From a phage, in the sequence record PV808484.1: a stretch of DNA of 64,000 bases; one strand, given 5' to 3'. This document shows, one piece after another, positions 1-64,000 of this stretch. Positions within the stretch are counted from its first letter, which is position 1. Each line of letters opens with the position of its first letter. The notes under the pieces are model-generated. The model searched no databases. It saw only the letters and a program-made list of their open reading frames with translations, and had not been told where the DNA came from. The position numbers and the translations under genes are program-made.

Positions 1-2
1 AA

Positions 3-437
3 TTAGTTTAAAATTTCTTTTGCAATGGTAGAAGCAAGTTTTCCATCATATTGATTCGGATACTCTGCTTTAAGGTGTTTCATCATATCTGGCATTTTCT
101 TGCCTGTCAAGGCAAATTCTTCGGCAATAGCTCGAAGATCATCTTCAGATAGCATTTCTGGTAAATATTTCTCCAGAGTGGTGATATCACGCATAGCTCG
201 CTCACATTTGCTAAGGGAAGCATTAACTTTCTTAAGCGAGTCTAGTTCCTCTTTAGCGTGTGCAATACCAATCTTAACAATGTTAATCATAATATCGTCT
301 TCTGATTTGTTTAGATTTGCCTTTTGAGTACGAGCAAGGTCAAACTCACCAATAATATTAGTTAACAAAGCAAAAGCACCCTTATCGGTTGTACGTGCTA
401 AGATACGATCTGCTTTCATTTGTGTCACAATAGACAT
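3..437 (-). CDS. GatB/YqeY-domain protein
   Basis: 144 aa; C-terminal LEKYLPEMLSEDDLRAIAEE...GKLASTIAKEIL resembles YqeY/GatB C-terminal domain; stop codon at window edge. Confidence 0.55.
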   Translation of the reverse strand: MSIVTQMKADRILARTTDKGAFALLTNIIGEFDLARTQKANLNKSEDDIMINIVKIGIAHAKEELDSLKKVNASLSKCERAMRDITTLEKYLPEMLSEDDLRAIAEEFALTGKKMPDMMKHLKAEYPNQYDGKLASTIAKEILN

Positions 438-449
438 TCTATTCTCCTC

Positions 450-1022
450 TTATTTGCTAATGCTTTGAATGTTATTTACAACACGGTTTATTGCCAGTGA
501 AGCCCTAGGCTCTGCAATACCTGTTGCATAGATATAAGGATGACCTTTTGGAGACTCCCTCATACCGAATGAACCTAATTCTAAACCATATTCATCCTCT
601 ACGTCAACCCCAATATTAGTGGGTACTAAATATGTTTTAACTCCATAATAAGTAGAGAAGAAACAGCGCATAGCGTTAGCATACTCTTCAATTGTAGCAT
701 CAGGGTAGAACTCAATCAACTCCAATTTCAAGAAAATATTAAAATGGGTATCATCTAAACTTTCTTCTGTACGGTAACATGGCGTTAGTGCCATATACGG
801 ATTACCTGCTGCAAATTCAAAACCATCCTTCTCCATTTGCAGGAAAGATTGTTCTGCACTAGCTACATAGTATTTACCGTTAGGATGCCCTAATGGGCGA
901 TCCTCTTTATTTTCTGGTAGTGTGTACGCCAGTATATCAGCATCCACGAGATATGGAACTTCTAACATTTGTGCAAATCGACCATAGTAATCAATAGCTT
1001 GAGCTATTACTGCAACATTCAT
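450..1022 (-). CDS. hypothetical protein, possible class II ligase (AsnA/aaRS-like) core
   Basis: 190 aa; PCYRTEE and ELGSFGMRES...ATGIAEPRASL resemble class II motif 2/3; tentative. Confidence 0.4.
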   Translation of the reverse strand: MNVAVIAQAIDYYGRFAQMLEVPYLVDADILAYTLPENKEDRPLGHPNGKYYVASAEQSFLQMEKDGFEFAAGNPYMALTPCYRTEESLDDTHFNIFLKLELIEFYPDATIEEYANAMRCFFSTYYGVKTYLVPTNIGVDVEDEYGLELGSFGMRESPKGHPYIYATGIAEPRASLAINRVVNNIQSISK

Positions 1023-1270
1023 GATCGACCTCCATTGCGGAATGCACGTTTAGTAATGTTTGACATAGTGATCAAATCTTGAAGCGTCATATCAGGAAAA
1101 TGCTGTTCAAGAACACCTTCAACAGCGCCTACAATATCTGATAACTCAATAAGTTGCATCAGCTTGCAGTCTTGATCAATAGCATCTTGAAGTTCATAAA
1201 GCTCTTCTTGAATCTTAGCAACAGAACCATATTCCTCTTTGCTAATCTCCTTCAAATGATACCCTGCCAC
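1019..1270 (-). CDS. possible MazG-like NTP pyrophosphohydrolase
   Basis: 83 aa; EELYELQDAI (EExxE) followed by ELSDIVGAV (ExxD) as in all-alpha NTP-PPases; overlaps downstream start. Confidence 0.35.
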   Translation of the reverse strand: MAGYHLKEISKEEYGSVAKIQEELYELQDAIDQDCKLMQLIELSDIVGAVEGVLEQHFPDMTLQDLITMSNITKRAFRNGGRS

Positions 1271-1280
1271 TTTAACCCCC

Positions 1281-3017
1281 TTAGTTTACCAGTTTATTTA
1301 TGTCTGGTAAAAGATTTATTTCACCTAAGAAATCACCTTCACCTTCCTCTAGCCAACTCTCATATGCTTGTGCATGATTATAGTTACCATCAAAAGAATC
1401 TGCAACAAATTTTTCTACAGTTTTTCGAGATGTGCCAGCGCCAAATACACCAAGTTTAATACCATTGATCGGTAAAGTGGTGCTTGTGGGTACTTTCTCT
1501 GTTGCAACACGGTTGATATCTATAATCTCCTGTACGGTTGTATTCCATTGTAAGCATTTAACACAACGGGTGTGCGCTACATACAGTAGGTTTCGCTCTG
1601 CCTCTTCCAGTCCTACCCATTCACCAGTCTTTTTATCATAATTGGAAGGAAAATCATTAGCAACAATAACCTGATCCCACTCCAAACCTTTAGATTTGTG
1701 TGCTGTAGTCAATGTGACTTTTGCTGTAGGAGAATTTCTATGCGTTCTAAGTGTATGTGCTATAGTGTTTGCCTTACCAGAAACTACAATGTTTAACAAA
1801 CGTTTAGCATCTGGATCAGCCTCTGCACACTCAACAAATTCATCCCAGTCTGCATAAGGTAATACAGTTTCATGTTTTACTTTCTCAATATCTCCTCTCC
1901 GAAGAGCATTAACACTATCTACCATAGAGATAAAATCCCTGGTATCTACGTTAATAATAATTTCTTCCCCGTCTGCAATACGATCCATTGCCTCCATAAG
2001 CAAGGTTAAATTCTTGCGAAAGATGATAGTGTAAGGCTTTGTATAGTCTACAACATCTGATTTGTAGCTACCTACTACAGTATCAAAGCCTTTACCAACC
2101 AAAGGATGACGCAAAGGTTCTTTATCACTTAAAATCATATTCGCAATGTTTGCCACTTTGGGGCCAAAACGGAAGCAAGCAGTTAATGGAAGTTCTGCCC
2201 CATATGTAGAAGTTTCCTTCATCATATTTTGGCTTCCACGGAACTGGTAGATGCTCTGATATTCGTCTCCCACCACTACTACTTGTTTTGCAGATTTAGC
2301 ATTCCGCAGAATAGACAAGAATGCAGGGTTAACATCCTGGAATTCATCCCCAAAAATAATGTCATAACCAAGATCAGCACCTGATAATTCAAACAATTTT
2401 ACATAGGTGTCATGCGTCATCAAAGTATCTGTGTTAGGATCAATGCGCTCTCGCCACAATTGTTTTGCATACTTAACTACTTCTGTAATTAGTTTGTGTT
2501 CGTTAATACCTTTTCTTTTAATATCTGCAAGATGTACACCAGGAAAATGTTTACGGCTGATAAAAGGATCATCCGAAAATTCAAACTTACCTACGGTTTG
2601 CTTGATCATTAAACCAATCATAGCACGAGTTAAAAGTGTTTTCCCTCGTTTATCAATAAGATTATTAATCTTAAATTTCTTTGCTATCTCGCTACCTGTA
2701 CCTGCAACGTTAACATACTGTCCTTCTGGTCGTGACAGTTTTGCACGTAAACGATGATCCAGGAATTGATAGCAAATGGAATGCAATGTACGGCATTCTA
2801 CATTTGGTGGCATCTTACGCCGTGCTTCTTCTGCCATGCTTTTATTGAAAGCTAAGTAAAGAATGCGATCTTCTGTACTGTTAGCCAGCAAATAAAGTGT
2901 TGACGTTTTGCCTGATCCAGATTTAGCCTGGATAGTTAAAAAGCGATGATCTGGAAAAGCCTCCTTAATAGCTGTTTGCTCTTCTGTTGGAGTAAAACTC
3001 AACTCTTTCTTAGCCAT
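1281..3017 (-). CDS. UvrD/PcrA-family SF1 DNA helicase
   Basis: Walker A AKSGSGKTST, DEFQD, VGDEYQSIYQFRG, TTAHKSKGLEWD; start set at internal ATG with AGAGAGG SD, abutting upstream stop. Confidence 0.8.
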   Translation of the reverse strand: MAKKELSFTPTEEQTAIKEAFPDHRFLTIQAKSGSGKTSTLYLLANSTEDRILYLAFNKSMAEEARRKMPPNVECRTLHSICYQFLDHRLRAKLSRPEGQYVNVAGTGSEIAKKFKINNLIDKRGKTLLTRAMIGLMIKQTVGKFEFSDDPFISRKHFPGVHLADIKRKGINEHKLITEVVKYAKQLWRERIDPNTDTLMTHDTYVKLFELSGADLGYDIIFGDEFQDVNPAFLSILRNAKSAKQVVVVGDEYQSIYQFRGSQNMMKETSTYGAELPLTACFRFGPKVANIANMILSDKEPLRHPLVGKGFDTVVGSYKSDVVDYTKPYTIIFRKNLTLLMEAMDRIADGEEIIINVDTRDFISMVDSVNALRRGDIEKVKHETVLPYADWDEFVECAEADPDAKRLLNIVVSGKANTIAHTLRTHRNSPTAKVTLTTAHKSKGLEWDQVIVANDFPSNYDKKTGEWVGLEEAERNLLYVAHTRCVKCLQWNTTVQEIIDINRVATEKVPTSTTLPINGIKLGVFGAGTSRKTVEKFVADSFDGNYNHAQAYESWLEEGEGDFLGEINLLPDINKLVN

Positions 3018-3018
3018 T

Positions 3019-3495
3019 TCAACCTCTCTTAATTTGTTTAACAAGCATAGGAACAAAATCTCGTTTTAAAATTTGTTCAATAATGTGATCAGGTAGCTGT
3101 TGGAAATTATAATTAAAAGCTACTGTTTCACCTTTAGGTGTTTCTACCCGCACATATAACATGTTGCGAAGTTTATCCACTTGTGCTGTATATTCTAAAC
3201 CACGTAATTGATGCATTGCAAACATCAAATCATCAGTTTCAGTTTGGAATCTATCCCTTGTCTGCATCAAGGATAAGGCAAAAGGTAGATTTTCCCTAAG
3301 AGCCACCTTCTTAGGCACTAGTGAAGGGAAATACTCCCCAATAACTTCCTGTGTAAGCTGAATACACTCTTTTTCAAGCTGGTTTTGTTCCTTGAGTTCA
3401 CAAACACTTTTTTGTAAAGTGTTAACCTCTTTTTGCAAAGCTGCTAGTTGAGCACTTAACTTTCTTTTTTGATTACGACCAAAACGTTTAGACAT
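3019..3495 (-). CDS. hypothetical protein (coiled-coil N-terminus)
   Basis: 158 aa ORF; operon context. Confidence 0.5.
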   Translation of the reverse strand: MSKRFGRNQKRKLSAQLAALQKEVNTLQKSVCELKEQNQLEKECIQLTQEVIGEYFPSLVPKKVALRENLPFALSLMQTRDRFQTETDDLMFAMHQLRGLEYTAQVDKLRNMLYVRVETPKGETVAFNYNFQQLPDHIIEQILKRDFVPMLVKQIKRG

Positions 3496-3503
3496 ATTTC
3501 CCC

Positions 3504-4019
3504 CTAGTAAAACCCCTTAACAATTTGTATTAACTCGGCACAACGGTTGACCAACTTTTCCTCGCACAATACACGTTGTGGCATATGTTGTATAATATAC
3601 TCCATTTGCTCATGCCATGTCCACTTTTCTTTTTTGTCCGGGATAACATCACTAGCACGAGAATTATCTTTTAATGTTTGTATAATCCAATTGCTTGGAA
3701 AGTGCTCTCCACCTTTCTTAAATGGTTTATAGTGTCCTAGAGTGAATTGAGAATCCCCTGTTAGAGCACCCAATTTATTTAGATGGATAATCAAACTACG
3801 AAACACGTAGTATTCATAGATGTTATCCACCGTATAGCAAGCATAATATTTCAAGATGCCCTTATCTCGCGGATACTTACCAACATCCAGATTACACCAG
3901 TTGACATTTTCTGGATCATAGTGGTGTTCCTTAAGCCATATTTCTCTTTCATCAAAGTCTGGATATATTACCGCCCTGCTTACAGAGTCAACAAGTGGAG
4001 ATTGAGCATCAAAAAACAT
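3504..4019 (-). CDS. hypothetical protein
   Basis: 171 aa ORF; operon context. Confidence 0.5.
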   Translation of the reverse strand: MFFDAQSPLVDSVSRAVIYPDFDEREIWLKEHHYDPENVNWCNLDVGKYPRDKGILKYYACYTVDNIYEYYVFRSLIIHLNKLGALTGDSQFTLGHYKPFKKGGEHFPSNWIIQTLKDNSRASDVIPDKKEKWTWHEQMEYIIQHMPQRVLCEEKLVNRCAELIQIVKGFY

Positions 4020-4040
4020 TATATTTTCCTTATTGGTTTG

Positions 4041-4406
4041 TTAAACGTTTTCTAAATCTTTTAAGGCATTACCCAACGTTAGAACAATAACATCGTTTGC
4101 TGCCTCTTCCCCATTGATATTGGTGAAATTTGGTGTGACAAAAGTAACCATATAAAACTCGTCCACCTGGAAGATAGCAATAACACCATCCATCTTAACA
4201 TCTTGACGAAAGGAAAAACCAATCATCTTCTCTTGCAAAGGCATATCCCCTTCCTTCATTACCGCCAGGGAGTTTTCAGGAATGTTATATTTATCTGCTC
4301 CGATGTAGATGTACGTAATGTTATCTTTATCGTGATGATACAGGGTTGCTTTTTCCATGTCTAAACCTGACAGATCAAATACGTTAATTTCTTGTGTAGT
4401 CTTCAT
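4041..4406 (-). CDS. hypothetical protein
   Basis: start moved to internal ATG (MKTTQEINVF) preceded by GGGAGG SD; avoids long overlap with neighbour. Confidence 0.45.
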   Translation of the reverse strand: MKTTQEINVFDLSGLDMEKATLYHHDKDNITYIYIGADKYNIPENSLAVMKEGDMPLQEKMIGFSFRQDVKMDGVIAIFQVDEFYMVTFVTPNFTNINGEEAANDVIVLTLGNALKDLENV

Positions 4407-4770
4407 AAATATCCTCCCAAATCCAATAATCATCTGTGTAAGTAGGATGCCTTTTATCCCACTCTGTTCTAGCCCAAGCAACCGCTGCTACCAACACATC
4501 ACCATGACAAGGTTGAGGTGAGCAGAAGCAAACTAAGTCTTTCCCTTCTAATTCTAACAAATCCTCAAGAGTGATTTTACCACAACGAATTTGTTCCCAC
4601 AACCACTCTTTATATCTTTGTATAGTTGATCCTCGTGGTTCATCATCCTTTAACTTGAAAGGATTTGCAAACTTTGAGGCTTTTAACCCCATATGAGGCA
4701 TAGCTCTGCCAATGTACACTGCACCTTCAGGTATTACTTTACCTGAGTGGTAAAAATTTAATACTTTCAT
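4384..4770 (-). CDS. DUF4326-like protein
   Basis: 128 aa; AVYIGR...SKFANPF...LVCFCSPQPCHGDVL pattern typical of DUF4326. Confidence 0.5.
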   Translation of the reverse strand: MKVLNFYHSGKVIPEGAVYIGRAMPHMGLKASKFANPFKLKDDEPRGSTIQRYKEWLWEQIRCGKITLEDLLELEGKDLVCFCSPQPCHGDVLVAAVAWARTEWDKRHPTYTDDYWIWEDIYEDYTRN

Positions 4771-4771
4771 A

Positions 4772-5122
4772 TTAACCCAAACACATCTGCGCGATCAAGC
4801 CTTGTATAAATTTATTAGCTTCTTTACTGTCGTAGTCAGTCTCTTCTGGATATCCATCTTCATCGTACACAACTGTACCTTCAATATACCCTGCCTCAAT
4901 TAAGGCGCGGATCATATCAAATTGCCAGCATGAGTTACCAAATGGACGTTTACCATTAAAACACTCTTCTTCTCTCCATAACGTAGAGAGTAGTTGTCGG
5001 AAATATTCCCGTACAGTGACAGTACCAAGATCTGAATCCTCAAACATAACATCCAGGGCATCAGGATTGCTTTTCTCTACATAAGGAATATATTTAACAC
5101 CATTAATAGTTACATCAAGCAT
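4772..5122 (-). CDS. hypothetical protein
   Basis: 116 aa ORF; 1-nt gap to neighbours. Confidence 0.5.
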   Translation of the reverse strand: MLDVTINGVKYIPYVEKSNPDALDVMFEDSDLGTVTVREYFRQLLSTLWREEECFNGKRPFGNSCWQFDMIRALIEAGYIEGTVVYDEDGYPEETDYDSKEANKFIQGLIAQMCLG

Positions 5123-5485
5123 TTATTTCTCCTTATCATCATATTCTAGGAACATATCTGCACGATATGCTTTACGCTCTTCAAACTTAGCAGGATCTAC
5201 AACAATAAGCAATACAAGGTTAACATCTAAATACTTTTTAACAAATAGAAATAAATCTTTTCCACAGTTAAAACCTACACCAGTATAGGCATCCCCATAT
5301 TGATCTACTGATTTAATCTTCTTACTAACCGTACATTCTATGCTATTCTTTTCTTCTTGGTATAAGGCTTTCCCACCCCAATATGTAAAGAATTTAGTAC
5401 CGTCAGCACCAAGTTTAAAACCCTCTGTTGCATGTCCCGCAAATGAAAGTAAGCATAACCAAGTGATCATCAGGTACTTTAGCAT
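5123..5485 (-). CDS. predicted secreted protein
   Basis: N-terminal signal-peptide-like LMITWLCLLSFAGHA; ATG with AGGTGG SD directly after upstream stop. Confidence 0.5.
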   Translation of the reverse strand: MLKYLMITWLCLLSFAGHATEGFKLGADGTKFFTYWGGKALYQEEKNSIECTVSKKIKSVDQYGDAYTGVGFNCGKDLFLFVKKYLDVNLVLLIVVDPAKFEERKAYRADMFLEYDDKEK

Positions 5486-5486
5486 T

Positions 5487-5969
5487 TTAACCACCTAATT
5501 GCAAATGTTTAGAAAGAACAATATCCCACTGATCACCACAACCGTTATCTATGCGGAACATAATGTACGTATCATCTTCTTCTACGACATATAATACCTC
5601 ATAGGAATTACAACAGCCTTCCCAATTTTTAACAGCCTCTGGTGTATCATGTGTAAAAATTTCATTACCATCATATGACCAAAACAAAGGAGTAAGGTTT
5701 TCGAACGTCAGTGAAGTAGGGTTCACTTCGTCTTTAACTGCTTCCTCATATTCCTTATGCGTTTGTACTGCTTTAGTTAGTGTACTCATGTCTATCTCCT
5801 TTTCTCCTTCTTGACTATGGAGGATAGCGAACTCTCTAAACTCCACCTCACGCCATGTTTTCAGGTAGTGCTTTATAATTTGATCAACATCTGCCTGTTC
5901 AACGTTACTTTTCAAGCAATAGTAGTCATGGTCTTCACCCATTCTACCCCATATGCTATACATTGTCAT
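5487..5969 (-). CDS. hypothetical protein
   Basis: 160 aa ORF. Confidence 0.5.
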   Translation of the reverse strand: MTMYSIWGRMGEDHDYYCLKSNVEQADVDQIIKHYLKTWREVEFREFAILHSQEGEKEIDMSTLTKAVQTHKEYEEAVKDEVNPTSLTFENLTPLFWSYDGNEIFTHDTPEAVKNWEGCCNSYEVLYVVEEDDTYIMFRIDNGCGDQWDIVLSKHLQLGG

Positions 5970-6237
5970 CTGATTGATCCTTCACATTGTTCTTGGCATA
6001 CACAGGAATAACATCATGGTGATCTTTATTACTTTCGTCTGTTAAAGCCCAAAACAACTTACCTGCCGGATGTTTAAAGATGTAAGCAATAGGTTCCTCT
6101 TCCTGTGCTTCTTTGCTACGGATGCCATCCCGCCAGGCAAGCCAAGTGTAGATCATCATCTCTTGACGTTCTTCTTCATTAGGCCACAGATGGGGTAGAA
6201 AGTTTTTATCAAACCATTGCTTAAACTCTTCAGTCAT
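5956..6237 (-). CDS. hypothetical protein
   Basis: 93 aa ORF; SD TAAGGAG region upstream. Confidence 0.5.
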   Translation of the reverse strand: MTEEFKQWFDKNFLPHLWPNEEERQEMMIYTWLAWRDGIRSKEAQEEEPIAYIFKHPAGKLFWALTDESNKDHHDVIPVYAKNNVKDQSDDNV

Positions 6238-6247
6238 AGTCTACTCC

Positions 6248-6412
6248 TTAGCGTACAAAGTTAACTTCTGCTTCTTTCAGCTTTGACACTTCTACATAAC
6301 CACCATGATCATCTTTAATCCATTCTTTTCCTTTACGGATGATAACAGGATATGTAGAGTGAGTAAGTTTAGGTACAGATCTTTTTGTTTTAGTGATAGA
6401 AATGTTTTGCAT
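6248..6412 (-). CDS. small hypothetical protein (54 aa)
   Basis: hand-translated MQNISITKTKRSVPKLTHSTYPVIIRKGKEWIKDDHGGYVEVSKLKEAEVNFVR; AAGGAG SD 6 nt upstream; below ORF-track cutoff. Confidence 0.35.
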   Translation of the reverse strand: MQNISITKTKRSVPKLTHSTYPVIIRKGKEWIKDDHGGYVEVSKLKEAEVNFVR

Positions 6413-6472
6413 AGTAATCTCCTTAGTAAATTTTACATAGAGTCTAGATTATTTAGTAGGTAGAGTCAATAA

Positions 6473-6739
6473 CTAATTACTGTTAGATCTGTACTCTGTC
6501 TTCCATTCACAATGGTAAACTTCAACAGGTTCTAACTTCCAGTGTTCAGGAACTAGTTCAGGACAATATCTACAAAAGAGAAATAGATAGATAACTAAGA
6601 CAGGTATTAAATAGTAAAATGGTATACGATCATAACCATACTTACGAGATAACATGTAGACATATAGATAGGGTATAACAATTAATCCTATAACTATAAG
6701 TAAGAAGAGAAGTATAAACCTTAGTGTAGTAACATCCAT
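6473..6739 (-). CDS. small membrane protein
   Basis: 88 aa; two long hydrophobic segments. Confidence 0.5.
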   Translation of the reverse strand: MDVTTLRFILLFLLIVIGLIVIPYLYVYMLSRKYGYDRIPFYYLIPVLVIYLFLFCRYCPELVPEHWKLEPVEVYHCEWKTEYRSNSN

Positions 6740-6817
6740 AGTATTCTCCTATACAGTAATATACTCTGTTCCTGCCCCTCCATGAGTGACAGGAACAATA
6801 TCTATAGAGAATACTAA

Positions 6818-6878
6818 CTCGCTTCGCTCGTCACCTTTCAGGTTTAGGGTAGCATGTTTTTCTGAAAAAGTCAATACT
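6818..6878. repeat. conserved noncoding element, copy 1
   Basis: CTCGCTTCGCTCG...TTAGGGTAGCATGTTTTT...GAAAAAGT; second copy at 35445-35504. Confidence 0.5.
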
Positions 6879-6904
6879 CTCCACAAAACTTTACAAAATA
6901 CTTT

Positions 6905-7177
6905 TTACATAGGTACAACAGAGTCTGTTTTGAAGTCGTACATATGATTTACACCTGTGATTTTTGACATAGAGATCGCACGTTTAGCACCTGCAATTAC
7001 CTGGTCTGTCTTCTTAATCTCTTCACGGAACTTACGCACAGTTAGAGAGAAGAAACGATGATCCATCCATTGACGATTCACACGATCACGCTTGAAGTGA
7101 CGGAAATCTTCAATCTGTTTATTGCGCAATCGGCGCAGTACATGCAATAATTTATAGTAAGGGTGTTTATTTTTCAT
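6905..7177 (-). CDS. hypothetical protein (basic)
   Basis: 90 aa ORF. Confidence 0.5.
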   Translation of the reverse strand: MKNKHPYYKLLHVLRRLRNKQIEDFRHFKRDRVNRQWMDHRFFSLTVRKFREEIKKTDQVIAGAKRAISMSKITGVNHMYDFKTDSVVPM

Positions 7178-7180
7178 AAT

Positions 7181-7609
7181 TTATTCTCCAAATCGAAAAT
7201 CGTCAATATCATCAAACCATACACAATGGCGAGTCCTTTCTTTTTCTGTTGCAGACATTGTTTCAACAGCTTTAGGACTAAGCACAACAGGAATGTAACG
7301 AACAGGTCGTTCATAGTAGTAGCCATACTTTTCTGTATTAGCTGCCTCAAAGACTTTACGGCGTTCTTCAAGATCTTCTATGGTGAATCCTACCATATAA
7401 CCATCATGTTTGCTACCCCATCCTTCCTCACTTTCAACAATCGGGATATAAAAGCCGTTACGCGTCCCTGACGCTGGTTTTTCTTGAGCCTGAAGGCAAG
7501 CCTCCCATCCTGCTTTAAAGACGTTATAGAGCGATTTACGCACGTTATGAGTGCCGCTTTCGCTTGCTGGATAGAGTTCATTAAATTTATCTTGGATTTG
7601 TTGTGTCAT
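7181..7609 (-). CDS. hypothetical protein
   Basis: 142 aa ORF. Confidence 0.5.
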   Translation of the reverse strand: MTQQIQDKFNELYPASESGTHNVRKSLYNVFKAGWEACLQAQEKPASGTRNGFYIPIVESEEGWGSKHDGYMVGFTIEDLEERRKVFEAANTEKYGYYYERPVRYIPVVLSPKAVETMSATEKERTRHCVWFDDIDDFRFGE

Positions 7610-7752
7610 ACTCGCCCCTTAGTGATTATTTGACCAGCTAAACAAATAGCTTGTAGTACAATAAAGAAGTAGCCTAATTTTACACTACCCAATACCCAGA
7701 ATGCAATGTTTGCAAACAAACAAAAAGCAATATTAAGTCTAAAGAATAACAT
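7606..7752 (-). CDS. small hydrophobic peptide (48 aa)
   Basis: hand-translated MLFFRLNIAFCLFANIAFWVLGSVKLGYFFIVLQAICLAGQIITKGRV; fills intergenic gap; overlaps neighbour start. Confidence 0.3.
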   Translation of the reverse strand: MLFFRLNIAFCLFANIAFWVLGSVKLGYFFIVLQAICLAGQIITKGRV

Positions 7753-7953
7753 TTAATCCCCTTCATATTTAGGTAAAGGCATATATGCCACAATAGGAGG
7801 GTAATCAAAGTGAAAATGATGGTTCACCACAATAATCTTACCAGACATACTTTTATGCACTTCACAATACCCTTTTTCACCATCTTCCATTACCACCACA
7901 TACTCACCTAGTGGGATATCGTATGGATCTTCTACTTTTACCCATTCTGTCAT
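7753..7953 (-). CDS. hypothetical protein
   Basis: 66 aa ORF. Confidence 0.45.
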   Translation of the reverse strand: MTEWVKVEDPYDIPLGEYVVVMEDGEKGYCEVHKSMSGKIIVVNHHFHFDYPPIVAYMPLPKYEGD

Positions 7954-8219
7954 TTTGGAAATACCTCTTGTCCATCTTCATGCATTTGTAGTAAAGTTTC
8001 ACAGATTTCATACACATCTTGGTATGTTACAACTGAGAGATCAGATTCTTGATCTTCGACAAGCATAGCACAAAGAGCTTTAATGTCAATACCTTTACAA
8101 TGTTCCGTAGCTACACGGTACATTTCACCATCCTCCCAAACAATTGGTTGCGGGAGCAAAACATCTGTACCATCTTCACAAGTTACAATGTAGTCTGCAA
8201 TATTGTCACGAATTTTCAT
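7950..8219 (-). CDS. hypothetical protein
   Basis: 89 aa ORF; 4-nt overlap coupling. Confidence 0.5.
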   Translation of the reverse strand: MKIRDNIADYIVTCEDGTDVLLPQPIVWEDGEMYRVATEHCKGIDIKALCAMLVEDQESDLSVVTYQDVYEICETLLQMHEDGQEVFPK

Positions 8220-8473
8220 TGTACTACCCCCTTAAATCCAGATGTACTGCCAGTTTTAACTTTTGCTTTAAGATGTTCCAACTCTACCATAGGTGTTGCT
8301 ACTTGTATAGGATTTTCCTCAACCTCATAAATATAATATTCATAATAAGCATACTTACCAATAGAGTGCAGATACTTAATTGCATGTTCAGGCGAATCTG
8401 CTTCAACATACCCTAAATCTTTTGTGGTACGACCTTCGCAATCACCTTCGGTAGTTACATGATAAAGTGTCAT
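8216..8473 (-). CDS. hypothetical protein
   Basis: 85 aa ORF; 4-nt overlap coupling. Confidence 0.5.
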   Translation of the reverse strand: MTLYHVTTEGDCEGRTTKDLGYVEADSPEHAIKYLHSIGKYAYYEYYIYEVEENPIQVATPMVELEHLKAKVKTGSTSGFKGVVQ

Positions 8474-8784
8474 AAAACCTCCTCATAGTAAGGTAAAGCC
8501 TTGATCAGTTGTTCTGAAGTGCCATTTTGCACCCACGTAACACCATTGTCAACAGAAACATACCCTTTTTTGTCAATAAATTTACGCAGACAACCAGTGA
8601 ACTTATTTTTGTAGATCATTTCTTCTTTCCTTTTTTGATTACAGCCCCCGTCACTTCCTTGCCAAACTTCCGCTCTGAATTCCATCTCAAACCACTCACC
8701 ACCGCAAAAACGGCTGTGTTCAACACGTCTATCTTCCTTCATTGCTTCTTTAGCTTCGATAGAAGTTAGTTCGATGTTTTGCAT
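8470..8784 (-). CDS. hypothetical protein
   Basis: start set at internal ATG (MQNIELT) with AAGGAG SD. Confidence 0.45.
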   Translation of the reverse strand: MQNIELTSIEAKEAMKEDRRVEHSRFCGGEWFEMEFRAEVWQGSDGGCNQKRKEEMIYKNKFTGCLRKFIDKKGYVSVDNGVTWVQNGTSEQLIKALPYYEEVL

Positions 8785-8902
8785 TTGCTTTTCTCCTTTC
8801 CTTTGGTATGCGCTAATCTTAACAAAATAAAAACGTATGTCAATACTTGATTTGAAATTAGTTTCTGGTACTCTGTGTGTATCGTAACAAAAGAGGTTAG
8901 AT
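8785..8902. promoter_or_regulatory. divergent promoter / strand-switch region
   Basis: AT-rich 118 bp gap between first minus-strand gene and first plus-strand gene. Confidence 0.4.
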
Positions 8903-9193
8903 ATGAACATCACACTAGCAACTAAGAATATTACAGAAACTTTCGATGGTTTTGGCATTATTATTGCTGTTCATGGGCATAACGAAAAATGGTTAGCCTC
9001 TTTTGAAGAGGACAAAGAACGCAATGTACGTTTGAATGCACCAATCAAAGTTTTACACCAGGTAGGTGAGAATAAGAAACAATGGAGATCATACAAAGAG
9101 TGGAACATTACAAACGAATTAATACACAAACTTGACAAAGTGATAAACATGTTCGACAATGCACCAAGCAGTGCAAAACGTGTTTTACTATAA
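8903..9193 (+). CDS. hypothetical protein
   Basis: 96 aa ORF; GAGG SD. Confidence 0.5.
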   Translation: MNITLATKNITETFDGFGIIIAVHGHNEKWLASFEEDKERNVRLNAPIKVLHQVGENKKQWRSYKEWNITNELIHKLDKVINMFDNAPSSAKRVLL

Positions 9194-9204
9194 AGGAGAG
9201 TGAT

Positions 9205-9558
9205 ATGAAAATTGTACACGATGAAATTCAATTTGAAGAGAGTGATCTTCTTGATCTGGATGTGACACTAAGTAAACTGATCTACAACGCACTTTCTGCA
9301 TATCGTGCAAAAGTGATAGCCACAAACAATGTTAAAATTCCTAGTGGGTTACTTCGTCGGATGTACCCACACGCTAAAGGTGACTATCTACCTTATATGG
9401 AAGAACGAGCAGCAGAACACTGGTTAGAAATTCTTGAAAAAATGGAGTCCTCTTTTAAAGATTCAACTCCACCTGAAGAAGTTAATGAAAAACAACGGCA
9501 AGAGCGTTTAGAAGGTCGTATTTTGTTTGCTAAGTATTTCCATAATTTGTGGAGCTAA
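9205..9558 (+). CDS. hypothetical protein
   Basis: 117 aa ORF; AGGAGAG SD. Confidence 0.5.
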   Translation: MKIVHDEIQFEESDLLDLDVTLSKLIYNALSAYRAKVIATNNVKIPSGLLRRMYPHAKGDYLPYMEERAAEHWLEILEKMESSFKDSTPPEEVNEKQRQERLEGRILFAKYFHNLWS

Positions 9559-9656
9559 ACATATCTGGTAAAATCACTTATATGTTCTTAGTATACTTGT
9601 GTAAAGAAGTTATCTAACAGGTGTTGAGTGGACTATTAAATTAGGAGGGCTTTAAT

Positions 9657-9995
9657 ATGTTTAGTAAAGAAATGAGAGAAGTAATTGCCACTTTGGTAGT
9701 TGATCATGGTGTTGAAGTTGAGCGTCACGTTTGGAACGATGAACCTCCTTTCTTCGATTTGGCATCACGAGCTAAAAGTCATATGCACCTGCTGGAAGAC
9801 GGTAATGAGTTTGTTCTCCGTATGCGTTATGATCGAGAGTTTCGAATTCCGCTTGACACTGAACCAGATGGTGTAGTAATGTGGTTGGCAGAACATTTCG
9901 CATACGATGCACTACATGGAAGAAGTTTTGGTAATGAGCGTTGGGATGCCATTTGTCGTAAGCATAATATTGAACCAGAGTACGGGAGTTTATAA
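9657..9995 (+). CDS. hypothetical protein
   Basis: 112 aa ORF; GGAGGG SD. Confidence 0.5.
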   Translation: MFSKEMREVIATLVVDHGVEVERHVWNDEPPFFDLASRAKSHMHLLEDGNEFVLRMRYDREFRIPLDTEPDGVVMWLAEHFAYDALHGRSFGNERWDAICRKHNIEPEYGSL

Positions 9996-10246
9996 TGTTA
10001 AGTATCAAACCTAAAATGATAACAGCAGATGAAGCAGACTTTATTTTCAAATGTGGACGTGTATGGAGAGAGTTCACAAAAGGGAATGAAGTGGTTGTTG
10101 TTGTCGAACACAAGATATCTATCCAGGATCTGTTTGGACAATATGTTGATGTTATTAAATTAGGTATTGACAAGGGTTTAGTTGAGGTGTTAACATTAGA
10201 TCAAGTTGAAGCAGAGCACCTCGATAAAGTGGTGGTTGAATTTTAA
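9995..10246 (+). CDS. hypothetical protein
   Basis: 83 aa ORF; ATGA-type overlap with upstream gene. Confidence 0.5.
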   Translation: MLSIKPKMITADEADFIFKCGRVWREFTKGNEVVVVVEHKISIQDLFGQYVDVIKLGIDKGLVEVLTLDQVEAEHLDKVVVEF

Positions 10247-10266
10247 AATACAGACGGGAGAAAGGT

Positions 10267-10440
10267 ATGAGTTTCTTTGTTACAGTATTTATGGCTATTT
10301 GGATTGTAGTCTCACTCGTTCTTTTCCTGGTGGGTTGTCTGGAAGAGATTAAGAAAGCGGTTATTTGCGGTTTCTTTGGCTTTATTATCTCTCCTGCCTG
10401 GATGTGGTTCTTCATTATGATTGGTTTCCTTAAAAGGTAA
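10267..10440 (+). CDS. small membrane protein (57 aa)
   Basis: hand-translated MSFFVTVFMAIWIVVSLVLFLVGCLEEIKKAVICGFFGFIISPAWMWFFIMIGFLKR; GGGAGAAAGG SD. Confidence 0.4.
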   Translation: MSFFVTVFMAIWIVVSLVLFLVGCLEEIKKAVICGFFGFIISPAWMWFFIMIGFLKR

Positions 10441-10454
10441 GTGAGGAATAAAGA

Positions 10455-10892
10455 ATGAGTAAAACAAACGCAATCGCAGATAAAGCAACGGATGTACTTC
10501 TGAACATGGTTAACGTCACTATTCAAACAATGAGTGATGTTGTGGAGTTTGGAAAACAACAAATTCCAGAAGTAATCCATCAATTATTAGTGTGGAAAGC
10601 AGTATCCGCAGGTTTATGGCAACTTTTTAGTATTTGCTTTATGTTTATTACTTTTATTGCTGTGCGGAACCTCGTAAAAGCAATTAAAGATAAAGAATGC
10701 CTGTGGTCACGAGATCGCTATGGTGAAGTATCTGCTTTACCTATTGTTGGTCTTGTTGTCTGTGCTTTCTTTTTCTTTTTAGGATTTGTTATTTTCTTTT
10801 CGAATTTTGATTGGCTAAAAATCATTATTGCACCAAAAGTGTATCTGATTGAATTTGCTGCTGATTTAATTCGTTCATCTCAACAAAAATAA
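10455..10892 (+). CDS. membrane protein
   Basis: 145 aa; several hydrophobic helices. Confidence 0.5.
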   Translation: MSKTNAIADKATDVLLNMVNVTIQTMSDVVEFGKQQIPEVIHQLLVWKAVSAGLWQLFSICFMFITFIAVRNLVKAIKDKECLWSRDRYGEVSALPIVGLVVCAFFFFLGFVIFFSNFDWLKIIIAPKVYLIEFAADLIRSSQQK

Positions 10893-10903
10893 AAGGGGTT
10901 AAA

Positions 10904-12031
10904 ATGAAATACACGATTTATGGTGATATTGTAAGTGTAAATAAAGATATGGGCGTGGAATCTAACTACCTTCCACCTGGATTCTATACTGTTAGTCGTG
11001 ATCCCCTTGGCAATTATTTTTTAAGCCGTGGTAATCTGACAGGTGTACCGGATGTTCTGTATGGTGAAACAGAAAAACGAGCAAATCACGTTATCCGTAC
11101 ATTCCATCGCCGGAGTGCACAAGGTAAAAATACAGGTTTGCTCCTGACAGGAACTAAGGGCAGTGGTAAAACTATGTTAGCCAAACTCATTAGTCGTGAC
11201 CTTGTAGAAGAAGGTATTCCAACTATTATGGTTACTCAAGCCTACAGCGATGCTAATTTCATTGAACTTATTAGCAAGATCACCGACAAAGCAGTGATTA
11301 TTTTTGACGAGTTTGATAAAGTGTATGAGAAGAAACAAGATCAAGAAGCACTTCTCACTTTGTTAGATGGTACTGGCAGTGGTAATAAACTGTTTATTCT
11401 GACTAAAAACAGTGGTTTTATCTCTGAATTCTTTTTAAATCGTCCTAGTCGTGTGTTTTATAATTTTAATTATGATAAAATCTCACTAGAAACTATGATT
11501 GACTATTTAGATAAAAACCTGGATAACAAAGCACACTTTGATAATTTCCAAAGACTTTGGGATGTAAGTTTAGAGTTGTCCTTTGATGTGATCCAAGGTA
11601 TAGTAGAAGAACTTAATTTCTACCCTGATTTATCCTTTAAAGAATGCATCTCTATGATGGGCGTTTCTTTAGGTGGTGGTAATAAATGGGATATCAGCAG
11701 CGTTGTTATTAATGGAAAACTTCAGAAAGTTAGCTGGGTATCTAGTTGGCATAACTTCACACCTGCAATCTTTTTAGGTGGTTCGTGCACACTAGACGTG
11801 TACTTGTCATCTCCAAGTGATGCAGATTCTAAAGAAGCCCTTGCTAATAGCTCTTACGTGGTTTTTGATGATGAAGGCGATGCTCGAATTCCATTGAATG
11901 CGACAAAAATGAAAGCAGACCTTATCACAGGCGGTAAAATCGTTGTGTTTAGTGATGATCCAGAAGATTCTTTCCGTATTGTTCTGGAACCAACTATCAC
12001 CAATGGTGCAACTTTGGCAAGCGTGTTTTAA
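10904..12031 (+). CDS. AAA-type ATPase
   Basis: Walker A LLTGTKGSGKTMLAKL and Walker B VIIFDEFDK. Confidence 0.7.
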   Translation: MKYTIYGDIVSVNKDMGVESNYLPPGFYTVSRDPLGNYFLSRGNLTGVPDVLYGETEKRANHVIRTFHRRSAQGKNTGLLLTGTKGSGKTMLAKLISRDLVEEGIPTIMVTQAYSDANFIELISKITDKAVIIFDEFDKVYEKKQDQEALLTLLDGTGSGNKLFILTKNSGFISEFFLNRPSRVFYNFNYDKISLETMIDYLDKNLDNKAHFDNFQRLWDVSLELSFDVIQGIVEELNFYPDLSFKECISMMGVSLGGGNKWDISSVVINGKLQKVSWVSSWHNFTPAIFLGGSCTLDVYLSSPSDADSKEALANSSYVVFDDEGDARIPLNATKMKADLITGGKIVVFSDDPEDSFRIVLEPTITNGATLASVF

Positions 12032-12047
12032 GTAAGCCAGCAAATAA

Positions 12048-12072
12048 AAACCCGCTTCGGCGGGTTTTCTTG
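12048..12072 (+). terminator. rho-independent terminator
   Basis: AAACCCGC-TTCG-GCGGGTTT hairpin followed by TTTTCTTG. Confidence 0.7.
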
Positions 12073-12105
12073 CATTAATGCCAGATTTAATAAGAGGAGT
12101 AGTAG

Positions 12106-13083
12106 ATGGCAGCACCAAAATCATGGGAACAATATAAAGAAGAGTGTATACCAATAGCAGAGAGTAAGCAAATCCAAATCTTAGGATGGACGGGACAATG
12201 GAAAGGGGGCCACACAAAACTTGATTTGTTGTGCCATTGTGGTTATAAATGGGATACTACAAGTATTAACAGTTTTAAATGTGGTAGCGGTTGTCCACAA
12301 TGTAAGAGGGAGAAACAAACAATGTCCGACGATCAACATATTGCAGGTTTCTTTTCTACAGGGAAATTTAAGGAAGGCACTATCTTCACTAACACAGGAA
12401 CACGGGGTAAAGGATGTAGGCATATTACCTGGATGGTTGAATGTCCTGTTTGCTCTCATGATGAATATGTTCAAGCAGGTGTTTGTGATGGTAAATTTTA
12501 CTCTAAAGGACATCGCCTTAAACAAGGGTATATTCCGTGTCGTTGTGGGAAATATCAGTATACAGAAGACCAGATCACCTATAGGGTAAAAAAGGAAGTA
12601 GAAGGGAAAGGGTATGTCTGGGTAGATTGGATTACCAAACCCTCTTCTATAGGTAAGTTTAAATATCTTTGTCTTGTGCATGGTGAGCAGATAGGGAGTG
12701 CTCGTAATTTATTAAGCCTCGGTCAAGGTTGTCCACAGTGTGCTGGTCATAGTCAACAGCAATTATATATTAATATTGTTAAAGATAATGATATTATAGT
12801 TGCTCTTAAGTTTGGTATAGCTAAAGATAGCGATAGACGATTAAACGGTCAAAATAGCCGTAATCTGTTTTTTATGGAGCGTATTTGTTTATATGATTTT
12901 AGCACAGTGAAACAATGTAAGGCTGCTGAAAGAGCTATAAAGAAAAAATTAAAAACTGGTATTTTAACGGCAAGAGAGTTGAAAGATGGTTATACAGAAA
13001 CAGTAAGTGTTTCTGATTTGGAAAATCTTCAAAAAATTATTACACAATATGGTGGCAAGTTAGTATACAGTAAGGAGGTGTAA
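12106..13083 (+). CDS. multi-zinc-ribbon protein with GIY-YIG-like C-terminal motif, possible nuclease
   Basis: repeated CxC/CxxC modules (CHCGYKW, CGSGCPQC, CPVCSH, CRCGKY, GQGCPQC); C-terminal LYINIV...ALKFGIA...RRL...ERI. Confidence 0.5.
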   Translation: MAAPKSWEQYKEECIPIAESKQIQILGWTGQWKGGHTKLDLLCHCGYKWDTTSINSFKCGSGCPQCKREKQTMSDDQHIAGFFSTGKFKEGTIFTNTGTRGKGCRHITWMVECPVCSHDEYVQAGVCDGKFYSKGHRLKQGYIPCRCGKYQYTEDQITYRVKKEVEGKGYVWVDWITKPSSIGKFKYLCLVHGEQIGSARNLLSLGQGCPQCAGHSQQQLYINIVKDNDIIVALKFGIAKDSDRRLNGQNSRNLFFMERICLYDFSTVKQCKAAERAIKKKLKTGILTARELKDGYTETVSVSDLENLQKIITQYGGKLVYSKEV

Positions 13084-13635
13084 ATGCGGATTACTGATAA
13101 GTATGTGTTCTTCTTCTCGGCAAAAGATGAATTTAGCAACTGGTATCTATCATCTTTTATTGAACCTTTAGCTCCCAAGTATAATAATTCTATCACAAGT
13201 TCTGTCGAATTTACTTGTGTGGAACAATATATGATGTGGAGAAAAGCATGTTTATTTTATGATTACAACATTGCATCTTCTATTTTAACCGGAGATCTAA
13301 GATATACAGGAGAAAAAGAACAAGCATATTATAAGCGACTAGGTAGATTAGTTAAAGATTATGATGAAGATACCTGGACTTCTTTACGGGAGAAGATTGT
13401 CAAACGTGGTTTGTATCTTAAATACACACAAAATGAAGATCTCAAAAATAAACTTATAGCTTACGCAGATAAGGAGTTCGTAGAGGCAAGCCCTTATGAT
13501 TCTATTTATGGTATCAAAATGGGGATGTGGGATCGTGATGTTGAAAATAAGGATTGTTGGAAAGGACAAAATCTTTTAGGAAAATGGCATACAGACCTTG
13601 CTGTTTATCTAAAAGCACAATCTGATATTTCCTGA
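13084..13635 (+). CDS. NADAR (YbiA-like, DUF1768) domain protein
   Basis: FFFSAKDEFSNWY, FTCVEQYMMWRKA, GIKMGMWD...NLLGKWH match NADAR signature blocks; ATG overlaps upstream stop. Confidence 0.7.
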   Translation: MRITDKYVFFFSAKDEFSNWYLSSFIEPLAPKYNNSITSSVEFTCVEQYMMWRKACLFYDYNIASSILTGDLRYTGEKEQAYYKRLGRLVKDYDEDTWTSLREKIVKRGLYLKYTQNEDLKNKLIAYADKEFVEASPYDSIYGIKMGMWDRDVENKDCWKGQNLLGKWHTDLAVYLKAQSDIS

Positions 13636-13854
13636 TATTTTGAAAATTTTTATTTTTATAAAAAGGGGTGTGGGTTTCATGTACGGAAATCCACCCTCTG
13701 AATAATATATCCAGAGTAAGTATTATTCTGTACTCTGTTAATAAATTATTTAATTTGTTTGTTGGATTATGATATCTGGTTTTTAAAAGGCATACTATCT
13801 CTTAACTACTACTTATAACAGAACAGTAAAATCATTTTTATAAAAAGGACAAAA

Positions 13855-14051
13855 TTATTTAAAGTTTTTACAGATTTTTGGGTACAAATTTTGAAAATGA
13901 AAAGTTCAAGTTTGGTCAAAATTATTTAAAGTTTTTGTACGTATTTCCATCCAGATTTTGAAAATGAAAAGTTCAATTTTTTAAAAATTCCCCAGTTTAT
14001 TTAAAGTTTTTTTGCCTTTTTCCGTAGAAAAATCAAAAATGAAAAGTTCAA
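13855..14051. repeat. three imperfect tandem repeats (~67-73 bp) with two conserved boxes
   Basis: box A TTATTTAAAGTTTTT at 13855, 13923, 13997; box B TTTTGAAAATGAAAAGTTCAA at 13889, 13956, 14031. Confidence 0.6.
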
Positions 14052-14076
14052 TTTCGTGTTTTTATAGGTATGCGTA

Positions 14077-14190
14077 TGATAATCATTCTCATTTGTAAAT
14101 GAGAATCATTATCATTTAATTATGTAAGTGATAATCATTCTCAGTAAGAGAATGAGAATCATTAGCAAATGAGAATTTTCTCATTTAGAG
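14077..14190. promoter_or_regulatory. cluster of Fur-box-like palindromes
   Basis: TGATAATCATTCTCATT, AATGAGAATCATTATCATT, GTGATAATCATTCTCAG, AATGAGAATCATTAGC; compare Fur consensus GATAATGATAATCATTATC. Confidence 0.5.
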
Positions 14191-14447
14191 AATAACGCGT
14201 AGGGGTGGTGTTTGTCTCGCGCTCCCGTGTCCCCTCGCCATACAATAAGAATAGCATAACCAACAACAAAAGCAAGCGATTATTTTTATCTTTACATTTC
14301 TTTACAAATTTATTTTAGACGAGCTACCGGCGATCAACCTTCCAACCAGTGTGCCCTGGTATGTTAGCCCCGCCTTTACGCCGTGGGGGTGGCGCTTCCT
14401 CTTCTGTATGTAAAACAGTATAAGCCCGATCCCTGGGCTTGTCAAGA

Positions 14448-14714
14448 TTATTTTTTGTTTTCTTGCCAGGATAGGACACCTAACCAAAAATACATGTCGC
14501 CCCGCGCCCCTGGCGGGATCTTGCTTTCCCCGCCGCCACTGCAAGCCCATAGATAACCATTTGCGAACGTATCAAAATGATCTATTTCTTCCACCTTATG
14601 ATCGCCCAGGTTGAGAACGGTTTCAACCTTTAAGCCCGTTGCGCTTGCTACCTGGTGCACCGTGCCGCCTTGCCAGCCTAATGAGTGCATGAGGTGTAAA
14701 GTAGTATTTGTCAT
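14448..14714 (-). CDS. hypothetical protein (88 aa) in GC-rich segment
   Basis: internal ATG (MTNTTLHLMHSLGW...) in ORF-track frame; local GC roughly 50-60 percent versus 32-42 percent elsewhere; weak SD. Confidence 0.35.
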   Translation of the reverse strand: MTNTTLHLMHSLGWQGGTVHQVASATGLKVETVLNLGDHKVEEIDHFDTFANGYLWACSGGGESKIPPGARGDMYFWLGVLSWQENKK

Positions 14715-14824
14715 GGTATCGCCCTTTCTTTGATGTGCGCCCTGGTTGGCGCGGTAGAAAGATAATAGCCCCTTTCCTTTATAGATAGCAAGCAAAAAAG
14801 AAATGAAAAAAGATTAAAAAAGGG

Positions 14825-14853
14825 TTGACGTTCCTCACCTGGTAGCGTATTAT
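14825..14853 (+). promoter_or_regulatory. sigma70-like promoter
   Basis: TTGACG-17 nt-TATTAT. Confidence 0.45.
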
Positions 14854-14980
14854 TCATCTTGTCGAGGGGGGCGAGGCACAACGACAATAAACAAAAGGAG
14901 GGCGCAATGCAGGACGGGCAAAGGTGAGGATCTCCACAATCCACCGTCACAATAACATTACTTATAAAAGGTTGATAACG

Positions 14981-15076
14981 ATGATCAAGAAAGAAAACAG
15001 CTTGACGGTTGGAACGATTAACGCTATCATTTTCGCCGTTCCATTTTGGGTTGTAGTAGCGGTTATTATCTTTTAA
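14981..15076 (+). CDS. small hydrophobic peptide (31 aa), type I toxin-like
   Basis: MIKKENSLTVGTINAIIFAVPFWVVVAVIIF; about 120 nt leader containing a 6-codon mini-ORF (MQDGQR) with AAGGAGG SD. Confidence 0.35.
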   Translation: MIKKENSLTVGTINAIIFAVPFWVVVAVIIF

Positions 15077-15084
15077 AAATATTC

Positions 15085-15141
15085 TTGACAACGTTTTTTA
15101 ATCTGATAAGATGTATCACATAGGGCGGCAATAGTGCCGCT
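15085..15141 (+). promoter_or_regulatory. promoter plus 5'-UTR hairpin cassette
   Basis: TTGACA-16-TAAGAT then CATAGGGCGGCAATAGTGCCGCTCATA. Confidence 0.55.
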
Positions 15142-15164
15142 CATAACAGAAGAGAGAAATAATC

Positions 15165-15437
15165 ATGGCATCATATAGCGCATCAATGATCGTAATGGGT
15201 ATCACTGGTAAACCTATGCGCGGTGGCGGATCTTTCGCTAACATCAATATTGATGGACGTTTATCCCTGGACGCAGCGATCACAGTGGCACGGGAAACAT
15301 TTAAAAAAGAATGTAATTTCAATAAACAAGATTATCTCGGTTTCGCTATTGAAAAAACCGCGCGATTTGTGGATTATAAAAGCCCGAAAATGATCGACAC
15401 TACACTAAAAGCGAAAGATGTAGCGTTTTTGCTTTAA
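15165..15437 (+). CDS. hypothetical protein
   Basis: 90 aa ORF downstream of cassette. Confidence 0.55.
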   Translation: MASYSASMIVMGITGKPMRGGGSFANINIDGRLSLDAAITVARETFKKECNFNKQDYLGFAIEKTARFVDYKSPKMIDTTLKAKDVAFLL

Positions 15438-15440
15438 GAC

Positions 15441-15501
15441 TTGACACTGAAAAATAATTTGGTAATATATACCACATAAGGCGGGGAAATGGTTTCCCGC
15501 C
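15441..15501 (+). promoter_or_regulatory. promoter plus 5'-UTR hairpin cassette
   Basis: TTGACA...TAATAT then GGCGGGGAAATGGTTTCCCGCC. Confidence 0.55.
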
Positions 15502-15526
15502 AAGCCATCAAAGAAAGGGTAACACA

Positions 15527-15889
15527 ATGAGCAAGCAAATCAATACTATCATGTTAAACCTGGTATCTTTCCGCGATGACGTGAAAAATCTTTCGCGTGA
15601 TGCAGTGGATGCACGGATCGAAAGCTATCGCACACAGATCGCAACATTACCGTTAAAACGTGATCAACATGCCGCTAATATGATGCTTGATGCTATGATT
15701 AAAAAGATGATTCAATGTGATCTTACTCTGGCTTATGAATATGCTGGCGATCTTTTTGTAACATATAACAAGCCCGTTCCAGGTATGAGCACCACGGAAG
15801 AATTGCATGCCTTAAATCTGCGACAAGATGCATGGGATAACATGCGCCGTGTTATGGTATGGGTAGAAAGCGGTAAAATTTACGAATAA
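15527..15889 (+). CDS. hypothetical protein
   Basis: 120 aa ORF; AAAGGG SD. Confidence 0.55.
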   Translation: MSKQINTIMLNLVSFRDDVKNLSRDAVDARIESYRTQIATLPLKRDQHAANMMLDAMIKKMIQCDLTLAYEYAGDLFVTYNKPVPGMSTTEELHALNLRQDAWDNMRRVMVWVESGKIYE

Positions 15890-15895
15890 AAACGG

Positions 15896-15950
15896 TTGAC
15901 ATTGCACTAAAACCTGATAAGCTATCTTAAAGCGGGAATAGTTCCCGCTT
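15896..15950 (+). promoter_or_regulatory. promoter plus 5'-UTR hairpin cassette
   Basis: TTGACA then AAGCGGGAATAGTTCCCGCTT. Confidence 0.5.
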
Positions 15951-15967
15951 ACATAGGATAAAACTTT

Positions 15968-16114
15968 ATGAAACAATATGTAATGAGTATTCACACCAAA
16001 AACGGCGCTACTGTTACGACTCCGGCACGGTTTGCACTTGTAAACCGTTGCAAGAGACTAAAACGAGAGCTAAAAAACAACCGTGCAACGGGCTTTAAAC
16101 GCTGGGGAGGATAA
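15968..16114 (+). CDS. small basic protein (48 aa)
   Basis: hand-translated MKQYVMSIHTKNGATVTTPARFALVNRCKRLKRELKNNRATGFKRWGG; cassette upstream. Confidence 0.4.
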   Translation: MKQYVMSIHTKNGATVTTPARFALVNRCKRLKRELKNNRATGFKRWGG

Positions 16115-16116
16115 TC

Positions 16117-16389
16117 TTGTTTTTTCTAAAAGTTTTTGATAATGTGATCGCTTTTGAACATGCTGCAACGTTCAACCTGGCGAGATACGCTATCAGGTTT
16201 AAAGATAATGTTTATCCCCGTGCTGGTGGCGGTTACACTATCTTTAATCATCGTAACGCTCAATTAACGGATATAACGAATCCAGATCCTGGAGTGTATC
16301 GCATAGGTTGGCTACCGTCAAAAGACGCGGCAAGCATGTTTAAGGTGTGTAAACTACTAACAGAAGAGGCGAACGAACATGGGGCGTGA
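16117..16389 (+). CDS. hypothetical protein (probable TTG start)
   Basis: no in-frame ATG near 5' end; GGGGAGG SD 6 nt before TTG. Confidence 0.4.
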   Translation: MFFLKVFDNVIAFEHAATFNLARYAIRFKDNVYPRAGGGYTIFNHRNAQLTDITNPDPGVYRIGWLPSKDAASMFKVCKLLTEEANEHGA

Positions 16390-16933
16390 ATATGTGATCC
16401 AGTCCTGGGTAAAGCATGATGCTGATGATCCGCGCATAATACCAGATGACATGATCGATCACATGGTAGGGTATAGCGGGGAGCAGATAGGAAATCGAGC
16501 GGCAAAGAGCAACGGTCACACAAAAACGCGATCCGTTCGCCCTGGTTGGCTGGCAAATGGTAACGCTGACATTGCAAGCGCCGCAGATCCAAGCGATGAC
16601 GCTAAAAATAATCCCTTATACAGCATTGATCCGGCTTTTAAGGTGTTAGAAGAGTATCCCGCTAAATTAGCCGCACTAGATAAAGCATATGAAGAAAAGC
16701 GCATGGCATGGACGGTATACAACACCGCTAAAATGGTGCTAGATGCAAAATTGATTAAAGCCCAGGAGAAGATCAATAAACTTGTTACCATAGCGCAAGA
16801 GGAAGACCAGGACGACCAGGAGGAAGAGGAAGAAATCATGCCTACCCTGGAAGAGGAAGAGATCCAGCCATACATGCCGACGGAAGAGGAAAAAAGACAA
16901 GCCCTAAAAAATTATGAAAATTGTGTTGTGTAA
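16379..16933 (+). CDS. hypothetical protein with acidic C-terminus
   Basis: 184 aa; ATG overlaps upstream stop; EEDQDDQEEEEE tract. Confidence 0.5.
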   Translation: MGREYVIQSWVKHDADDPRIIPDDMIDHMVGYSGEQIGNRAAKSNGHTKTRSVRPGWLANGNADIASAADPSDDAKNNPLYSIDPAFKVLEEYPAKLAALDKAYEEKRMAWTVYNTAKMVLDAKLIKAQEKINKLVTIAQEEDQDDQEEEEEIMPTLEEEEIQPYMPTEEEKRQALKNYENCVV

Positions 16934-16936
16934 GGC

Positions 16937-17042
16937 TTGACATATGCAAACAAGCCCCGTAATATGTACCACATAAAGCGGGGCAACGCCCCATAAGGTG
17001 AAATAAAAAATCACTTGACACCTGAAATCAGTAAGCTATAAT
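16937..17042 (+). promoter_or_regulatory. tandem promoters, first with 5' hairpin
   Basis: TTGACA-17-TAATAT then AAGCGGGGCAACGCCCCAT; second TTGACA-16-TATAAT. Confidence 0.5.
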
Positions 17043-17079
17043 GCTTATATAGATTGAAACATTACTAAGGAATAAAAGC

Positions 17080-17259
17080 ATGGCTATTATTGCAAAGACT
17101 GAGATCGTAGGTTTAGATTCTATCATCCTGGCATATGAGGAAGCTATAGAAATGTATGTGGTTTCCTATGGTGATTATATCCGTGAATATAAATCTATTG
17201 ATCTAGCTTTTGAATGCTATATTCGCCAGGTCAATAAAGCCTATGATGATTATCGTTAA
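17080..17259 (+). CDS. small protein (59 aa)
   Basis: hand-translated MAIIAKTEIVGLDSIILAYEEAIEMYVVSYGDYIREYKSIDLAFECYIRQVNKAYDDYR. Confidence 0.4.
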   Translation: MAIIAKTEIVGLDSIILAYEEAIEMYVVSYGDYIREYKSIDLAFECYIRQVNKAYDDYR

Positions 17260-17354
17260 AAGTTTTAGTCTTGTGCTATTGACAACGAACGATAGTGCAA
17301 GCATAATAACTTTTATCGGGAATACTCCTAACTAATCAAAAGAGATTAAAGACT

Positions 17355-17720
17355 ATGGCTAAAAATATCAATGTTTCTGCTTATGCTACCCTGGCTAACA
17401 CTGCTAAAATTGAACTATCCAGCATTGAAGCGGTACATATTAGCGCCCGTCGCTGGTTTCAAAAGTCTTATGGTAACACTTATTTCTCTTTGATGGTTGA
17501 CGTTGAGATCGGCGGTAAACTGATTGAAGTCGTTAACGTTCCGTTTCACTATGGCTACGGGGATCATTTTGATACCGTTGCCCTAGAAGAGTTTAGCAAG
17601 GTTATCAACCTGGAAGGTAAAGAATTTTCAAATTATGCCTACCTTTCCCGTTTTTGCCGTGATAATGGGATCGCTGTATACAGTCATGCAAGCGATGTTA
17701 AACGTAAAAAAGATTTATAA
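17355..17720 (+). CDS. hypothetical protein
   Basis: 121 aa ORF; TTGACA-type promoter about 17280. Confidence 0.55.
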   Translation: MAKNINVSAYATLANTAKIELSSIEAVHISARRWFQKSYGNTYFSLMVDVEIGGKLIEVVNVPFHYGYGDHFDTVALEEFSKVINLEGKEFSNYAYLSRFCRDNGIAVYSHASDVKRKKDL

Positions 17721-17726
17721 AAAGCA

Positions 17727-17754
17727 TTGACAGCACGAATAAAAAGCGTAAAAT
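17727..17754 (+). promoter_or_regulatory. sigma70-like promoter with no ORF directly downstream
   Basis: TTGACA-16-TAAAAT; followed by about 85 nt structured noncoding sequence. Confidence 0.4.
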
Positions 17755-17840
17755 GTTTCATATCAGGACGGGGAACGAAGTAACACCCCGTTAAGTAGCC
17801 CAGGAGTAAGACACACGAAAAACTCCCCTGATAAAATAGT

Positions 17841-17901
17841 TTGACAATGGTTTCTAATAACGTATAATACTTACATCGAGAGCGGGAACACTTCCCGCCT
17901 C
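17841..17901 (+). promoter_or_regulatory. promoter plus 5'-UTR hairpin cassette
   Basis: TTGACA-16-TATAAT then AGCGGGAACACTTCCCGCC. Confidence 0.55.
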
Positions 17902-17923
17902 ACTGAAAAAAGAGATTAACATC

Positions 17924-18163
17924 ATGGCTAAATCTAAAATGTTCTTAGGTCACAAAAACAAAACTCATTGGAATGTAAGCCTTTGGATCAACAACGATGA
18001 AGGTTTTTATAATCTTGCGCGTGAATTTATCGCAGCTAACACCAATAAGAATGACGCAGCGCGTGATATGATGTTATTTCTTGAAAGTATGGATCAAGAT
18101 AAAACGCCAGACGGATTCAAGTTCAGTAAAACCGCGATCCGTGCCGCTATGGTTGGAATGTAA
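17924..18163 (+). CDS. hypothetical protein
   Basis: 79 aa ORF. Confidence 0.55.
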   Translation: MAKSKMFLGHKNKTHWNVSLWINNDEGFYNLAREFIAANTNKNDAARDMMLFLESMDQDKTPDGFKFSKTAIRAAMVGM

Positions 18164-18258
18164 AGGAGACATAAAAATGAAACATCGTTCGACCTATCTC
18201 ACAAAACGTTTTAGCTTAGATCATAAATTGGGCTATTACGGAAGAAATAGAAAATAAT

Positions 18259-18318
18259 TTGACAACGTTTTAAATTAGTGTAAGATATATCACATAGGGC
18301 GGGAAATGGTTTCCCGCC
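18259..18318 (+). promoter_or_regulatory. promoter plus 5'-UTR hairpin cassette
   Basis: TTGACAACGTTTT...TAAGAT then GGGCGGGAAATGGTTTCCCGCC. Confidence 0.55.
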
Positions 18319-18340
18319 AAATCAAAGAAAGGTTATCATT

Positions 18341-18568
18341 ATGGCTATCATTATTGTTCGCGTATCCGGTACGGTTGGAAGCTCCCAGGTAGTAGCAGTT
18401 ATCACAGAGAAGAAAGGGGATGATCTTCACTCTTCCTTGAATAGTTGGGCGGTCGCTAATTTTGGTCAGTGGTCGAGCGTCGAGTATATCGAATCCTACC
18501 AGGTGCCGACGATTAGCCTAACCGATTTAAATGTTGATCGCTTGTTGTGCCTGGATGGATTAAACTAA
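18341..18568 (+). CDS. hypothetical protein
   Basis: 75 aa ORF. Confidence 0.55.
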   Translation: MAIIIVRVSGTVGSSQVVAVITEKKGDDLHSSLNSWAVANFGQWSSVEYIESYQVPTISLTDLNVDRLLCLDGLN

Positions 18569-18576
18569 AAATAATC

Positions 18577-18633
18577 TTGACAAGATAACTAAAATCAGTA
18601 AAATGTAATGCATAGGGCGGCAATAGTGCCGCT
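18577..18633 (+). promoter_or_regulatory. promoter plus 5'-UTR hairpin cassette
   Basis: TTGACA-16-TAAAAT then CATAGGGCGGCAATAGTGCCGCTCATA. Confidence 0.55.
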
Positions 18634-18655
18634 CATAGTAAGAGAGATTATCAAA

Positions 18656-18871
18656 ATGGCTAATATCCGCACACTGTTAAAAAATGCAAGTCAAGTTTTA
18701 TTTTCAGATGACGAGTATTTCAACAAAGACATTACAGGCGTGAAAAATTTAAAAGACGTGAAGGATGTTATCGGTATCCGTGGATCTTTACGTAAAGGTG
18801 ACATATACGGTAACAAGGTGCAATATAAACTGTCAAAAGATTATGATTTTACTTTGACAATTATCAATTAA
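18656..18871 (+). CDS. hypothetical protein
   Basis: start at internal ATG (MANIRT) downstream of cassette. Confidence 0.5.
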   Translation: MANIRTLLKNASQVLFSDDEYFNKDITGVKNLKDVKDVIGIRGSLRKGDIYGNKVQYKLSKDYDFTLTIIN

Positions 18872-18882
18872 GGGATCACAAA

Positions 18883-19041
18883 ATGAAAACTTGCCAATGT
18901 GGTAAAAAGTCTATCTCTGGTTTAAAACGTGGCGTTGCTCTTTGTCAATATCACTATAACGCTCAAACGTGGGGTAAGCAGTGGGCGGATCAGATGGAAG
19001 AGGCAAAGAAAGAAAATATAAAAGTAGTTGCAAAGAAATAA
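18883..19041 (+). CDS. small Cys-containing protein (52 aa)
   Basis: hand-translated MKTCQCGKKSISGLKRGVALCQYHYNAQTWGKQWADQMEEAKKENIKVVAKK. Confidence 0.4.
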   Translation: MKTCQCGKKSISGLKRGVALCQYHYNAQTWGKQWADQMEEAKKENIKVVAKK

Positions 19042-19112
19042 AAATAAAGTAAACTGTATTCATCAAGGCGGTGGAATAGCCCACCGCCTAACAAAGAGAA
19101 GAGGAAAACATC

Positions 19113-19283
19113 ATGATCACTTTCGCTACCCGTGAAGCCGCTCGCAACGTTGCACGTAAAGTTAACGCCGCCAACCTGGGCGCTACGTTTAAAGCCCCGG
19201 TGAAAGATGAGTCAGGAAAATGGATCTTCCCTGGTCTGCGTCACGCTGATAAGCTGGGAACATTAACGTTAAAAAATAAATAA
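19113..19283 (+). CDS. small protein (56 aa)
   Basis: hand-translated MITFATREAARNVARKV...; preceded by hairpin GGCGGTGGAATAGCCCACCGCC. Confidence 0.4.
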   Translation: MITFATREAARNVARKVNAANLGATFKAPVKDESGKWIFPGLRHADKLGTLTLKNK

Positions 19284-19290
19284 GATCCGC

Positions 19291-19349
19291 TTGACAGTAG
19301 CATGATTTATAAGTAAAGTAACAACAACGGCGGGAAATGGTTTCCCGCC
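19291..19349 (+). promoter_or_regulatory. promoter plus 5'-UTR hairpin cassette
   Basis: TTGACA-17-TAAAGT then GGCGGGAAATGGTTTCCCGCC. Confidence 0.55.
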
Positions 19350-19369
19350 ATCAATAAAGAGATAAGATT

Positions 19370-19729
19370 ATGAAATCAGTAAAAGCAATCAAAACTTACA
19401 TTGTATCGGCTATTTCTTTTGAAGGTACTACAACCGAAAAAGAAAAAATCACCGAACTGATGCGCCGTTTTAATTCTGAATACTGGTATCCCGATAATCA
19501 AAAACGTTACAATTATAACGTGATCAAGGCGATAGCCTCATGGTTACAAGGTTTACCGTCAGACATTAACATCGCCTTTGATTATAACGAGATCGATCAC
19601 TTGTTAATTGAATGGAAGTACATAAAAGAAACAAGCAAAGAAACAACCGTTACCCGTGAGCGGGAAAATTATTGGTTATATATTGCAAGCATGATCGTAA
19701 TCCTGGCAAAACAGCATAACGTGGCGTAA
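19370..19729 (+). CDS. hypothetical protein
   Basis: 119 aa ORF. Confidence 0.55.
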   Translation: MKSVKAIKTYIVSAISFEGTTTEKEKITELMRRFNSEYWYPDNQKRYNYNVIKAIASWLQGLPSDINIAFDYNEIDHLLIEWKYIKETSKETTVTRERENYWLYIASMIVILAKQHNVA

Positions 19730-19743
19730 TTAAGAGGAAGAAA

Positions 19744-19881
19744 CATGAACGCATCACAGCAGATCGAAAAATTCAACCGCAGCAAGGCGCGTAAAGATTG
19801 GAACGAAGAGATCACCAAAAAAGGCGACAAGCGGAACAAAACAAAAAGAGATCGCAGCACAAAAAGACACTGGAACGAATA
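19744..19881 (+). CDS. small basic protein (45 aa)
   Basis: hand-translated MNASQQIEKFNRSKARKDWNEEITKKGDKRNKTKRDRSTKRHWNE; terminator follows. Confidence 0.35.
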
Positions 19882-19887
19882 ACAAAA

Positions 19888-19910
19888 AAGGGCGCAATAA
19901 GCGCCCTTTT
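19888..19910 (+). terminator. rho-independent terminator
   Basis: AGGGCGC-AATAA-GCGCCCT then TTTTA. Confidence 0.6.
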
Positions 19911-20000
19911 AGCTTATATAGAGGCTTGTTACCCATAGGCAATGGTAACGCCAGGGCAAGCCTATAAACAACGTTAGACGGCTTTACAGGAGCTTTAAAA

Positions 20001-20183
20001 ATGAGATTAGAAGAAATAAGCAAGGCACTAGCCCAGGGGCAAAGGTTATGCGCCAGATATCGTGATCAATATGGCTTCATAACTAGCGGCGTGATCCTGG
20101 GGATTGAAGGCAATAAGATTTTTATTGACACGTTGAAAAACGTTGTATATAGTGACAATATAATCTCAATAAAACATATATGA
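20001..20183 (+). CDS. hypothetical protein
   Basis: 60 aa ORF. Confidence 0.45.
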   Translation: MRLEEISKALAQGQRLCARYRDQYGFITSGVILGIEGNKIFIDTLKNVVYSDNIISIKHI

Positions 20184-20593
20184 GGCAAGAAATGAAAAAC
20201 TTATTGATCGCTGGTTTACTCTCTTTTGGTATGGTTGGAACATCTAGCGCGGCGATATCCTCCACAGTAGCAGAATTAAGCGCCGTTGATGCAATGGAAA
20301 ACGTCATGCTTATTAATAATGCGATCCCCGATGAAATCATGGAGGATTCACACATGATCGCTTATGGTGCTGTTACACAACTAACGGCAAAAATAGATAA
20401 ATCTATTGTTAATGGCTTAAATGAAGATGTACCATGTGAAATTATTACCAGTGTGCTTACTACTCAAAATTTTACGCCGTGGTTAAAAAGTATTCAAAAA
20501 GTACACAGTACAGCCGCAGATCGTAGCAATGAAAAACTAGTGTCAGCACTTGCAACGTATACCCTAGCAAAATGCACCGAGATAAAAGATTGA
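20180..20593 (+). CDS. predicted secreted protein
   Basis: N-terminal KNLLIAGLLSFGMVGTSSA signal-peptide-like segment. Confidence 0.5.
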   Translation: MRQEMKNLLIAGLLSFGMVGTSSAAISSTVAELSAVDAMENVMLINNAIPDEIMEDSHMIAYGAVTQLTAKIDKSIVNGLNEDVPCEIITSVLTTQNFTPWLKSIQKVHSTAADRSNEKLVSALATYTLAKCTEIKD

Positions 20594-20616
20594 CAACATA
20601 GAAAGCACGTTATAAG
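20590..20616 (+). promoter_or_regulatory. sigma70-like promoter
   Basis: TTGACA-15-TATAAG, then AAGGAG SD. Confidence 0.45.
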
Positions 20617-20640
20617 ATACACACAACAAAGGAGAACTAC

Positions 20641-20943
20641 ATGAACGGCATAGCTAAAACGTTTTTTCTTTTTTCTGGTGTAAATGATCCATCAATAAAA
20701 GTCGATAGTGTAAAAGAAAACAATACTATCACCGCTAAATTGTTTCAAGATGAAACAAATAACGTGCTAATCATTAATCTTAAAGAAATAACTAAAGGTT
20801 ATTATACTATTGCTTACCATGCAATCTATCATGCTGGTACTAGTGAGGAAGTGCAAACAAGCAACAACGAAAGCGCGGCGCTACCTGGTGATCTGGTGCT
20901 GGGCGTTATCAGTTTAATTGTCAATGATTTTTTTAAGGAGTAA
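20641..20943 (+). CDS. hypothetical protein
   Basis: 100 aa ORF. Confidence 0.55.
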   Translation: MNGIAKTFFLFSGVNDPSIKVDSVKENNTITAKLFQDETNNVLIINLKEITKGYYTIAYHAIYHAGTSEEVQTSNNESAALPGDLVLGVISLIVNDFFKE

Positions 20944-20947
20944 AACC

Positions 20948-21043
20948 ATGCCCTATTTACATTTATTTTTCGGTATCTTATTGACAGGATCTTTTTTCTT
21001 CTGTATGCTTGTTTCTATTGTAAACCACGTTTTAAGACATTAA
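20948..21043 (+). CDS. small hydrophobic peptide (31 aa)
   Basis: MPYLHLFFGILLTGSFFFCMLVSIVNHVLRH. Confidence 0.3.
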   Translation: MPYLHLFFGILLTGSFFFCMLVSIVNHVLRH

Positions 21044-21052
21044 GGAAACAGC

Positions 21053-21172
21053 ATGAAAATTATTCCCGTACAATATAGCGTAATAAATCCAGCATACGAG
21101 GAAGGAAGGAAAACAAGCATGGCTTTATGTTGTATTGCTACTATAGCCATGTTGTTATGCATTGTGTTTTAA
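21053..21172 (+). CDS. small hydrophobic peptide (39 aa)
   Basis: MKIIPVQYSVINPAYEEGRKTSMALCCIATIAMLLCIVF. Confidence 0.3.
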   Translation: MKIIPVQYSVINPAYEEGRKTSMALCCIATIAMLLCIVF

Positions 21173-21272
21173 TAGGTTTTATAGTTGTACGCTTTAAAGG
21201 CTTGACAATTTTTTGTTATGCTTTAAACTATATCTTGAAAACGGCAAAGGCCGCAAACAAAAGGGTAAAATT

Positions 21273-21596
21273 ATGAAATCTGTGATCGGTGTTTATTTGG
21301 ATAACTCTGATTTTTTCTATCATCGCGCTCGTTTCCTTGATGCGATTGAAATGATAGAATCAGGCTTTAAAGAGTATCGCCTTGCACATGATGACCTGGA
21401 AGCATTACAGGGCAATAGTGTTTTTACATTGCAAGCTAAAGCACTATGCAAAAGCCGGATCGACATTGCGAGCAAAAAGATAGAACGCGGCATGTCCTGG
21501 TTGCGCACCGCAGAAATCAACATGGGGCAATGGTACGGCGAAAACTTAGAAAATAAACATGCTTTTGTCAATGTAGAAAATATTGAAGATTATTGA
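21273..21596 (+). CDS. hypothetical protein
   Basis: start at internal ATG (MKSVIG) after AAAGGG SD. Confidence 0.5.
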   Translation: MKSVIGVYLDNSDFFYHRARFLDAIEMIESGFKEYRLAHDDLEALQGNSVFTLQAKALCKSRIDIASKKIERGMSWLRTAEINMGQWYGENLENKHAFVNVENIEDY

Positions 21597-21658
21597 TTGA
21601 CAGCACACCTAACGGGTAGTATATTGTATCTCATAGAGCGGGGAAATGGTTTCCCCGC
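21597..21658 (+). promoter_or_regulatory. promoter plus 5'-UTR hairpin cassette
   Basis: TTGACA-17-TATATT then GCGGGGAAATGGTTTCCCCGC. Confidence 0.55.
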
Positions 21659-21678
21659 CATCAATAAAGAGATAAGCT

Positions 21679-21963
21679 ATGAAGATCACAAAAGCACTTT
21701 CCAACTATGCAGCACGTCGCGGATTATGTTTAACCGTTGAAAATTTAGGGAAAGAAGATTTTTTGTGCTTTTGGGAGCTTGAGAATGATAATGAGTGGAT
21801 CTTCTCTTATTCTATCTGCGAAGATCAAAACGGTTGTTTATTAACCTGGCGCGGTAATATCTATCTACCGGAAGAAATCAAAGAAGAATTACCAGGCACG
21901 ATCATGACTGAGAAACAGCTTAAGGAAGTGATCAATTTTGTAGGGCAAAACATTAAAAAATAA
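21679..21963 (+). CDS. hypothetical protein
   Basis: 94 aa ORF. Confidence 0.55.
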   Translation: MKITKALSNYAARRGLCLTVENLGKEDFLCFWELENDNEWIFSYSICEDQNGCLLTWRGNIYLPEEIKEELPGTIMTEKQLKEVINFVGQNIKK

Positions 21964-21964
21964 T

Positions 21965-22022
21965 TTGACAGCAGAAAAACAACGTAGTAAAGTTTATCAC
22001 ATAGGGCGGCAATAGTGCCGCT
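21965..22022 (+). promoter_or_regulatory. promoter plus 5'-UTR hairpin cassette
   Basis: TTGACA-17-TAAAGT then CATAGGGCGGCAATAGTGCCGCTCATA. Confidence 0.55.
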
Positions 22023-22044
22023 CATAACAGAAGAGAAACAAATC

Positions 22045-22215
22045 ATGATCCCGACTATGTTTTATGTATCGCGCAAAGGTCACAATATTTTTTGGTCTGA
22101 AGATTTAAATGAAGCCATGACGTTTGCCCGTGATCGTGTTGCTATCGGTGGCGTTAACATTACTGTAACCGATGAAAATGGCATTGAATACTATAACGGC
22201 GACGATGAAGAGTAA
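22045..22215 (+). CDS. small protein (56 aa)
   Basis: start at ATG (MIPTMF) downstream of cassette. Confidence 0.45.
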   Translation: MIPTMFYVSRKGHNIFWSEDLNEAMTFARDRVAIGGVNITVTDENGIEYYNGDDEE

Positions 22216-22260
22216 TTAACAAGGCGGGGAGTATTCCCGCCGTCAATAAAGGATAATATC

Positions 22261-22398
22261 ATGAAAACTTTCAACGCAACAGCATCAACAATTGGTTATA
22301 TTATCACCGTGCAAGCTATTGATCTAGTAGCTGCAACAAACAAGATTAAAAACATGATCCCTGTAGGCAGTGATTTTTCCGTTTGGGAAGTAAAATAA
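22261..22398 (+). CDS. small protein (45 aa)
   Basis: MKTFNATASTIGYIITVQAIDLVAATNKIKNMIPVGSDFSVWEVK; hairpin GGCGGGGAGTATTCCCGCC upstream. Confidence 0.35.
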   Translation: MKTFNATASTIGYIITVQAIDLVAATNKIKNMIPVGSDFSVWEVK

Positions 22399-22401
22399 AT
22401 C

Positions 22402-22463
22402 TTGACAGTGATTTGTTATTTGATAAGATGTACTACGTAGGGCGTGGCAATAAGGCAACGCCC
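22402..22463 (+). promoter_or_regulatory. promoter plus 5'-UTR hairpin cassette
   Basis: TTGACA-17-TAAGAT then GGGCGTGGCAATAAGGCAACGCCC. Confidence 0.5.
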
Positions 22464-22484
22464 CACATCAGAAAGGGAAAGATT

Positions 22485-22721
22485 ATGACTATAGCAACAG
22501 TATTAACCGCCGTTAAAACCGCCGAATCATCCGGCTTGCATGTTGAGATTATAGATCAACCAGGTGGCGATCTCCTTGTCCAGGTTTACCCGCCGAAAGT
22601 AGGGGATGATTATTATTGGTGCTATTCTGATACGTTCGAACAAGTAGACACGAAAGCGATCACGGCTTTTATTTTAAAAGCTATTGAAGAAAATAACTTT
22701 CATTATAACATCAATCAATAA
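22485..22721 (+). CDS. hypothetical protein
   Basis: start at internal ATG (MTIATV) after AAAGGG SD. Confidence 0.5.
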   Translation: MTIATVLTAVKTAESSGLHVEIIDQPGGDLLVQVYPPKVGDDYYWCYSDTFEQVDTKAITAFILKAIEENNFHYNINQ

Positions 22722-22763
22722 ACCATAAGCGGGGCAGTAACGCCCACTAATGAGGGTAAAATC

Positions 22764-22868
22764 ATGTTAGAGAAAATTTTCACGGTTGTAGTAGTGGGCC
22801 TGGCGTTATCGGTTGGAGTGGTTGCAACTATGGCTAACATGATTCTATCTTCTCACGGTATTGGATAA
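22764..22868 (+). CDS. small hydrophobic peptide (34 aa)
   Basis: MLEKIFTVVVVGLALSVGVVATMANMILSSHGIG. Confidence 0.3.
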   Translation: MLEKIFTVVVVGLALSVGVVATMANMILSSHGIG

Positions 22869-22878
22869 GGTGAATCAA

Positions 22879-23094
22879 ATGATCACGAATAAGACAGGTA
22901 AAACAGAATTTTTACGCGGCTTGCAAATAGGTAAACCTGAGATCTGGCATTGCACTAAATCCGCGCATAATGAAATGAAAGATTTTACCGCTACTTTACA
23001 ACGTGTTAAAATATCTATCACACAGAAAAAAGCCTTGTTAGTAGTAGAAAACGAGATCCCGCAAACTATTATTATTGTCGAGCGTACAGCATGA
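22879..23094 (+). CDS. hypothetical protein
   Basis: ATG (MITNKTG) with AAGGTG SD. Confidence 0.5.
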   Translation: MITNKTGKTEFLRGLQIGKPEIWHCTKSAHNEMKDFTATLQRVKISITQKKALLVVENEIPQTIIIVERTA

Positions 23095-23477
23095 AAACAG
23101 AAATCATTATTGAAATCATCAACGGTTATAAAGAAGCCTTTATTTTTGCTGAATCCGCCAGGGATCATGAAGGTAATTTTATTGATAACTTGACTGATTA
23201 TGATTTTTCAGATCAAGCCCATCAGCGGATCATTCATGACGTAGCGGCTTATTGTGATGCCAATGATGCCGCTATCTCTGAGGCAATGAGCGACGGCGCA
23301 ACAGCCAACCAGATCGGGAATGATTTACATTTTACCCGTAATAGTCACGGCGTAGGCTTTTGGGATCGCCCTGAAATATACACTACTAACACCGCCAACC
23401 GCTTAACTAATGCAGCTAAATTGATGCCATCGGTGCATGCTTACATTGGTGAAGATAATTTGATTTATATTGAATAA
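23091..23477 (+). CDS. hypothetical protein
   Basis: 128 aa ORF; ATGA overlap. Confidence 0.55.
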   Translation: MKTEIIIEIINGYKEAFIFAESARDHEGNFIDNLTDYDFSDQAHQRIIHDVAAYCDANDAAISEAMSDGATANQIGNDLHFTRNSHGVGFWDRPEIYTTNTANRLTNAAKLMPSVHAYIGEDNLIYIE

Positions 23478-23483
23478 AAAGTA

Positions 23484-23542
23484 TTGACACCGATCCCCAA
23501 TATGGTACTATTTACCACGTAGGCGGGAAATGGTTTCCCGCC
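23484..23542 (+). promoter_or_regulatory. promoter plus 5'-UTR hairpin cassette
   Basis: TTGACA then GGCGGGAAATGGTTTCCCGCC. Confidence 0.55.
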
Positions 23543-23565
23543 AGGTAATCAAAAAGGTAAATACT

Positions 23566-23955
23566 ATGCGCAACCTGGTTTCTGTTTCTAACGTTGAAAA
23601 ATTTCAATCTTTACAGGGTATCGTTAACAACGTAGCGCCTTTTTTAGTCAACGGCTTGATTGCAAAGATGAAAAATAAACATCATGCGGCATGGTCTGCT
23701 TACTGCTTTGATAATGATGAAAAAGCGGCTGAAATGATGTTAAATATGCTGTTAGACAGTGTAGAATCATCTTTACCGGAAAACATCGCAGAAGAGATCA
23801 CCTATCGTTATAATATGGCGATCACTTACCAGGAGGTTGCGCAATTTAATATGATGGACGATGACGAACAACAGGATCAGGAAATTTTCTGGGAGTATGC
23901 AGATCGTCAATCGGCTTTTGATGAAAAGTTAGCGATGTATTATAACGAATATTAA
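23566..23955 (+). CDS. hypothetical protein
   Basis: start at internal ATG (MRNLVS). Confidence 0.5.
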   Translation: MRNLVSVSNVEKFQSLQGIVNNVAPFLVNGLIAKMKNKHHAAWSAYCFDNDEKAAEMMLNMLLDSVESSLPENIAEEITYRYNMAITYQEVAQFNMMDDDEQQDQEIFWEYADRQSAFDEKLAMYYNEY

Positions 23956-23970
23956 TACACGGTAAAAGAA

Positions 23971-23997
23971 AGGGGCGCACTAAGCGCCCTTTTTTGT
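23971..23997 (+). terminator. rho-independent terminator
   Basis: GGGCGC-ACTAA-GCGCCC then TTTTTTG. Confidence 0.7.
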
Positions 23998-24341
23998 ATT
24001 CTTTTTTCACAATGGAAGCGACACGTAAAGAATAGGCGTAAAAGGTGGCGTAAAACCATCTAAAACCGACTGTAACCGCTTAAACAAGGCAGGGATGATT
24101 AATCCCCTTACCAGGATGAAAAAGCTGTTAGAGAGCTATTCATAGCGTTTAAAGCACATAGGAAATAATTTGCTTTTTATCTTGCCTTTTATCCTGCTTT
24201 TGATTATTATTATGGAACGGGCGGCACCTGGGGACAGGGGAAGATAATCACCGGAAGATCCCGCTATATATTGATAGCTAATACCTATTAAACAACAAAA
24301 CATCAAAGGGATAAACTATCAAATCTTTACAATCCTACCTA

Positions 24342-24400
24342 TTGACACACGATCACCCTTATACTAATATGTATCCCGTAGGCGGGAAATGGTTTCCCGC
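24342..24400 (+). promoter_or_regulatory. promoter plus 5'-UTR hairpin cassette
   Basis: TTGACA-17-TAATAT then GGCGGGAAATGGTTTCCCGC. Confidence 0.55.
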
Positions 24401-24419
24401 TTGATATAGGAATCATACC

Positions 24420-24650
24420 ATGATCGAACAAATTAAAAGCACTCAAAATGTTAACGGCAATGTGTTCCACTTTATCGGCAATAAAGGAAAAGGCGTACCC
24501 TACGCCGCCGTAACCGTGCAACCTAATGGCGATTATTGGTTTACCGTGTACGGATCATACTCTTTCGGACGCCCGGCACATGATAAGATCTTGCAAGCGG
24601 TTAAACCTGCGGGGAAGAATATTACAGCAGAAAAATTTTATAAAAAATAG
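24420..24650 (+). CDS. hypothetical protein
   Basis: 76 aa ORF. Confidence 0.55.
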   Translation: MIEQIKSTQNVNGNVFHFIGNKGKGVPYAAVTVQPNGDYWFTVYGSYSFGRPAHDKILQAVKPAGKNITAEKFYKK

Positions 24651-24725
24651 CTTGCTTTATTTCTTCTGTTAACTTATAGTTATCGCGTAGGGCAAACAAT
24701 TTTAAACGGTAGACGAGGAATCACC

Positions 24726-25109
24726 ATGAGCAATATCATCAACCTGGCAGCGACTGTAAACGGTAAAGACTTTAACGGCGCTGTAGACCGTGATCCTATG
24801 TGGTGCTTATCAGTGTTTAAAGGCGATCTGGTTGAAGTTAGAACAACCGAAGGGTATAGCGATGATTATAAATGCGAGATCCATTTACATAACTGGTACA
24901 CGGGGAAAACTTATGCGCTGAATCACGCGTTTATCGGGAAAATTGAATATCGCGAGATGATCGACGATGAAACGGGGCAAGATTTTAGTGATTATGTTTA
25001 TATTCGTTCAGAAACATTAGCCGAACGTTTGATCGAGAAAATGAAAGCAAAAAATAAAATTAATTTAGCTCATTGGCTTGATATAACAAATGATCCGGCT
25101 TACAAGTAA
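24726..25109 (+). CDS. hypothetical protein
   Basis: 127 aa ORF; GAGG SD. Confidence 0.55.
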   Translation: MSNIINLAATVNGKDFNGAVDRDPMWCLSVFKGDLVEVRTTEGYSDDYKCEIHLHNWYTGKTYALNHAFIGKIEYREMIDDETGQDFSDYVYIRSETLAERLIEKMKAKNKINLAHWLDITNDPAYK

Positions 25110-25124
25110 ATAACATTTCATACC

Positions 25125-25150
25125 AGGGCGCACAAAGCGCCCTTTCTTTT
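25125..25150 (+). terminator. rho-independent terminator
   Basis: AGGGCGC-ACAAA-GCGCCCT then TTCTTTTT. Confidence 0.65.
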
Positions 25151-25357
25151 TACCTAAATAAAGATGATAGCTTTTACCTATCAAAAACATTCACCGAAAA
25201 AAGTGAATAGATCGCGGTATCGAGCTAATCAAGGAGCAGATGAACAACCATACCATGAAGATCATAAGGCGCTTACAACGTGTTTTAAACCGCTTATTTT
25301 TAATTTCTCCATGTAACTATCTGGCAAAAACAGCCTTTTTCGTGTCTTTCCTCTTAA

Positions 25358-25430
25358 GTGATAATCATTCTTATTTATAGCTGATTATTTATGCAATAAA
25401 CTGCATAATGCAATAATGATAATCATTCTT
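25358..25430. promoter_or_regulatory. Fur-box-like palindromes
   Basis: GTGATAATCATTCTTA and AATAATGATAATCATTCTT; the latter 16/19 to Fur consensus. Confidence 0.5.
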
Positions 25431-25440
25431 AACTTATGAC

Positions 25441-25790
25441 CATCTAACCTATAAAATAATAAGTTATCTAACTAAATTAAAGCTAATTATTTCACCTTTA
25501 TTTATAACTTACTGTTACTATCTCATTGATAACCTTATATTAAACAACAATAACTAATATAAATCATTACTAAGCTAAATATAATCTATCTAACCTTTAA
25601 AACTATAACTATAATCTATCGAATTGTTGCACAAAGTAACTATTAAATTGTTAGTAACATTACTAAATAATTCATATCCTATCTATTTATGATCTAATCT
25701 TTACTTTCCTATCTATTACCTAAATAATCCTATCATACAGTTACCATTTCATGTAATAATCATTTCATACAATAACTATAACAAGAAATA
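25441..25790. repeat. G-depleted AT-rich low-complexity tract
   Basis: about 4 percent G on plus strand; degenerate ATCTATC / CTAACCT motifs. Confidence 0.55.
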
Positions 25791-25808
25791 TAATTCGCAA
25801 GCGTATCA

Positions 25809-25982
25809 TTAGCAGCCTATGCCGGACACATAGGCGGCTAATAATAACGCAACTACACACCCCACATAATAACCATCACCGATAGTTATTATTTGTGCTT
25901 ATGTAGCTTGCAACAATTGCAAGCGCAACAATATACATGGTATATTGTATCCCTTACATTGTTGCGGTGCGTTATTATTAGC
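25809..25982. repeat. nested inverted repeats (structured noncoding element)
   Basis: hairpin TTAGCAGCCTATG-CCGGACA-CATAGGCGGCTAA; palindrome GCTTGCAA-CAA-TTGCAAGC; 14-bp inverted pair GCTAATAATAACGC / GCGTTATTATTAGC. Confidence 0.5.
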
Positions 25983-26296
25983 TAATGTTTGGAACATTGG
26001 CTATAATATAAGCTAAATAATAAGCTATTCAATAATAAACATAATGAATAATGACACTGATGATCATAATGCGCCACCTTCCAGGGGGCGCTATGTGAAC
26101 ACAAAGAAATCTTTCTTGTCAAGAAAAATATTAACACTATTGCGCAAAATTATTTATGTCTGAATAGATGATTTTTCATACTATTGTTATTATTTATCGG
26201 CCCTAACTATTGCCTATTTGTTGAGCCTACTTTCTTAAAAGCGCAATAAATCAGAATTATCTTGATTTTTAGGGTGTTTTATAGTATAGAAAATAT

Positions 26297-26317
26297 GCAA
26301 ATGATAATCATTATCAG
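26297..26317. promoter_or_regulatory. Fur-box-like site (near consensus)
   Basis: GCAAATGATAATCATTATCAG; 16 contiguous matches to Fur consensus. Confidence 0.55.
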
Positions 26318-26481
26318 CTATCTTCCACGGGTGGCACTATTTCACGCAGGATCATTTCATTTGGCAAGGTGTATATAGATGTTTAGACTTGCCAAGCCAT
26401 TGATTTACTTAGAATTTATCTGTTTTGTTGTGAGTAGTACCTTTCTTGCTCAGAAAATAATCAAAAGTCTTATAAGTCATT

Positions 26482-26513
26482 GAATGATAATGCAAATGAT
26501 AATTATTCTCATT
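26482..26513. promoter_or_regulatory. Fur-box-like site
   Basis: GAATGATAATGCAAATGATAATTATTCTCATT. Confidence 0.45.
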
Positions 26514-26872
26514 GATATTTGAGGGGGACGGTCGGCAGAAATCGGGGGGCGCTGAAAATCGCGTTAAGCACCTCTCGCAAGCGAGCAGTATTTTGCGGCA
26601 AGTTATTGATATTATTGGCTTTACGCTTATGGAAAGGGGGTGTGTCGAAATAAATCGGGTATACCGGAAAATTTTTGTGGCATAGATATTTATTTGTCTA
26701 TATTATGTACAAAGGGGTGTGTTAAAAATATTAGGTATATATAGAATAATTGATAGGGAAATCCTATACTAATTCCTCCATTAATGATGTTTCTATGTTG
26801 CTGTTCTTGTAACAGATGAAAAGACGCTGTATGATGTGTAGCATGAAACGTAAATTTATAAAGGAGTCTGAT

Positions 26873-27241
26873 ATGTGTGTTCCTCTTAGCAGTCCTCTGC
26901 TGTTAGAATTTTACAAAGCATGGATGGAAGATCATTCCTCAATGCATCGTGAGAATGTTGGTTTGTGTAATTGCCTTATGGATTACCTGGCAACCACTAT
27001 GTCAAAGAAAAAGCCTACGGAAGAAGATATAGAATATTTCAAGATGGTTCGTAGCAAAACGCTGAAAGAGATGAAACTGCAATTCACGTGTGCTGGGCTA
27101 TCCTCCTTCCTACCCTTTAATTATGATCTTCTATGTTATGAAGATGAAGGTAAGACACATTCTTGCCATACCAACCCAAAGAGATTGCAGTGGGTGAAAG
27201 ATCGTATTGCCGATTCATGTTTGGTGTTAGGGGGGTGGTAA
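26873..27241 (+). CDS. paralog family A protein
   Basis: start at ATG (MCVPLSS) after AAGGAG SD; shared motifs FYKAW, GLC.CL.DY, FTCAGL, LPFN, CHTN..RLQWVKDRI. Confidence 0.55.
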   Translation: MCVPLSSPLLLEFYKAWMEDHSSMHRENVGLCNCLMDYLATTMSKKKPTEEDIEYFKMVRSKTLKEMKLQFTCAGLSSFLPFNYDLLCYEDEGKTHSCHTNPKRLQWVKDRIADSCLVLGGW

Positions 27242-27609
27242 TGAAAAGTAATATTCCGTTGAGTAGTGCAGCTTTAATACGATTCTATAAAGCATGGATT
27301 GCCAACCATCCGGCAATGAATCGCACAACGAGTGGCTTGTGTGGTTGTCTGGTAGATTATGTAGATGATTTTGTTGGCGAGGTAACTAGAGAAGAAGATA
27401 AAAGATGGCGTGATCGTTTGTTGGATAGTTTGAAATACGAAATGAGGAAACAATTTACATGTGCAGGACTGGACTACAATCTTCCGTTCAATGTAGATTG
27501 CATGGATTACCTTTCAGAGTGTATAGACTTGGCGTGTCATACCAACACGTTACGTCTTCAATGGGTGAAAGACAGAATCGAAGATGCAAATAATGCTTGC
27601 ATTGAATAG
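27241..27609 (+). CDS. paralog family A protein
   Basis: tandem duplicate of previous gene; same motif set; ATG overlaps upstream stop. Confidence 0.6.
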   Translation: MKSNIPLSSAALIRFYKAWIANHPAMNRTTSGLCGCLVDYVDDFVGEVTREEDKRWRDRLLDSLKYEMRKQFTCAGLDYNLPFNVDCMDYLSECIDLACHTNTLRLQWVKDRIEDANNACIE

Positions 27610-27680
27610 AAATGTCTGTACACTGTGTTCCATAAGATATGCAATATCGCGCATAACAAAACTACTAATGAGAGGTGTAA

Positions 27681-28139
27681 ATGAAAACTGTATCTTTGTA
27701 TCTTGCTAACACGGAGCGTGTACATAATCTCGTAAAAGAATGCGGTGTGAGTGTTCAATTTAATACAGGAAAGCCTTCCGTGGTGACAGGCAGTGAGATG
27801 TGTGTTATTGATTTCCTCAATGAATATTTTCGTGGAAAACCTATTGCTCGTCACTTCATTCAAGAAATGCGAGATGTTCTACAGGATTATGAATTCTACC
27901 CAGAAGTTTGTGAACGCTATGAAACGATTCTTAGTTCTGTAGAAGATCCAGATACTAGTGAAACAGGTGCTTCCCACTTACTGTGGATGTTGAATGAAAT
28001 TCAGGATGGGTGTAATGGTATGTCTGAAACCAAACGCCATCGTTGGCTAGGCTATATTCAGGGTGTTATGGTTATGAAAAACCTTATTACAGTGAACGAT
28101 GAACGTAACGCTACACGCCCCGTCTTTAATGGAGCATAA
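27681..28139 (+). CDS. hypothetical protein
   Basis: 152 aa ORF; GAGAGG SD. Confidence 0.55.
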   Translation: MKTVSLYLANTERVHNLVKECGVSVQFNTGKPSVVTGSEMCVIDFLNEYFRGKPIARHFIQEMRDVLQDYEFYPEVCERYETILSSVEDPDTSETGASHLLWMLNEIQDGCNGMSETKRHRWLGYIQGVMVMKNLITVNDERNATRPVFNGA

Positions 28140-28140
28140 C

Positions 28141-28356
28141 ATGAAAAGCATTAAGGTGTGTATTGAAAATAATTGTGGCTATCTGGGGTTGACACACGTT
28201 GCTTTCCCTCTTATATTGGATGCCGATATAGCTTACAGCGGAGTTGCTTATGTGTCATTCAAGACAATGAGCCAAGTACCTGGCTGGAATTGGGAAGTAG
28301 TTGATGTTGTTGAAGGAGAAGACTATGTTTTCCTTCCACACGAATATACTGTTTAA
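28141..28356 (+). CDS. hypothetical protein
   Basis: start at ATG (MKSIKV) 1 nt after upstream stop. Confidence 0.5.
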   Translation: MKSIKVCIENNCGYLGLTHVAFPLILDADIAYSGVAYVSFKTMSQVPGWNWEVVDVVEGEDYVFLPHEYTV

Positions 28357-28371
28357 AGAGAGGAAAAGAAG

Positions 28372-28548
28372 ATGGATAAACAAACTACTGTGTACTTAGT
28401 AACAAAGAATACCCCAGGCTGGAGCCAATGCAGCACTGTCCCTTACAAGATTTGTGCAACATTAGAACTAGCACAACGCGCAGAAGCAGAAGTGGATGCC
28501 ATGCAATACAGCTATGGTGAGATCATTCCTTTTACTCTTGAACAATAA
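28372..28548 (+). CDS. small protein (58 aa)
   Basis: MDKQTTVYLVTKNTPGW...; AGAGAGGAAAAG SD. Confidence 0.4.
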   Translation: MDKQTTVYLVTKNTPGWSQCSTVPYKICATLELAQRAEAEVDAMQYSYGEIIPFTLEQ

Positions 28549-28559
28549 GGAGTTGTGTA

Positions 28560-29012
28560 ATGTTTGAAATTGGTAAAGTGTATCGTTTTAAGAACGCATC
28601 TTATATCCGTAAGTTTGCTAATGTGTCTGAGTGCAATAGCAGGATTGCTTCTTTCTTAGGTGATTCCTGTTTTCGTGTATTAGATGTGGATGCCTGGTAT
28701 GGTGTCACTTCTTTGCAATCCTTAGCAGGAGAGCAAGAAATTATCACTCAAAATGAAGGAGACTTTGTTCTGTGTTACACATTGCTTGCAGAAAGTGAGT
28801 TTGAGTATTTTGTAGAAGTATTAGAAGAAGCACCAAAAAGTAAACACGAAGAGAAATACCTGCTTGTAGTGGATGGAGTTCCGATCATGGAAACCACCTC
28901 CCGTGAGGAAGTTGAAAAAGAGGCAAAACGTTACAAGCTGGATCGTACACAGAGTGTAGTTGAAGTCTATTCTCTTGTTGGTGTTGCAGATGTTCATGTG
29001 AACATTGTATAA
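28560..29012 (+). CDS. hypothetical protein
   Basis: 150 aa ORF; AAGGAG SD. Confidence 0.55.
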   Translation: MFEIGKVYRFKNASYIRKFANVSECNSRIASFLGDSCFRVLDVDAWYGVTSLQSLAGEQEIITQNEGDFVLCYTLLAESEFEYFVEVLEEAPKSKHEEKYLLVVDGVPIMETTSREEVEKEAKRYKLDRTQSVVEVYSLVGVADVHVNIV

Positions 29013-29015
29013 TAT

Positions 29016-29228
29016 ATGTGTAATGATAGATACATTCTTCGTGTATCTGATAAGTCTCCTATGTTTGACTGGCGGGGCTGGTGGCTACTAGCTCCGATGC
29101 AAGGTCTGACAGACGTGGAAAAGGAGGCTTATGTGTATACAAAAGAAGAGATAGAAGATAGCCTTTATTTGACAGATAACATTAAGAATGGTATCTTTGA
29201 GTGTAAATTGAAAGGAGAGGAAGAATGA
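29016..29228 (+). CDS. hypothetical protein
   Basis: 70 aa ORF. Confidence 0.45.
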   Translation: MCNDRYILRVSDKSPMFDWRGWWLLAPMQGLTDVEKEAYVYTKEEIEDSLYLTDNIKNGIFECKLKGEEE

Positions 29229-29524
29229 CTATTACAGAAAAACTGCGCTGTATTGCAAAGCAAAGTGGAGAAGGTTTATGGTTTCCTATTGAGGAAATTA
29301 TTCAGGACTGTTATGATCAGGCTAAGACTGGCAAATACTCCAAAGCATTTAAACCGTCTGTTTTCGGTTTGGATGACTATCCAAAAAATGAACAAGCAAA
29401 GAAACGACAAGTTGATTTGATTGATCTGGCTATGGAAGCACTACGAGAGCATGGACTTAGTAAGGTGTATGCTTTAAACACCAAAGAGGGCTTTGTAGAT
29501 TCCGTGATCGTAGACTGGTATTAA
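29225..29524 (+). CDS. hypothetical protein
   Basis: 99 aa ORF; ATGA overlap. Confidence 0.55.
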   Translation: MTITEKLRCIAKQSGEGLWFPIEEIIQDCYDQAKTGKYSKAFKPSVFGLDDYPKNEQAKKRQVDLIDLAMEALREHGLSKVYALNTKEGFVDSVIVDWY

Positions 29525-29533
29525 GGAGAAGTC

Positions 29534-29902
29534 ATGCAAGAGAATAGTAAAGTGTGTAGCATGAAAAGCAGCCCCTATTTGCTACAATTTTATGAGTGGT
29601 GGTTAGAACAAGAAGATACAAACTTTAGCAAAAAACATTATGGTCTTTGCACGTGTCTTGTAGACTTCTTGTACAATATTGCTTTGATAAAAGATGTTGA
29701 GAATGTAGCAAAGCTCCAATCCTCTGTACGAGAGGAAATGAAGGAACAATTTAAGAAAGCGGGTTTGAACCATTTACATCCGTTTAATACGGATTTCTCG
29801 CACTACTTTACGGAAACAGAGCTAGGCATTGCACACCTTAATAAAGAACGTGTACAATGGGTGATTGATCGTATTCGTGATATGGAGGAATACAATGGTT
29901 AA
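29534..29902 (+). CDS. paralog family A protein
   Basis: LLQFYEWW, GLCTCLVDF, FKKAGL, HPFN, AHLNKERVQWVIDRI. Confidence 0.55.
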   Translation: MQENSKVCSMKSSPYLLQFYEWWLEQEDTNFSKKHYGLCTCLVDFLYNIALIKDVENVAKLQSSVREEMKEQFKKAGLNHLHPFNTDFSHYFTETELGIAHLNKERVQWVIDRIRDMEEYNG

Positions 29903-30104
29903 GTTTAAAACTTTCTGTGCAATCACTGTTTGTCTTATTCTTGCATACGTGTTATTCTCTGGTATCGTTCGTTTAGGTGAGTATATGGCAAGAGAAGCTC
30001 GTGAAAGTGCAGCTAAAAAAGAACAGTGTATTGTGTTCAAGCATCAAAGAGATGCTGAAAAGTTTCTTGAACAGGATTGTGGGCGCTATGTGAATTATAA
30101 TTAG
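29895..30104 (+). CDS. paralog family B small membrane-anchored protein
   Basis: N-terminal TM helix; C-terminal KHQRDAEKFLEQDCGRYVNYN matches 34892-35116 (KHNKQAEDFLKNKCYNYIDYE). Confidence 0.5.
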   Translation: MVKFKTFCAITVCLILAYVLFSGIVRLGEYMAREARESAAKKEQCIVFKHQRDAEKFLEQDCGRYVNYN

Positions 30105-30113
30105 GAGGGAAGT

Positions 30114-30362
30114 ATGTTAGATATTTTTACCTTTGATCGTGTTGGTACACCGATTACCGAAGAAGAACGTACCAAAATTGAACAAGAATTGGATGCTTTA
30201 CGTGCGTCTCTTACAGACACAGCCTCACTACAACGTGAAGCTGCACATCTCACAGAGATCACTGGTATTCAGTGGAACACGGAGTGGGTTGTAATTACAA
30301 TTGAAGCGGATATTTGGGGACATGAAGAGACGCTACGTACCGGAGTAGTAACGGTTTGGTGA
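30114..30362 (+). CDS. hypothetical protein
   Basis: 82 aa ORF; GGAGGG SD. Confidence 0.55.
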   Translation: MLDIFTFDRVGTPITEEERTKIEQELDALRASLTDTASLQREAAHLTEITGIQWNTEWVVITIEADIWGHEETLRTGVVTVW

Positions 30363-30408
30363 TAGATGTTATTCTTTTGTGTTTCTTGATATATAAATAG
30401 GAGGGTTT

Positions 30409-30633
30409 ATGGTAAAACGTCTGGAATGGGATGCGTGTACTGCTCACGCTTGTCACTGTGATATTGTTGAAGATCCTAATGGAGAGATGGTGTATTATGA
30501 GGATTACGAAGCATTGCACAATGCTGTGATTGCTTTACTGGATGATATTAGCTCACGCTATCCAGGACAACAATTCACGTGTCCACATATCCAACTATTA
30601 GCCGAACTTACGGAGTATCCAAGTGTTCCATAA
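30409..30633 (+). CDS. paralog family C protein
   Basis: CHCDIVEDPNGEMVYYEDYEAL matches 35768-36040 (CDIVPDPEGDYVLLADYNKL). Confidence 0.5.
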   Translation: MVKRLEWDACTAHACHCDIVEDPNGEMVYYEDYEALHNAVIALLDDISSRYPGQQFTCPHIQLLAELTEYPSVP

Positions 30634-30634
30634 T

Positions 30635-30802
30635 ATGGGTGTCCCTGAACAACTGCTCTTTATTGTAGGATTAGTAGGCTTATTGGCGGCTGGCGCTAAA
30701 GCCGCTTCTCACACGCATCACATAATGTTAAGATTTCTGTTCCTACTCCCTTCTATCCTTGTATTATTAGTCATATTGATTGATAACATTTTTCACAATT
30801 AA
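30635..30802 (+). CDS. small membrane protein (55 aa)
   Basis: MGVPEQLLFIVGLVGLLAAGAKAASHTHHIMLRFLFLLPSILVLLVILIDNIFHN. Confidence 0.35.
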   Translation: MGVPEQLLFIVGLVGLLAAGAKAASHTHHIMLRFLFLLPSILVLLVILIDNIFHN

Positions 30803-30811
30803 GGAGAGGTT

Positions 30812-31396
30812 ATGAGTAAAATTATACCAAGCAGTTATGAATTATTGCAGTTTTATGTATATTACTTAGACTGGGTTAATAGATCGAATGTTAAAGACAA
30901 TGCGATGTTTAGTAAAAACATCTGTTTAACAGAAAGTATCTTCCGTTATTGGCACACAGGCAGAAAGTGTACACACAGTGAAGCTATGCGCATTGTAGGT
31001 GAATACCTGGAGCAATTGCAAAAAGCAGAACTTCCTGTCCTTCACCCATTCAACGAATCTAAAGAAGAATTAGAACAAGAGTGTAGAGAAGGTAAGTGCC
31101 ATTTAAATGAAAAACGTATCGAATGGGTGAGGCAACGTTTAGCCGATGCAGGGAATCCTCCTAGTGACTCTGACTATACGTGGTATGATGTAGAGGGTTT
31201 AGTTCAAGGTTTTGAGGCTTGTGCTATAGGTAATACCAACTTTGCCAAAGTTTTATGCGAGGTTTATGATCTGGCAGATAAAATCCGAAATCACGGATGG
31301 AAACAAGAGCATAAAGAATCATATGAACGCCTTGACAAGATTTTCAAACAGATCTATTCTAACCACAAAGAGATGTTCCAAATGGAGGATGTGTAA
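30812..31396 (+). CDS. paralog family A protein (extended C-terminus)
   Basis: LLQFYVYYL, HPFN, CHLNEKRIEWVRQRL; AAGGAGAGG SD. Confidence 0.55.
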   Translation: MSKIIPSSYELLQFYVYYLDWVNRSNVKDNAMFSKNICLTESIFRYWHTGRKCTHSEAMRIVGEYLEQLQKAELPVLHPFNESKEELEQECREGKCHLNEKRIEWVRQRLADAGNPPSDSDYTWYDVEGLVQGFEACAIGNTNFAKVLCEVYDLADKIRNHGWKQEHKESYERLDKIFKQIYSNHKEMFQMEDV

Positions 31397-32082
31397 TGAA
31401 AGAGATTATGTTTGAAGGGCATCGTTACGAAGTTCCAGACAATGCAAATTTCATGGCTCGTGATATCACTGGAGATGTGTTCTGGTTTGAAGATGAACCT
31501 GTGTTTTCTTCGAACAAACACTGGTTTTCACAACAATCTTCTTCGGAAAATATGACTTTTGGCTACGTAGAGCCTAAAGTGCGCTGCAAAGCAGCTTCTT
31601 CTTTGGTAAAAATTTCCCAAGATGATCAAGAAAATACTCCAGATGTTGTTAGTGCACTACTGAAGTACATTGCAGAACTTGAGAAGAAAATTAAAGAAGC
31701 AGAAACTAAGGTGAAAGCACGATCAGCCATCATTGAAGCTATGTCTGAACGTATCTTAGAGCTAGAAGATTTGTGTGGAGAGGCTTATCAAGTGGTTGGT
31801 GCGCTGGCTTGTGAAGCACAAATGTTTGAAACTTCAGAACAAGTTTCACATATGTTAGATAATTTGAGTGAATGTAAAATGATTCATGATGATGTATTGC
31901 CATTTTGTTGCAATGTTAACAAAACAGAGCAAACACAAGATTCAGAAACAGTTTATGTTCCGCTAATGTGTGTTCCAGATCATCTAAAAGGTGTATTCTC
32001 TTGTAAATGGTCGCTGTTGAGCGTTACTAATTGTGGTGAAAACTATTCTGCCAACATTGAATTGCTAAAACACGTTAAATAA
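31396..32082 (+). CDS. hypothetical protein
   Basis: 228 aa; central coiled-coil-like segment. Confidence 0.55.
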   Translation: MKEIMFEGHRYEVPDNANFMARDITGDVFWFEDEPVFSSNKHWFSQQSSSENMTFGYVEPKVRCKAASSLVKISQDDQENTPDVVSALLKYIAELEKKIKEAETKVKARSAIIEAMSERILELEDLCGEAYQVVGALACEAQMFETSEQVSHMLDNLSECKMIHDDVLPFCCNVNKTEQTQDSETVYVPLMCVPDHLKGVFSCKWSLLSVTNCGENYSANIELLKHVK

Positions 32083-32092
32083 GGAGAGTAAT

Positions 32093-32497
32093 ATGTGGTC
32101 TGTTAAAATCAAATATAATGCGCAGTATTATGGTGGAAAGCCTTACGAAGTTGTTATTTGTGACTGTATCTCTAAAGAAGTTGCACAGCTTTGTGGTGCT
32201 GGTGTTAGTGAAGCTATGAACAAAATGCATAACTCGACTGTGCGTTACCTGGATCAAGATATTCCAGAAGATGTAAATGACTATGCTTACGAAGTTATTT
32301 ACAGTGAAGGTAAGAAGCTCTCTATTGAAGATGCACTTAAAGCACTACCTGCTATGTGCAGCCCAACACCAGAAGCAGTTAAAGAGATTTTACCAGAATC
32401 CAACCCCGATGAATATGCCTCTATGGTTGCTTCAGATATGTGGAATCTCTGTCGAGAAACTATGATTAAAAATCTTGTGGAAATGGCGCATGAGTAA
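32093..32497 (+). CDS. hypothetical protein
   Basis: 134 aa ORF; AAGGAGAG SD. Confidence 0.55.
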   Translation: MWSVKIKYNAQYYGGKPYEVVICDCISKEVAQLCGAGVSEAMNKMHNSTVRYLDQDIPEDVNDYAYEVIYSEGKKLSIEDALKALPAMCSPTPEAVKEILPESNPDEYASMVASDMWNLCRETMIKNLVEMAHE

Positions 32498-32708
32498 AAC
32501 ACACTTTATACATCCGTTTGATCCAAAGAACAAGGCGGTTATACACCGCCGTTGGACTGAAACGCGCATTACAAAATGTCCTGTGCCAGCAGCACAGGAA
32601 TATAACAAAACATATAAAGCAGAATTTGTGGAGTACACCTTTGTAAATAACAAAGGGAAGGAGGTTTATGTTCCAGAATACTGCCTTTGGATAAAATGGG
32701 AGGAATAA
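32490..32708 (+). CDS. hypothetical protein
   Basis: start at ATG (MSKTHF) overlapping upstream gene end. Confidence 0.5.
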   Translation: MSKTHFIHPFDPKNKAVIHRRWTETRITKCPVPAAQEYNKTYKAEFVEYTFVNNKGKEVYVPEYCLWIKWEE

Positions 32709-32875
32709 TGCAAACATTTTTTATCGACAAGTTCAATAAAAGTATGAACACGTGGATGGCAACATTCACTATGCAATTTGCGTCATTTAAAGAAGCTCAA
32801 GAATGGTGCGATCAACACAAGGATTTTGATTTTTACTATCAAATTAATACAAATCTTTCTCCAGAGGATAAATAA
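32708..32875 (+). CDS. small protein (55 aa)
   Basis: start at ATG (MQTFFIDK) after GGGAGG SD. Confidence 0.45.
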   Translation: MQTFFIDKFNKSMNTWMATFTMQFASFKEAQEWCDQHKDFDFYYQINTNLSPEDK

Positions 32876-32876
32876 T

Positions 32877-33221
32877 ATGTTGGCTGATATTGAAATCCTT
32901 ATGTACCGCCAAGGTATGATCAAAATGTGGCTGGATTCTTTTAGCAACATATACTGCACAGTGCGATCAGCAGAGGAGCGTAAAACGCTTATTTTATCTG
33001 CTATTGTTGATAAACAACGTTTCTTCAAAGAAGTTTTGCAAACAGGCTTCTCCGATGCAGGAGTAGAGATTGCAACTCTTAGTCTTGGGGTGCTGTCTTA
33101 CTTGGAGTCCGTTGTTTTATATGTCTTCTCTTTAGAAGAACACTTGCAATTTGAAGCATTAAAACTTATCTTAGATGCTGCAATTGACATAGAACAAAAT
33201 CGAATTGATTCTTTTGAATAA
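32877..33221 (+). CDS. hypothetical protein
   Basis: start at internal ATG (MLADIEIL). Confidence 0.5.
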   Translation: MLADIEILMYRQGMIKMWLDSFSNIYCTVRSAEERKTLILSAIVDKQRFFKEVLQTGFSDAGVEIATLSLGVLSYLESVVLYVFSLEEHLQFEALKLILDAAIDIEQNRIDSFE

Positions 33222-33236
33222 AATAAGGAGAAAACT

Positions 33237-33695
33237 ATGCAAGAGGTTAAACATTATCCACATGGTCGTAGTTTTGTAGCTGTATGGCATGTTCCTGCTC
33301 GTAATGAACTGTTTTGTGCATCTTTTCATTACAAAGATGGACAATATTTCACCTATGATGAGACGATGGATGATTTTATCCCAGAGTGCGATCATGGGTA
33401 TACACCAATGTTCTTTAAACGTATGAAAGCTCGTTTCTTCGTTACAGATGTTGATGGTGAACCTACTTGGCACATCGAAGAAGATTGGCAAGATTCTGTG
33501 GATATTAAAGAAGCCCCAGAATGGGCTACACTACTGGTACACGTGAAAACCCCTACCCTTGACATTATGGCGTGGGTTAATCATGATGATACCCATTACC
33601 AATACATAAACAGTAGCACAGAGATTTCTGGTGAGATTATTGGTCGTTGGAAGCCTACGAATCAGGTTGCTATTGTCGGATATAAGACAGTATAA
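33237..33695 (+). CDS. hypothetical protein
   Basis: 152 aa ORF; AAGGAGAAAA SD. Confidence 0.55.
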   Translation: MQEVKHYPHGRSFVAVWHVPARNELFCASFHYKDGQYFTYDETMDDFIPECDHGYTPMFFKRMKARFFVTDVDGEPTWHIEEDWQDSVDIKEAPEWATLLVHVKTPTLDIMAWVNHDDTHYQYINSSTEISGEIIGRWKPTNQVAIVGYKTV

Positions 33696-33696
33696 T

Positions 33697-33891
33697 ATGA
33701 AAAGTAGCGTAGATTGGGATGATTTATCCGCTTTTGAAAAATGGTTCTTAGGTAGTGGTTGTTATGCAGATGGGGATCTCGAAAGAGATCCTTCTGGAAA
33801 CTACATTATGCCATTAACCCAAGGTTTTTATGAGTGCTGGTGCGCAGCACAAAACAACGTACTGAATAAGGAGACAACACAATGCAATTAA
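33697..33891 (+). CDS. hypothetical protein
   Basis: start at internal ATG (MKSSVDWDD). Confidence 0.5.
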   Translation: MKSSVDWDDLSAFEKWFLGSGCYADGDLERDPSGNYIMPLTQGFYECWCAAQNNVLNKETTQCN

Positions 33892-34121
33892 ACATCGGAC
33901 AACCCATTTTTGATGCAGATACTGGTCAATATGCAGTGATTGTTGCTCGTATGAGCGGTGATGACTTTATTGTTTCAGAACTACTCGGATCAGATCCGCA
34001 ACTGCGAGTAGTATGTGACCTATATCTTCGAGACGAAAGTGATCGCATTGCACTGAAAGAAGATGGTATGCTTTACTACACCTGGACTAGAGATCCTGGT
34101 GTAAAGGAGGTAGAGGTATAA
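33882..34121 (+). CDS. hypothetical protein
   Basis: 79 aa ORF. Confidence 0.5.
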   Translation: MQLNIGQPIFDADTGQYAVIVARMSGDDFIVSELLGSDPQLRVVCDLYLRDESDRIALKEDGMLYYTWTRDPGVKEVEV

Positions 34122-34420
34122 TGGTAAGGAATAGGGGTTTACATAAAAGAAGACACCTTACTTACTGGCATCGCAAAGTACATGAACCTGTATCAAAGAA
34201 AGAATGGCAATACCTTCCTTATGGAAAGGAGCGAAGGAAGTATTTGTTAGCTCATTTAAGGGTACATGGTTCGCTTCCTGTTAACAGTAAGTGGCAATTG
34301 CAAACAGCTTATGACGAAGATATGAAATATCTGTTAAAGAGAGGCATTATTTGCCTTGTTAAGATAGGACGATGGAAATCTCGTCAATCTTATATCGTAC
34401 TTAAACAGGAGAAACCATGA
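34121..34420 (+). CDS. hypothetical basic protein
   Basis: 99 aa, K/R-rich; AGGAGG SD. Confidence 0.55.
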   Translation: MVRNRGLHKRRHLTYWHRKVHEPVSKKEWQYLPYGKERRKYLLAHLRVHGSLPVNSKWQLQTAYDEDMKYLLKRGIICLVKIGRWKSRQSYIVLKQEKP

Positions 34421-34668
34421 ATATCAAAGATGTTGTAGCATATGTAGAAGATGAAGTTAAAAACCATACAAGTTTACTGAAAGTAATGGTTGTGGTTAAA
34501 AATGGCATTGGACAAGTAAACGTACAACATGTCTTATCTGATACTGTATATAATGTGTTTGAATGTAAAGACACACCTCATGGAGTACGTGTGGTGTATA
34601 TTGATAACAATTTCAAAGAGTGTGTGAGACATACCTTAGAAAATGAGCTAAGGATCACAATCTTATGA
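34417..34668 (+). CDS. hypothetical protein
   Basis: 83 aa ORF. Confidence 0.55.
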   Translation: MNIKDVVAYVEDEVKNHTSLLKVMVVVKNGIGQVNVQHVLSDTVYNVFECKDTPHGVRVVYIDNNFKECVRHTLENELRITIL

Positions 34669-34838
34669 GTTATTATGTTGTACCCTATGCCAATAAGTGG
34701 AGAGTAAGAGAAACTTGTTTTCTATTCTCCTGGTGGGCTACGTTCGGAGATGGTTGTGGAAATGATACAGGGAAGCCTGTAGAGTATGACACAAAAGAAG
34801 AATGTGAACAGTGGATAAAATTAACACAAAGATGTTGA
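34665..34838 (+). CDS. small Cys/Trp-rich protein (57 aa)
   Basis: MSYYVVPYANKWRVRETCFLFSWWATFGDGCGNDTGKPVEYDTKEECEQWIKLTQRC; ATGA overlap. Confidence 0.4.
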   Translation: MSYYVVPYANKWRVRETCFLFSWWATFGDGCGNDTGKPVEYDTKEECEQWIKLTQRC

Positions 34839-34863
34839 CACGATCTTAACTTCTTGTTAGTAT
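34835..34863 (+). promoter_or_regulatory. sigma70-like promoter
   Basis: TTGACA-17-TAGTAT upstream of 34892. Confidence 0.4.
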
Positions 34864-34891
34864 CAATATGTACTAACGATAAGGAGGGTTT

Positions 34892-35116
34892 ATGAAGTCT
34901 GTAAACAAGTTGCAACAATTTTTGTTATCAACAGCAATCTTTTTGCTTTTGTTAATTGGTATTCTGTATGGTGCATCTAACTTATACAATCTACACAACA
35001 ATGTAGAACATAATATAGAGAAGTGCACCATCCTAAAACACAATAAACAAGCAGAAGATTTCTTAAAGAACAAGTGTTACAACTACATTGATTATGAGGA
35101 GACAAACAATGATTAA
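34892..35116 (+). CDS. paralog family B small membrane-anchored protein
   Basis: N-terminal TM helix; AAGGAGGG SD. Confidence 0.5.
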   Translation: MKSVNKLQQFLLSTAIFLLLLIGILYGASNLYNLHNNVEHNIEKCTILKHNKQAEDFLKNKCYNYIDYEETNND

Positions 35117-35351
35117 AGAATTAGGTATGCGAGTATACAGTGAGTGGACTCCAAGCAATGGCCCAGGAGTTGTTGCAGCTAAATGTATCAATGGTCGTAT
35201 TGAGTACCTAGAAGGGTATGAAGATAATGAAGAGTTAGTAGATTATGCTAAATCTTTTATTGAAGATGATACAGACTTTATTGTATTATATGATACAGGA
35301 GAGTTAGAGTATGGATATGATGGAGATGGGGATATCTTTGAACTTCAATAA
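35109..35351 (+). CDS. hypothetical protein
   Basis: start at ATG (MIKELGM) overlapping upstream end. Confidence 0.5.
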   Translation: MIKELGMRVYSEWTPSNGPGVVAAKCINGRIEYLEGYEDNEELVDYAKSFIEDDTDFIVLYDTGELEYGYDGDGDIFELQ

Positions 35352-35444
35352 GAGTAGTAAGTAAGGTATAAAGAGTATATAGTTAGTTATAGAGTTAGTA
35401 ACATTACATATACTCTTCCCATGTATAACATGGAATATTCTCTA

Positions 35445-35504
35445 CCTCGCTATCGCTCGGTATATAAGATTAGGGTAGCATGTTTTTTACGAAAAGTAAA
35501 ACTG
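35445..35504. repeat. conserved noncoding element, copy 2
   Basis: CCTCGCTATCGCTCGG...TTAGGGTAGCATGTTTTTT...GAAAAGT; matches 6818-6878. Confidence 0.5.
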
Positions 35505-35558
35505 TTTATACCGATTGATAGCAGGTTTTTAATAGATTCTATCTATGAGGAGTAGAAA

Positions 35559-35777
35559 GTGTACAAATTATATAAAGGAAAAGATAAGTTTACGGGTAAT
35601 ACATCTGGTTTCTATGTAACACCACGTGGCGTTGCTGTATTTGATTGGATTCCTGGTACTCCAGATCGTGAAATGATCTCTCTTGTAAAACTGTCGGAAC
35701 AAGAGTACACTTACGGTGACATTACAACATTCTATTCTCGTGCAGAAAATCCAAAACTGATCGCGGAGTGGGAATAA
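35559..35777 (+). CDS. hypothetical protein (GTG start)
   Basis: 72 aa; GAGGAG SD upstream of GTG. Confidence 0.45.
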   Translation: MYKLYKGKDKFTGNTSGFYVTPRGVAVFDWIPGTPDREMISLVKLSEQEYTYGDITTFYSRAENPKLIAEWE

Positions 35778-36040
35778 TGGTTACACGATATGATTTAGAG
35801 GTGTACAGCCAAGGTGCTGCTGGTCAATGTGATATTGTACCAGATCCAGAAGGAGACTATGTTCTTCTTGCTGATTACAACAAGCTAGAAGAAAGACTTC
35901 TGGCTGTGTATGCTAAAGAGAACAAAACAATCTGTCCTTATTGCAATGGAATGGGTTGGGTGGTTGCAGATGTTGGACAAATGTATGAATGTGTACCTTG
36001 TAAAACCACAGGCTTTATTGAAAAGGATACTGACAAATGA
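35768..36040 (+). CDS. paralog family C protein
   Basis: 90 aa; CPYCNG and CVPCKTTG zinc-ribbon-like C-terminus. Confidence 0.5.
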   Translation: MGIMVTRYDLEVYSQGAAGQCDIVPDPEGDYVLLADYNKLEERLLAVYAKENKTICPYCNGMGWVVADVGQMYECVPCKTTGFIEKDTDK

Positions 36041-36285
36041 CTGTAGCAGATAAAATGAGAGAAATGGCAGAAAACGCAGAACTTAACAAAGCAAAGGAGA
36101 GTTTACAAAACATCTACGCGTATATTGAAAGAGCAGCTAAAGATGGAGACAGAGAAGCTGCCATATACACGCTTTATCCAACTTTTGTAAAAGTTAGTTT
36201 GGATGCTGAAGGTTTTTCAACTTTTATTGATACAGAAACATCTCATTACGATGAAAATTTTACTCGAATAGTTATTCGATGGTAA
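36037..36285 (+). CDS. hypothetical protein
   Basis: 82 aa ORF; ATGA overlap. Confidence 0.55.
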   Translation: MTVADKMREMAENAELNKAKESLQNIYAYIERAAKDGDREAAIYTLYPTFVKVSLDAEGFSTFIDTETSHYDENFTRIVIRW

Positions 36286-36390
36286 ATTTCTGATATTTAT
36301 GCGCCCTGGCTACCTGGGCGTAATAAATTCAGCTTATATTTGATCCGCGCCTTCGGCGCTTAGGCAAAGCCACGCCACACAGGAGAGTTT

Positions 36391-36801
36391 ATGTTCAAAT
36401 GGTTAAAAGAGTTTCTAACATCTTTGGCAGAACCTAAGCAAGATGTTATTAAAAGCTCTATCACAGGAAAACCGCTTGTTATAGTTACAGGCGGCTTTGG
36501 TCATGGGTTTTCTCTTAAACAAACAGATATAGGTTTACAGGGATCTTTGATTAGTTTTAGAATCACTCAATTAGGAGATAATAGACAAACAATCTTAGAC
36601 CTTTTCAATGGGGAATTTGATGATTATTTATCCAAGAGTGGTAAAGAACGTCTGATCGAGCATATAAAACACCGCTATGAGCATGGTGGTTACTACTTAG
36701 ATACAAAACGTAATGCACAAGGTGATCTTGACATAGTTCGTATAGCGTGGGATAATGAATTTAAAACTAAACTTGGTAAACTTCTGGAGGAGTTATGGTA
36801 A
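36391..36801 (+). CDS. hypothetical protein
   Basis: 136 aa ORF; AGGAGAG SD. Confidence 0.55.
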   Translation: MFKWLKEFLTSLAEPKQDVIKSSITGKPLVIVTGGFGHGFSLKQTDIGLQGSLISFRITQLGDNRQTILDLFNGEFDDYLSKSGKERLIEHIKHRYEHGGYYLDTKRNAQGDLDIVRIAWDNEFKTKLGKLLEELW

Positions 36802-36977
36802 ATATTAAAACAGGTGATATTGTACGTCTTGCTAGTGAAGAAATGTTAATGACTGTAATGGTATCTACCTACGATACTTGCGAAGTGGTGTGGTTTGATG
36901 TTAATGAACAACTACAGAAAGCTACATTTGATAAACGTATGCTTCGTAAAGTTGAAGAAGTGAAGGAGGAAGAATAA
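36795..36977 (+). CDS. hypothetical protein
   Basis: 60 aa ORF. Confidence 0.45.
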   Translation: MVNIKTGDIVRLASEEMLMTVMVSTYDTCEVVWFDVNEQLQKATFDKRMLRKVEEVKEEE

Positions 36978-36978
36978 T

Positions 36979-37191
36979 ATGACAATGTTGCTTCGTATGT
37001 TTGTGTTTCTTATGTTCTGGATTATCGTTGGTAACGGTATTGTGTTTTTGATTTTTCCTGAAGTAATGACAGGTAATGAAAATAAGGCAGTGCCTTACAT
37101 TATGCTTATCGGTTACGGTATTGGTACACTCGGATTACTGTTTGCTGACTGGTTAGTCAATACTTTGTTCTCTAAGTACAGGAACAACTAA
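36979..37191 (+). CDS. small membrane protein
   Basis: 70 aa; two hydrophobic helices. Confidence 0.5.
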   Translation: MTMLLRMFVFLMFWIIVGNGIVFLIFPEVMTGNENKAVPYIMLIGYGIGTLGLLFADWLVNTLFSKYRNN

Positions 37192-37192
37192 T

Positions 37193-37465
37193 ATGTCGGA
37201 AAAATTACCTAATGTTTTCTTTTGTTTTGTAGATTGTGTTACACAAGAAATTATAGTTGACGAAGAAGGTATGTTTACTTATTTTGCATCTGAAGAAGAG
37301 GTAAAACTGTCAGCTATGAAATGTATAAGCCAATTGTCAGTACCTGCTGTCAACAGGTTCGGTATTGCACAGGTGTATAAAACAGTAACAGAGTTTACAC
37401 CAGATCGAAAACTAACTTTTCTTAACGTTCACTTTGTTTGTAAGTTTAGTGAACTACGACATTAA
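37193..37465 (+). CDS. hypothetical protein
   Basis: 90 aa ORF. Confidence 0.5.
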   Translation: MSEKLPNVFFCFVDCVTQEIIVDEEGMFTYFASEEEVKLSAMKCISQLSVPAVNRFGIAQVYKTVTEFTPDRKLTFLNVHFVCKFSELRH

Positions 37466-37478
37466 ATCAGGAGTGAAA

Positions 37479-38078
37479 ATGAAAGAATATTGGAGTGGTG
37501 AGAAGGGCTTACTAAAGCCAGGAATGCTTTTGCGAGTGAAGAACATGTTGATCACACAAGATTACATAATGCCTAATCCTGGAGCATTAGTAGAATTCCT
37601 TACTGCGCGAGATCAACCTGGGGTTGGTGAAATGTGGATTGTAACGTGGATATCTCTCGATGGTAAATTGCGCGTTGCTCCTATTGACCCAAAACACCTA
37701 GAATCTCCTTACGCCAGTATTGATCCTCGGATCATAGATTTGGCTAGAGTTTATAAAGCTCGTACTGGTGTAGAATTAAATGTGGAAATTTTAAATCAAT
37801 GTATTGACTTCTTACCGGAAAAAGTGCATAATGCACAACAAGAAGGTAACGGTTTAGAAGTTGTTCTTCTTAATGATGGGATGTTCTCTGGTTTGGCATC
37901 CGTAGATTTTCCAATAACATTAAGATTGTTACCTGGAGAATATGTACTGGATGAAGATACTATTGCTATATCCTCTAAAATTTTAGAACTCATTCCAGGT
38001 GCAAGGTGTGTTGGTGATACATCTTCCTTGCTGTTTACTCTGAATGAAGAAGCCATTATAGTTAAAAAGGAGAAGTAA
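37479..38078 (+). CDS. hypothetical protein
   Basis: start at ATG (MKEYWSG) after AGGAG SD. Confidence 0.55.
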   Translation: MKEYWSGEKGLLKPGMLLRVKNMLITQDYIMPNPGALVEFLTARDQPGVGEMWIVTWISLDGKLRVAPIDPKHLESPYASIDPRIIDLARVYKARTGVELNVEILNQCIDFLPEKVHNAQQEGNGLEVVLLNDGMFSGLASVDFPITLRLLPGEYVLDEDTIAISSKILELIPGARCVGDTSSLLFTLNEEAIIVKKEK

Positions 38079-38183
38079 ATGATGACGTTTATTGTTGGTG
38101 TTATTGTTGGTTATTTTGGTCACAAGTACCAGGATGTTATCATCGCTAAAGTTGACGAAGTAATCGAAAAATTTAAACACTAA
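38079..38183 (+). CDS. small hydrophobic peptide (34 aa)
   Basis: MMTFIVGVIVGYFGHKYQDVIIAKVDEVIEKFKH; AAGGAGAAG SD. Confidence 0.3.
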   Translation: MMTFIVGVIVGYFGHKYQDVIIAKVDEVIEKFKH

Positions 38184-38193
38184 TTTTTTAAAA

Positions 38194-38221
38194 GGCTGTA
38201 CTGCTGTGCAGCCTATCTTTC
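38194..38221 (+). terminator. possible terminator hairpin
   Basis: GGCTGTAC-TGCT-GTGCAGCC then TATCTTTC. Confidence 0.4.
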
Positions 38222-38234
38222 AAAGGAGAGTAAA

Positions 38235-38408
38235 ATGTTCAAAGATACCAATTATAAATGTGTACATTGCGGTAAATCTTTTGGTGATCACAAAGCTAAA
38301 ACATTCAATTGTCCACGAAAAGGGCGGGGTAGCTTTAAAGGTTTTAATCCATCCCACGTTTACTCTCCCAACTACGACAAACCAGAAGAAGAAAAATTTG
38401 TAATCTGA
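38235..38408 (+). CDS. small zinc-ribbon-like protein (57 aa)
   Basis: MFKDTNYKCVHCGKSFGDHKAKTFNCPRKG...; AAAGGAGAG SD; preferred over overlapping ORF-track frame 38206-38403. Confidence 0.45.
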   Translation: MFKDTNYKCVHCGKSFGDHKAKTFNCPRKGRGSFKGFNPSHVYSPNYDKPEEEKFVI

Positions 38409-38417
38409 GGAGGCAAT

Positions 38418-38705
38418 ATGGAACTAGTGCAAGAAGTTTATGAAAAACTGAAAGAAGAGAATCTTGATTGGCCTGAACATGCTCTTATTGTCGTCAAAGA
38501 TACTAATGGTGAAATAAAATTCTCAAGTGTAAGTGAAGATGATGTTGTTTTAAGTCCTACAGGGTATTATATGAGAGGTGTTACGTGTCTATTCAACACC
38601 AAAGTGTATCCTGAAATTAAACTTAGTTACGGTGAACCTGATCATCCAGAAATCGTTACACGTAATGAATATGAAAATTATTATTTTGCTCGTGAAAGCA
38701 AATAA
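38418..38705 (+). CDS. hypothetical protein
   Basis: 95 aa ORF; GAGGAGG SD. Confidence 0.55.
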   Translation: MELVQEVYEKLKEENLDWPEHALIVVKDTNGEIKFSSVSEDDVVLSPTGYYMRGVTCLFNTKVYPEIKLSYGEPDHPEIVTRNEYENYYFARESK

Positions 38706-38713
38706 GGAAAACT

Positions 38714-39037
38714 ATGCAAAAAATAAACACTGGTTCTCGTCCTAAACAGAAGCAAACAAAAGCAAGGGTATCTTATGTTGACAACTCTTGTTATAATTTC
38801 AAAAATGTTAAAGAAGTTATCATTGATGAAAAAGAAGGTTTGATTCACATTTCATCTGAACGTTTGAAAGGTAGTGTTACTCTTCGTGAGAATGTATCTA
38901 TACCTATGAAAGTTGTGGCTACACTCTGTGTTGATAAGCCAGATGTTGTTAACTACTATGTGTTCCGTGATAGTTGTATTTCATTACATAATAAGATTTT
39001 TAAATCTTCGCACGTTAAAACAAAACACATTGTATAA
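38714..39037 (+). CDS. hypothetical protein
   Basis: 107 aa ORF; AAGGAAAA SD. Confidence 0.55.
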   Translation: MQKINTGSRPKQKQTKARVSYVDNSCYNFKNVKEVIIDEKEGLIHISSERLKGSVTLRENVSIPMKVVATLCVDKPDVVNYYVFRDSCISLHNKIFKSSHVKTKHIV

Positions 39038-39042
39038 CACAT

Positions 39043-39067
39043 AAACCCGCTTCGGCGGGTTTTCTTG
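39043..39067 (+). terminator. rho-independent terminator
   Basis: AAACCCGC-TTCG-GCGGGTTT then TCTTG; same hairpin as 12048. Confidence 0.7.
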
Positions 39068-39122
39068 TATATATGCTCTTTGTGTGTTTTTATTTGTCTT
39101 AGCCTAAACAGTAGGAGGTCTT

Positions 39123-39344
39123 ATGTCTGTAGTTGTAGAAGGTAGTATTGGTTTCTTAGTAGATAACCCTCACCCTTTCGTGGTTAAGGTTCATATTCAA
39201 GAAAAGGTAAGCAACAATACGTGGTTGTGCTTGTTAGATAGTAAGATACACTCTTATACAGAGGTTTATCTTCACACTTGGCAAATTGGTACGATAACAG
39301 CAGAGGATGAATTGATAATTGAATTATATGAACGAGATCTATAG
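39123..39344 (+). CDS. hypothetical protein
   Basis: 73 aa ORF; AGGAGG SD. Confidence 0.55.
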   Translation: MSVVVEGSIGFLVDNPHPFVVKVHIQEKVSNNTWLCLLDSKIHSYTEVYLHTWQIGTITAEDELIIELYERDL

Positions 39345-39419
39345 ATGACTTTACTAGAGAGTATCGTAGTGTTAATCATCTTTATCATTGTTGTCATAGG
39401 ATATTTTACAGAAGACTAA
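39345..39419 (+). CDS. possible micro-peptide (24 aa, hydrophobic)
   Basis: MTLLESIVVLIIFIIVVIGYFTED; ATG overlaps upstream stop. Confidence 0.2.
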   Translation: MTLLESIVVLIIFIIVVIGYFTED

Positions 39420-39423
39420 AATA

Positions 39424-39457
39424 AAGCCCCTAGAATCGCTTCTAGGGGCTTTTGTTT
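39424..39457. terminator. bidirectional terminator at convergent operon junction
   Basis: AGCCCCTAG-AATCGCTT-CTAGGGGCT flanked by A-run upstream and T-run downstream. Confidence 0.7.
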
Positions 39458-39519
39458 GCATTAGATAGGGAAACGTATTACTAAGATAAAAAGTGCGTTA
39501 GAATGCGTTACAGGAGGTT

Positions 39520-39777
39520 TTAGGAATGCATAAAATCTTCTTCAGGGCAGGTTGAAAGATAAGAGATGCACGTTGGGACAACAACAACATTGTCTTTAAG
39601 GTTTGCAACCAAGCCTTTTGTAATTCCAGCCACTGCCCCGTTAATATCTGCTTGACGGATACCAAAACCTTGTTGTGCGGATAGATAACAAAATCCCTCA
39701 CCTTTCTGTTGATTATTATTGAAGTAATAAACGTAGTGCATCATAAAATGGTCTTTAACGATTTGTTCTGTGGTCAT
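39520..39777 (-). CDS. hypothetical protein
   Basis: 85 aa; AGGAGA SD. Confidence 0.5.
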   Translation of the reverse strand: MTTEQIVKDHFMMHYVYYFNNNQQKGEGFCYLSAQQGFGIRQADINGAVAGITKGLVANLKDNVVVVPTCISYLSTCPEEDFMHS

Positions 39778-39797
39778 AATATTCTCCTATAAGAAAA

Positions 39798-39811
39798 GGG
39801 GCTTTCGCCCC
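39798..39811 (-). terminator. intergenic GNRA-loop hairpin (attenuator-like) abutting RBS
   Basis: minus-strand RNA GGGGCGAAAGCCCC then UUUUCUUAUAGGAG and ATG. Confidence 0.45.
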
Positions 39812-39821
39812 CTTGGTCAAG

Positions 39822-40634
39822 TTACTTAGTCAAATGATCTTCTATCATTTTTATGAAAGCAGGATTGCTAAAAGCATCTGCTGCCTTTTCTCTATAAACA
39901 AAGACTCCTCTATCTTCGTAAAGAAGAGTTTCTTCGTAATTAATTCCTGGGTTAACAACAATCATTTTTGTACCCATATTAAGTGCAGGGAATAATTCCC
40001 AATTAAAATTGATAACTTGGTTTGAACATCCTACTACAACAACCAAATCTTGCATGGTCAAAGTATCAAACAAGTGAGCCATATCTGCATACAAAGGTGC
40101 AGCCTCACCAAAAAATACAACATTAGGCTTCACCCAGTTATAATCATCTATGTTTATACTATTGTAACCAATGTCTACCAGTGTTTTGTAATCTCCAGGA
40201 TGCATACGGTAAACTACTTCAGGAAGATACCCGTGCACGTGAATAACAGAATCCCTGTCCACACCTGCTCGCTCTAGTAGATCATCAACGTTTGTTGTCA
40301 AGTTTACTACTTGGTTAGGATATTCCTTAAACCACTTTGCTATTTGAATATGTGCAGCATTAGGTTGTACATCTTTAAGCTCAACACGTCTTTTGTTATA
40401 AAATTCGTGTGTTTTGGCATACAAGTCCATACCGTTCTCGTCTACACCACCGACCACTGGAAGATCTGGAGATGTTCTCACACGATAACCTGCTTGGAAA
40501 GCTCCAATATCGCAGACCTCTTCTAAGTCATATTCTTCCCATAAGGCACGACCACTATCTGTGTCTGTTCGGAACGTTCGAATCCCACTGTCTGCACTTA
40601 AACCTGCGCCACTAACAAAAATTACTCTTCGCAT
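39822..40634 (-). CDS. Sir2-family NAD-dependent protein
   Basis: GAGLSADSGIRTFR, TTNVDDL, VHG motifs; no CxxC zinc module seen. Confidence 0.75.
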   Translation of the reverse strand: MRRVIFVSGAGLSADSGIRTFRTDTDSGRALWEEYDLEEVCDIGAFQAGYRVRTSPDLPVVGGVDENGMDLYAKTHEFYNKRRVELKDVQPNAAHIQIAKWFKEYPNQVVNLTTNVDDLLERAGVDRDSVIHVHGYLPEVVYRMHPGDYKTLVDIGYNSINIDDYNWVKPNVVFFGEAAPLYADMAHLFDTLTMQDLVVVVGCSNQVINFNWELFPALNMGTKMIVVNPGINYEETLLYEDRGVFVYREKAADAFSNPAFIKMIEDHLTK

Positions 40635-40645
40635 TCAATATCCTC

Positions 40646-41176
40646 TTAGTAATCATCATCCCAAGAAGATGCGTCGTAACGCTCTTCCTCTTCGAAATCC
40701 CAATTAATTTCTACTCCAAAATCTAAAAACAATTTAACAATGTTTTCTGTAGAGTAGTATTTATCATAAGCATTAGCTAGTTCCCAATACTTGTCACTCA
40801 ATTTTTTATATTTAGGATCATTATAGTCATAATCTACTTTATAACCATAATCATACATCTCTTGTTCAGCTTTAAGCATAGCTTCTGGTGTAAGAAGATT
40901 AGGGAACGGACGATTTCTTTCTTTTAACTTAGAAGCAATCCAGTTTGCAACATTCGCCACTTCACCATCTCGATTATCACCTAAACAACTTGCATAATCT
41001 CCATCTTCGTAAGTGCCTAAATCCCCACTAACTTCATGTACAATAGACGAATACGATCCACACGTTTCACAATCTGAAAAAGTGTCTACTGTTGTAATAT
41101 CAATAGATAAAACTGGTAAAGCCATAGCTTCTTTCACACAAGCCTCCTCATATAATAACATGTCATCAAAACCCAT
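40646..41176 (-). CDS. hypothetical acidic protein
   Basis: start at internal ATG with GGAGGA SD; acidic C-terminus. Confidence 0.5.
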   Translation of the reverse strand: MGFDDMLLYEEACVKEAMALPVLSIDITTVDTFSDCETCGSYSSIVHEVSGDLGTYEDGDYASCLGDNRDGEVANVANWIASKLKERNRPFPNLLTPEAMLKAEQEMYDYGYKVDYDYNDPKYKKLSDKYWELANAYDKYYSTENIVKLFLDFGVEINWDFEEEERYDASSWDDDY

Positions 41177-41230
41177 ATATCCTCCAGACAAATAAAGCCC
41201 CTGTTTGGGGCTTTGGTTAAGTTTTACGGA

Positions 41231-41842
41231 TTATACCAGACTTTTAAGGTACTTGTCAAGGGCTTCTTGATCACCTTGACAAACATAGCAACGGAAGTCT
41301 TGAGCAGAAGGTTCTTTGTCCTCGTCCCAATCCCAATAGACAGTACCTTTATAGCGTGAGCCTGGGAACTCGAAGTATGCCACATGAGTAATATGGTGTG
41401 GGCCACCCCAAAATTCTGTAAAAGTAAATTGAGGATACGCTGCTTTAACTGTATTTTCAAACCAAGTTTTACGATCTAATGCTTCGTTTATAAAATAAGC
41501 ATGGCGTTCCATTTCATCCCAATCTTTCCAAACGCATTTTTCATCCAGAGAAAAAACAAAATCTTCACTGTTAAAATCGTCTGTATCTGATTCCAAAATA
41601 TCATAATCATGTGCACTAGGTATCCACCATCCAGCTTCTAATAGTGCTTTTGCAGGTACAAAACCTTTTTCAGCATATTGATCAAATTCTTTTACTCTAC
41701 GTACAGTGCAGTATTCATCTTCACCACCAATGTCCAGTAGACAAGCACCTTTGCGTCTTGCTGCAAGACCATGTGTATCAAAAACTACAACACTACCTTC
41801 ACCGTCTTCACGATCTACTTGATATGCAACTTTTTGAGTCAT
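41231..41842 (-). CDS. hypothetical protein
   Basis: 203 aa ORF. Confidence 0.55.
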   Translation of the reverse strand: MTQKVAYQVDREDGEGSVVVFDTHGLAARRKGACLLDIGGEDEYCTVRRVKEFDQYAEKGFVPAKALLEAGWWIPSAHDYDILESDTDDFNSEDFVFSLDEKCVWKDWDEMERHAYFINEALDRKTWFENTVKAAYPQFTFTEFWGGPHHITHVAYFEFPGSRYKGTVYWDWDEDKEPSAQDFRCYVCQGDQEALDKYLKSLV

Positions 41843-41965
41843 ATTACCCCCAATGTATATGGGAAATTAACCAAAAGATAAATTCCCAAAAACACCAACC
41901 AAGAAAAGTTAATGGAATTATAAAGGCTATCAGAGCAGTCTTCCAGCCTTTCCACAATGTTTCCA

Positions 41966-42955
41966 CTATTCCTCCATACATTTAAGAATATGTGCAATGA
42001 CAGGTATAGTCCAACCGTTACCTAACATCTTATATGCTTGTGTGTTACTACTCACTTTAAAGTAATCATCTGGCACACCTTGCAAGCGGCAACACTCTTT
42101 AACCGTTAACTTTCTATAATGTACGCCTTCACTCAATTTTTCAAAGGCATCTAGATATCTTCCAGGTGGAATGTAGGCTAATAGTACGTCTTTAGGCACA
42201 GTCGTGAGGCAACGAGTTTTTTCACTGTCCTGAACTTCCAAACAATGTACCAAACGATCAGTTTTAGATGTACTACGTTTGCCATTTTCATTAATTCTAC
42301 GCCCATATATTGCTGCCGGATAAAAAACCAGTTGTCTGCGACTCTTTTCAAAATACTGTTCTATATTACCACCTTTGGCATAATTTGCATCTATGCAATA
42401 AGCCTTATCTCTGTCTACAATACTATCATCTTCAATGATATCTTGCAACACTTCATTGGTAATCTCCCAGGGTTTTATTTCCCAGTTGCACCAGTATAAA
42501 CGTTGTCTATTCTGTGCCGTGAAATCTGCGGAGTTAATGAATACGGGATCAACACCTAAGTAACTTGTGATCACGTTTTCCCACTCCACTTTCATCTTAA
42601 CGTTTTCAAGCATGAACTTAACATTAGGATTAAACTTTTTAATATGTTCAAGAATTTCAACATATTCGAAGAATAGCTTAGATCGCGGATCTTGAAAGTT
42701 CAAACCCTTACCAGAAGAAGAGAAGCCTTGACACGGACTACCACCTAACAAAAGATCAATTTCTCCCCACGGGATATCCCATTCTCTCCATTTTGTAACA
42801 TCACCTAACTGAATAATATCTGGAAAATTTGCTTGGCTTTCAGCTACGGCAAATTTGTCTAATTCTGAAGCGTAATATGTATCTACTTCAATACCTGCAC
42901 TTTTTAGCGCAAGCATTCCTCCTGACATACCATCAAAAAGACTTAAAACTTTCAT
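41966..42955 (-). CDS. dcm: DNA cytosine-5 methyltransferase
   Basis: LFDGMSGG (motif I), GGSPCQGFS (motif IV), MLENV (motif VI). Confidence 0.85.
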   Translation of the reverse strand: MKVLSLFDGMSGGMLALKSAGIEVDTYYASELDKFAVAESQANFPDIIQLGDVTKWREWDIPWGEIDLLLGGSPCQGFSSSGKGLNFQDPRSKLFFEYVEILEHIKKFNPNVKFMLENVKMKVEWENVITSYLGVDPVFINSADFTAQNRQRLYWCNWEIKPWEITNEVLQDIIEDDSIVDRDKAYCIDANYAKGGNIEQYFEKSRRQLVFYPAAIYGRRINENGKRSTSKTDRLVHCLEVQDSEKTRCLTTVPKDVLLAYIPPGRYLDAFEKLSEGVHYRKLTVKECCRLQGVPDDYFKVSSNTQAYKMLGNGWTIPVIAHILKCMEE

Positions 42956-42957
42956 TA

Positions 42958-43368
42958 TTACTTCTTCTCCTTAACACTAGCTGGTAATTCTGCCTTGAGG
43001 CAGAAGTTTAAACGGTAAGCCTCATTCTCATTTAAAAGTACAGATTCACACGATAACCAGAACAAGAGATCCTCAATACCAGGACTGTTAAGCCAACAGT
43101 GCAGAAGAGAATGTTGTTCTATATCAATGTAATTTAGTAACAAGGCTTGTAAGGCGTAACTAGTTCCTGTCGTTTTTGCTTTTTCAAGGATGATATTGTG
43201 TTTACTAACAACTTTCTTCCTAAGACCAAACCATTTATTAACAACAACAGTCTCTTCTTGTAGTTGTTTTCTTATTTTCTCACATTCTTTAACTACAATC
43301 TGCATCTTATCCACTGCTGATTGAAGTTGTTCTTTTGTTGGGTTTACAAAATAATCACTATAATACAT
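42958..43368 (-). CDS. hypothetical protein
   Basis: 136 aa ORF; GAGGAG SD. Confidence 0.55.
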   Translation of the reverse strand: MYYSDYFVNPTKEQLQSAVDKMQIVVKECEKIRKQLQEETVVVNKWFGLRKKVVSKHNIILEKAKTTGTSYALQALLLNYIDIEQHSLLHCWLNSPGIEDLLFWLSCESVLLNENEAYRLNFCLKAELPASVKEKK

Positions 43369-43394
43369 GCTAAACTCCTCTTCTGTTTTTCTGT

Positions 43395-43423
43395 AGTCTA
43401 TTCGAAAAAACTGGTGTTGTCAA
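43395..43423 (-). promoter_or_regulatory. sigma70-like promoter (minus strand)
   Basis: reverse complement reads TTGACA-17-TAGACT. Confidence 0.4.
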
Positions 43424-43450
43424 CAAAAAACCCGCCGAAGCGGGTTTATA
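43423..43450 (-). terminator. rho-independent terminator
   Basis: minus-strand CCCGC-TTCG-GCGGG followed by TTTTTTG. Confidence 0.65.
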
Positions 43451-43708
43451 TTATTCTACAGGAACTTCTTCACCAAGAGAAACTTCTAAACGGAATGCTT
43501 TACTTTCAATACATTCACTACCTTTTAAGAAATCGAATTGCACTATAGACTGACTTAATAGAATAGATAGAATCACATCGCAATCTTCACTAGGGGCTAG
43601 ATGTTTGTATTCTTCCTTCAAGGTAACATCATAAAAACATAAGTCCCCTACTCCTAGTTCATCCCATCCTTCCCATGCATCTACAAAGTTAAATTCTAAA
43701 CCTTTCAT
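43451..43708 (-). CDS. hypothetical protein
   Basis: 85 aa; GAGGAGG SD. Confidence 0.55.
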   Translation of the reverse strand: MKGLEFNFVDAWEGWDELGVGDLCFYDVTLKEEYKHLAPSEDCDVILSILLSQSIVQFDFLKGSECIESKAFRLEVSLGEEVPVE

Positions 43709-44229
43709 ACAACCTCCTCGTAATCGTTATTGTGTTTTACTGTCTCAACATACAATAAAGATTCCATCTGTAATACATTACCAGAAAGAATAAACCCATA
43801 AGCCATTTCAGATGTGTCTATATCATATGCCCCGTCTTCCGGTTTAGCAAAGTGTAAAACTATTTCATCTGGGTTTTCTGCATCCCATAGTTTAGAAATT
43901 TTCCGAACCAGAATGTTAGCTAAAATAGTTGACATTCGGGATAAAGCTGTATCCTCATATCTTTTAAAACCTAGCCAATAGAGGTTAAGAATTTCTACTT
44001 CTTCTTGTGTTAAGTTTTTGTCTAAAGTAATCAGATCTGTAGAGCACGGCGTTTTTGTTGAACCTACTGTTACAAAACCTGGAGTGTTATGAAAAACAAT
44101 CTTAACTTTATCACGTATAAAGTTTAAACCTTGTGCCTCAACTATATATTGTATTGTAGGTACAATATCGTTTGTTACATCAATAAAACTATCTTTAATG
44201 ACGCTTATATTATTTCTGGACAAGACCAT
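43705..44229 (-). CDS. hypothetical protein
   Basis: 174 aa ORF. Confidence 0.55.
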   Translation of the reverse strand: MVLSRNNISVIKDSFIDVTNDIVPTIQYIVEAQGLNFIRDKVKIVFHNTPGFVTVGSTKTPCSTDLITLDKNLTQEEVEILNLYWLGFKRYEDTALSRMSTILANILVRKISKLWDAENPDEIVLHFAKPEDGAYDIDTSEMAYGFILSGNVLQMESLLYVETVKHNNDYEEVV

Positions 44230-44788
44230 TCTCCTCTAAAATAGGCTTAATAAATTCGAAAATTTGTTTTTTACTTTTACCTCGAATATTAAAACAAGGA
44301 ACATTAAACTTTTTAGCCAACATCCAAGCTGTTCTTGTACCACCTAAAGGATCTCCATTTTTATCTGTATTTGCACAAGCTAAAAGAAAACAAGATGGTT
44401 TTGGATTCTCAAGATCTCTTCCAAGAACTTGGTGGATATTTCTTTGATGTAATTTTTTAGCACCTTGAGATAATCTGTCCCAAGCTGGATGCAATTCTTT
44501 TGCATATTGCAAGGTTAGAGCATAGTTTACACTATCTGGTCTGTCAAGAACAATAACCTCTCCCTCTATTTCATTACCTTTAAACGAGAGCCAAGGGATG
44601 TATATTTCTTTCTTTGTATTGTTCCCACTATCATATACCCCGCATTCAAATGCGGAATCTGCACCTTCTGCTTTACCGGATCGCAAAATGAACCATGTAG
44701 ATAACCATTTTGCAACAGATACCATAGTATCCCATTCTTCGTCTGTAATATCTCTGCTACCAACACCTGTGTAGAATAAATCGCTCAT
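44210..44788 (-). CDS. DprA/Smf-like (SLOG-type Rossmann) domain protein
   Basis: start at internal ATG with AAGGAG SD; YTGVGSR, SGKAEGADSAFECG, GGTRTAWMLAKKFNVPCF resemble DprA motifs. Confidence 0.5.
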   Translation of the reverse strand: MSDLFYTGVGSRDITDEEWDTMVSVAKWLSTWFILRSGKAEGADSAFECGVYDSGNNTKKEIYIPWLSFKGNEIEGEVIVLDRPDSVNYALTLQYAKELHPAWDRLSQGAKKLHQRNIHQVLGRDLENPKPSCFLLACANTDKNGDPLGGTRTAWMLAKKFNVPCFNIRGKSKKQIFEFIKPILEENGLVQK

Positions 44789-44798
44789 GGTTTTCTCC

Positions 44799-45119
44799 TT
44801 AACAAGTAATATTGGGAGTAACAATTGGATTAACAATTGGAGTAATAGGGTACGTAAACCAAGGGCTTCCAATTTCCCAAGGATAATAAGGTCTACGAGG
44901 ATCGTATGGAGGAGTTACTTCAGGCTTTTTCCAAATCTCCGCTAATTGTTTCTTCCATTTATCCCTTGCTGTCTCATTATCTTCATCCAACTGTTCATCA
45001 TTATCTTTTATTTCTGGTTTTGGAAATAAAAGCTCTTTGACTAATTCAACATCTTCCGTCTCAATAGTAGTTTCTTTCGTAAGTTCTCCTACTGTTTCTT
45101 TAATTGTGATTTTATACAT
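44799..45119 (-). CDS. hypothetical Pro-rich protein
   Basis: 106 aa; Pro/Thr-rich C-terminus. Confidence 0.5.
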   Translation of the reverse strand: MYKITIKETVGELTKETTIETEDVELVKELLFPKPEIKDNDEQLDEDNETARDKWKKQLAEIWKKPEVTPPYDPRRPYYPWEIGSPWFTYPITPIVNPIVTPNITC

Positions 45120-45862
45120 TAGTCCTCCTCTAAAGTAGAATAAAATTGTAACGTATTTGAATCATCAAAATATGCAAAGGTTAAATTACCATTGAAGCAA
45201 GATCCTGTGTCCATATATACCCTATTACTGCTAATCACAGGTTTAGGAACATAAGAATGCCCGTGAAATACATAATCTACTCCTGAAACCCTAGGAAGAA
45301 GAATTCCTTCAAGTGCGCAATCTATCATATCACGATCCCACATTAAAGATTCTGTGAATCGAGAAACTTGCTCTTTATTCATATTCAAACAAAATGGCAA
45401 AACTTCTGTCACTGGCAAATGTTCCAAAACTGAAGGATACCCACCGTGAATAAAGCCTAGTTTCATATTACGATAATTGACAACAAGTACAACAGGTAAA
45501 TCTTCTAGCATCAAAGCAAGAGCAGTTGCACCCTCTTCTCCACACTCGTCTAGAACTGTATGGCCTCCGTTCTGAAACCAACATTCGTAATATCGTCTAT
45601 CACCTTCTAGCAACCCTTTAATCATCATATCTTCATGGTTCCCACGAATAGCATAACGATTTAGCTTTCTGGTGAATTCAACAACACAACGAAAATTCTG
45701 CTTGCCGCGATCTGTAAGATCTCCTAAAGATACAACAACATCTTGATCTCGGATACCTAAAGTATTAACACCTTTCTGGTACAAATCAAAGCAACCATGT
45801 AAATCACCAATAATAAACAGGTCTTGATCATCTTTTACACTAATTTCTTGATATACTAACAT
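45119..45862 (-). CDS. Ser/Thr protein phosphatase (calcineurin-like)
   Basis: IIGDLHGC, GDLTDRG, RGNHE metallophosphatase motifs; ATG chosen one codon in from TTG. Confidence 0.75.
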   Translation of the reverse strand: MLVYQEISVKDDQDLFIIGDLHGCFDLYQKGVNTLGIRDQDVVVSLGDLTDRGKQNFRCVVEFTRKLNRYAIRGNHEDMMIKGLLEGDRRYYECWFQNGGHTVLDECGEEGATALALMLEDLPVVLVVNYRNMKLGFIHGGYPSVLEHLPVTEVLPFCLNMNKEQVSRFTESLMWDRDMIDCALEGILLPRVSGVDYVFHGHSYVPKPVISSNRVYMDTGSCFNGNLTFAYFDDSNTLQFYSTLEED

Positions 45863-46188
45863 CAACTCTCCTCAAAATCCATAAGTATAAAGATATTAAC
45901 TTTACCTTCTATATTATGTTCTACAACAAGATCTGCAAATTCTTTGTAGGCTTTTTCTTCTATTTGTTCAATGTGAGACGCTACATCTTTGTATATAGCG
46001 TCACCATCTACTTTAACAAGGAGGAATAGAGATCTTACTTCAATCTCTTTATTTTTACGGGGTAGAAAATCGACGGCTTCTTGTATACGCCAGCCGAGAT
46101 ACCCTGGAGTCCTTTGAATATCCTCCAAATGACTTTCTAAGATTTCCCTTCCTTTGTCTATTAAAGCCTGTTCTGTCGTTATTTTCAT
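45862..46188 (-). CDS. hypothetical protein
   Basis: 108 aa ORF. Confidence 0.55.
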   Translation of the reverse strand: MKITTEQALIDKGREILESHLEDIQRTPGYLGWRIQEAVDFLPRKNKEIEVRSLFLLVKVDGDAIYKDVASHIEQIEEKAYKEFADLVVEHNIEGKVNIFILMDFEES

Positions 46189-46198
46189 CCCCTTCTCC

Positions 46199-46771
46199 TT
46201 AATGTGTTAATGAAACTGCGTAGCTAAACACAGGTTCAGATATTACATCGGCTACAGTAATAAAAACGTCTTCGTCTTGAGTTGTTTCTACACGACATAC
46301 AGTTACACCATTCACCACGAATTCAACGCAATGTGGAATATTTTCACAAACGAAGGTAGTGTAAGTAACACCCAAAGCATCATACAAAGATTTAACAGTG
46401 TTTGCAAGTGCCGCAGTTTCTTCTTTTTCTGAGACAATGAATGCTGTAACAACAAGATTGTTTGCATAGTTTAGACTGTCCTCTATAGCCAATGATTTAC
46501 AAGGTAGTAATGCAAAATATTTACCTGGTTTAATCAGACCTGCTTCCCATTGATTCAAAATTGCCTGGGATGGTTTAGTAATATAAAACAGATTTTCACT
46601 TGGGTTATCAATATTACTTCTGGCGATACAACGTGAAGGATTATTAATATCAAACACATGATCAAAATCTACACAAACAGGTAAACTGAAAGGTGTGAAT
46701 TTTTTACCTAATAATCCTATGGCTGATAATATGTTTGCTGTGCTTATCTTCCCGTTAAAAGCTAAACGCAT
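46199..46771 (-). CDS. hypothetical protein
   Basis: 190 aa ORF. Confidence 0.55.
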   Translation of the reverse strand: MRLAFNGKISTANILSAIGLLGKKFTPFSLPVCVDFDHVFDINNPSRCIARSNIDNPSENLFYITKPSQAILNQWEAGLIKPGKYFALLPCKSLAIEDSLNYANNLVVTAFIVSEKEETAALANTVKSLYDALGVTYTTFVCENIPHCVEFVVNGVTVCRVETTQDEDVFITVADVISEPVFSYAVSLTH

Positions 46772-46782
46772 ATTTAACTCCT

Positions 46783-46986
46783 TTAACTAGCAACCGTAAC
46801 TTCCGAACTTTCTTCTTTCGTACTGTCTACGATATGCCTGGTGGCAATATACGAGACTTGCCAGTTACCATCTGGTGTAGTCTCAATAAGTACCCTATCT
46901 ACTTCGAGAAAATGCAAAAATTCAACCATCGCTCGCTTCGATAGGAATTGTTTTTTAACAGTCTCCTCAAAAGATTGAACTGCCAT
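46783..46986 (-). CDS. hypothetical protein
   Basis: 67 aa; GGAGGAAA SD. Confidence 0.5.
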   Translation of the reverse strand: MAVQSFEETVKKQFLSKRAMVEFLHFLEVDRVLIETTPDGNWQVSYIATRHIVDSTKEESSEVTVAS

Positions 46987-46995
46987 GTTTCCTCC

Positions 46996-47658
46996 TTATT
47001 TAATATTCAATTTTGCACAAAGACGTTGTACCGCTTTGGCATCGAACAAACTCCCACGAATAGTTCTCTTTCCTGATTCATTCAGATGCTTTGCAATCGT
47101 CATATATGGCGTTTTACAAGCTCTGTATGCAACTAAAGAATCTTTTAAAGAAAGCGCAAACTCTCTTGAGCGTTTTGCTTCTTCCGTTTTCGTATAATCT
47201 GTTCTTTTGTATTTAGGGTTTGCTGCACCAAGAAGCGTTCCCTTCGCTTTTGCTACCTTAAGGCTCTTCTTAACACGATCAGATATTGCACGAGCCTCTT
47301 CTTCTGCCAGAACTGCTAAAATATTTATTATCATATTTTCAGCGGAGGGCATAGTTGCTATTCGTACATTAATCATCTCTAACAAGGTTGCAACAGAAGC
47401 TGTGTTACGTCCAAGACGGTCAACCTTAGCAACAACAAGTGTAGCACCTGTTTCTTTGCAAAGATTAACAGCTTTTACAAGCTCTCTACGTTGCTTCCAA
47501 TCGCCTTTACCCGAATAAAACTCTGCAAAGCTACCTACAATAGTATAATTTTCTTGTGAATCCAGGAAGCGTTGAATATCTGCTTCCTGTGATTCTATAC
47601 CATACTGGTTGCCTTGTTGTTTCTTCTTAGAAAGTCGATGATATAGTACAAACTTCAT
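46996..47658 (-). CDS. serine recombinase (resolvase/invertase family)
   Basis: N-terminal YHRLSKKKQ with catalytic Ser, VAKVDRLGRN, C-terminal HTH-like segment; GGAGGG SD. Confidence 0.8.
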   Translation of the reverse strand: MKFVLYHRLSKKKQQGNQYGIESQEADIQRFLDSQENYTIVGSFAEFYSGKGDWKQRRELVKAVNLCKETGATLVVAKVDRLGRNTASVATLLEMINVRIATMPSAENMIINILAVLAEEEARAISDRVKKSLKVAKAKGTLLGAANPKYKRTDYTKTEEAKRSREFALSLKDSLVAYRACKTPYMTIAKHLNESGKRTIRGSLFDAKAVQRLCAKLNIK

Positions 47659-47715
47659 AATACCCTCCTGTTCTGTTACAGGAAGTATGCACTACCTTAA
47701 TGTTAAAGTCAACAG

Positions 47716-47919
47716 TTAAGTAGTGGTAATATCATCCTCTTGAATACCAGGGTCAACTTCTGCAAAGATAGCCTCTACAGGAATTTCTTCACCTGCTATT
47801 CTAGAAAGAAGCACTGAACCAATAGCTTTTGCGTGTTCTTCGGATTCCGCATAAACATTAGTTCCTGTGTCTTTTTTCTTAGTTTCGTTAAAATATACCA
47901 GATAGTAATTGTATGCCAT
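47716..47919 (-). CDS. hypothetical protein
   Basis: 67 aa ORF. Confidence 0.45.
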   Translation of the reverse strand: MAYNYYLVYFNETKKKDTGTNVYAESEEHAKAIGSVLLSRIAGEEIPVEAIFAEVDPGIQEDDITTT

Positions 47920-48170
47920 TATTCATCCCAATCGTTGTTACGAGCACTTTCAAGAACCTTGACAACTTCTGCATACTCTACAGCTAAACCAGCACACACT
48001 TCAGCTTGTTTTGCAATTGCTTGTTTAAAGAACATAGCGATTGCAACACTCTGTGTTGTGTGAATGTTATCTGCTTTAGTTGATACATGAAGATCAAAAT
48101 CTTCTTCATCAAAGGTGAGTTCCATAGTAACAATAAATTTCTCGGTCATAAAAATGCTCCTCTTAAACAA
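47919..48170 (-). CDS. hypothetical protein
   Basis: 83 aa ORF. Confidence 0.5.
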   Translation of the reverse strand: MFKRSIFMTEKFIVTMELTFDEEDFDLHVSTKADNIHTTQSVAIAMFFKQAIAKQAEVCAGLAVEYAEVVKVLESARNNDWDE

Positions 48171-48672
48171 AATAGAAAGGTTGAGTTAAACCCAGCCTGT
48201 TTTTTGGGTCGTAGACGTACCAAGCATATGCTGTCTTATCAGTACCACCTGCAACAAAAGATGGTCGTTCAGAAAGAACAATCAAATTTGTTGGTGGATT
48301 CTGTTTATGGAATTCCCTTCGTTTAATAGACTCTAGGAACCCAAGACGCAACAAGTATATGCAAACGTCTGCTTCTTTTAAGCTCTTTTGCAAGAACTCA
48401 AGTGCAAGTTTGAATGGGGGATTTGTGATTATAATATCCGGCTTAGTATGCCATTCGTGGTTAAAATAATCTTTCCCTTCTTCTAACTCACAATATTCTG
48501 ATCCTTCTGGAAAATGTTGATAAATTGCAGCAGCAGCGCCTTTACACGGTTCTGCAAAAATAAAACCTTCTTCTTTAAGGTTATTAAAATCTATTACACT
48601 AAATAATGCATTTATACATTTTTGTGGAGTAGGATAGTAATCAGTTGGTGGACGATCATACTTATTTGCCAC
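48163..48672 (-). CDS. small DNA N6-adenine methyltransferase (probable GTG start)
   Basis: DYYPTP and IIITNPPF motifs; GAGGAG SD. Confidence 0.6.
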   Translation of the reverse strand: MANKYDRPPTDYYPTPQKCINALFSVIDFNNLKEEGFIFAEPCKGAAAAIYQHFPEGSEYCELEEGKDYFNHEWHTKPDIIITNPPFKLALEFLQKSLKEADVCIYLLRLGFLESIKRREFHKQNPPTNLIVLSERPSFVAGGTDKTAYAWYVYDPKNRLGLTQPFYFV

Positions 48673-49090
48673 TACTTAAAATCTCCTCTTTTGTGATTTC
48701 AGGGTCTTCTTCAAAAACCATAATATCTCTTAAGAACGTTAATTCTTCCATAGATACTGGTATTGTATCTTCTTCTGTTTTTCGTTTACATAAATCGTCA
48801 AGAAAGTTTTTAAAGTTTTCTGACAAGTCGTAAAATTTCAACAGTTGATAATCACAGGAGGAGATCCTATCTAGTTCTAACATTCTTTCTAAGATATTTT
48901 CTGTGTTGCCGTACAACACACGAACTTCTCCGAAAGGGTTGACTAAATATTGTGAAGTTCTGAACCATCCCTTTTTAGATACAGTGTAACGCTGTTCTGC
49001 TAAACTTTCAATAAAATTTTTAGCTCTTTTACAGTTTTGTTCTAAAGAGTAGTAGGCTTTTTCTACAAAGTTTACAGGTACTGGTAACAT
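48662..49090 (-). CDS. hypothetical protein
   Basis: 142 aa; AGGAGGAG SD. Confidence 0.55.
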   Translation of the reverse strand: MLPVPVNFVEKAYYSLEQNCKRAKNFIESLAEQRYTVSKKGWFRTSQYLVNPFGEVRVLYGNTENILERMLELDRISSCDYQLLKFYDLSENFKNFLDDLCKRKTEEDTIPVSMEELTFLRDIMVFEEDPEITKEEILSSGK

Positions 49091-49105
49091 ATCTCCTCCT
49101 AATAA

Positions 49106-49120
49106 CCCCCCTTGAGGGGG
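49106..49120 (-). terminator. intergenic hairpin abutting RBS
   Basis: CCCCC-CTTGA-GGGGG directly 5' of AGGAGG SD. Confidence 0.4.
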
Positions 49121-49131
49121 TTTATACTAGA

Positions 49132-49785
49132 TTAATTATCAGAGGACACTTTATCAAGTTTTTCAGAGACTGTCAATACTTTTTCTTGTGATTCTTTCAT
49201 TTCTGCTAAAATACTTTCAGCTTCATCACTATCAGGATCACCAGTCAACAGCATACTAATTAGTTGCTCCTTGCTGAAGTTCAGAATATCTTCCGCTGTT
49301 AACTCCAGTTGTTCTTCGATCTCTTCGATAAAAGTTTCACCGCCTGAAAAAGCATCTCGCAGTTTTGCAACTTCCATCGCTTCTTCTGGGGTTGCCCCAG
49401 CGTCTAAAGCTGCTAAAGCAAAATCTGCCCCACTACCCACAGCATAATAATCTTCAGTTAAAGGATATGCTCGCGTTGGATTATTACCCTCGTGCATATA
49501 AATTTTACCGTCTGGGTGAACAACCAATGCCACAAACTCTTCATCTTCTTTATCAGGATCTGACTGGATCACCAAACCTGGGATTGTCTCTTGTGCTGCT
49601 TGGCATTGTAAGTTTTGTTCGAACCAAGAAAAGAAAGTCAGGATAGAAGACAGACGTCCTGCACCACCAACAAGGTAATCCCCAATTTTACGCACTTTCT
49701 TGAAATTTAAAGTGTCTACACGACTACCTACTGTTACCTTACCGTCAGACAGAATTTTGTTACGTGTTGCAATAATTGTTGTCAT
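49132..49785 (-). CDS. HslV/proteasome beta-like Ntn peptidase
   Basis: N-terminal MTTIIATR, DGKVTVG, KVRKIGDYLVGGAG, AVGSGADFALAA align with HslV blocks. Confidence 0.65.
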   Translation of the reverse strand: MTTIIATRNKILSDGKVTVGSRVDTLNFKKVRKIGDYLVGGAGRLSSILTFFSWFEQNLQCQAAQETIPGLVIQSDPDKEDEEFVALVVHPDGKIYMHEGNNPTRAYPLTEDYYAVGSGADFALAALDAGATPEEAMEVAKLRDAFSGGETFIEEIEEQLELTAEDILNFSKEQLISMLLTGDPDSDEAESILAEMKESQEKVLTVSEKLDKVSSDN

Positions 49786-50276
49786 TATACTTCCTCCTGT
49801 AGTGTTTTAAGGACTGCTTTACCACCGCTTACATATTTACGGAGGTAATCAATAGCTCTTAGTGTTTCTTTATCCACAAGAATTTTATTAGTTCTTGTTA
49901 GTGGATGATTTAGTAAATCACTGCAATTTCTTACTAACATAGATTTCTTGTGAAAGATACTGCTAAGAAAAAGAAGTTTAGAATCTTCTTCATCAATCAG
50001 GAGTAATTCTGAATTAGACCCAGCTATATTTATTATACACTCAAACAAGCCTTCTTGACTATCAGATAATTCCTGGTAATATTTAGTTAGCCAATCCTCG
50101 CCTTTTAACCAACTAAAAAACATCTGAACTTTTTGCAAAGTTGTCATGTTCTCTAAACGAAGAGATATTTCTTTTTCAATCTTGTCAATATAAATCTGTC
50201 TAAACTCATTCGGCTTAACTAAGCCAGCTTGATAGCATTCATCAATACCATTGCGATCAATCTCAATTAGCGTCAT
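49785..50276 (-). CDS. hypothetical protein
   Basis: 163 aa ORF. Confidence 0.55.
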   Translation of the reverse strand: MTLIEIDRNGIDECYQAGLVKPNEFRQIYIDKIEKEISLRLENMTTLQKVQMFFSWLKGEDWLTKYYQELSDSQEGLFECIINIAGSNSELLLIDEEDSKLLFLSSIFHKKSMLVRNCSDLLNHPLTRTNKILVDKETLRAIDYLRKYVSGGKAVLKTLQEEV

Positions 50277-50312
50277 TTAACCTCCATAACAGGCATCCTT
50301 GCCTTGTAATTA

Positions 50313-51065
50313 TTAATATACTTCCGTGATGAACTGAGACAAACGGGAACGTTGGTTATCAGCAGTTGTCATTTCAACATAACCAATAAAATCCACAATA
50401 GCTTCCCTTTCTCCTTCTTCGTTAATAGGAACAACACGATCTAACAAATCACCTAACCCGTTAGCTCTTCGTTTAATTGCATATGTTTGATTAACATCGC
50501 CCATAATGACAATACGTGTATTAAGACCTGCTCGCTCAAGGAGAAGTTTTACTGTATTTGGTGACATAAGTTGAACTTCATCAATAAGAATAATGCTGTT
50601 ATCCCACGTAGCACCTAGTGCATAGTTTGGAATATTAAGTTCAATTTTGCCACTTGCAATATCGTTTTCCAATTTATTTGCAGTCATAAACTGTTGGAAA
50701 ATTCTTTTAGTTGATTCGTAGTGTGCTGCTAGTTTATCAGTTTTATCTCCAGATAAGAAACCAATTTGATCATCACCTACTTCTGTCGGGTTTTTAAGGA
50801 AAATCAACTTTCTGAAATCACCAGCTTTAAGCATTTGCAATGCTTTCCATAGTGCTGTTGTCGTTTTTCCTGTTCCTGCTGGGGCATTAACAATGGTTAA
50901 ATCATTCCAAACCATGCTTCTTACAATAGCTTCTTGATTCCCAATAGGGGTAAATTCATCAAGACGGTAATCATCATTTCCTACTGCTTTAGCCGCATAA
51001 CGACTGGCACGTTTGTCATCATTGGCTGCTGATTGACGACGAGCCTTTGCGGTTTTATTTCCCAT
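50313..51065 (-). CDS. phoH: PhoH-like ATPase
   Basis: Walker A NAPAGTGKTTTAL; PhoH-typical length. Confidence 0.8.
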   Translation of the reverse strand: MGNKTAKARRQSAANDDKRASRYAAKAVGNDDYRLDEFTPIGNQEAIVRSMVWNDLTIVNAPAGTGKTTTALWKALQMLKAGDFRKLIFLKNPTEVGDDQIGFLSGDKTDKLAAHYESTKRIFQQFMTANKLENDIASGKIELNIPNYALGATWDNSIILIDEVQLMSPNTVKLLLERAGLNTRIVIMGDVNQTYAIKRRANGLGDLLDRVVPINEEGEREAIVDFIGYVEMTTADNQRSRLSQFITEVY

Positions 51066-51084
51066 GTTTGCACTCCTTATAAAA

Positions 51085-51098
51085 GGGGCTTTCGCCCC
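51085..51098 (-). terminator. intergenic GNRA-loop hairpin (attenuator-like) abutting RBS
   Basis: minus-strand RNA GGGGCGAAAGCCCC then UUUUAUAAGGAG and phoH ATG; identical to 39798 element. Confidence 0.45.
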
Positions 51099-51103
51099 TT
51101 TGT

Positions 51104-51604
51104 TTAGTTATAAGCGTCTAATGTTCCAGTTTTAAGTACCTGAATTACACGCTCTGCGCGATTAGGCGTTTGGCGATACCATTTACTTTTACGTAAATTT
51201 ATAGAGGCTTGAGTATAATATGAATTACTCACTAAAGTCAAGCTATTTTTGAAAGATTCTGCACCTTTCAATCCCATTTGAAATACCATATTAATAATAG
51301 CCATTTTACGATTAGGACTTACTTTATCGTAAATAGGAGATAATATGGTACTTGAATGGATTTGTTGTATCGCTTTCTTTACGTCACTCTCAAAGATTTT
51401 TCTAGCTTCCGCTTCAGTAATAACTCCATTGGTTTTTCTACCTACTAAGTTATCAAGAATGCGTATAGCTTCTGCTTTATCTTTGCGTTTTGTCAGAAGG
51501 TGTCCAATACCAACTGTCCAATACCCTTCGGTATCAGGATATACAGTTAGCTTTAGTCCTTCATCAAAACGTAACATATCAAACACATCAACTACCTTAG
51601 CCAT
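51104..51604 (-). CDS. T4-type lysozyme (endolysin)
   Basis: MLRFDEGLKLTVYPDTEGYWTVGIGHLL and NMVFQMG close to T4 lysozyme. Confidence 0.9.
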   Translation of the reverse strand: MAKVVDVFDMLRFDEGLKLTVYPDTEGYWTVGIGHLLTKRKDKAEAIRILDNLVGRKTNGVITEAEARKIFESDVKKAIQQIHSSTILSPIYDKVSPNRKMAIINMVFQMGLKGAESFKNSLTLVSNSYYTQASINLRKSKWYRQTPNRAERVIQVLKTGTLDAYN

Positions 51605-51616
51605 GTTTTCCTTATA

Positions 51617-51760
51617 TCAGTCGCCCTCCCCATGATCTAGCTCTTGAAACAGTAGGTGTTCAGGAGACATTTCACGTTTAGGCTTCGTCTTTTTAGTTTG
51701 GGACTTAAGCTCTGTTGCCAAAGCACGAGAAAAGATCTTACGTTTCTGTTTACCTTTCAT
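51617..51760 (-). CDS. small basic protein (47 aa)
   Basis: hand-translated MKGKQKRKIFSRALATELKSQTKKTKPKREMSPEHLLFQELDHGEGD; GGAG SD. Confidence 0.35.
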   Translation of the reverse strand: MKGKQKRKIFSRALATELKSQTKKTKPKREMSPEHLLFQELDHGEGD

Positions 51761-51764
51761 ATTG

Positions 51765-52025
51765 TTACTCCGCAATCTGAGCCATGAATTCACGTAGTTC
51801 AGAAAAACCTCCTACGTGGGTTAGCTGTTCACCATCTTCCACAAAAATCTGAGGAAATGTGCGTGGTAGAACACCTGTTTTCTCTAAAACCAGATTCTGA
51901 ATCTGATCTAAAGAATAGTCTTCATCTAAGGTAAGGTATTTAAAATCCTGTTCACGCTGTTCTAGTAGAATCTTAGCGTTAGTGCAGAAAGGACAATTTG
52001 GTTTACCGTAGATAATAAAATTCAT
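51765..52025 (-). CDS. glutaredoxin-like protein
   Basis: CPFC active site; start set to ATG (MNFIIYGKPNCPFC) with AAGGAG SD. Confidence 0.8.
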   Translation of the reverse strand: MNFIIYGKPNCPFCTNAKILLEQREQDFKYLTLDEDYSLDQIQNLVLEKTGVLPRTFPQIFVEDGEQLTHVGGFSELREFMAQIAE

Positions 52026-52027
52026 TT

Positions 52028-52858
52028 TCACTCCTTGTTTAAAAGTATAGTTAAAGTTCTTACAATACCGCTATCAACACTTCGCGGATTTAAAGTAGGA
52101 TCTGTTTTTAAATAAGATGTTGCTGGTCTGACTGCTTTGGAATTATAGGTTGAAGCAGACACAGGATTAACTGTAACAGATAAATCTATAACAAGAAATA
52201 TCTTTCGTGCAAAATCATACCAAGAAATATAATCTGCACCTGCATAGTGTACAATTTTACTATTTACACCATCTTTTACAAGTTTAAAAATTGTTTCTGC
52301 AAGATCAGGTGCATAAGTAGGACATGATAAATGATCACATACTACATTAAATTCTTTTTGACCACCGTTGTAGCGTTCCAACATAGTTTTCAAAAAGTTA
52401 TGTCCAAATTCACTATAAACAGAAGCTGTTCTGATAATAAGTGCTGTAGGACAAACTGTTTGTACTAAAGTTTCACCTAATTGTTTACTGTAACCGTAGG
52501 TGTTCAAGGGGTTTGTTTTACTATCTTCTGTGCCAGCAACATGCCCATCAAAAACATAGTCTGTTGAAATATGTACAAACTGTATCAGTAAATCATTACA
52601 TGCTTTGGCAATGTTTGTTGCACCGTATGCATTAACATTTATACAGGTGTTAACATCTTCTTCAGCTTTATCTACTGCCGTGTAAGCCGCACAATTCACA
52701 ACAACATCAGGCACATGCTGTACAAGACTATTCATAACATCTTTAAAGTTGGTAATGTCTATATCACTTGCTTCAATCAAAACAACATCTTCTGGTGCAA
52801 CTTTTGCCAAAGATTGTCCTAATTGACCTTTTGATCCAAAGACTAAAAATTTTGTCAA
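52028..52858 (-). CDS. rmlD: dTDP-4-dehydrorhamnose reductase (probable TTG start)
   Basis: N-terminal FGSKGQLGQ Rossmann motif; typical RmlD length; AAGGAG SD. Confidence 0.8.
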   Translation of the reverse strand: MTKFLVFGSKGQLGQSLAKVAPEDVVLIEASDIDITNFKDVMNSLVQHVPDVVVNCAAYTAVDKAEEDVNTCINVNAYGATNIAKACNDLLIQFVHISTDYVFDGHVAGTEDSKTNPLNTYGYSKQLGETLVQTVCPTALIIRTASVYSEFGHNFLKTMLERYNGGQKEFNVVCDHLSCPTYAPDLAETIFKLVKDGVNSKIVHYAGADYISWYDFARKIFLVIDLSVTVNPVSASTYNSKAVRPATSYLKTDPTLNPRSVDSGIVRTLTILLNKE

Positions 52859-53409
52859 AGTATGATCTCCTTTAGTGTTTTTGCTTCCTGATCTTTTTGT
52901 GACAAGATAGGTTTAAAATTAATATCATTAAAGATTAAATCAAAACCCCAATCTATATTGATATCTGGATCATTCCACGCAAGACTACATTCTGAAGTCG
53001 GATCGTAATATTCTGTACATTTATATTCAAAATCAGCAATATCGCTAATCACAACAAAGCCATGAGCGAAACCAGGAGGAATCCAAAATTGTGTTTTATT
53101 CTTTTCAGATAAGAGAACACCTACCCATTCTCCAAATGTTGGACTACCAACCCTAATATCTACAGCAACATCATAAACTTCACCACGAACACAGCGTACT
53201 AACTTCCCTTGTGGGTTTTTCTTTTGAAAATGAAGCCCACGTAGAACTCCTCGGATAGAACGTGAATGGTTATCTTGGACAAAGTTTTGTTTACCTATGT
53301 ATTGATCATATAAAGCCTGATTAAAACTTTCTAAGAAAAAGCCACGTTCATCTCCGTAAACGTCAGGTTGAATGATCAACAAATCTTCGATTTTTGTTGC
53401 TTGAATCAT
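52855..53409 (-). CDS. rmlC: dTDP-4-dehydrorhamnose 3,5-epimerase
   Basis: GDERGFFLESF, RGLHFQ and cupin-type motifs. Confidence 0.85.
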   Translation of the reverse strand: MIQATKIEDLLIIQPDVYGDERGFFLESFNQALYDQYIGKQNFVQDNHSRSIRGVLRGLHFQKKNPQGKLVRCVRGEVYDVAVDIRVGSPTFGEWVGVLLSEKNKTQFWIPPGFAHGFVVISDIADFEYKCTEYYDPTSECSLAWNDPDINIDWGFDLIFNDINFKPILSQKDQEAKTLKEIIL

Positions 53410-53421
53410 TTAATTCCCCTT

Positions 53422-54291
53422 TTATTTTAATTTAAGTAAATACTTACCGTAGTCTGTTTTACTTAAAACCTCTCCAGAACTTTTTACAGAGTCTAAAGTA
53501 ATCCATTCATTTTTAAAAGCAATCTCTTCCAGGCATGCAACCTTCATACCTTGTTGCTTCTCTATTGCATGAACAAATTGAGATGCTTCCATAAGACTTT
53601 CATGTGTTCCTGTATCCAGCCAAGTGAAACCTCTTCCTAGCTTACAGACACGTAAAGCCTTTTCTTTCCAGTACATCTCATTTATATCTGTGATCTCTAA
53701 CTCCCCTCTAGCAGAAGGCTTAACGCTTTTAGCTTTCTGTATAACAGAATTATCGTAAAAGTACAAGCCTGTAATTGCATAGTTGCTTTTTGGTGCTTTT
53801 GGTTTTTCTTCAATACTTACTACTGTACCTTCAGAATCAAACTCAACAACACCAAATCTTTCAGGATCATTTACGTGATACCCAAAAATATTAGCTCCAC
53901 CATTCTTTTCAATATGTTCTCTAGCAGAATCTAAAATGCTACCAAAACTCTGACCAAAGAATAAATTATCACCTAGAACAAGTGCTACAGAATCTTCACC
54001 AATAAAGCTCTCACCAATAATAAACGCTTCTGCTAAACCTTTTGGGCTGTCCTGTATTGCATACTGTAGGGAAACACCAAAAGAAGAACCATCACCTAGA
54101 AGATTTACAAAATTAATTTGATCTTCTGGTGTTGTAATTATTAGTATTTCCCTAATTCCAGAAAGCATTAGGACAGAGAGTGGATAATAAATCATAGGTT
54201 TATCGTAAATTGGTAATAGTTGTTTACTAACCCCTTTAGTAACTGGGTAAAGTCTTGTCCCACTACCACCCGCTAAGATAATACCTTTCAT
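53422..54291 (-). CDS. rmlA: glucose-1-phosphate thymidylyltransferase
   Basis: [18 protein letters not shown]...[16 protein letters not shown]. Confidence 0.9.
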
Positions 54292-54299
54292 ACTCCTCC

Positions 54300-55289
54300 T
54301 TAAACTTTATTTTCCCACCACTCTTTGTTATCTACATACCAATCAATGGTTGAATAAAGTTTTTCTTCAAATGTGCCTTTAGCTTTCCACCCTAATTCCT
54401 TTTCAATCTTATAAGGATTCACTTCATATCTTAAATCATGCCCAGGTCTATCTGTAACCATCTCAATGAGGCTACAAGCATCTGTTTCAGATGGATATAC
54501 CGCATCCATATAATCACAAATCATATAGATTACATCAATATTAGTTCTAGGGTTTCTGCTCCCAATATTATATGTCTCTCCAGATTTGCCTTTAGTTACT
54601 ACCAGGTGTAATGCTTCTGCGTGATCATCAACGTATAGCCAATCTCTTACTTGAAGACCATCGCCATAAACAGGGATTGGTTTATTCATTAAGATATTTG
54701 TTATCGTCTTAGGTATTAGTTTTTCTGGATGATGATATGCTCCAAAATTATTTGAACAATTTGTTATAACTGTCGGAATACCATAAGTACGATGCCACGC
54801 TCTTACCAAATGATCGCTTGCAGCTTTAGATGCAGCATATGGACTACTTGGTTTATAAGGATTCTGTTCTGTAAACGGATAATCCCCTTCTTCCATATCA
54901 CCATACACTTCATCTGTTGAAATATGATGGAACATTTTAAGATTTGATTTATCTCCCATTAAACGAACAGCTTCTAGAAGATTAAATGTTCCAACAATAT
55001 TTGAATTTATAAAAACACTCGGTGATGCTATTGAATTATCTACGTGACTCTCTGCTGCAAGATGCATTATATAATCTGGATTAACATCTGCCACAATCTT
55101 AGCAGTTAACTGCGCATTTGTCAAGTCAACACGACAAAACTTTACATTAGGTGTTTCTGATAAATTTCTAGGGTCTGAAGCGTAACCCCATTTATCTATA
55201 ACGTAAATATCATTCTTAGTATTTTTAGCTAGGAAACGAACTACCGCACTTCCAATAAAGCCTAAACCACCTGTTACTAAGTATTTCAT
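54300..55289 (-). CDS. rmlB: dTDP-glucose 4,6-dehydratase
   Basis: TGGLGFIGS Rossmann motif, YAASKAASD catalytic YxxxK. Confidence 0.9.
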
Positions 55290-55483
55290 TTAGTCTCCTT
55301 CCAATTATTACCTTCAGTAAAAATAATACCTTCATAAAACAACCATCTGGAACCTTTTTCAACAGGAACAGGAAGCTCTTCTTCAGTAAAGTTATAAACC
55401 TCTCTAGCATCTTCTAAAAGTGATGCAAATGTTTTTGGACTTACTGTTACGCGAGGAGCATTGATCAATTGATCTAGCATCAT
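55286..55483 (-). CDS. hypothetical protein
   Basis: start at internal ATG with AAGGAGG SD. Confidence 0.45.
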   Translation of the reverse strand: MMLDQLINAPRVTVSPKTFASLLEDAREVYNFTEEELPVPVEKGSRWLFYEGIIFTEGNNWKETK

Positions 55484-55496
55484 TCTACTATCCTCC

Positions 55497-55823
55497 TTAC
55501 CAAACGTGTTGAGAAATAATAGTTTCCGTTTCAATGTTATATTTTTCAAGAAGTTGTGCATAGGCTTCTTTTGCATTTTTATTTAGTTGCTCAAGATCTA
55601 CAGCTACACTTCCTTCGCCACCTTCTAAATAAATGCCATATATGCAATAAGATTCATCAGCGTCATAGAAAGGTGAGATACGGCTTAAATCAAGACCTTC
55701 TTGTAAGAACCAATTAAAATCTCCATCAAATTCTTCTTCAATTCTAGGATCTTCTCCTACAGCCTCTTCCCATTTATTAAAAGGTGCACCCTGTAACATA
55801 CGCCATTCAGTGTCAACTCCCAT
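55497..55823 (-). CDS. hypothetical acidic protein
   Basis: 108 aa ORF. Confidence 0.5.
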   Translation of the reverse strand: MGVDTEWRMLQGAPFNKWEEAVGEDPRIEEEFDGDFNWFLQEGLDLSRISPFYDADESYCIYGIYLEGGEGSVAVDLEQLNKNAKEAYAQLLEKYNIETETIISQHVW

Positions 55824-55953
55824 TATCTTCCTCTTCTTCTTCCGTGTGAACGAAGCCTAAACCGTTACAATTCCAACACGGAATAAATTGTTCCATACTA
55901 ACAATAAAATTCCCAGTACCACCGCAGATAGGACAAATACTTACATCATCCAT
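55813..55953 (-). CDS. small zinc-ribbon protein (46 aa)
   Basis: hand-translated MDDVSICPICGGTGNFIVSMEQFIPCWNCNGLGFVHTEEEEEDNGS; GAGGAG SD. Confidence 0.4.
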   Translation of the reverse strand: MDDVSICPICGGTGNFIVSMEQFIPCWNCNGLGFVHTEEEEEDNGS

Positions 55954-55955
55954 TA

Positions 55956-56138
55956 TTAAAGCTCCTCAATCTTTTCTAACATCTGTTTTAACTCATTCTC
56001 TGTTAACAGAATTTCTGTGATACCATCATAAGTTTCTACCATCAGAGTAAAACATTTTTCTCCATCTGAACACACAAAAGCACCACCTTCATCTTCTGTT
56101 AAGTCAGAATTAATATCCACATCAACAAAATCAATCAT
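55956..56138 (-). CDS. hypothetical acidic protein
   Basis: start at ATG (MIDFVDV) with AAGGAG SD. Confidence 0.45.
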   Translation of the reverse strand: MIDFVDVDINSDLTEDEGGAFVCSDGEKCFTLMVETYDGITEILLTENELKQMLEKIEEL

Positions 56139-56349
56139 CTTTTTCTCCTTTGATAATTTCAAACTTGGCTACACCATTAACTATAATGTGACCGCAAGAC
56201 ATAACCCCTAGCCAATGATCACCATTCTTTTTTAAACGTTTACCGTAAACATCACAGAAACCATTCTGTAATTCGGAAGCCTCATAAGAGGCTCCCTTTT
56301 CGAAAACGTCTTTGAAGTCAGAAATTAATCCAACACAAAGTAGTTTCAT
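56131..56349 (-). CDS. hypothetical protein
   Basis: 72 aa; ATG overlaps nrdB stop. Confidence 0.5.
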   Translation of the reverse strand: MKLLCVGLISDFKDVFEKGASYEASELQNGFCDVYGKRLKKNGDHWLGVMSCGHIIVNGVAKFEIIKGEKDD

Positions 56350-57434
56350 TAAAAGTCTAACTCCTCGTCATCACTTACATCTTTATTTGCTGAATTCAGT
56401 TTGTAAGCTGTAATTTGGATCTCCTGTGCTGCTGCTTGAATTTGATCTGGATTTAACCAAACATCCATCCAAGGCAGTGGACTTTTCTTCGGTGCACGGA
56501 ATTTGTGTTTCATTTTCAGTCTGCGATAGATAGGCGCGGCATTGAAGTAAACCCAAAGTTTGAACAACTCTGCGTTACCACCAACGATAACCCTTCCTTC
56601 ACTAAACAGATAGTCACACCAATCTTCCTCTTGTCCAACTACCGTATCAAGAATTTCTGTCAGAACGTCGATATTGTCTTCGTATACTTTTCTCCAGACA
56701 GGATCTTTCAGCAGTGCATCAATAATAGCATAATCCATTTTAACGTGCAATAGTTCATCCAACATAATTTTTTGAATGAGTTTAGCTGCACCTACAAACA
56801 GTTGCTGCTCTGCTAAGGCAAATGTTGCAGCAAAAGATGATATGAATTGAATGCCTTCCAGACCGATAAGTGCAATCATTCCTTTCAGAATCAGTAGACG
56901 AAGGTTATCATCCTTCTCAATCAGACCTAGAGCATATTTATGTCCTGCCTCTGCCAGATCACTCATTATCTCTTCAACTATACCCATCCTCTGGAAGATT
57001 CTTTCGTTCTCCATAATCTGATCGATAACTTCATTTGGATTAGGGATACACTGACGAATAATTTCAGAATATGTCAAAGCGTGTAAAACTTCCATTTCTG
57101 ATTGCTTCATCATCATTGCACATGCTTCGTTGTTGCTTAAAAATGGTGCAAACAAAGTGATGATTGATTTAGCAAGTGAATCATTTTCCCATTGGAAGGA
57201 TAGGTTTTTGATCATAACATCATAGTTGCTTTTAGAACAAGCTACGAAATCTTTTCGTGTCTGATCTAAGTTTACTTCGTTTTCATCCCAATCTTGCTGT
57301 TTTTGTAGTTTGTACAGACGATGCATTTCTGGGTATGTTACATTAATAGAATCAAAAATACCTAACTGTTCTCCCAAAAATACAGGGTAGAAACCTTCTT
57401 TGTAAGTGTCGTTGTATAAGTTAATTGCTGCCAT
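56349..57434 (-). CDS. nrdB: ribonucleotide reductase class Ia small subunit
   Basis: 361 aa; diiron/tyrosyl-radical subunit pattern; adjacent to nrdA. Confidence 0.9.
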   Translation of the reverse strand: MAAINLYNDTYKEGFYPVFLGEQLGIFDSINVTYPEMHRLYKLQKQQDWDENEVNLDQTRKDFVACSKSNYDVMIKNLSFQWENDSLAKSIITLFAPFLSNNEACAMMMKQSEMEVLHALTYSEIIRQCIPNPNEVIDQIMENERIFQRMGIVEEIMSDLAEAGHKYALGLIEKDDNLRLLILKGMIALIGLEGIQFISSFAATFALAEQQLFVGAAKLIQKIMLDELLHVKMDYAIIDALLKDPVWRKVYEDNIDVLTEILDTVVGQEEDWCDYLFSEGRVIVGGNAELFKLWVYFNAAPIYRRLKMKHKFRAPKKSPLPWMDVWLNPDQIQAAAQEIQITAYKLNSANKDVSDDEELDF

Positions 57435-57756
57435 TTAAATCCTCCACAATATCACACATTGCTTTTATTGTATCAATGTGTTCTCTCTCCATACCATCCT
57501 CTAGGTAAGCCTTCTCTAATGCGTCCCATACACTCTTTGTGAGTAGTATAGTAACCTCTCCCTCATACCTTGCTCTGGTTAAAGCATACCAGGTAGCTAT
57601 GGGATCATTGGAAGCCCATATTTCAACACTGGAAAATTGAAAACCTGCAATATAATGACAACACCAATCGAATGTAAAATCTTTACTATCTACCAGTGTA
57701 TAATTTCCCCAGCGTCTTTGTGGTGTTGCCCCAGGTAATACAACTAATGTAGGCAT
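57421..57756 (-). CDS. hypothetical protein
   Basis: start at internal ATG (MPTLVVLP) with AAGGAGG SD just after hairpin. Confidence 0.5.
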   Translation of the reverse strand: MPTLVVLPGATPQRRWGNYTLVDSKDFTFDWCCHYIAGFQFSSVEIWASNDPIATWYALTRARYEGEVTILLTKSVWDALEKAYLEDGMEREHIDTIKAMCDIVEDLNGSN

Positions 57757-57772
57757 ATTCCTCCTTAAGAAA

Positions 57773-57788
57773 GGGGGACAAAGCCCCC
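57773..57788 (-). terminator. intergenic hairpin abutting RBS
   Basis: GGGGG-ACAAAG-CCCCC between nrdA stop and next SD. Confidence 0.4.
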
Positions 57789-57796
57789 TAGTTTCA

Positions 57797-60058
57797 TTAC
57801 ATCTTACAAGCCTCACAACCGGATTCTTCATCCTCTTGAGCGAGTGAGGTTGCCGATTTTGTTCTGCTATTTAGATAGTACAAAGATTTACCACCAAGTT
57901 TTGCAAACTGAAGAATATATTGCATTTCTGATTTAATGGATAAACGACCACCTTCCATCTTAGAATAGTCAATCCACTTATCACATGATGCACCTTGATC
58001 TAAGAATTTAGTCAATAGTCCATATGCTTCAGCCATATCTTTATCTGGCGTATCCCAAGCCGATTGGTAAATATCTTTTAGTTTATCGTAATCTGGCACA
58101 ATAAACAGAACATTACCTTTTTGGCTTTGTTTATAAACTATAGTATCACGTACAGGATACACAGAGTTAGTCGTATTACTTACAAGACTACTGGACTCAT
58201 TCGGAGCAATAGCTGCTAATACACTATTTCGGATACCGCCTTGTGCAATGATATCTTGTCGTAAACCTTCCCAATCCATTTTAAGTTTAAAATTGCCAAT
58301 ATCATCTACAGCTTTAGCGTAGGTGTCAATAGGCAACCATCCTTCAGGCCATTTGGTTTTATGCATCCATTCTGCATTACCTTTCTCTTTTGCCAAACGA
58401 AGAGAAGCTCTTGCTAACCAATAATAATGTCTTTCTGCTAATTCGTGAATTAGTTTTTTGCCGTAAGGATCTGAATAAGTAACAAAATTACTTGCCAGAT
58501 AATGTGCAAGGTTTGTAATACCTACACCGATAGACCTACGTGCTTTAGCAGTGATTTCGTTATGTTTAAACGGATACTGCATTGTTTCAATCACATTATC
58601 AATAGTTAGAACGGTATAATATGCAACATCTTCATATTCTTCTGGTGTAACACGACCAGCTACAATAGAAGACAAGAAGCATAATGCCAATTCTTGATCT
58701 TCTGTGTTCTCACCTGTGAAAAGATCCGTCATACTGTGAAATGCTTTCGTAGGTAAGAAAATTTCTTGGCACAAGTTTGACTGATAAATAACATCCTTAA
58801 ACGGAGTATGCTTATTAGCATTATCCGCAAAGAACATATAAATACGTCCTGTCTCTGCTCTTTGTGTAATAATTTCTGCCAGAAGATCTCGTGCTTTTAC
58901 AAACTTCTTCTTAATTCGTTTGCGACTAACTTTTTCATATACTTCTTCAAACTCTTCCTCGCTTTTATAAAGCGCCTCATAGAGTTCTGGTGCTTCGTCA
59001 TAACTGACTAGCATCCAATCTTTGCCTTTTGCTGCACGGCGCAGGAAAGCATTGTTTACTACAATAGAGTAATCAAGTTTATCTACTCGTTTTTCACTAA
59101 CAGTAGTTGGGTTTTTCAAACGTACCAGATCTTCAAAATCAGGTTCTAGTATTGTAAACGTTACTGTTGCACTTCCACCACGACTTGCTTGTTTTGATGC
59201 TCCAACACTTGTTTCCATCCATTTCAGATATGGTAAAAGACCACCGTGAACGATACGGTTGTTCTTAACACCTTGTCCTGTAGCACGGGTTTGGAGGTTA
59301 ACACCAATACCTGCATTATTCAATGTATATTCATGAGCAAGATAGTTAGCAATTGCTAAAGATTCTGCTGTATCGTCTGCTCTAAACAGACAACAAGAAG
59401 CACTACCTTTAATCTTAGTACGCAAAGTTGTTAAATAAGGTGATGGTAAATTAATCTTAAGATCACTTACGTAGGTATATAGACGTTTAATGTCTTCTAC
59501 TCTGCGATCTTTTGGTTGGATTTCCATTACCTTCATTGCTACACCAATGAATAAAAATTGTGGTGATTCAAAAACCACATCATTGATCGCATCTTTCACA
59601 AGATACTTATCAACCATCTGGCGCAGTACGGAATAACCATAAGTTAGGTTTTTATCATGATTGATAATTTTACCAATCTCAATAATTTCTTCTTCTGTAT
59701 AATCCATTTTCCCCCAATAGCCTTTACTTACAGACATATTGTAGAAATCCAGGAGGGAGGGGATATTGTGATATCCCCCATGAGCCTGTTTATAGATCAT
59801 ACCAAGAAGTAACCGACCTGCCATATCACTATATGCCTGATCTTTCTTATCAATACATGCTGCTATCATAGCTTTATGTAAATCACGAGTAGGCACACCG
59901 TCGTAACAACGTTTAACAGCTTCGAGTTCAATTTCAGACCAATTTAATTTACCAGCAGCAAACTCTGACCATTTACGAAGTTTTTCTGGATTAAATTCTT
60001 CTTTCTTGCCGTTTGTTTTTGTTACATAACGGATAGATTTGCTTAGATACTGAGTCAC
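57797..60058 (-). CDS. nrdA: ribonucleotide reductase class Ia large subunit (probable GTG start)
   Basis: 753 aa; catalytic Cys-containing blocks and C-terminal CEACKM tail; AGGAGAGG SD. Confidence 0.9.
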   Translation of the reverse strand: MTQYLSKSIRYVTKTNGKKEEFNPEKLRKWSEFAAGKLNWSEIELEAVKRCYDGVPTRDLHKAMIAACIDKKDQAYSDMAGRLLLGMIYKQAHGGYHNIPSLLDFYNMSVSKGYWGKMDYTEEEIIEIGKIINHDKNLTYGYSVLRQMVDKYLVKDAINDVVFESPQFLFIGVAMKVMEIQPKDRRVEDIKRLYTYVSDLKINLPSPYLTTLRTKIKGSASCCLFRADDTAESLAIANYLAHEYTLNNAGIGVNLQTRATGQGVKNNRIVHGGLLPYLKWMETSVGASKQASRGGSATVTFTILEPDFEDLVRLKNPTTVSEKRVDKLDYSIVVNNAFLRRAAKGKDWMLVSYDEAPELYEALYKSEEEFEEVYEKVSRKRIKKKFVKARDLLAEIITQRAETGRIYMFFADNANKHTPFKDVIYQSNLCQEIFLPTKAFHSMTDLFTGENTEDQELALCFLSSIVAGRVTPEEYEDVAYYTVLTIDNVIETMQYPFKHNEITAKARRSIGVGITNLAHYLASNFVTYSDPYGKKLIHELAERHYYWLARASLRLAKEKGNAEWMHKTKWPEGWLPIDTYAKAVDDIGNFKLKMDWEGLRQDIIAQGGIRNSVLAAIAPNESSSLVSNTTNSVYPVRDTIVYKQSQKGNVLFIVPDYDKLKDIYQSAWDTPDKDMAEAYGLLTKFLDQGASCDKWIDYSKMEGGRLSIKSEMQYILQFAKLGGKSLYYLNSRTKSATSLAQEDEESGCEACKM

Positions 60059-60069
60059 TTCCTCTCCTA

Positions 60070-60318
60070 TTAATTGTGCATGTTTAGAACATCTACATCA
60101 TAACCGCCACGCATCTCATTATATAAGCCATTTGCGTATAGAAAACCTTCAAAATGATCTATACCTTCAAAACCTTTTGCCTTTGCTTTGCGGTCTGCTT
60201 CTTGTCTTTTTGGGGATAATCTTTTAGATGTATCAAGGATAACTGTTACATTGCAACCTAATGTTTCATCAAAATAGACTTCAATTTCACAGCCTTCATA
60301 TTTATTACTTTCTGTCAT
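60070..60318 (-). CDS. hypothetical protein
   Basis: start at internal ATG (MTESNKY) with GAGAGG SD. Confidence 0.5.
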   Translation of the reverse strand: MTESNKYEGCEIEVYFDETLGCNVTVILDTSKRLSPKRQEADRKAKAKGFEGIDHFEGFLYANGLYNEMRGGYDVDVLNMHN

Positions 60319-60330
60319 TTGGCCTCTCAA

Positions 60331-60741
60331 TTAGAATTCAGAATCATCATCTCGTGATGGATCATGTTCATTTCCGAAGTCTTCCATTTTGATATGAGAG
60401 CTACCCCAACCTGTAAAATCTTCTTCTCCAAAGTGCAAAATATCTACACCTTGATAGATTCGCTTATATTTATAGTCTTGTCGAACTGGGAAAGTATACA
60501 ATGTAGTATTTGCAAACACCACACGTCGATTGTTGTTACTACGAATATTAACACCACGTTCTACTGTATAATGTCCATCGGTAGACATACCAAGCATTAC
60601 TAATGCTGCTCGCAATGTAGTGTTATGATATTCGTGAGGAATTTTTCCTCCGTGCTTTTTAGCCATTTCTTTCCAGATCGGTGTAGCCTTAATGGTAGAC
60701 ATACTTACGGTCGCCCAAATGGTTGTATTAATTAGTGACAT
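60331..60741 (-). CDS. hypothetical protein
   Basis: 136 aa; GAAGGAG SD preceded by AGGAGAGC-TAT-GCTCTCCT hairpin. Confidence 0.55.
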   Translation of the reverse strand: MSLINTTIWATVSMSTIKATPIWKEMAKKHGGKIPHEYHNTTLRAALVMLGMSTDGHYTVERGVNIRSNNNRRVVFANTTLYTFPVRQDYKYKRIYQGVDILHFGEEDFTGWGSSHIKMEDFGNEHDPSRDDDSEF

Positions 60742-60838
60742 AAATTCTCCTTCTCTCTTTTAAGGAGAGCATAGCTCTCCTAACGTTAGCCTATACTACA
60801 CGAATCTCAATTAAAAGTCAACTATAATTTTAAGTTGA

Positions 60839-61810
60839 TCACCATTTTGTATGGTTAGTCAAAAGTTGACGATGTTGAATCCAACCACAGAAGTTTCCAC
60901 TCCACAAACGATGTTTACGATCCATATGTGTAATACCTTCTTCCCAAGAGGAAGGGAACGGAGGAATATTAATACCACCTTTCTGTTGTTTTAATCCTGA
61001 CAAATCCATTTCTTTCATTGGCGTTGCCTGGTGTTCAAACGGAGATGCATGTACCTTTTGTCCAGACAGCAAACGAGAATAGATATCCAATGCTTTATCT
61101 TTAGTATCATTCAACTTACGATAACTTACCTGAGCGCAACAAGAAGCTGAAATAGCTTTTGCTTCATCTTCTGTCAACATTTTCTCGTTGGAGAAGGTTT
61201 CACCCAAGAAATAACGGATCATACCAGTTTCTGGATCTCGATCACGATTAACGTAAGGTGTATGCCACTCCCCTGGGAAAAGAAGATATGGTTCAGAAGA
61301 TTCATACAGTTTTTTAATTTCTTTAGCAAGAGCCTCAATAGTAGGATCTGCATCAGCATCTACGCGCAACCACAAGAAGTTTTCTAACTCTGTAGTGGTT
61401 ACTACAGTCTTCATACGCTGGAATGGTTCTAGTAGTCGGTTTGCAACCTGTTTATGATAACCAGCAAGAGCAAACTCTTCTGCAAAACGTGCAGCACTTA
61501 GCGCAGCCAAGTCCCACCATTCTTTTGCAGTGTAACCTGCATCAATCAGGGCATCGTGATCTGTGCCTTTATCTTGCATACCTGGTTGGTTAGCACCAAA
61601 ACGATAAGGACGTGCTGGAGATTGCCGTACCATTTCAATTAGAGTTTTAACAGGGATAGCTCGACTTGATGCGGCATTACGAGAAAACAAACGATGCGTC
61701 ATCAATTCAGAGTGAATGATTCGAGGATATTCAAGTTCAAAGGTAACAATATCCTTACCTTCAGATGTTTGAGAGTGTGCAATAATTTTTGCTGAAATAG
61801 AATCTGTCAT
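60839..61810 (-). CDS. thyX: ThyX-like (flavin-dependent thymidylate synthase family) protein
   Basis: THRLFSRNAASSR aligns with ThyX RHR-x7-S block but first Arg is Thr; ENFLWLRVDADA matches downstream ThyX block. Confidence 0.7.
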   Translation of the reverse strand: MTDSISAKIIAHSQTSEGKDIVTFELEYPRIIHSELMTHRLFSRNAASSRAIPVKTLIEMVRQSPARPYRFGANQPGMQDKGTDHDALIDAGYTAKEWWDLAALSAARFAEEFALAGYHKQVANRLLEPFQRMKTVVTTTELENFLWLRVDADADPTIEALAKEIKKLYESSEPYLLFPGEWHTPYVNRDRDPETGMIRYFLGETFSNEKMLTEDEAKAISASCCAQVSYRKLNDTKDKALDIYSRLLSGQKVHASPFEHQATPMKEMDLSGLKQQKGGINIPPFPSSWEEGITHMDRKHRLWSGNFCGWIQHRQLLTNHTKW

Positions 61811-61819
61811 TATTTCTCC

Positions 61820-62410
61820 TTAAGGTAGTAAAATACTTTCAATTTCTTCCCACTGATTATCTAAACCAGTGATAATTACATTAGGAAGTTTCTTTAACTC
61901 TTCCAAGTATGGATCTTCATAAATAGTGTTGAAATATATTTTCAACGTTTCATCTGGAAACAGGACAAGATTTTCAGCCCTATCATCAATAGTTACGTCG
62001 CAAGGTAATAAGTATTTTTCTTTTGTTGCGAAAAAACCATTACCAGATGTTCTACTAAAATCCACTTTATCTAAAGACCGTGTTACGTGTCTATATTTAG
62101 AACTAAGGTGTCCACCCTTAGTGTGGCTTGCTATAGATATATTAGCTCCATTTGCAATTATACGATGAACAACATCTGTACTATTAGGTACTACGCCCAT
62201 AGTATCATATAGATGTTGGTTATCCCAAAAAGAGTAAGGATCTACACCAAATTGCTTTTTAAAATCAGGGAAATATTTCGTAATATCATAATGCACAGTT
62301 TTATGTGTCTTATCAAATTTGATATTAGATCTACTTACCGCATTTAACCAATTTAACCATTCTATATCCGCAGGAGCTATTACTAAATCCCAATCACATA
62401 CTAGACGCAT
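61820..62410 (-). CDS. HAD-family 5'(3')-deoxyribonucleotidase-like protein
   Basis: start at internal ATG with AGGAG SD; HAD motif I CDWDLV (DxDxV) near N-terminus; later DD motif. Confidence 0.5.
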   Translation of the reverse strand: MRLVCDWDLVIAPADIEWLNWLNAVSRSNIKFDKTHKTVHYDITKYFPDFKKQFGVDPYSFWDNQHLYDTMGVVPNSTDVVHRIIANGANISIASHTKGGHLSSKYRHVTRSLDKVDFSRTSGNGFFATKEKYLLPCDVTIDDRAENLVLFPDETLKIYFNTIYEDPYLEELKKLPNVIITGLDNQWEEIESILLP

Positions 62411-62957
62411 TATTTCTCCTGTTATAACATTTTCTACACATTGTTTCGTAAATGTCTTCTCCCCCAATAACAATCTGTTCTTTAGAGTCGATAAGTCTAG
62501 CATTGAAAATAGCTTTTCTTCCACATTTACAAATGCTTTTCAATTCTGTAATTGAATCTGCTATAGCTAATAACCGTTCAGAACCTTCAAACAATTCTGT
62601 AGCAAAATCTGTTTTAAGTCCATAGCAGAATACAGGAATATCGTAATTATCTACCACATCTCCAAGAATGTCAACCATATCTTTAGTTAGGAATTGTGAT
62701 TCATCTACAAATACTGCATCTACTGGATTTTCTTTAAGCTGTGTATAAATTTCCAGCATATCTTCTTTTGTTTTAACTGGTTTTGCTTCCTCTTTAATAC
62801 CTATCCTAGAAGCAATAGCACAACCAGATCTGGTATCTAAAGCTGAAGTTAAAAGAAGAACTTTCATATTTCTTTCTTTATAGTTCCAAGCTGTTTGTAG
62901 AAGATGTGTGCTTTTACCACTGTTCATCGGACTATATCGGAAATAAAGTTTAGCCAT
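62394..62957 (-). CDS. tdk: thymidine kinase
   Basis: P-loop PMNSGKSTHLL, VDESQF, C-terminal CxCG...CRKCY zinc knuckle. Confidence 0.9.
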   Translation of the reverse strand: MAKLYFRYSPMNSGKSTHLLQTAWNYKERNMKVLLLTSALDTRSGCAIASRIGIKEEAKPVKTKEDMLEIYTQLKENPVDAVFVDESQFLTKDMVDILGDVVDNYDIPVFCYGLKTDFATELFEGSERLLAIADSITELKSICKCGRKAIFNARLIDSKEQIVIGGEDIYETMCRKCYNRRNNASSM

Positions 62958-63002
62958 ATTTTCTCCTCTAACGCTCCCGTTTGTGGGAGCGATAATACTT
63001 TA

Positions 63003-63578
63003 TTATTTCTCTTCGTCAAGAAGAATTTTTACTATTTGTTTTCTTCGCTTACTTACTGTACTTTCTGGTGAAATTCCGCGCTTCGTTAGCCAATTTTTAT
63101 CCTTTTTAGACTGGCATAAAGCTATCGCTTCCTTCTCCGCTTTTGCTTCCCTGAATGTCATATCGTGCTTGTCAGCATAAGCCAGGATAGCGTTACACTG
63201 CTTACAAACTACACGCAGGTCGTCTTCTGTTACATACAATAGGCGTAAAACAAAACTTGGGATATCTTCATAACAGGTTAATGTACCTGCTGCATTGATA
63301 TGGTCTACTTGAAAGTCTTTCATACCTCCTGTGTGTCCACACAATTCACACTTACAATTCCAAACCTGTTTCGGTTTGCCTGTTTTCTTATCTAAAACTA
63401 CATTGCCATCTTTGTCCAACCTATCGGCTTTAAATCGTACAGATTGGATCTTTTTTATCTTATTTGGGTGTCTCACCCATGCTTTCCTTAAGCAACCCCT
63501 TAAATATGTATAAAAGGCTGCTTGAGTTTTCCAAGGTGTTCCATCTCCCCAAATAACTTTAGGTTCTTTATTTTCCAA
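63003..63578 (-). CDS. HNH endonuclease (probable TTG start)
   Basis: CKCELCG...DHINAAG...CKQCNAIL; no in-frame ATG near 5' end; AAGGTG SD. Confidence 0.6.
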   Translation of the reverse strand: MENKEPKVIWGDGTPWKTQAAFYTYLRGCLRKAWVRHPNKIKKIQSVRFKADRLDKDGNVVLDKKTGKPKQVWNCKCELCGHTGGMKDFQVDHINAAGTLTCYEDIPSFVLRLLYVTEDDLRVVCKQCNAILAYADKHDMTFREAKAEKEAIALCQSKKDKNWLTKRGISPESTVSKRRKQIVKILLDEEK

Positions 63579-63762
63579 TAGTGCTCACCTTTTTAGCTAC
63601 ATAATCTCCAGGTGGGATGTTATATTTAAAGAAAAGCATACGGTCTAAACCAGCCTTACACATGTTTTCTGGGATTGTGATTGTATATAGGAGTTTATCT
63701 CCACGCTTATTGTATATTTTATATACTTCACCCTCTCCGTATTGTTTACCGTGAGAAGCCAT
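63568..63762 (-). CDS. hypothetical protein
   Basis: 64 aa ORF. Confidence 0.45.
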   Translation of the reverse strand: MASHGKQYGEGEVYKIYNKRGDKLLYTITIPENMCKAGLDRMLFFKYNIPPGDYVAKKVSTIGK

Positions 63763-63955
63763 CTACACTCTCCTTCAATTGTTCAATAGCATCTGCTGCT
63801 TCAATGTACTTACCTTTATACATTGCTTTTAAAGCCTTACGAACAAGATCATCGTCTGTGTATAAATCAATTAGCTGATTAGCTAACTCAATTTTTACAG
63901 GGTTTTTTAGATTAGGGTAGGCTTCATACAACATATTGTAATACTTATCACTCAA
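63746..63955 (-). CDS. hypothetical protein
   Basis: 69 aa ORF. Confidence 0.45.
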   Translation of the reverse strand: MSDKYYNMLYEAYPNLKNPVKIELANQLIDLYTDDDLVRKALKAMYKGKYIEAADAIEQLKESVDGFSR

Positions 63956-64000
63956 TTCTTTTTCAATATGAATAACGTGAATCGCTTTGTTTAGGTTGAT

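Follow-up and report, generated by a model that had tools for sequence, protein, structure and literature searches.

Flavin-dependent thymidylate synthases (ThyX, also FDTS) are homotetramers with active sites shared between subunits, which contain bound FAD and convert dUMP to dTMP in a reaction dependent on NAD(P)H and CH2-THF. In the structures of the T. maritima enzyme, whose residue numbering is used here for canonical ThyX, R74 and R165 presumably make FAD/dUMP phosphate contacts. In the same enzyme R78 directs its guanidinium towards N1/C2=O of the flavin in its reduced form and has a stabilising effect on FADH-. H53, which comes from another monomer, stacks on the flavin or folate and is kept in place by N85 and by Y91, a residue that has been proposed as the general acid and whose mutants react 100- to 1000-fold more slowly; S30 and S88 form hydrogen bonds to the flavin C4=O, and R174 activates dUMP (PMC11940539, PMC8316439). 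The ThyX signature R-H-R-x7-S goes back to Myllykallio 2002, as cited in PMC2826268, and one evolutionary study selected ThyX sequences by the RHRx7S motif.

Canonical ThyX (T. maritima TM0449, M. tuberculosis ThyX, PBCV-1 A674R; PF02511, TIGR02170) is among the closest described systems to the phage protein and its clade examined here. PolB of Streptomyces cacaoi (PDB 4P5A/4P5B) is a ThyX-family C5-methylase of UMP/dUMP in polyoxin biosynthesis; it belongs to an actinomycete antibiotic gene cluster, whereas the phage clade occurs in DNA-precursor modules, and the identity between the two is only about 15-20%. The phage enzymes of the ThyA family (T4 Td and the dUMP/dCMP hydroxymethylases of hypermodifying phages) occupy the position that the clade would also hold, from dUMP to a C5-substituted pyrimidine nucleotide, but their fold and mechanism are unrelated, with a cysteine nucleophile and DHF as product, and they are usually paired with DHFR.

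The gene and its assignment to the ThyX family

The window analysed here is a stretch of 64,000 nucleotides (sequence record PV808484.1) from a phi92-like E. coli myovirus of the genus Justusliebigvirus, with an AT-rich genome of about 37% GC; bases 60000-63000 show 99.6% identity to phage JohannJBalmer (BASEL Bas62). The gene of interest starts with ATG and encodes a protein of 323 aa (Table 1). Three unannotated records deposited as Campylobacter phages A150, A145 and C3 with C. jejuni as host (MG065639, MG065645 and MG065656) are 98.8% identical to phi92-like E. coli phages over the 3-kb region, which suggests that their hosts were mislabelled or the lysates contaminated. Past the stop codon of the gene there is a gap of 97 nt, in which a match to a sigma-70-like promoter (TTGACT-17-TAGTAT) comes first; a perfect hairpin of 8 bp (AGGAGAGC-TAT-GCTCTCCT) comes next, immediately ahead of the ribosome-binding site of the following gene. 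This may be a promoter of the middle or late class, or an element with a regulatory or terminator function.

Table 1. Features of the ThyX-like gene and of its surroundings, in window positions
Feature	Position	Strand	Remark
HNH/endonuclease VII-like gene (phrog_1985)	63003..63578	-	Two genes upstream of the ThyX-like gene
Thymidine kinase	62394..62957	-	Pfam TK 1.2e-54
NT5C-like HAD phosphatase candidate (phrog_420)	61820..62410	-	Start from JohannJBalmer annotation
Ribosome-binding site AAGGAG, 6 nt before ATG	61816..61821	-	Read from sequence
ThyX-like CDS, 323 aa	60839..61810	-	100% identical to JohannJBalmer bas62_0219 'thymidylate synthase'
Collinear ThyX core, residues 19-176 = T. maritima ThyX 59-201 (beta2, alpha3, motif loop, alpha4-alpha7)	61283..61756	-	
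Altered ThyX motif T38-H39-R40-x7-S48-x-R50-A51 (canonical R78-H79-R80-x7-S88-x-R90-Y91)	61661..61699	-	Alignments, column counts
ENFLWLRVDADA block, residues 143-154; N144 = N169, R149 = R174, both invariant	61349..61384	-	
Relocated module, residues 214-266 (helix, helix, V-H254-A-S-P-F-E259-H260, short strand) = T. maritima 20-65	61013..61171	-	HMMER, hhalign, AF2 secondary structure
Clade-specific C-terminal tail, residues 267-323, with conserved S304-G-N306-F-x-G-W-I-Q312-x-R314	60839..61012	-	
Promoter match and hairpin	60763..60821	-	
Class I ribonucleotide reductase large subunit NrdA	57797..60058	-	
Ribonucleotide reductase small subunit NrdB	56349..57434	-	
Glutaredoxin and rmlD, rmlC, rmlA, rmlB	51765..55289	-	dTDP-rhamnose pathway, consumes dTTP

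The protein matches Pfam Thy1 (PF02511) with 37 bits against a gathering cutoff of 24.8 (E 3.9e-9), the match being confined to residues 22-170 and profile positions 59-186 of 191, and PHROG 85 'thymidylate synthase' with 8.5e-109; the NCBIfam thyX equivalog TIGR02170 gives 35.8 bits, under its cutoff of 87.9. The predicted structure has the three-dimensional fold of ThyX. A phmmer search of the single protein against PDB sequences returned no match, so that the phage lineage has no solved structure there; a profile of 102 diverse members (38-53% identity to the query) was needed for a PDB match, and reaches the ThyX chains of T. maritima, M. tuberculosis, PBCV-1 and H. pylori.

Residue equivalences were taken from a profile-profile comparison (hhalign) against a 120-sequence canonical alignment; the T. 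maritima sequence used is 100% identical to the database entry, hence the numbering is sound. Around the motif the pairs are S34=R74, E35=Q75, T38=R78, H39=H79, R40=R80, N45=N85, A46=E86, S48=S88, R50=R90 and A51=Y91, further downstream R125=R147, T138=N163, T140=R165, N144=N169 and R149=R174, and in a module situated near the C-terminus S229=S30 and H254=H53.

The signature thus reads T-H-R-x7-S in this protein. Since the profile and hhalign equivalences fix T38 to R78, the original prediction of a ThyX-like protein with threonine in place of the first signature arginine was correct, and three independent alignment methods agree on its register, T-H-R-x7-S-x-R. The motif peptide E-L-M-T38-H39-R40-L-F-S-R-N-A-A-S48-S-R50 is encoded by GAA TTG ATG ACG CAT CGT TTG TTT TCT CGT AAT GCC GCA TCA AGT CGA. 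The downstream ThyX-type block that had also been pointed out is intact (ENFLWLRVDADA, with R149 in the place of R174), and the protein is as long as stated, about 100 residues over canonical ThyX. A misread register or a chance match is excluded by these alignments, and such errors, a sequencing error included, are scarcely conceivable as the origin of the THR motif when 99-100% identical copies of the protein occur in at least 51 phage records and 97 of 102 diverse homologues carry threonine at this position.

A phage clade with its own signature residues

T38 had been regarded as a peculiarity of one protein, a view that did not hold: threonine is both the consensus and the signature residue across a very large clade of phage proteins (position 38 is T in 97, R in 2, K in 2 and A in 1 of the 102 members). 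The protein was matched by tblastn in 1,035 phage records, among them relatives of N4 (gp30), rV5, phAPEC8, ICP1, PAK_P1, pf16 and of Caulobacter and Acinetobacter phages, and a search of 1.84 billion cluster representatives (50% identity) gave 4,968 matches at E <= 1e-3, of which 1,492 reach E <= 1e-30. Scanning 185,579 species genomes with a single peptide pattern yielded only 12 loci, all on MAG contigs and most with phage-type neighbours; as far as tested, with a sub-alignment plus that one pattern in the species-genome search, the clade is restricted to phages. In the rV5-like Escherichia phage vB_EcoM-ECP26 the gene was deposited as two proteins (BFVD A0A4Y5TVX3, 245 aa, and A0A4Y5TVY4, 97 aa), the split falling near the start of the module that contains the H53 equivalent. 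Because the ThyX-like gene of the related phage FFH2 is intact (327 aa), the split is probably a frameshift or an annotation artefact, and the possibility that it is general to rV5-like phages was discarded.

Relative to canonical ThyX, R78 is replaced by Thr and Y91 by Ala clade-wide (A51 in 102/102), R74 by Ser or Ala, R165 by Thr and N163 by Thr or Ser, and R80 is kept as R40 in 80/102. The loss of Y91 is a larger departure from ThyX than T38 and was absent from the original prediction. The equivalents of H79 (H39, 102/102), S88 (S48, 101/102), R90 (R50, 102/102), N85 (N45), R147 (R125), N169, R174 (R149), S30 (S229) and H53 (H254) are invariant or nearly so. Clade-specific invariant residues are G77-M78, H119-K120-Q121, H183, R231 and R314, and the 'GxNQxGMQ' loop, the 'HKQ' and 'WHxPY' motifs and the 'SGNFxGWIQxR' C-terminal tail are absent from canonical ThyX. 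The rare members with R38 or K38 retain all other clade signatures and are no nearer canonical ThyX; the two with a true RHR, P0222 and P0260, were considered as intermediates and rejected, as they are not more canonical-like.

The long members of the clade (520-680 aa) bear inteins, recognized by Pfam Intein_splicing together with HNH or LAGLIDADG domains, with Cys as first residue and a C-terminal junction of HN or GN followed by C or S; the gene in the window is intein-free. The insertion sites, five or more, are located in query numbering at H33|S34, R40|L41, F42|S43, S48|S49, about R149|V150 and H254|A255, all within the motifs equivalent to RHR-x7-S-x-R, R174 and H53 (the intein-bearing homologues are P0133, P0138, P0141, P0142, P0162, P0202, P0207, P0229, P0234, P0240, P0247, P0248, P0251, P0257 and P0261). 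Inteins typically sit in essential active-site segments, and their position inside these three motifs in relatives is an independent sign that the motifs constitute the functional core.

This pattern bears on whether the protein may be a catalytically inactive ThyX relic that was retained in the phage dNTP-synthesis machinery for binding nucleotides or flavin, or for a regulatory or scaffolding role. Such a role would accord with the lack of two residues important for canonical catalysis and with the replacement of R74 and R165, the presumed phosphate contacts. It appears nonetheless quite improbable, given that some 40 positions, the remaining catalytic set among them, show complete conservation or conservation of 90% or more at 38-53% identity, that inteins target exactly the conserved motifs, that the rare R38/K38 members keep all else, and that the clade has been maintained across many phage families, in more than 1,000 genomes and in 4,968 representative clusters.

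Order of the core and the H53 module

In canonical ThyX the alpha1-alpha2-H53 segment lies between beta1 and beta2, and the elements follow one another as beta1, alpha1, alpha2, H53 turn, beta2, alpha3, RHR and the rest; in the phage clade the corresponding module is found after alpha7. When the clade profile was compared with T. maritima ThyX by HMMER, three pieces were aligned out of order: clade 23-52 with native 61-90, clade 129-173 with native 155-199, and clade 212-256 with native 19-61, the last comprising alpha1, alpha2 and G-H53-E-T-P-F-E-H59 against V-H254-A-S-P-F-E-H260. By hhalign, the core (clade 19-176) corresponds to T. maritima 59-201 with a probability of 91.6% (E 8e-7) and the module (clade 219-266) to T. 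maritima 20-65 with a probability of 82% (E 1.1e-5). Of 244 clade proteins, 201 had positions of about 17-64 of the canonical HMM assigned to their C-terminal region and none had them among its first 60 residues, with a consistent register and individually weak E-values (median 0.6, best 3.8e-6). The Pfam scan of ten isolated C-terminal fragments (residue 186 to the end) gave no Thy1 match, which places the support for the relocated module at the profile level.

The AF2 model of the phage protein (pLDDT 94.5, pTM 0.92) was compared in its order of secondary structure with a canonical model from the same pipeline. The canonical model shows, in native numbering, beta1 at 9-17, alpha1 at 20-29, alpha2 at 38-50, the turn at 55-59, beta2 at 61-69 and alpha3 at 70-77, followed by the rest. 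In the phage model a strand (6-14) is followed directly by beta2 (20-29) and alpha3 (30-37) and the chain continues to alpha7 (156-171); three short strands (188-212) then lead to alpha1 (214-227), alpha2 (237-247), the turn (256-260), a strand (262-264) and the tail. Altogether, profiles and models indicate that the fold is very likely rearranged, with the alpha1-alpha2-HxxPFEH module after the core, a second major departure that the original prediction did not include. Part of the extra length of the protein would stem from the relocation of this module past the core, and as H53 acts in trans in the canonical enzyme, moving it could change how the active site is assembled from the subunits.

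The C-terminal tail has no detectable counterpart in the canonical ThyX profile (E 0.32). The idea that its 'GWIQHR' is a degenerate second copy of the 'RQWFRHR' helix, arisen by tandem duplication, was rejected upon internal comparison of the N- and C-terminal parts (hhalign E 0.3).

Genomic context and likely activity

The thymidine kinase, the NT5C-like gene and the rml genes that had been noted in the vicinity are all in one leftward array, composed of an HNH-like gene, thymidine kinase, the NT5C-like HAD protein, the ThyX-like gene, two small ORFs, NrdA, a small ORF, NrdB, five small ORFs, RmlB, RmlA, RmlC, RmlD and glutaredoxin. Neither annotation nor tblastn detected ThyA, canonical ThyX, DHFR, dUTPase or dCMP deaminase in the complete JohannJBalmer genome and the window; a faint DHFR-like tblastn match at window positions 16525-16674 was dismissed as a spurious hit to a serine-rich antisense ORF. 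The gene is the sole member of the Thy1 family in the genome, and the proposal of a paralogue, taken as a second copy within its own genome, does not apply.

Several neighbours deserve separate mention. Homologues of the HNH/endonuclease VII-like gene (phrog_1985) lie no more than 10 kb from the ThyX-like gene in 23/80 diverse viral loci, unusually persistent for a free-standing homing-type endonuclease. The NT5C-like protein carries a D-x-D HAD-type motif (CDWDLV), its NT5C match is sub-threshold (22.9 bits vs 24.8) and PHROG 420 has no assigned function; the mechanical ORF (61820..62524, minus strand, 234 aa, GTG start) would overlap the end of the thymidine kinase gene by 131 nt, and the deposited start is 62410 (196 aa). 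A deoxynucleotidase next to thymidine kinase and thymidylate synthase would be a metabolically odd pairing. The full rmlABCD set is accompanied by glycosyltransferase and 'disaccharide synthase' genes (JohannJBalmer 44550..47726), yet this phage type is highly restriction-sensitive; candidate targets of the dTDP-sugar pathway are DNA, the virion or the host surface.

The neighbourhood was surveyed within ±10 kb in 80 diverse IMG/VR viral loci, where the RNR large subunit was found in 24, NrdB in 22, a thioredoxin-like protein and DNA polymerase A in 16 each, a dATP/dGTP diphosphohydrolase domain in 12, dCMP deaminase in 9 and the NT5C-like protein in 8; MazG-type pyrophosphohydrolases recur in several. 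DHFR and canonical ThyX were absent from all 80 loci and a ThyA-family gene was present in one, so that ThyA and the clade are largely mutually exclusive in the loci examined. A dNTP-supply neighbourhood with neither ThyA nor DHFR is the genomic pattern of a thymidylate synthase. In N4-like roseophages, dCMP deaminase is encoded two genes upstream from the homologue (PMC2784036). No obligatory partner gene was found beside the ThyX-like gene, the best candidate being a 119-aa ORF of no known function located directly downstream in 14/79 loci, and PADLOC defence models gave no match.

In the single locus with both genes (L029), the ThyA-family gene (15678-16307, plus strand; Pfam Thymidylat_synt 2e-59) and the ThyX-like gene (9995-10954) form the only such pair within 10 kb among the 80 loci; the ThyA-family ORF spans profile positions 87-266 only; it may encode a hydroxymethylase or a second, redundant thymidylate synthase, or represent a gene that has been split. 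The dATP/dGTP diphosphohydrolase N-terminal domain (PF18909) lies near the ThyX-like gene at L062:3511-3972 and in 11 other viral loci, and no protein of this type was seen near the ThyX-like gene of the window; this hints at wider dNTP-pool editing in PF18909/MazG-bearing phages.

Between the two alternatives raised by the original prediction, a divergent thymidylate synthase and a paralogue with a different pyrimidine-modifying activity, the first is favoured because most ThyX active-site residues are kept, the gene belongs to a dNTP-supply module, the phage is devoid of any other thymidylate synthase or DHFR, and phi92-like phages, Bas62 included, are 'exceptionally susceptible' to RM systems (PMC8594841). 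The protein, from a phage-only ThyX clade of variant structure, probably works as a flavin-dependent dTMP synthase. Against this stand the clade-wide absence of R78 and Y91, both with catalytic roles in T. maritima ThyX, and a score far under the TIGR02170 equivalog cutoff; besides, being the only thymidylate synthase gene in the phage is no proof of need, as the host already has ThyA.

That the enzyme derives from ThyX but has a changed chemistry or substrate is rather unlikely. Such an enzyme could hydrate the exocyclic methylene where ThyX reduces it and so produce 5-hydroxymethyl-dUMP, or it could be a methylase of UMP or dCMP, in the way that PolB methylates UMP. However, the uracil-recognising and uracil-activating arginines are invariant; the setting, compared as gene context only, consists of phage replication and dNTP genes in 80/80 loci, with dCMP deaminase in DNA-precursor modules and no antibiotic clusters of the PolB type; and no ThyA is encoded in 79/80 loci or in the whole phage genome. 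The thymidine hypermodification pathways known so far begin with hydroxymethylases of the ThyA family, not with ThyX (PMC8989533). The RM susceptibility of phi92-like phages argues against a bulky thymidine modification as well, though small changes such as hmU need not block restriction.

In the favoured dTMP synthase reading, reduced flavin would take the methylene from CH2-THF and hand it to C5 of dUMP, as in canonical ThyX. The substrate would be activated by R149 and held by S48, R50 and R125, and H254, S229 and N45 would line the flavin/folate site. The roles of the lost R78 and Y91 would presumably be taken over by residues among H119-K120-Q121, H183, R231, R314 and G77-M78, a choice that is a guess. 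The products would be dTMP and THF, and since THF would be formed, DHFR would not be needed; the dTMP would supply the AT-rich phage genome and the phage dTDP-rhamnose pathway.

Neither the change of the motif nor the missing Y91 nor the new order of the chain was found described in the literature searched, nor was a biochemical or genetic assay of any member of the clade, and the naming of its genes as thyX or thymidylate synthase, carried by more than 1,000 phage genomes, is based purely on homology. Yet the protein lacks the signature motif, falls below the curated equivalog threshold, is devoid of two mechanistically important residues and has its chain order rearranged. The likely role is thus an ordinary one, and it is the structure and mechanism that are unexpected. 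It is conceivable, with a low probability, that a phage-only ThyX lineage (in model phages such as N4, ICP1, rV5, phi92 and PAK_P1 relatives), having moved the H53 module and dispensed with R78 and Y91, carries out the ThyX reaction via different residues, possibly in a different oligomer, or else makes an overlooked C5-modified pyrimidine nucleotide.

Either outcome can be tested cheaply, as members of the clade are found in phages of E. coli, Vibrio and Pseudomonas that are easy to handle. If the protein is not a thymidylate synthase, a widely propagated annotation would be wrong and several model phages may hold an unrecognised nucleotide chemistry. If it is active, the clade would amount to a natural test of which ThyX residues are really needed and of how the three-subunit active site can be rebuilt, which is of relevance because ThyX is an antibacterial drug target; a ThyX reaction performed with other residues would be a direct test of the current proposals of Y91 as general acid and of R78 as hydroquinone stabiliser.
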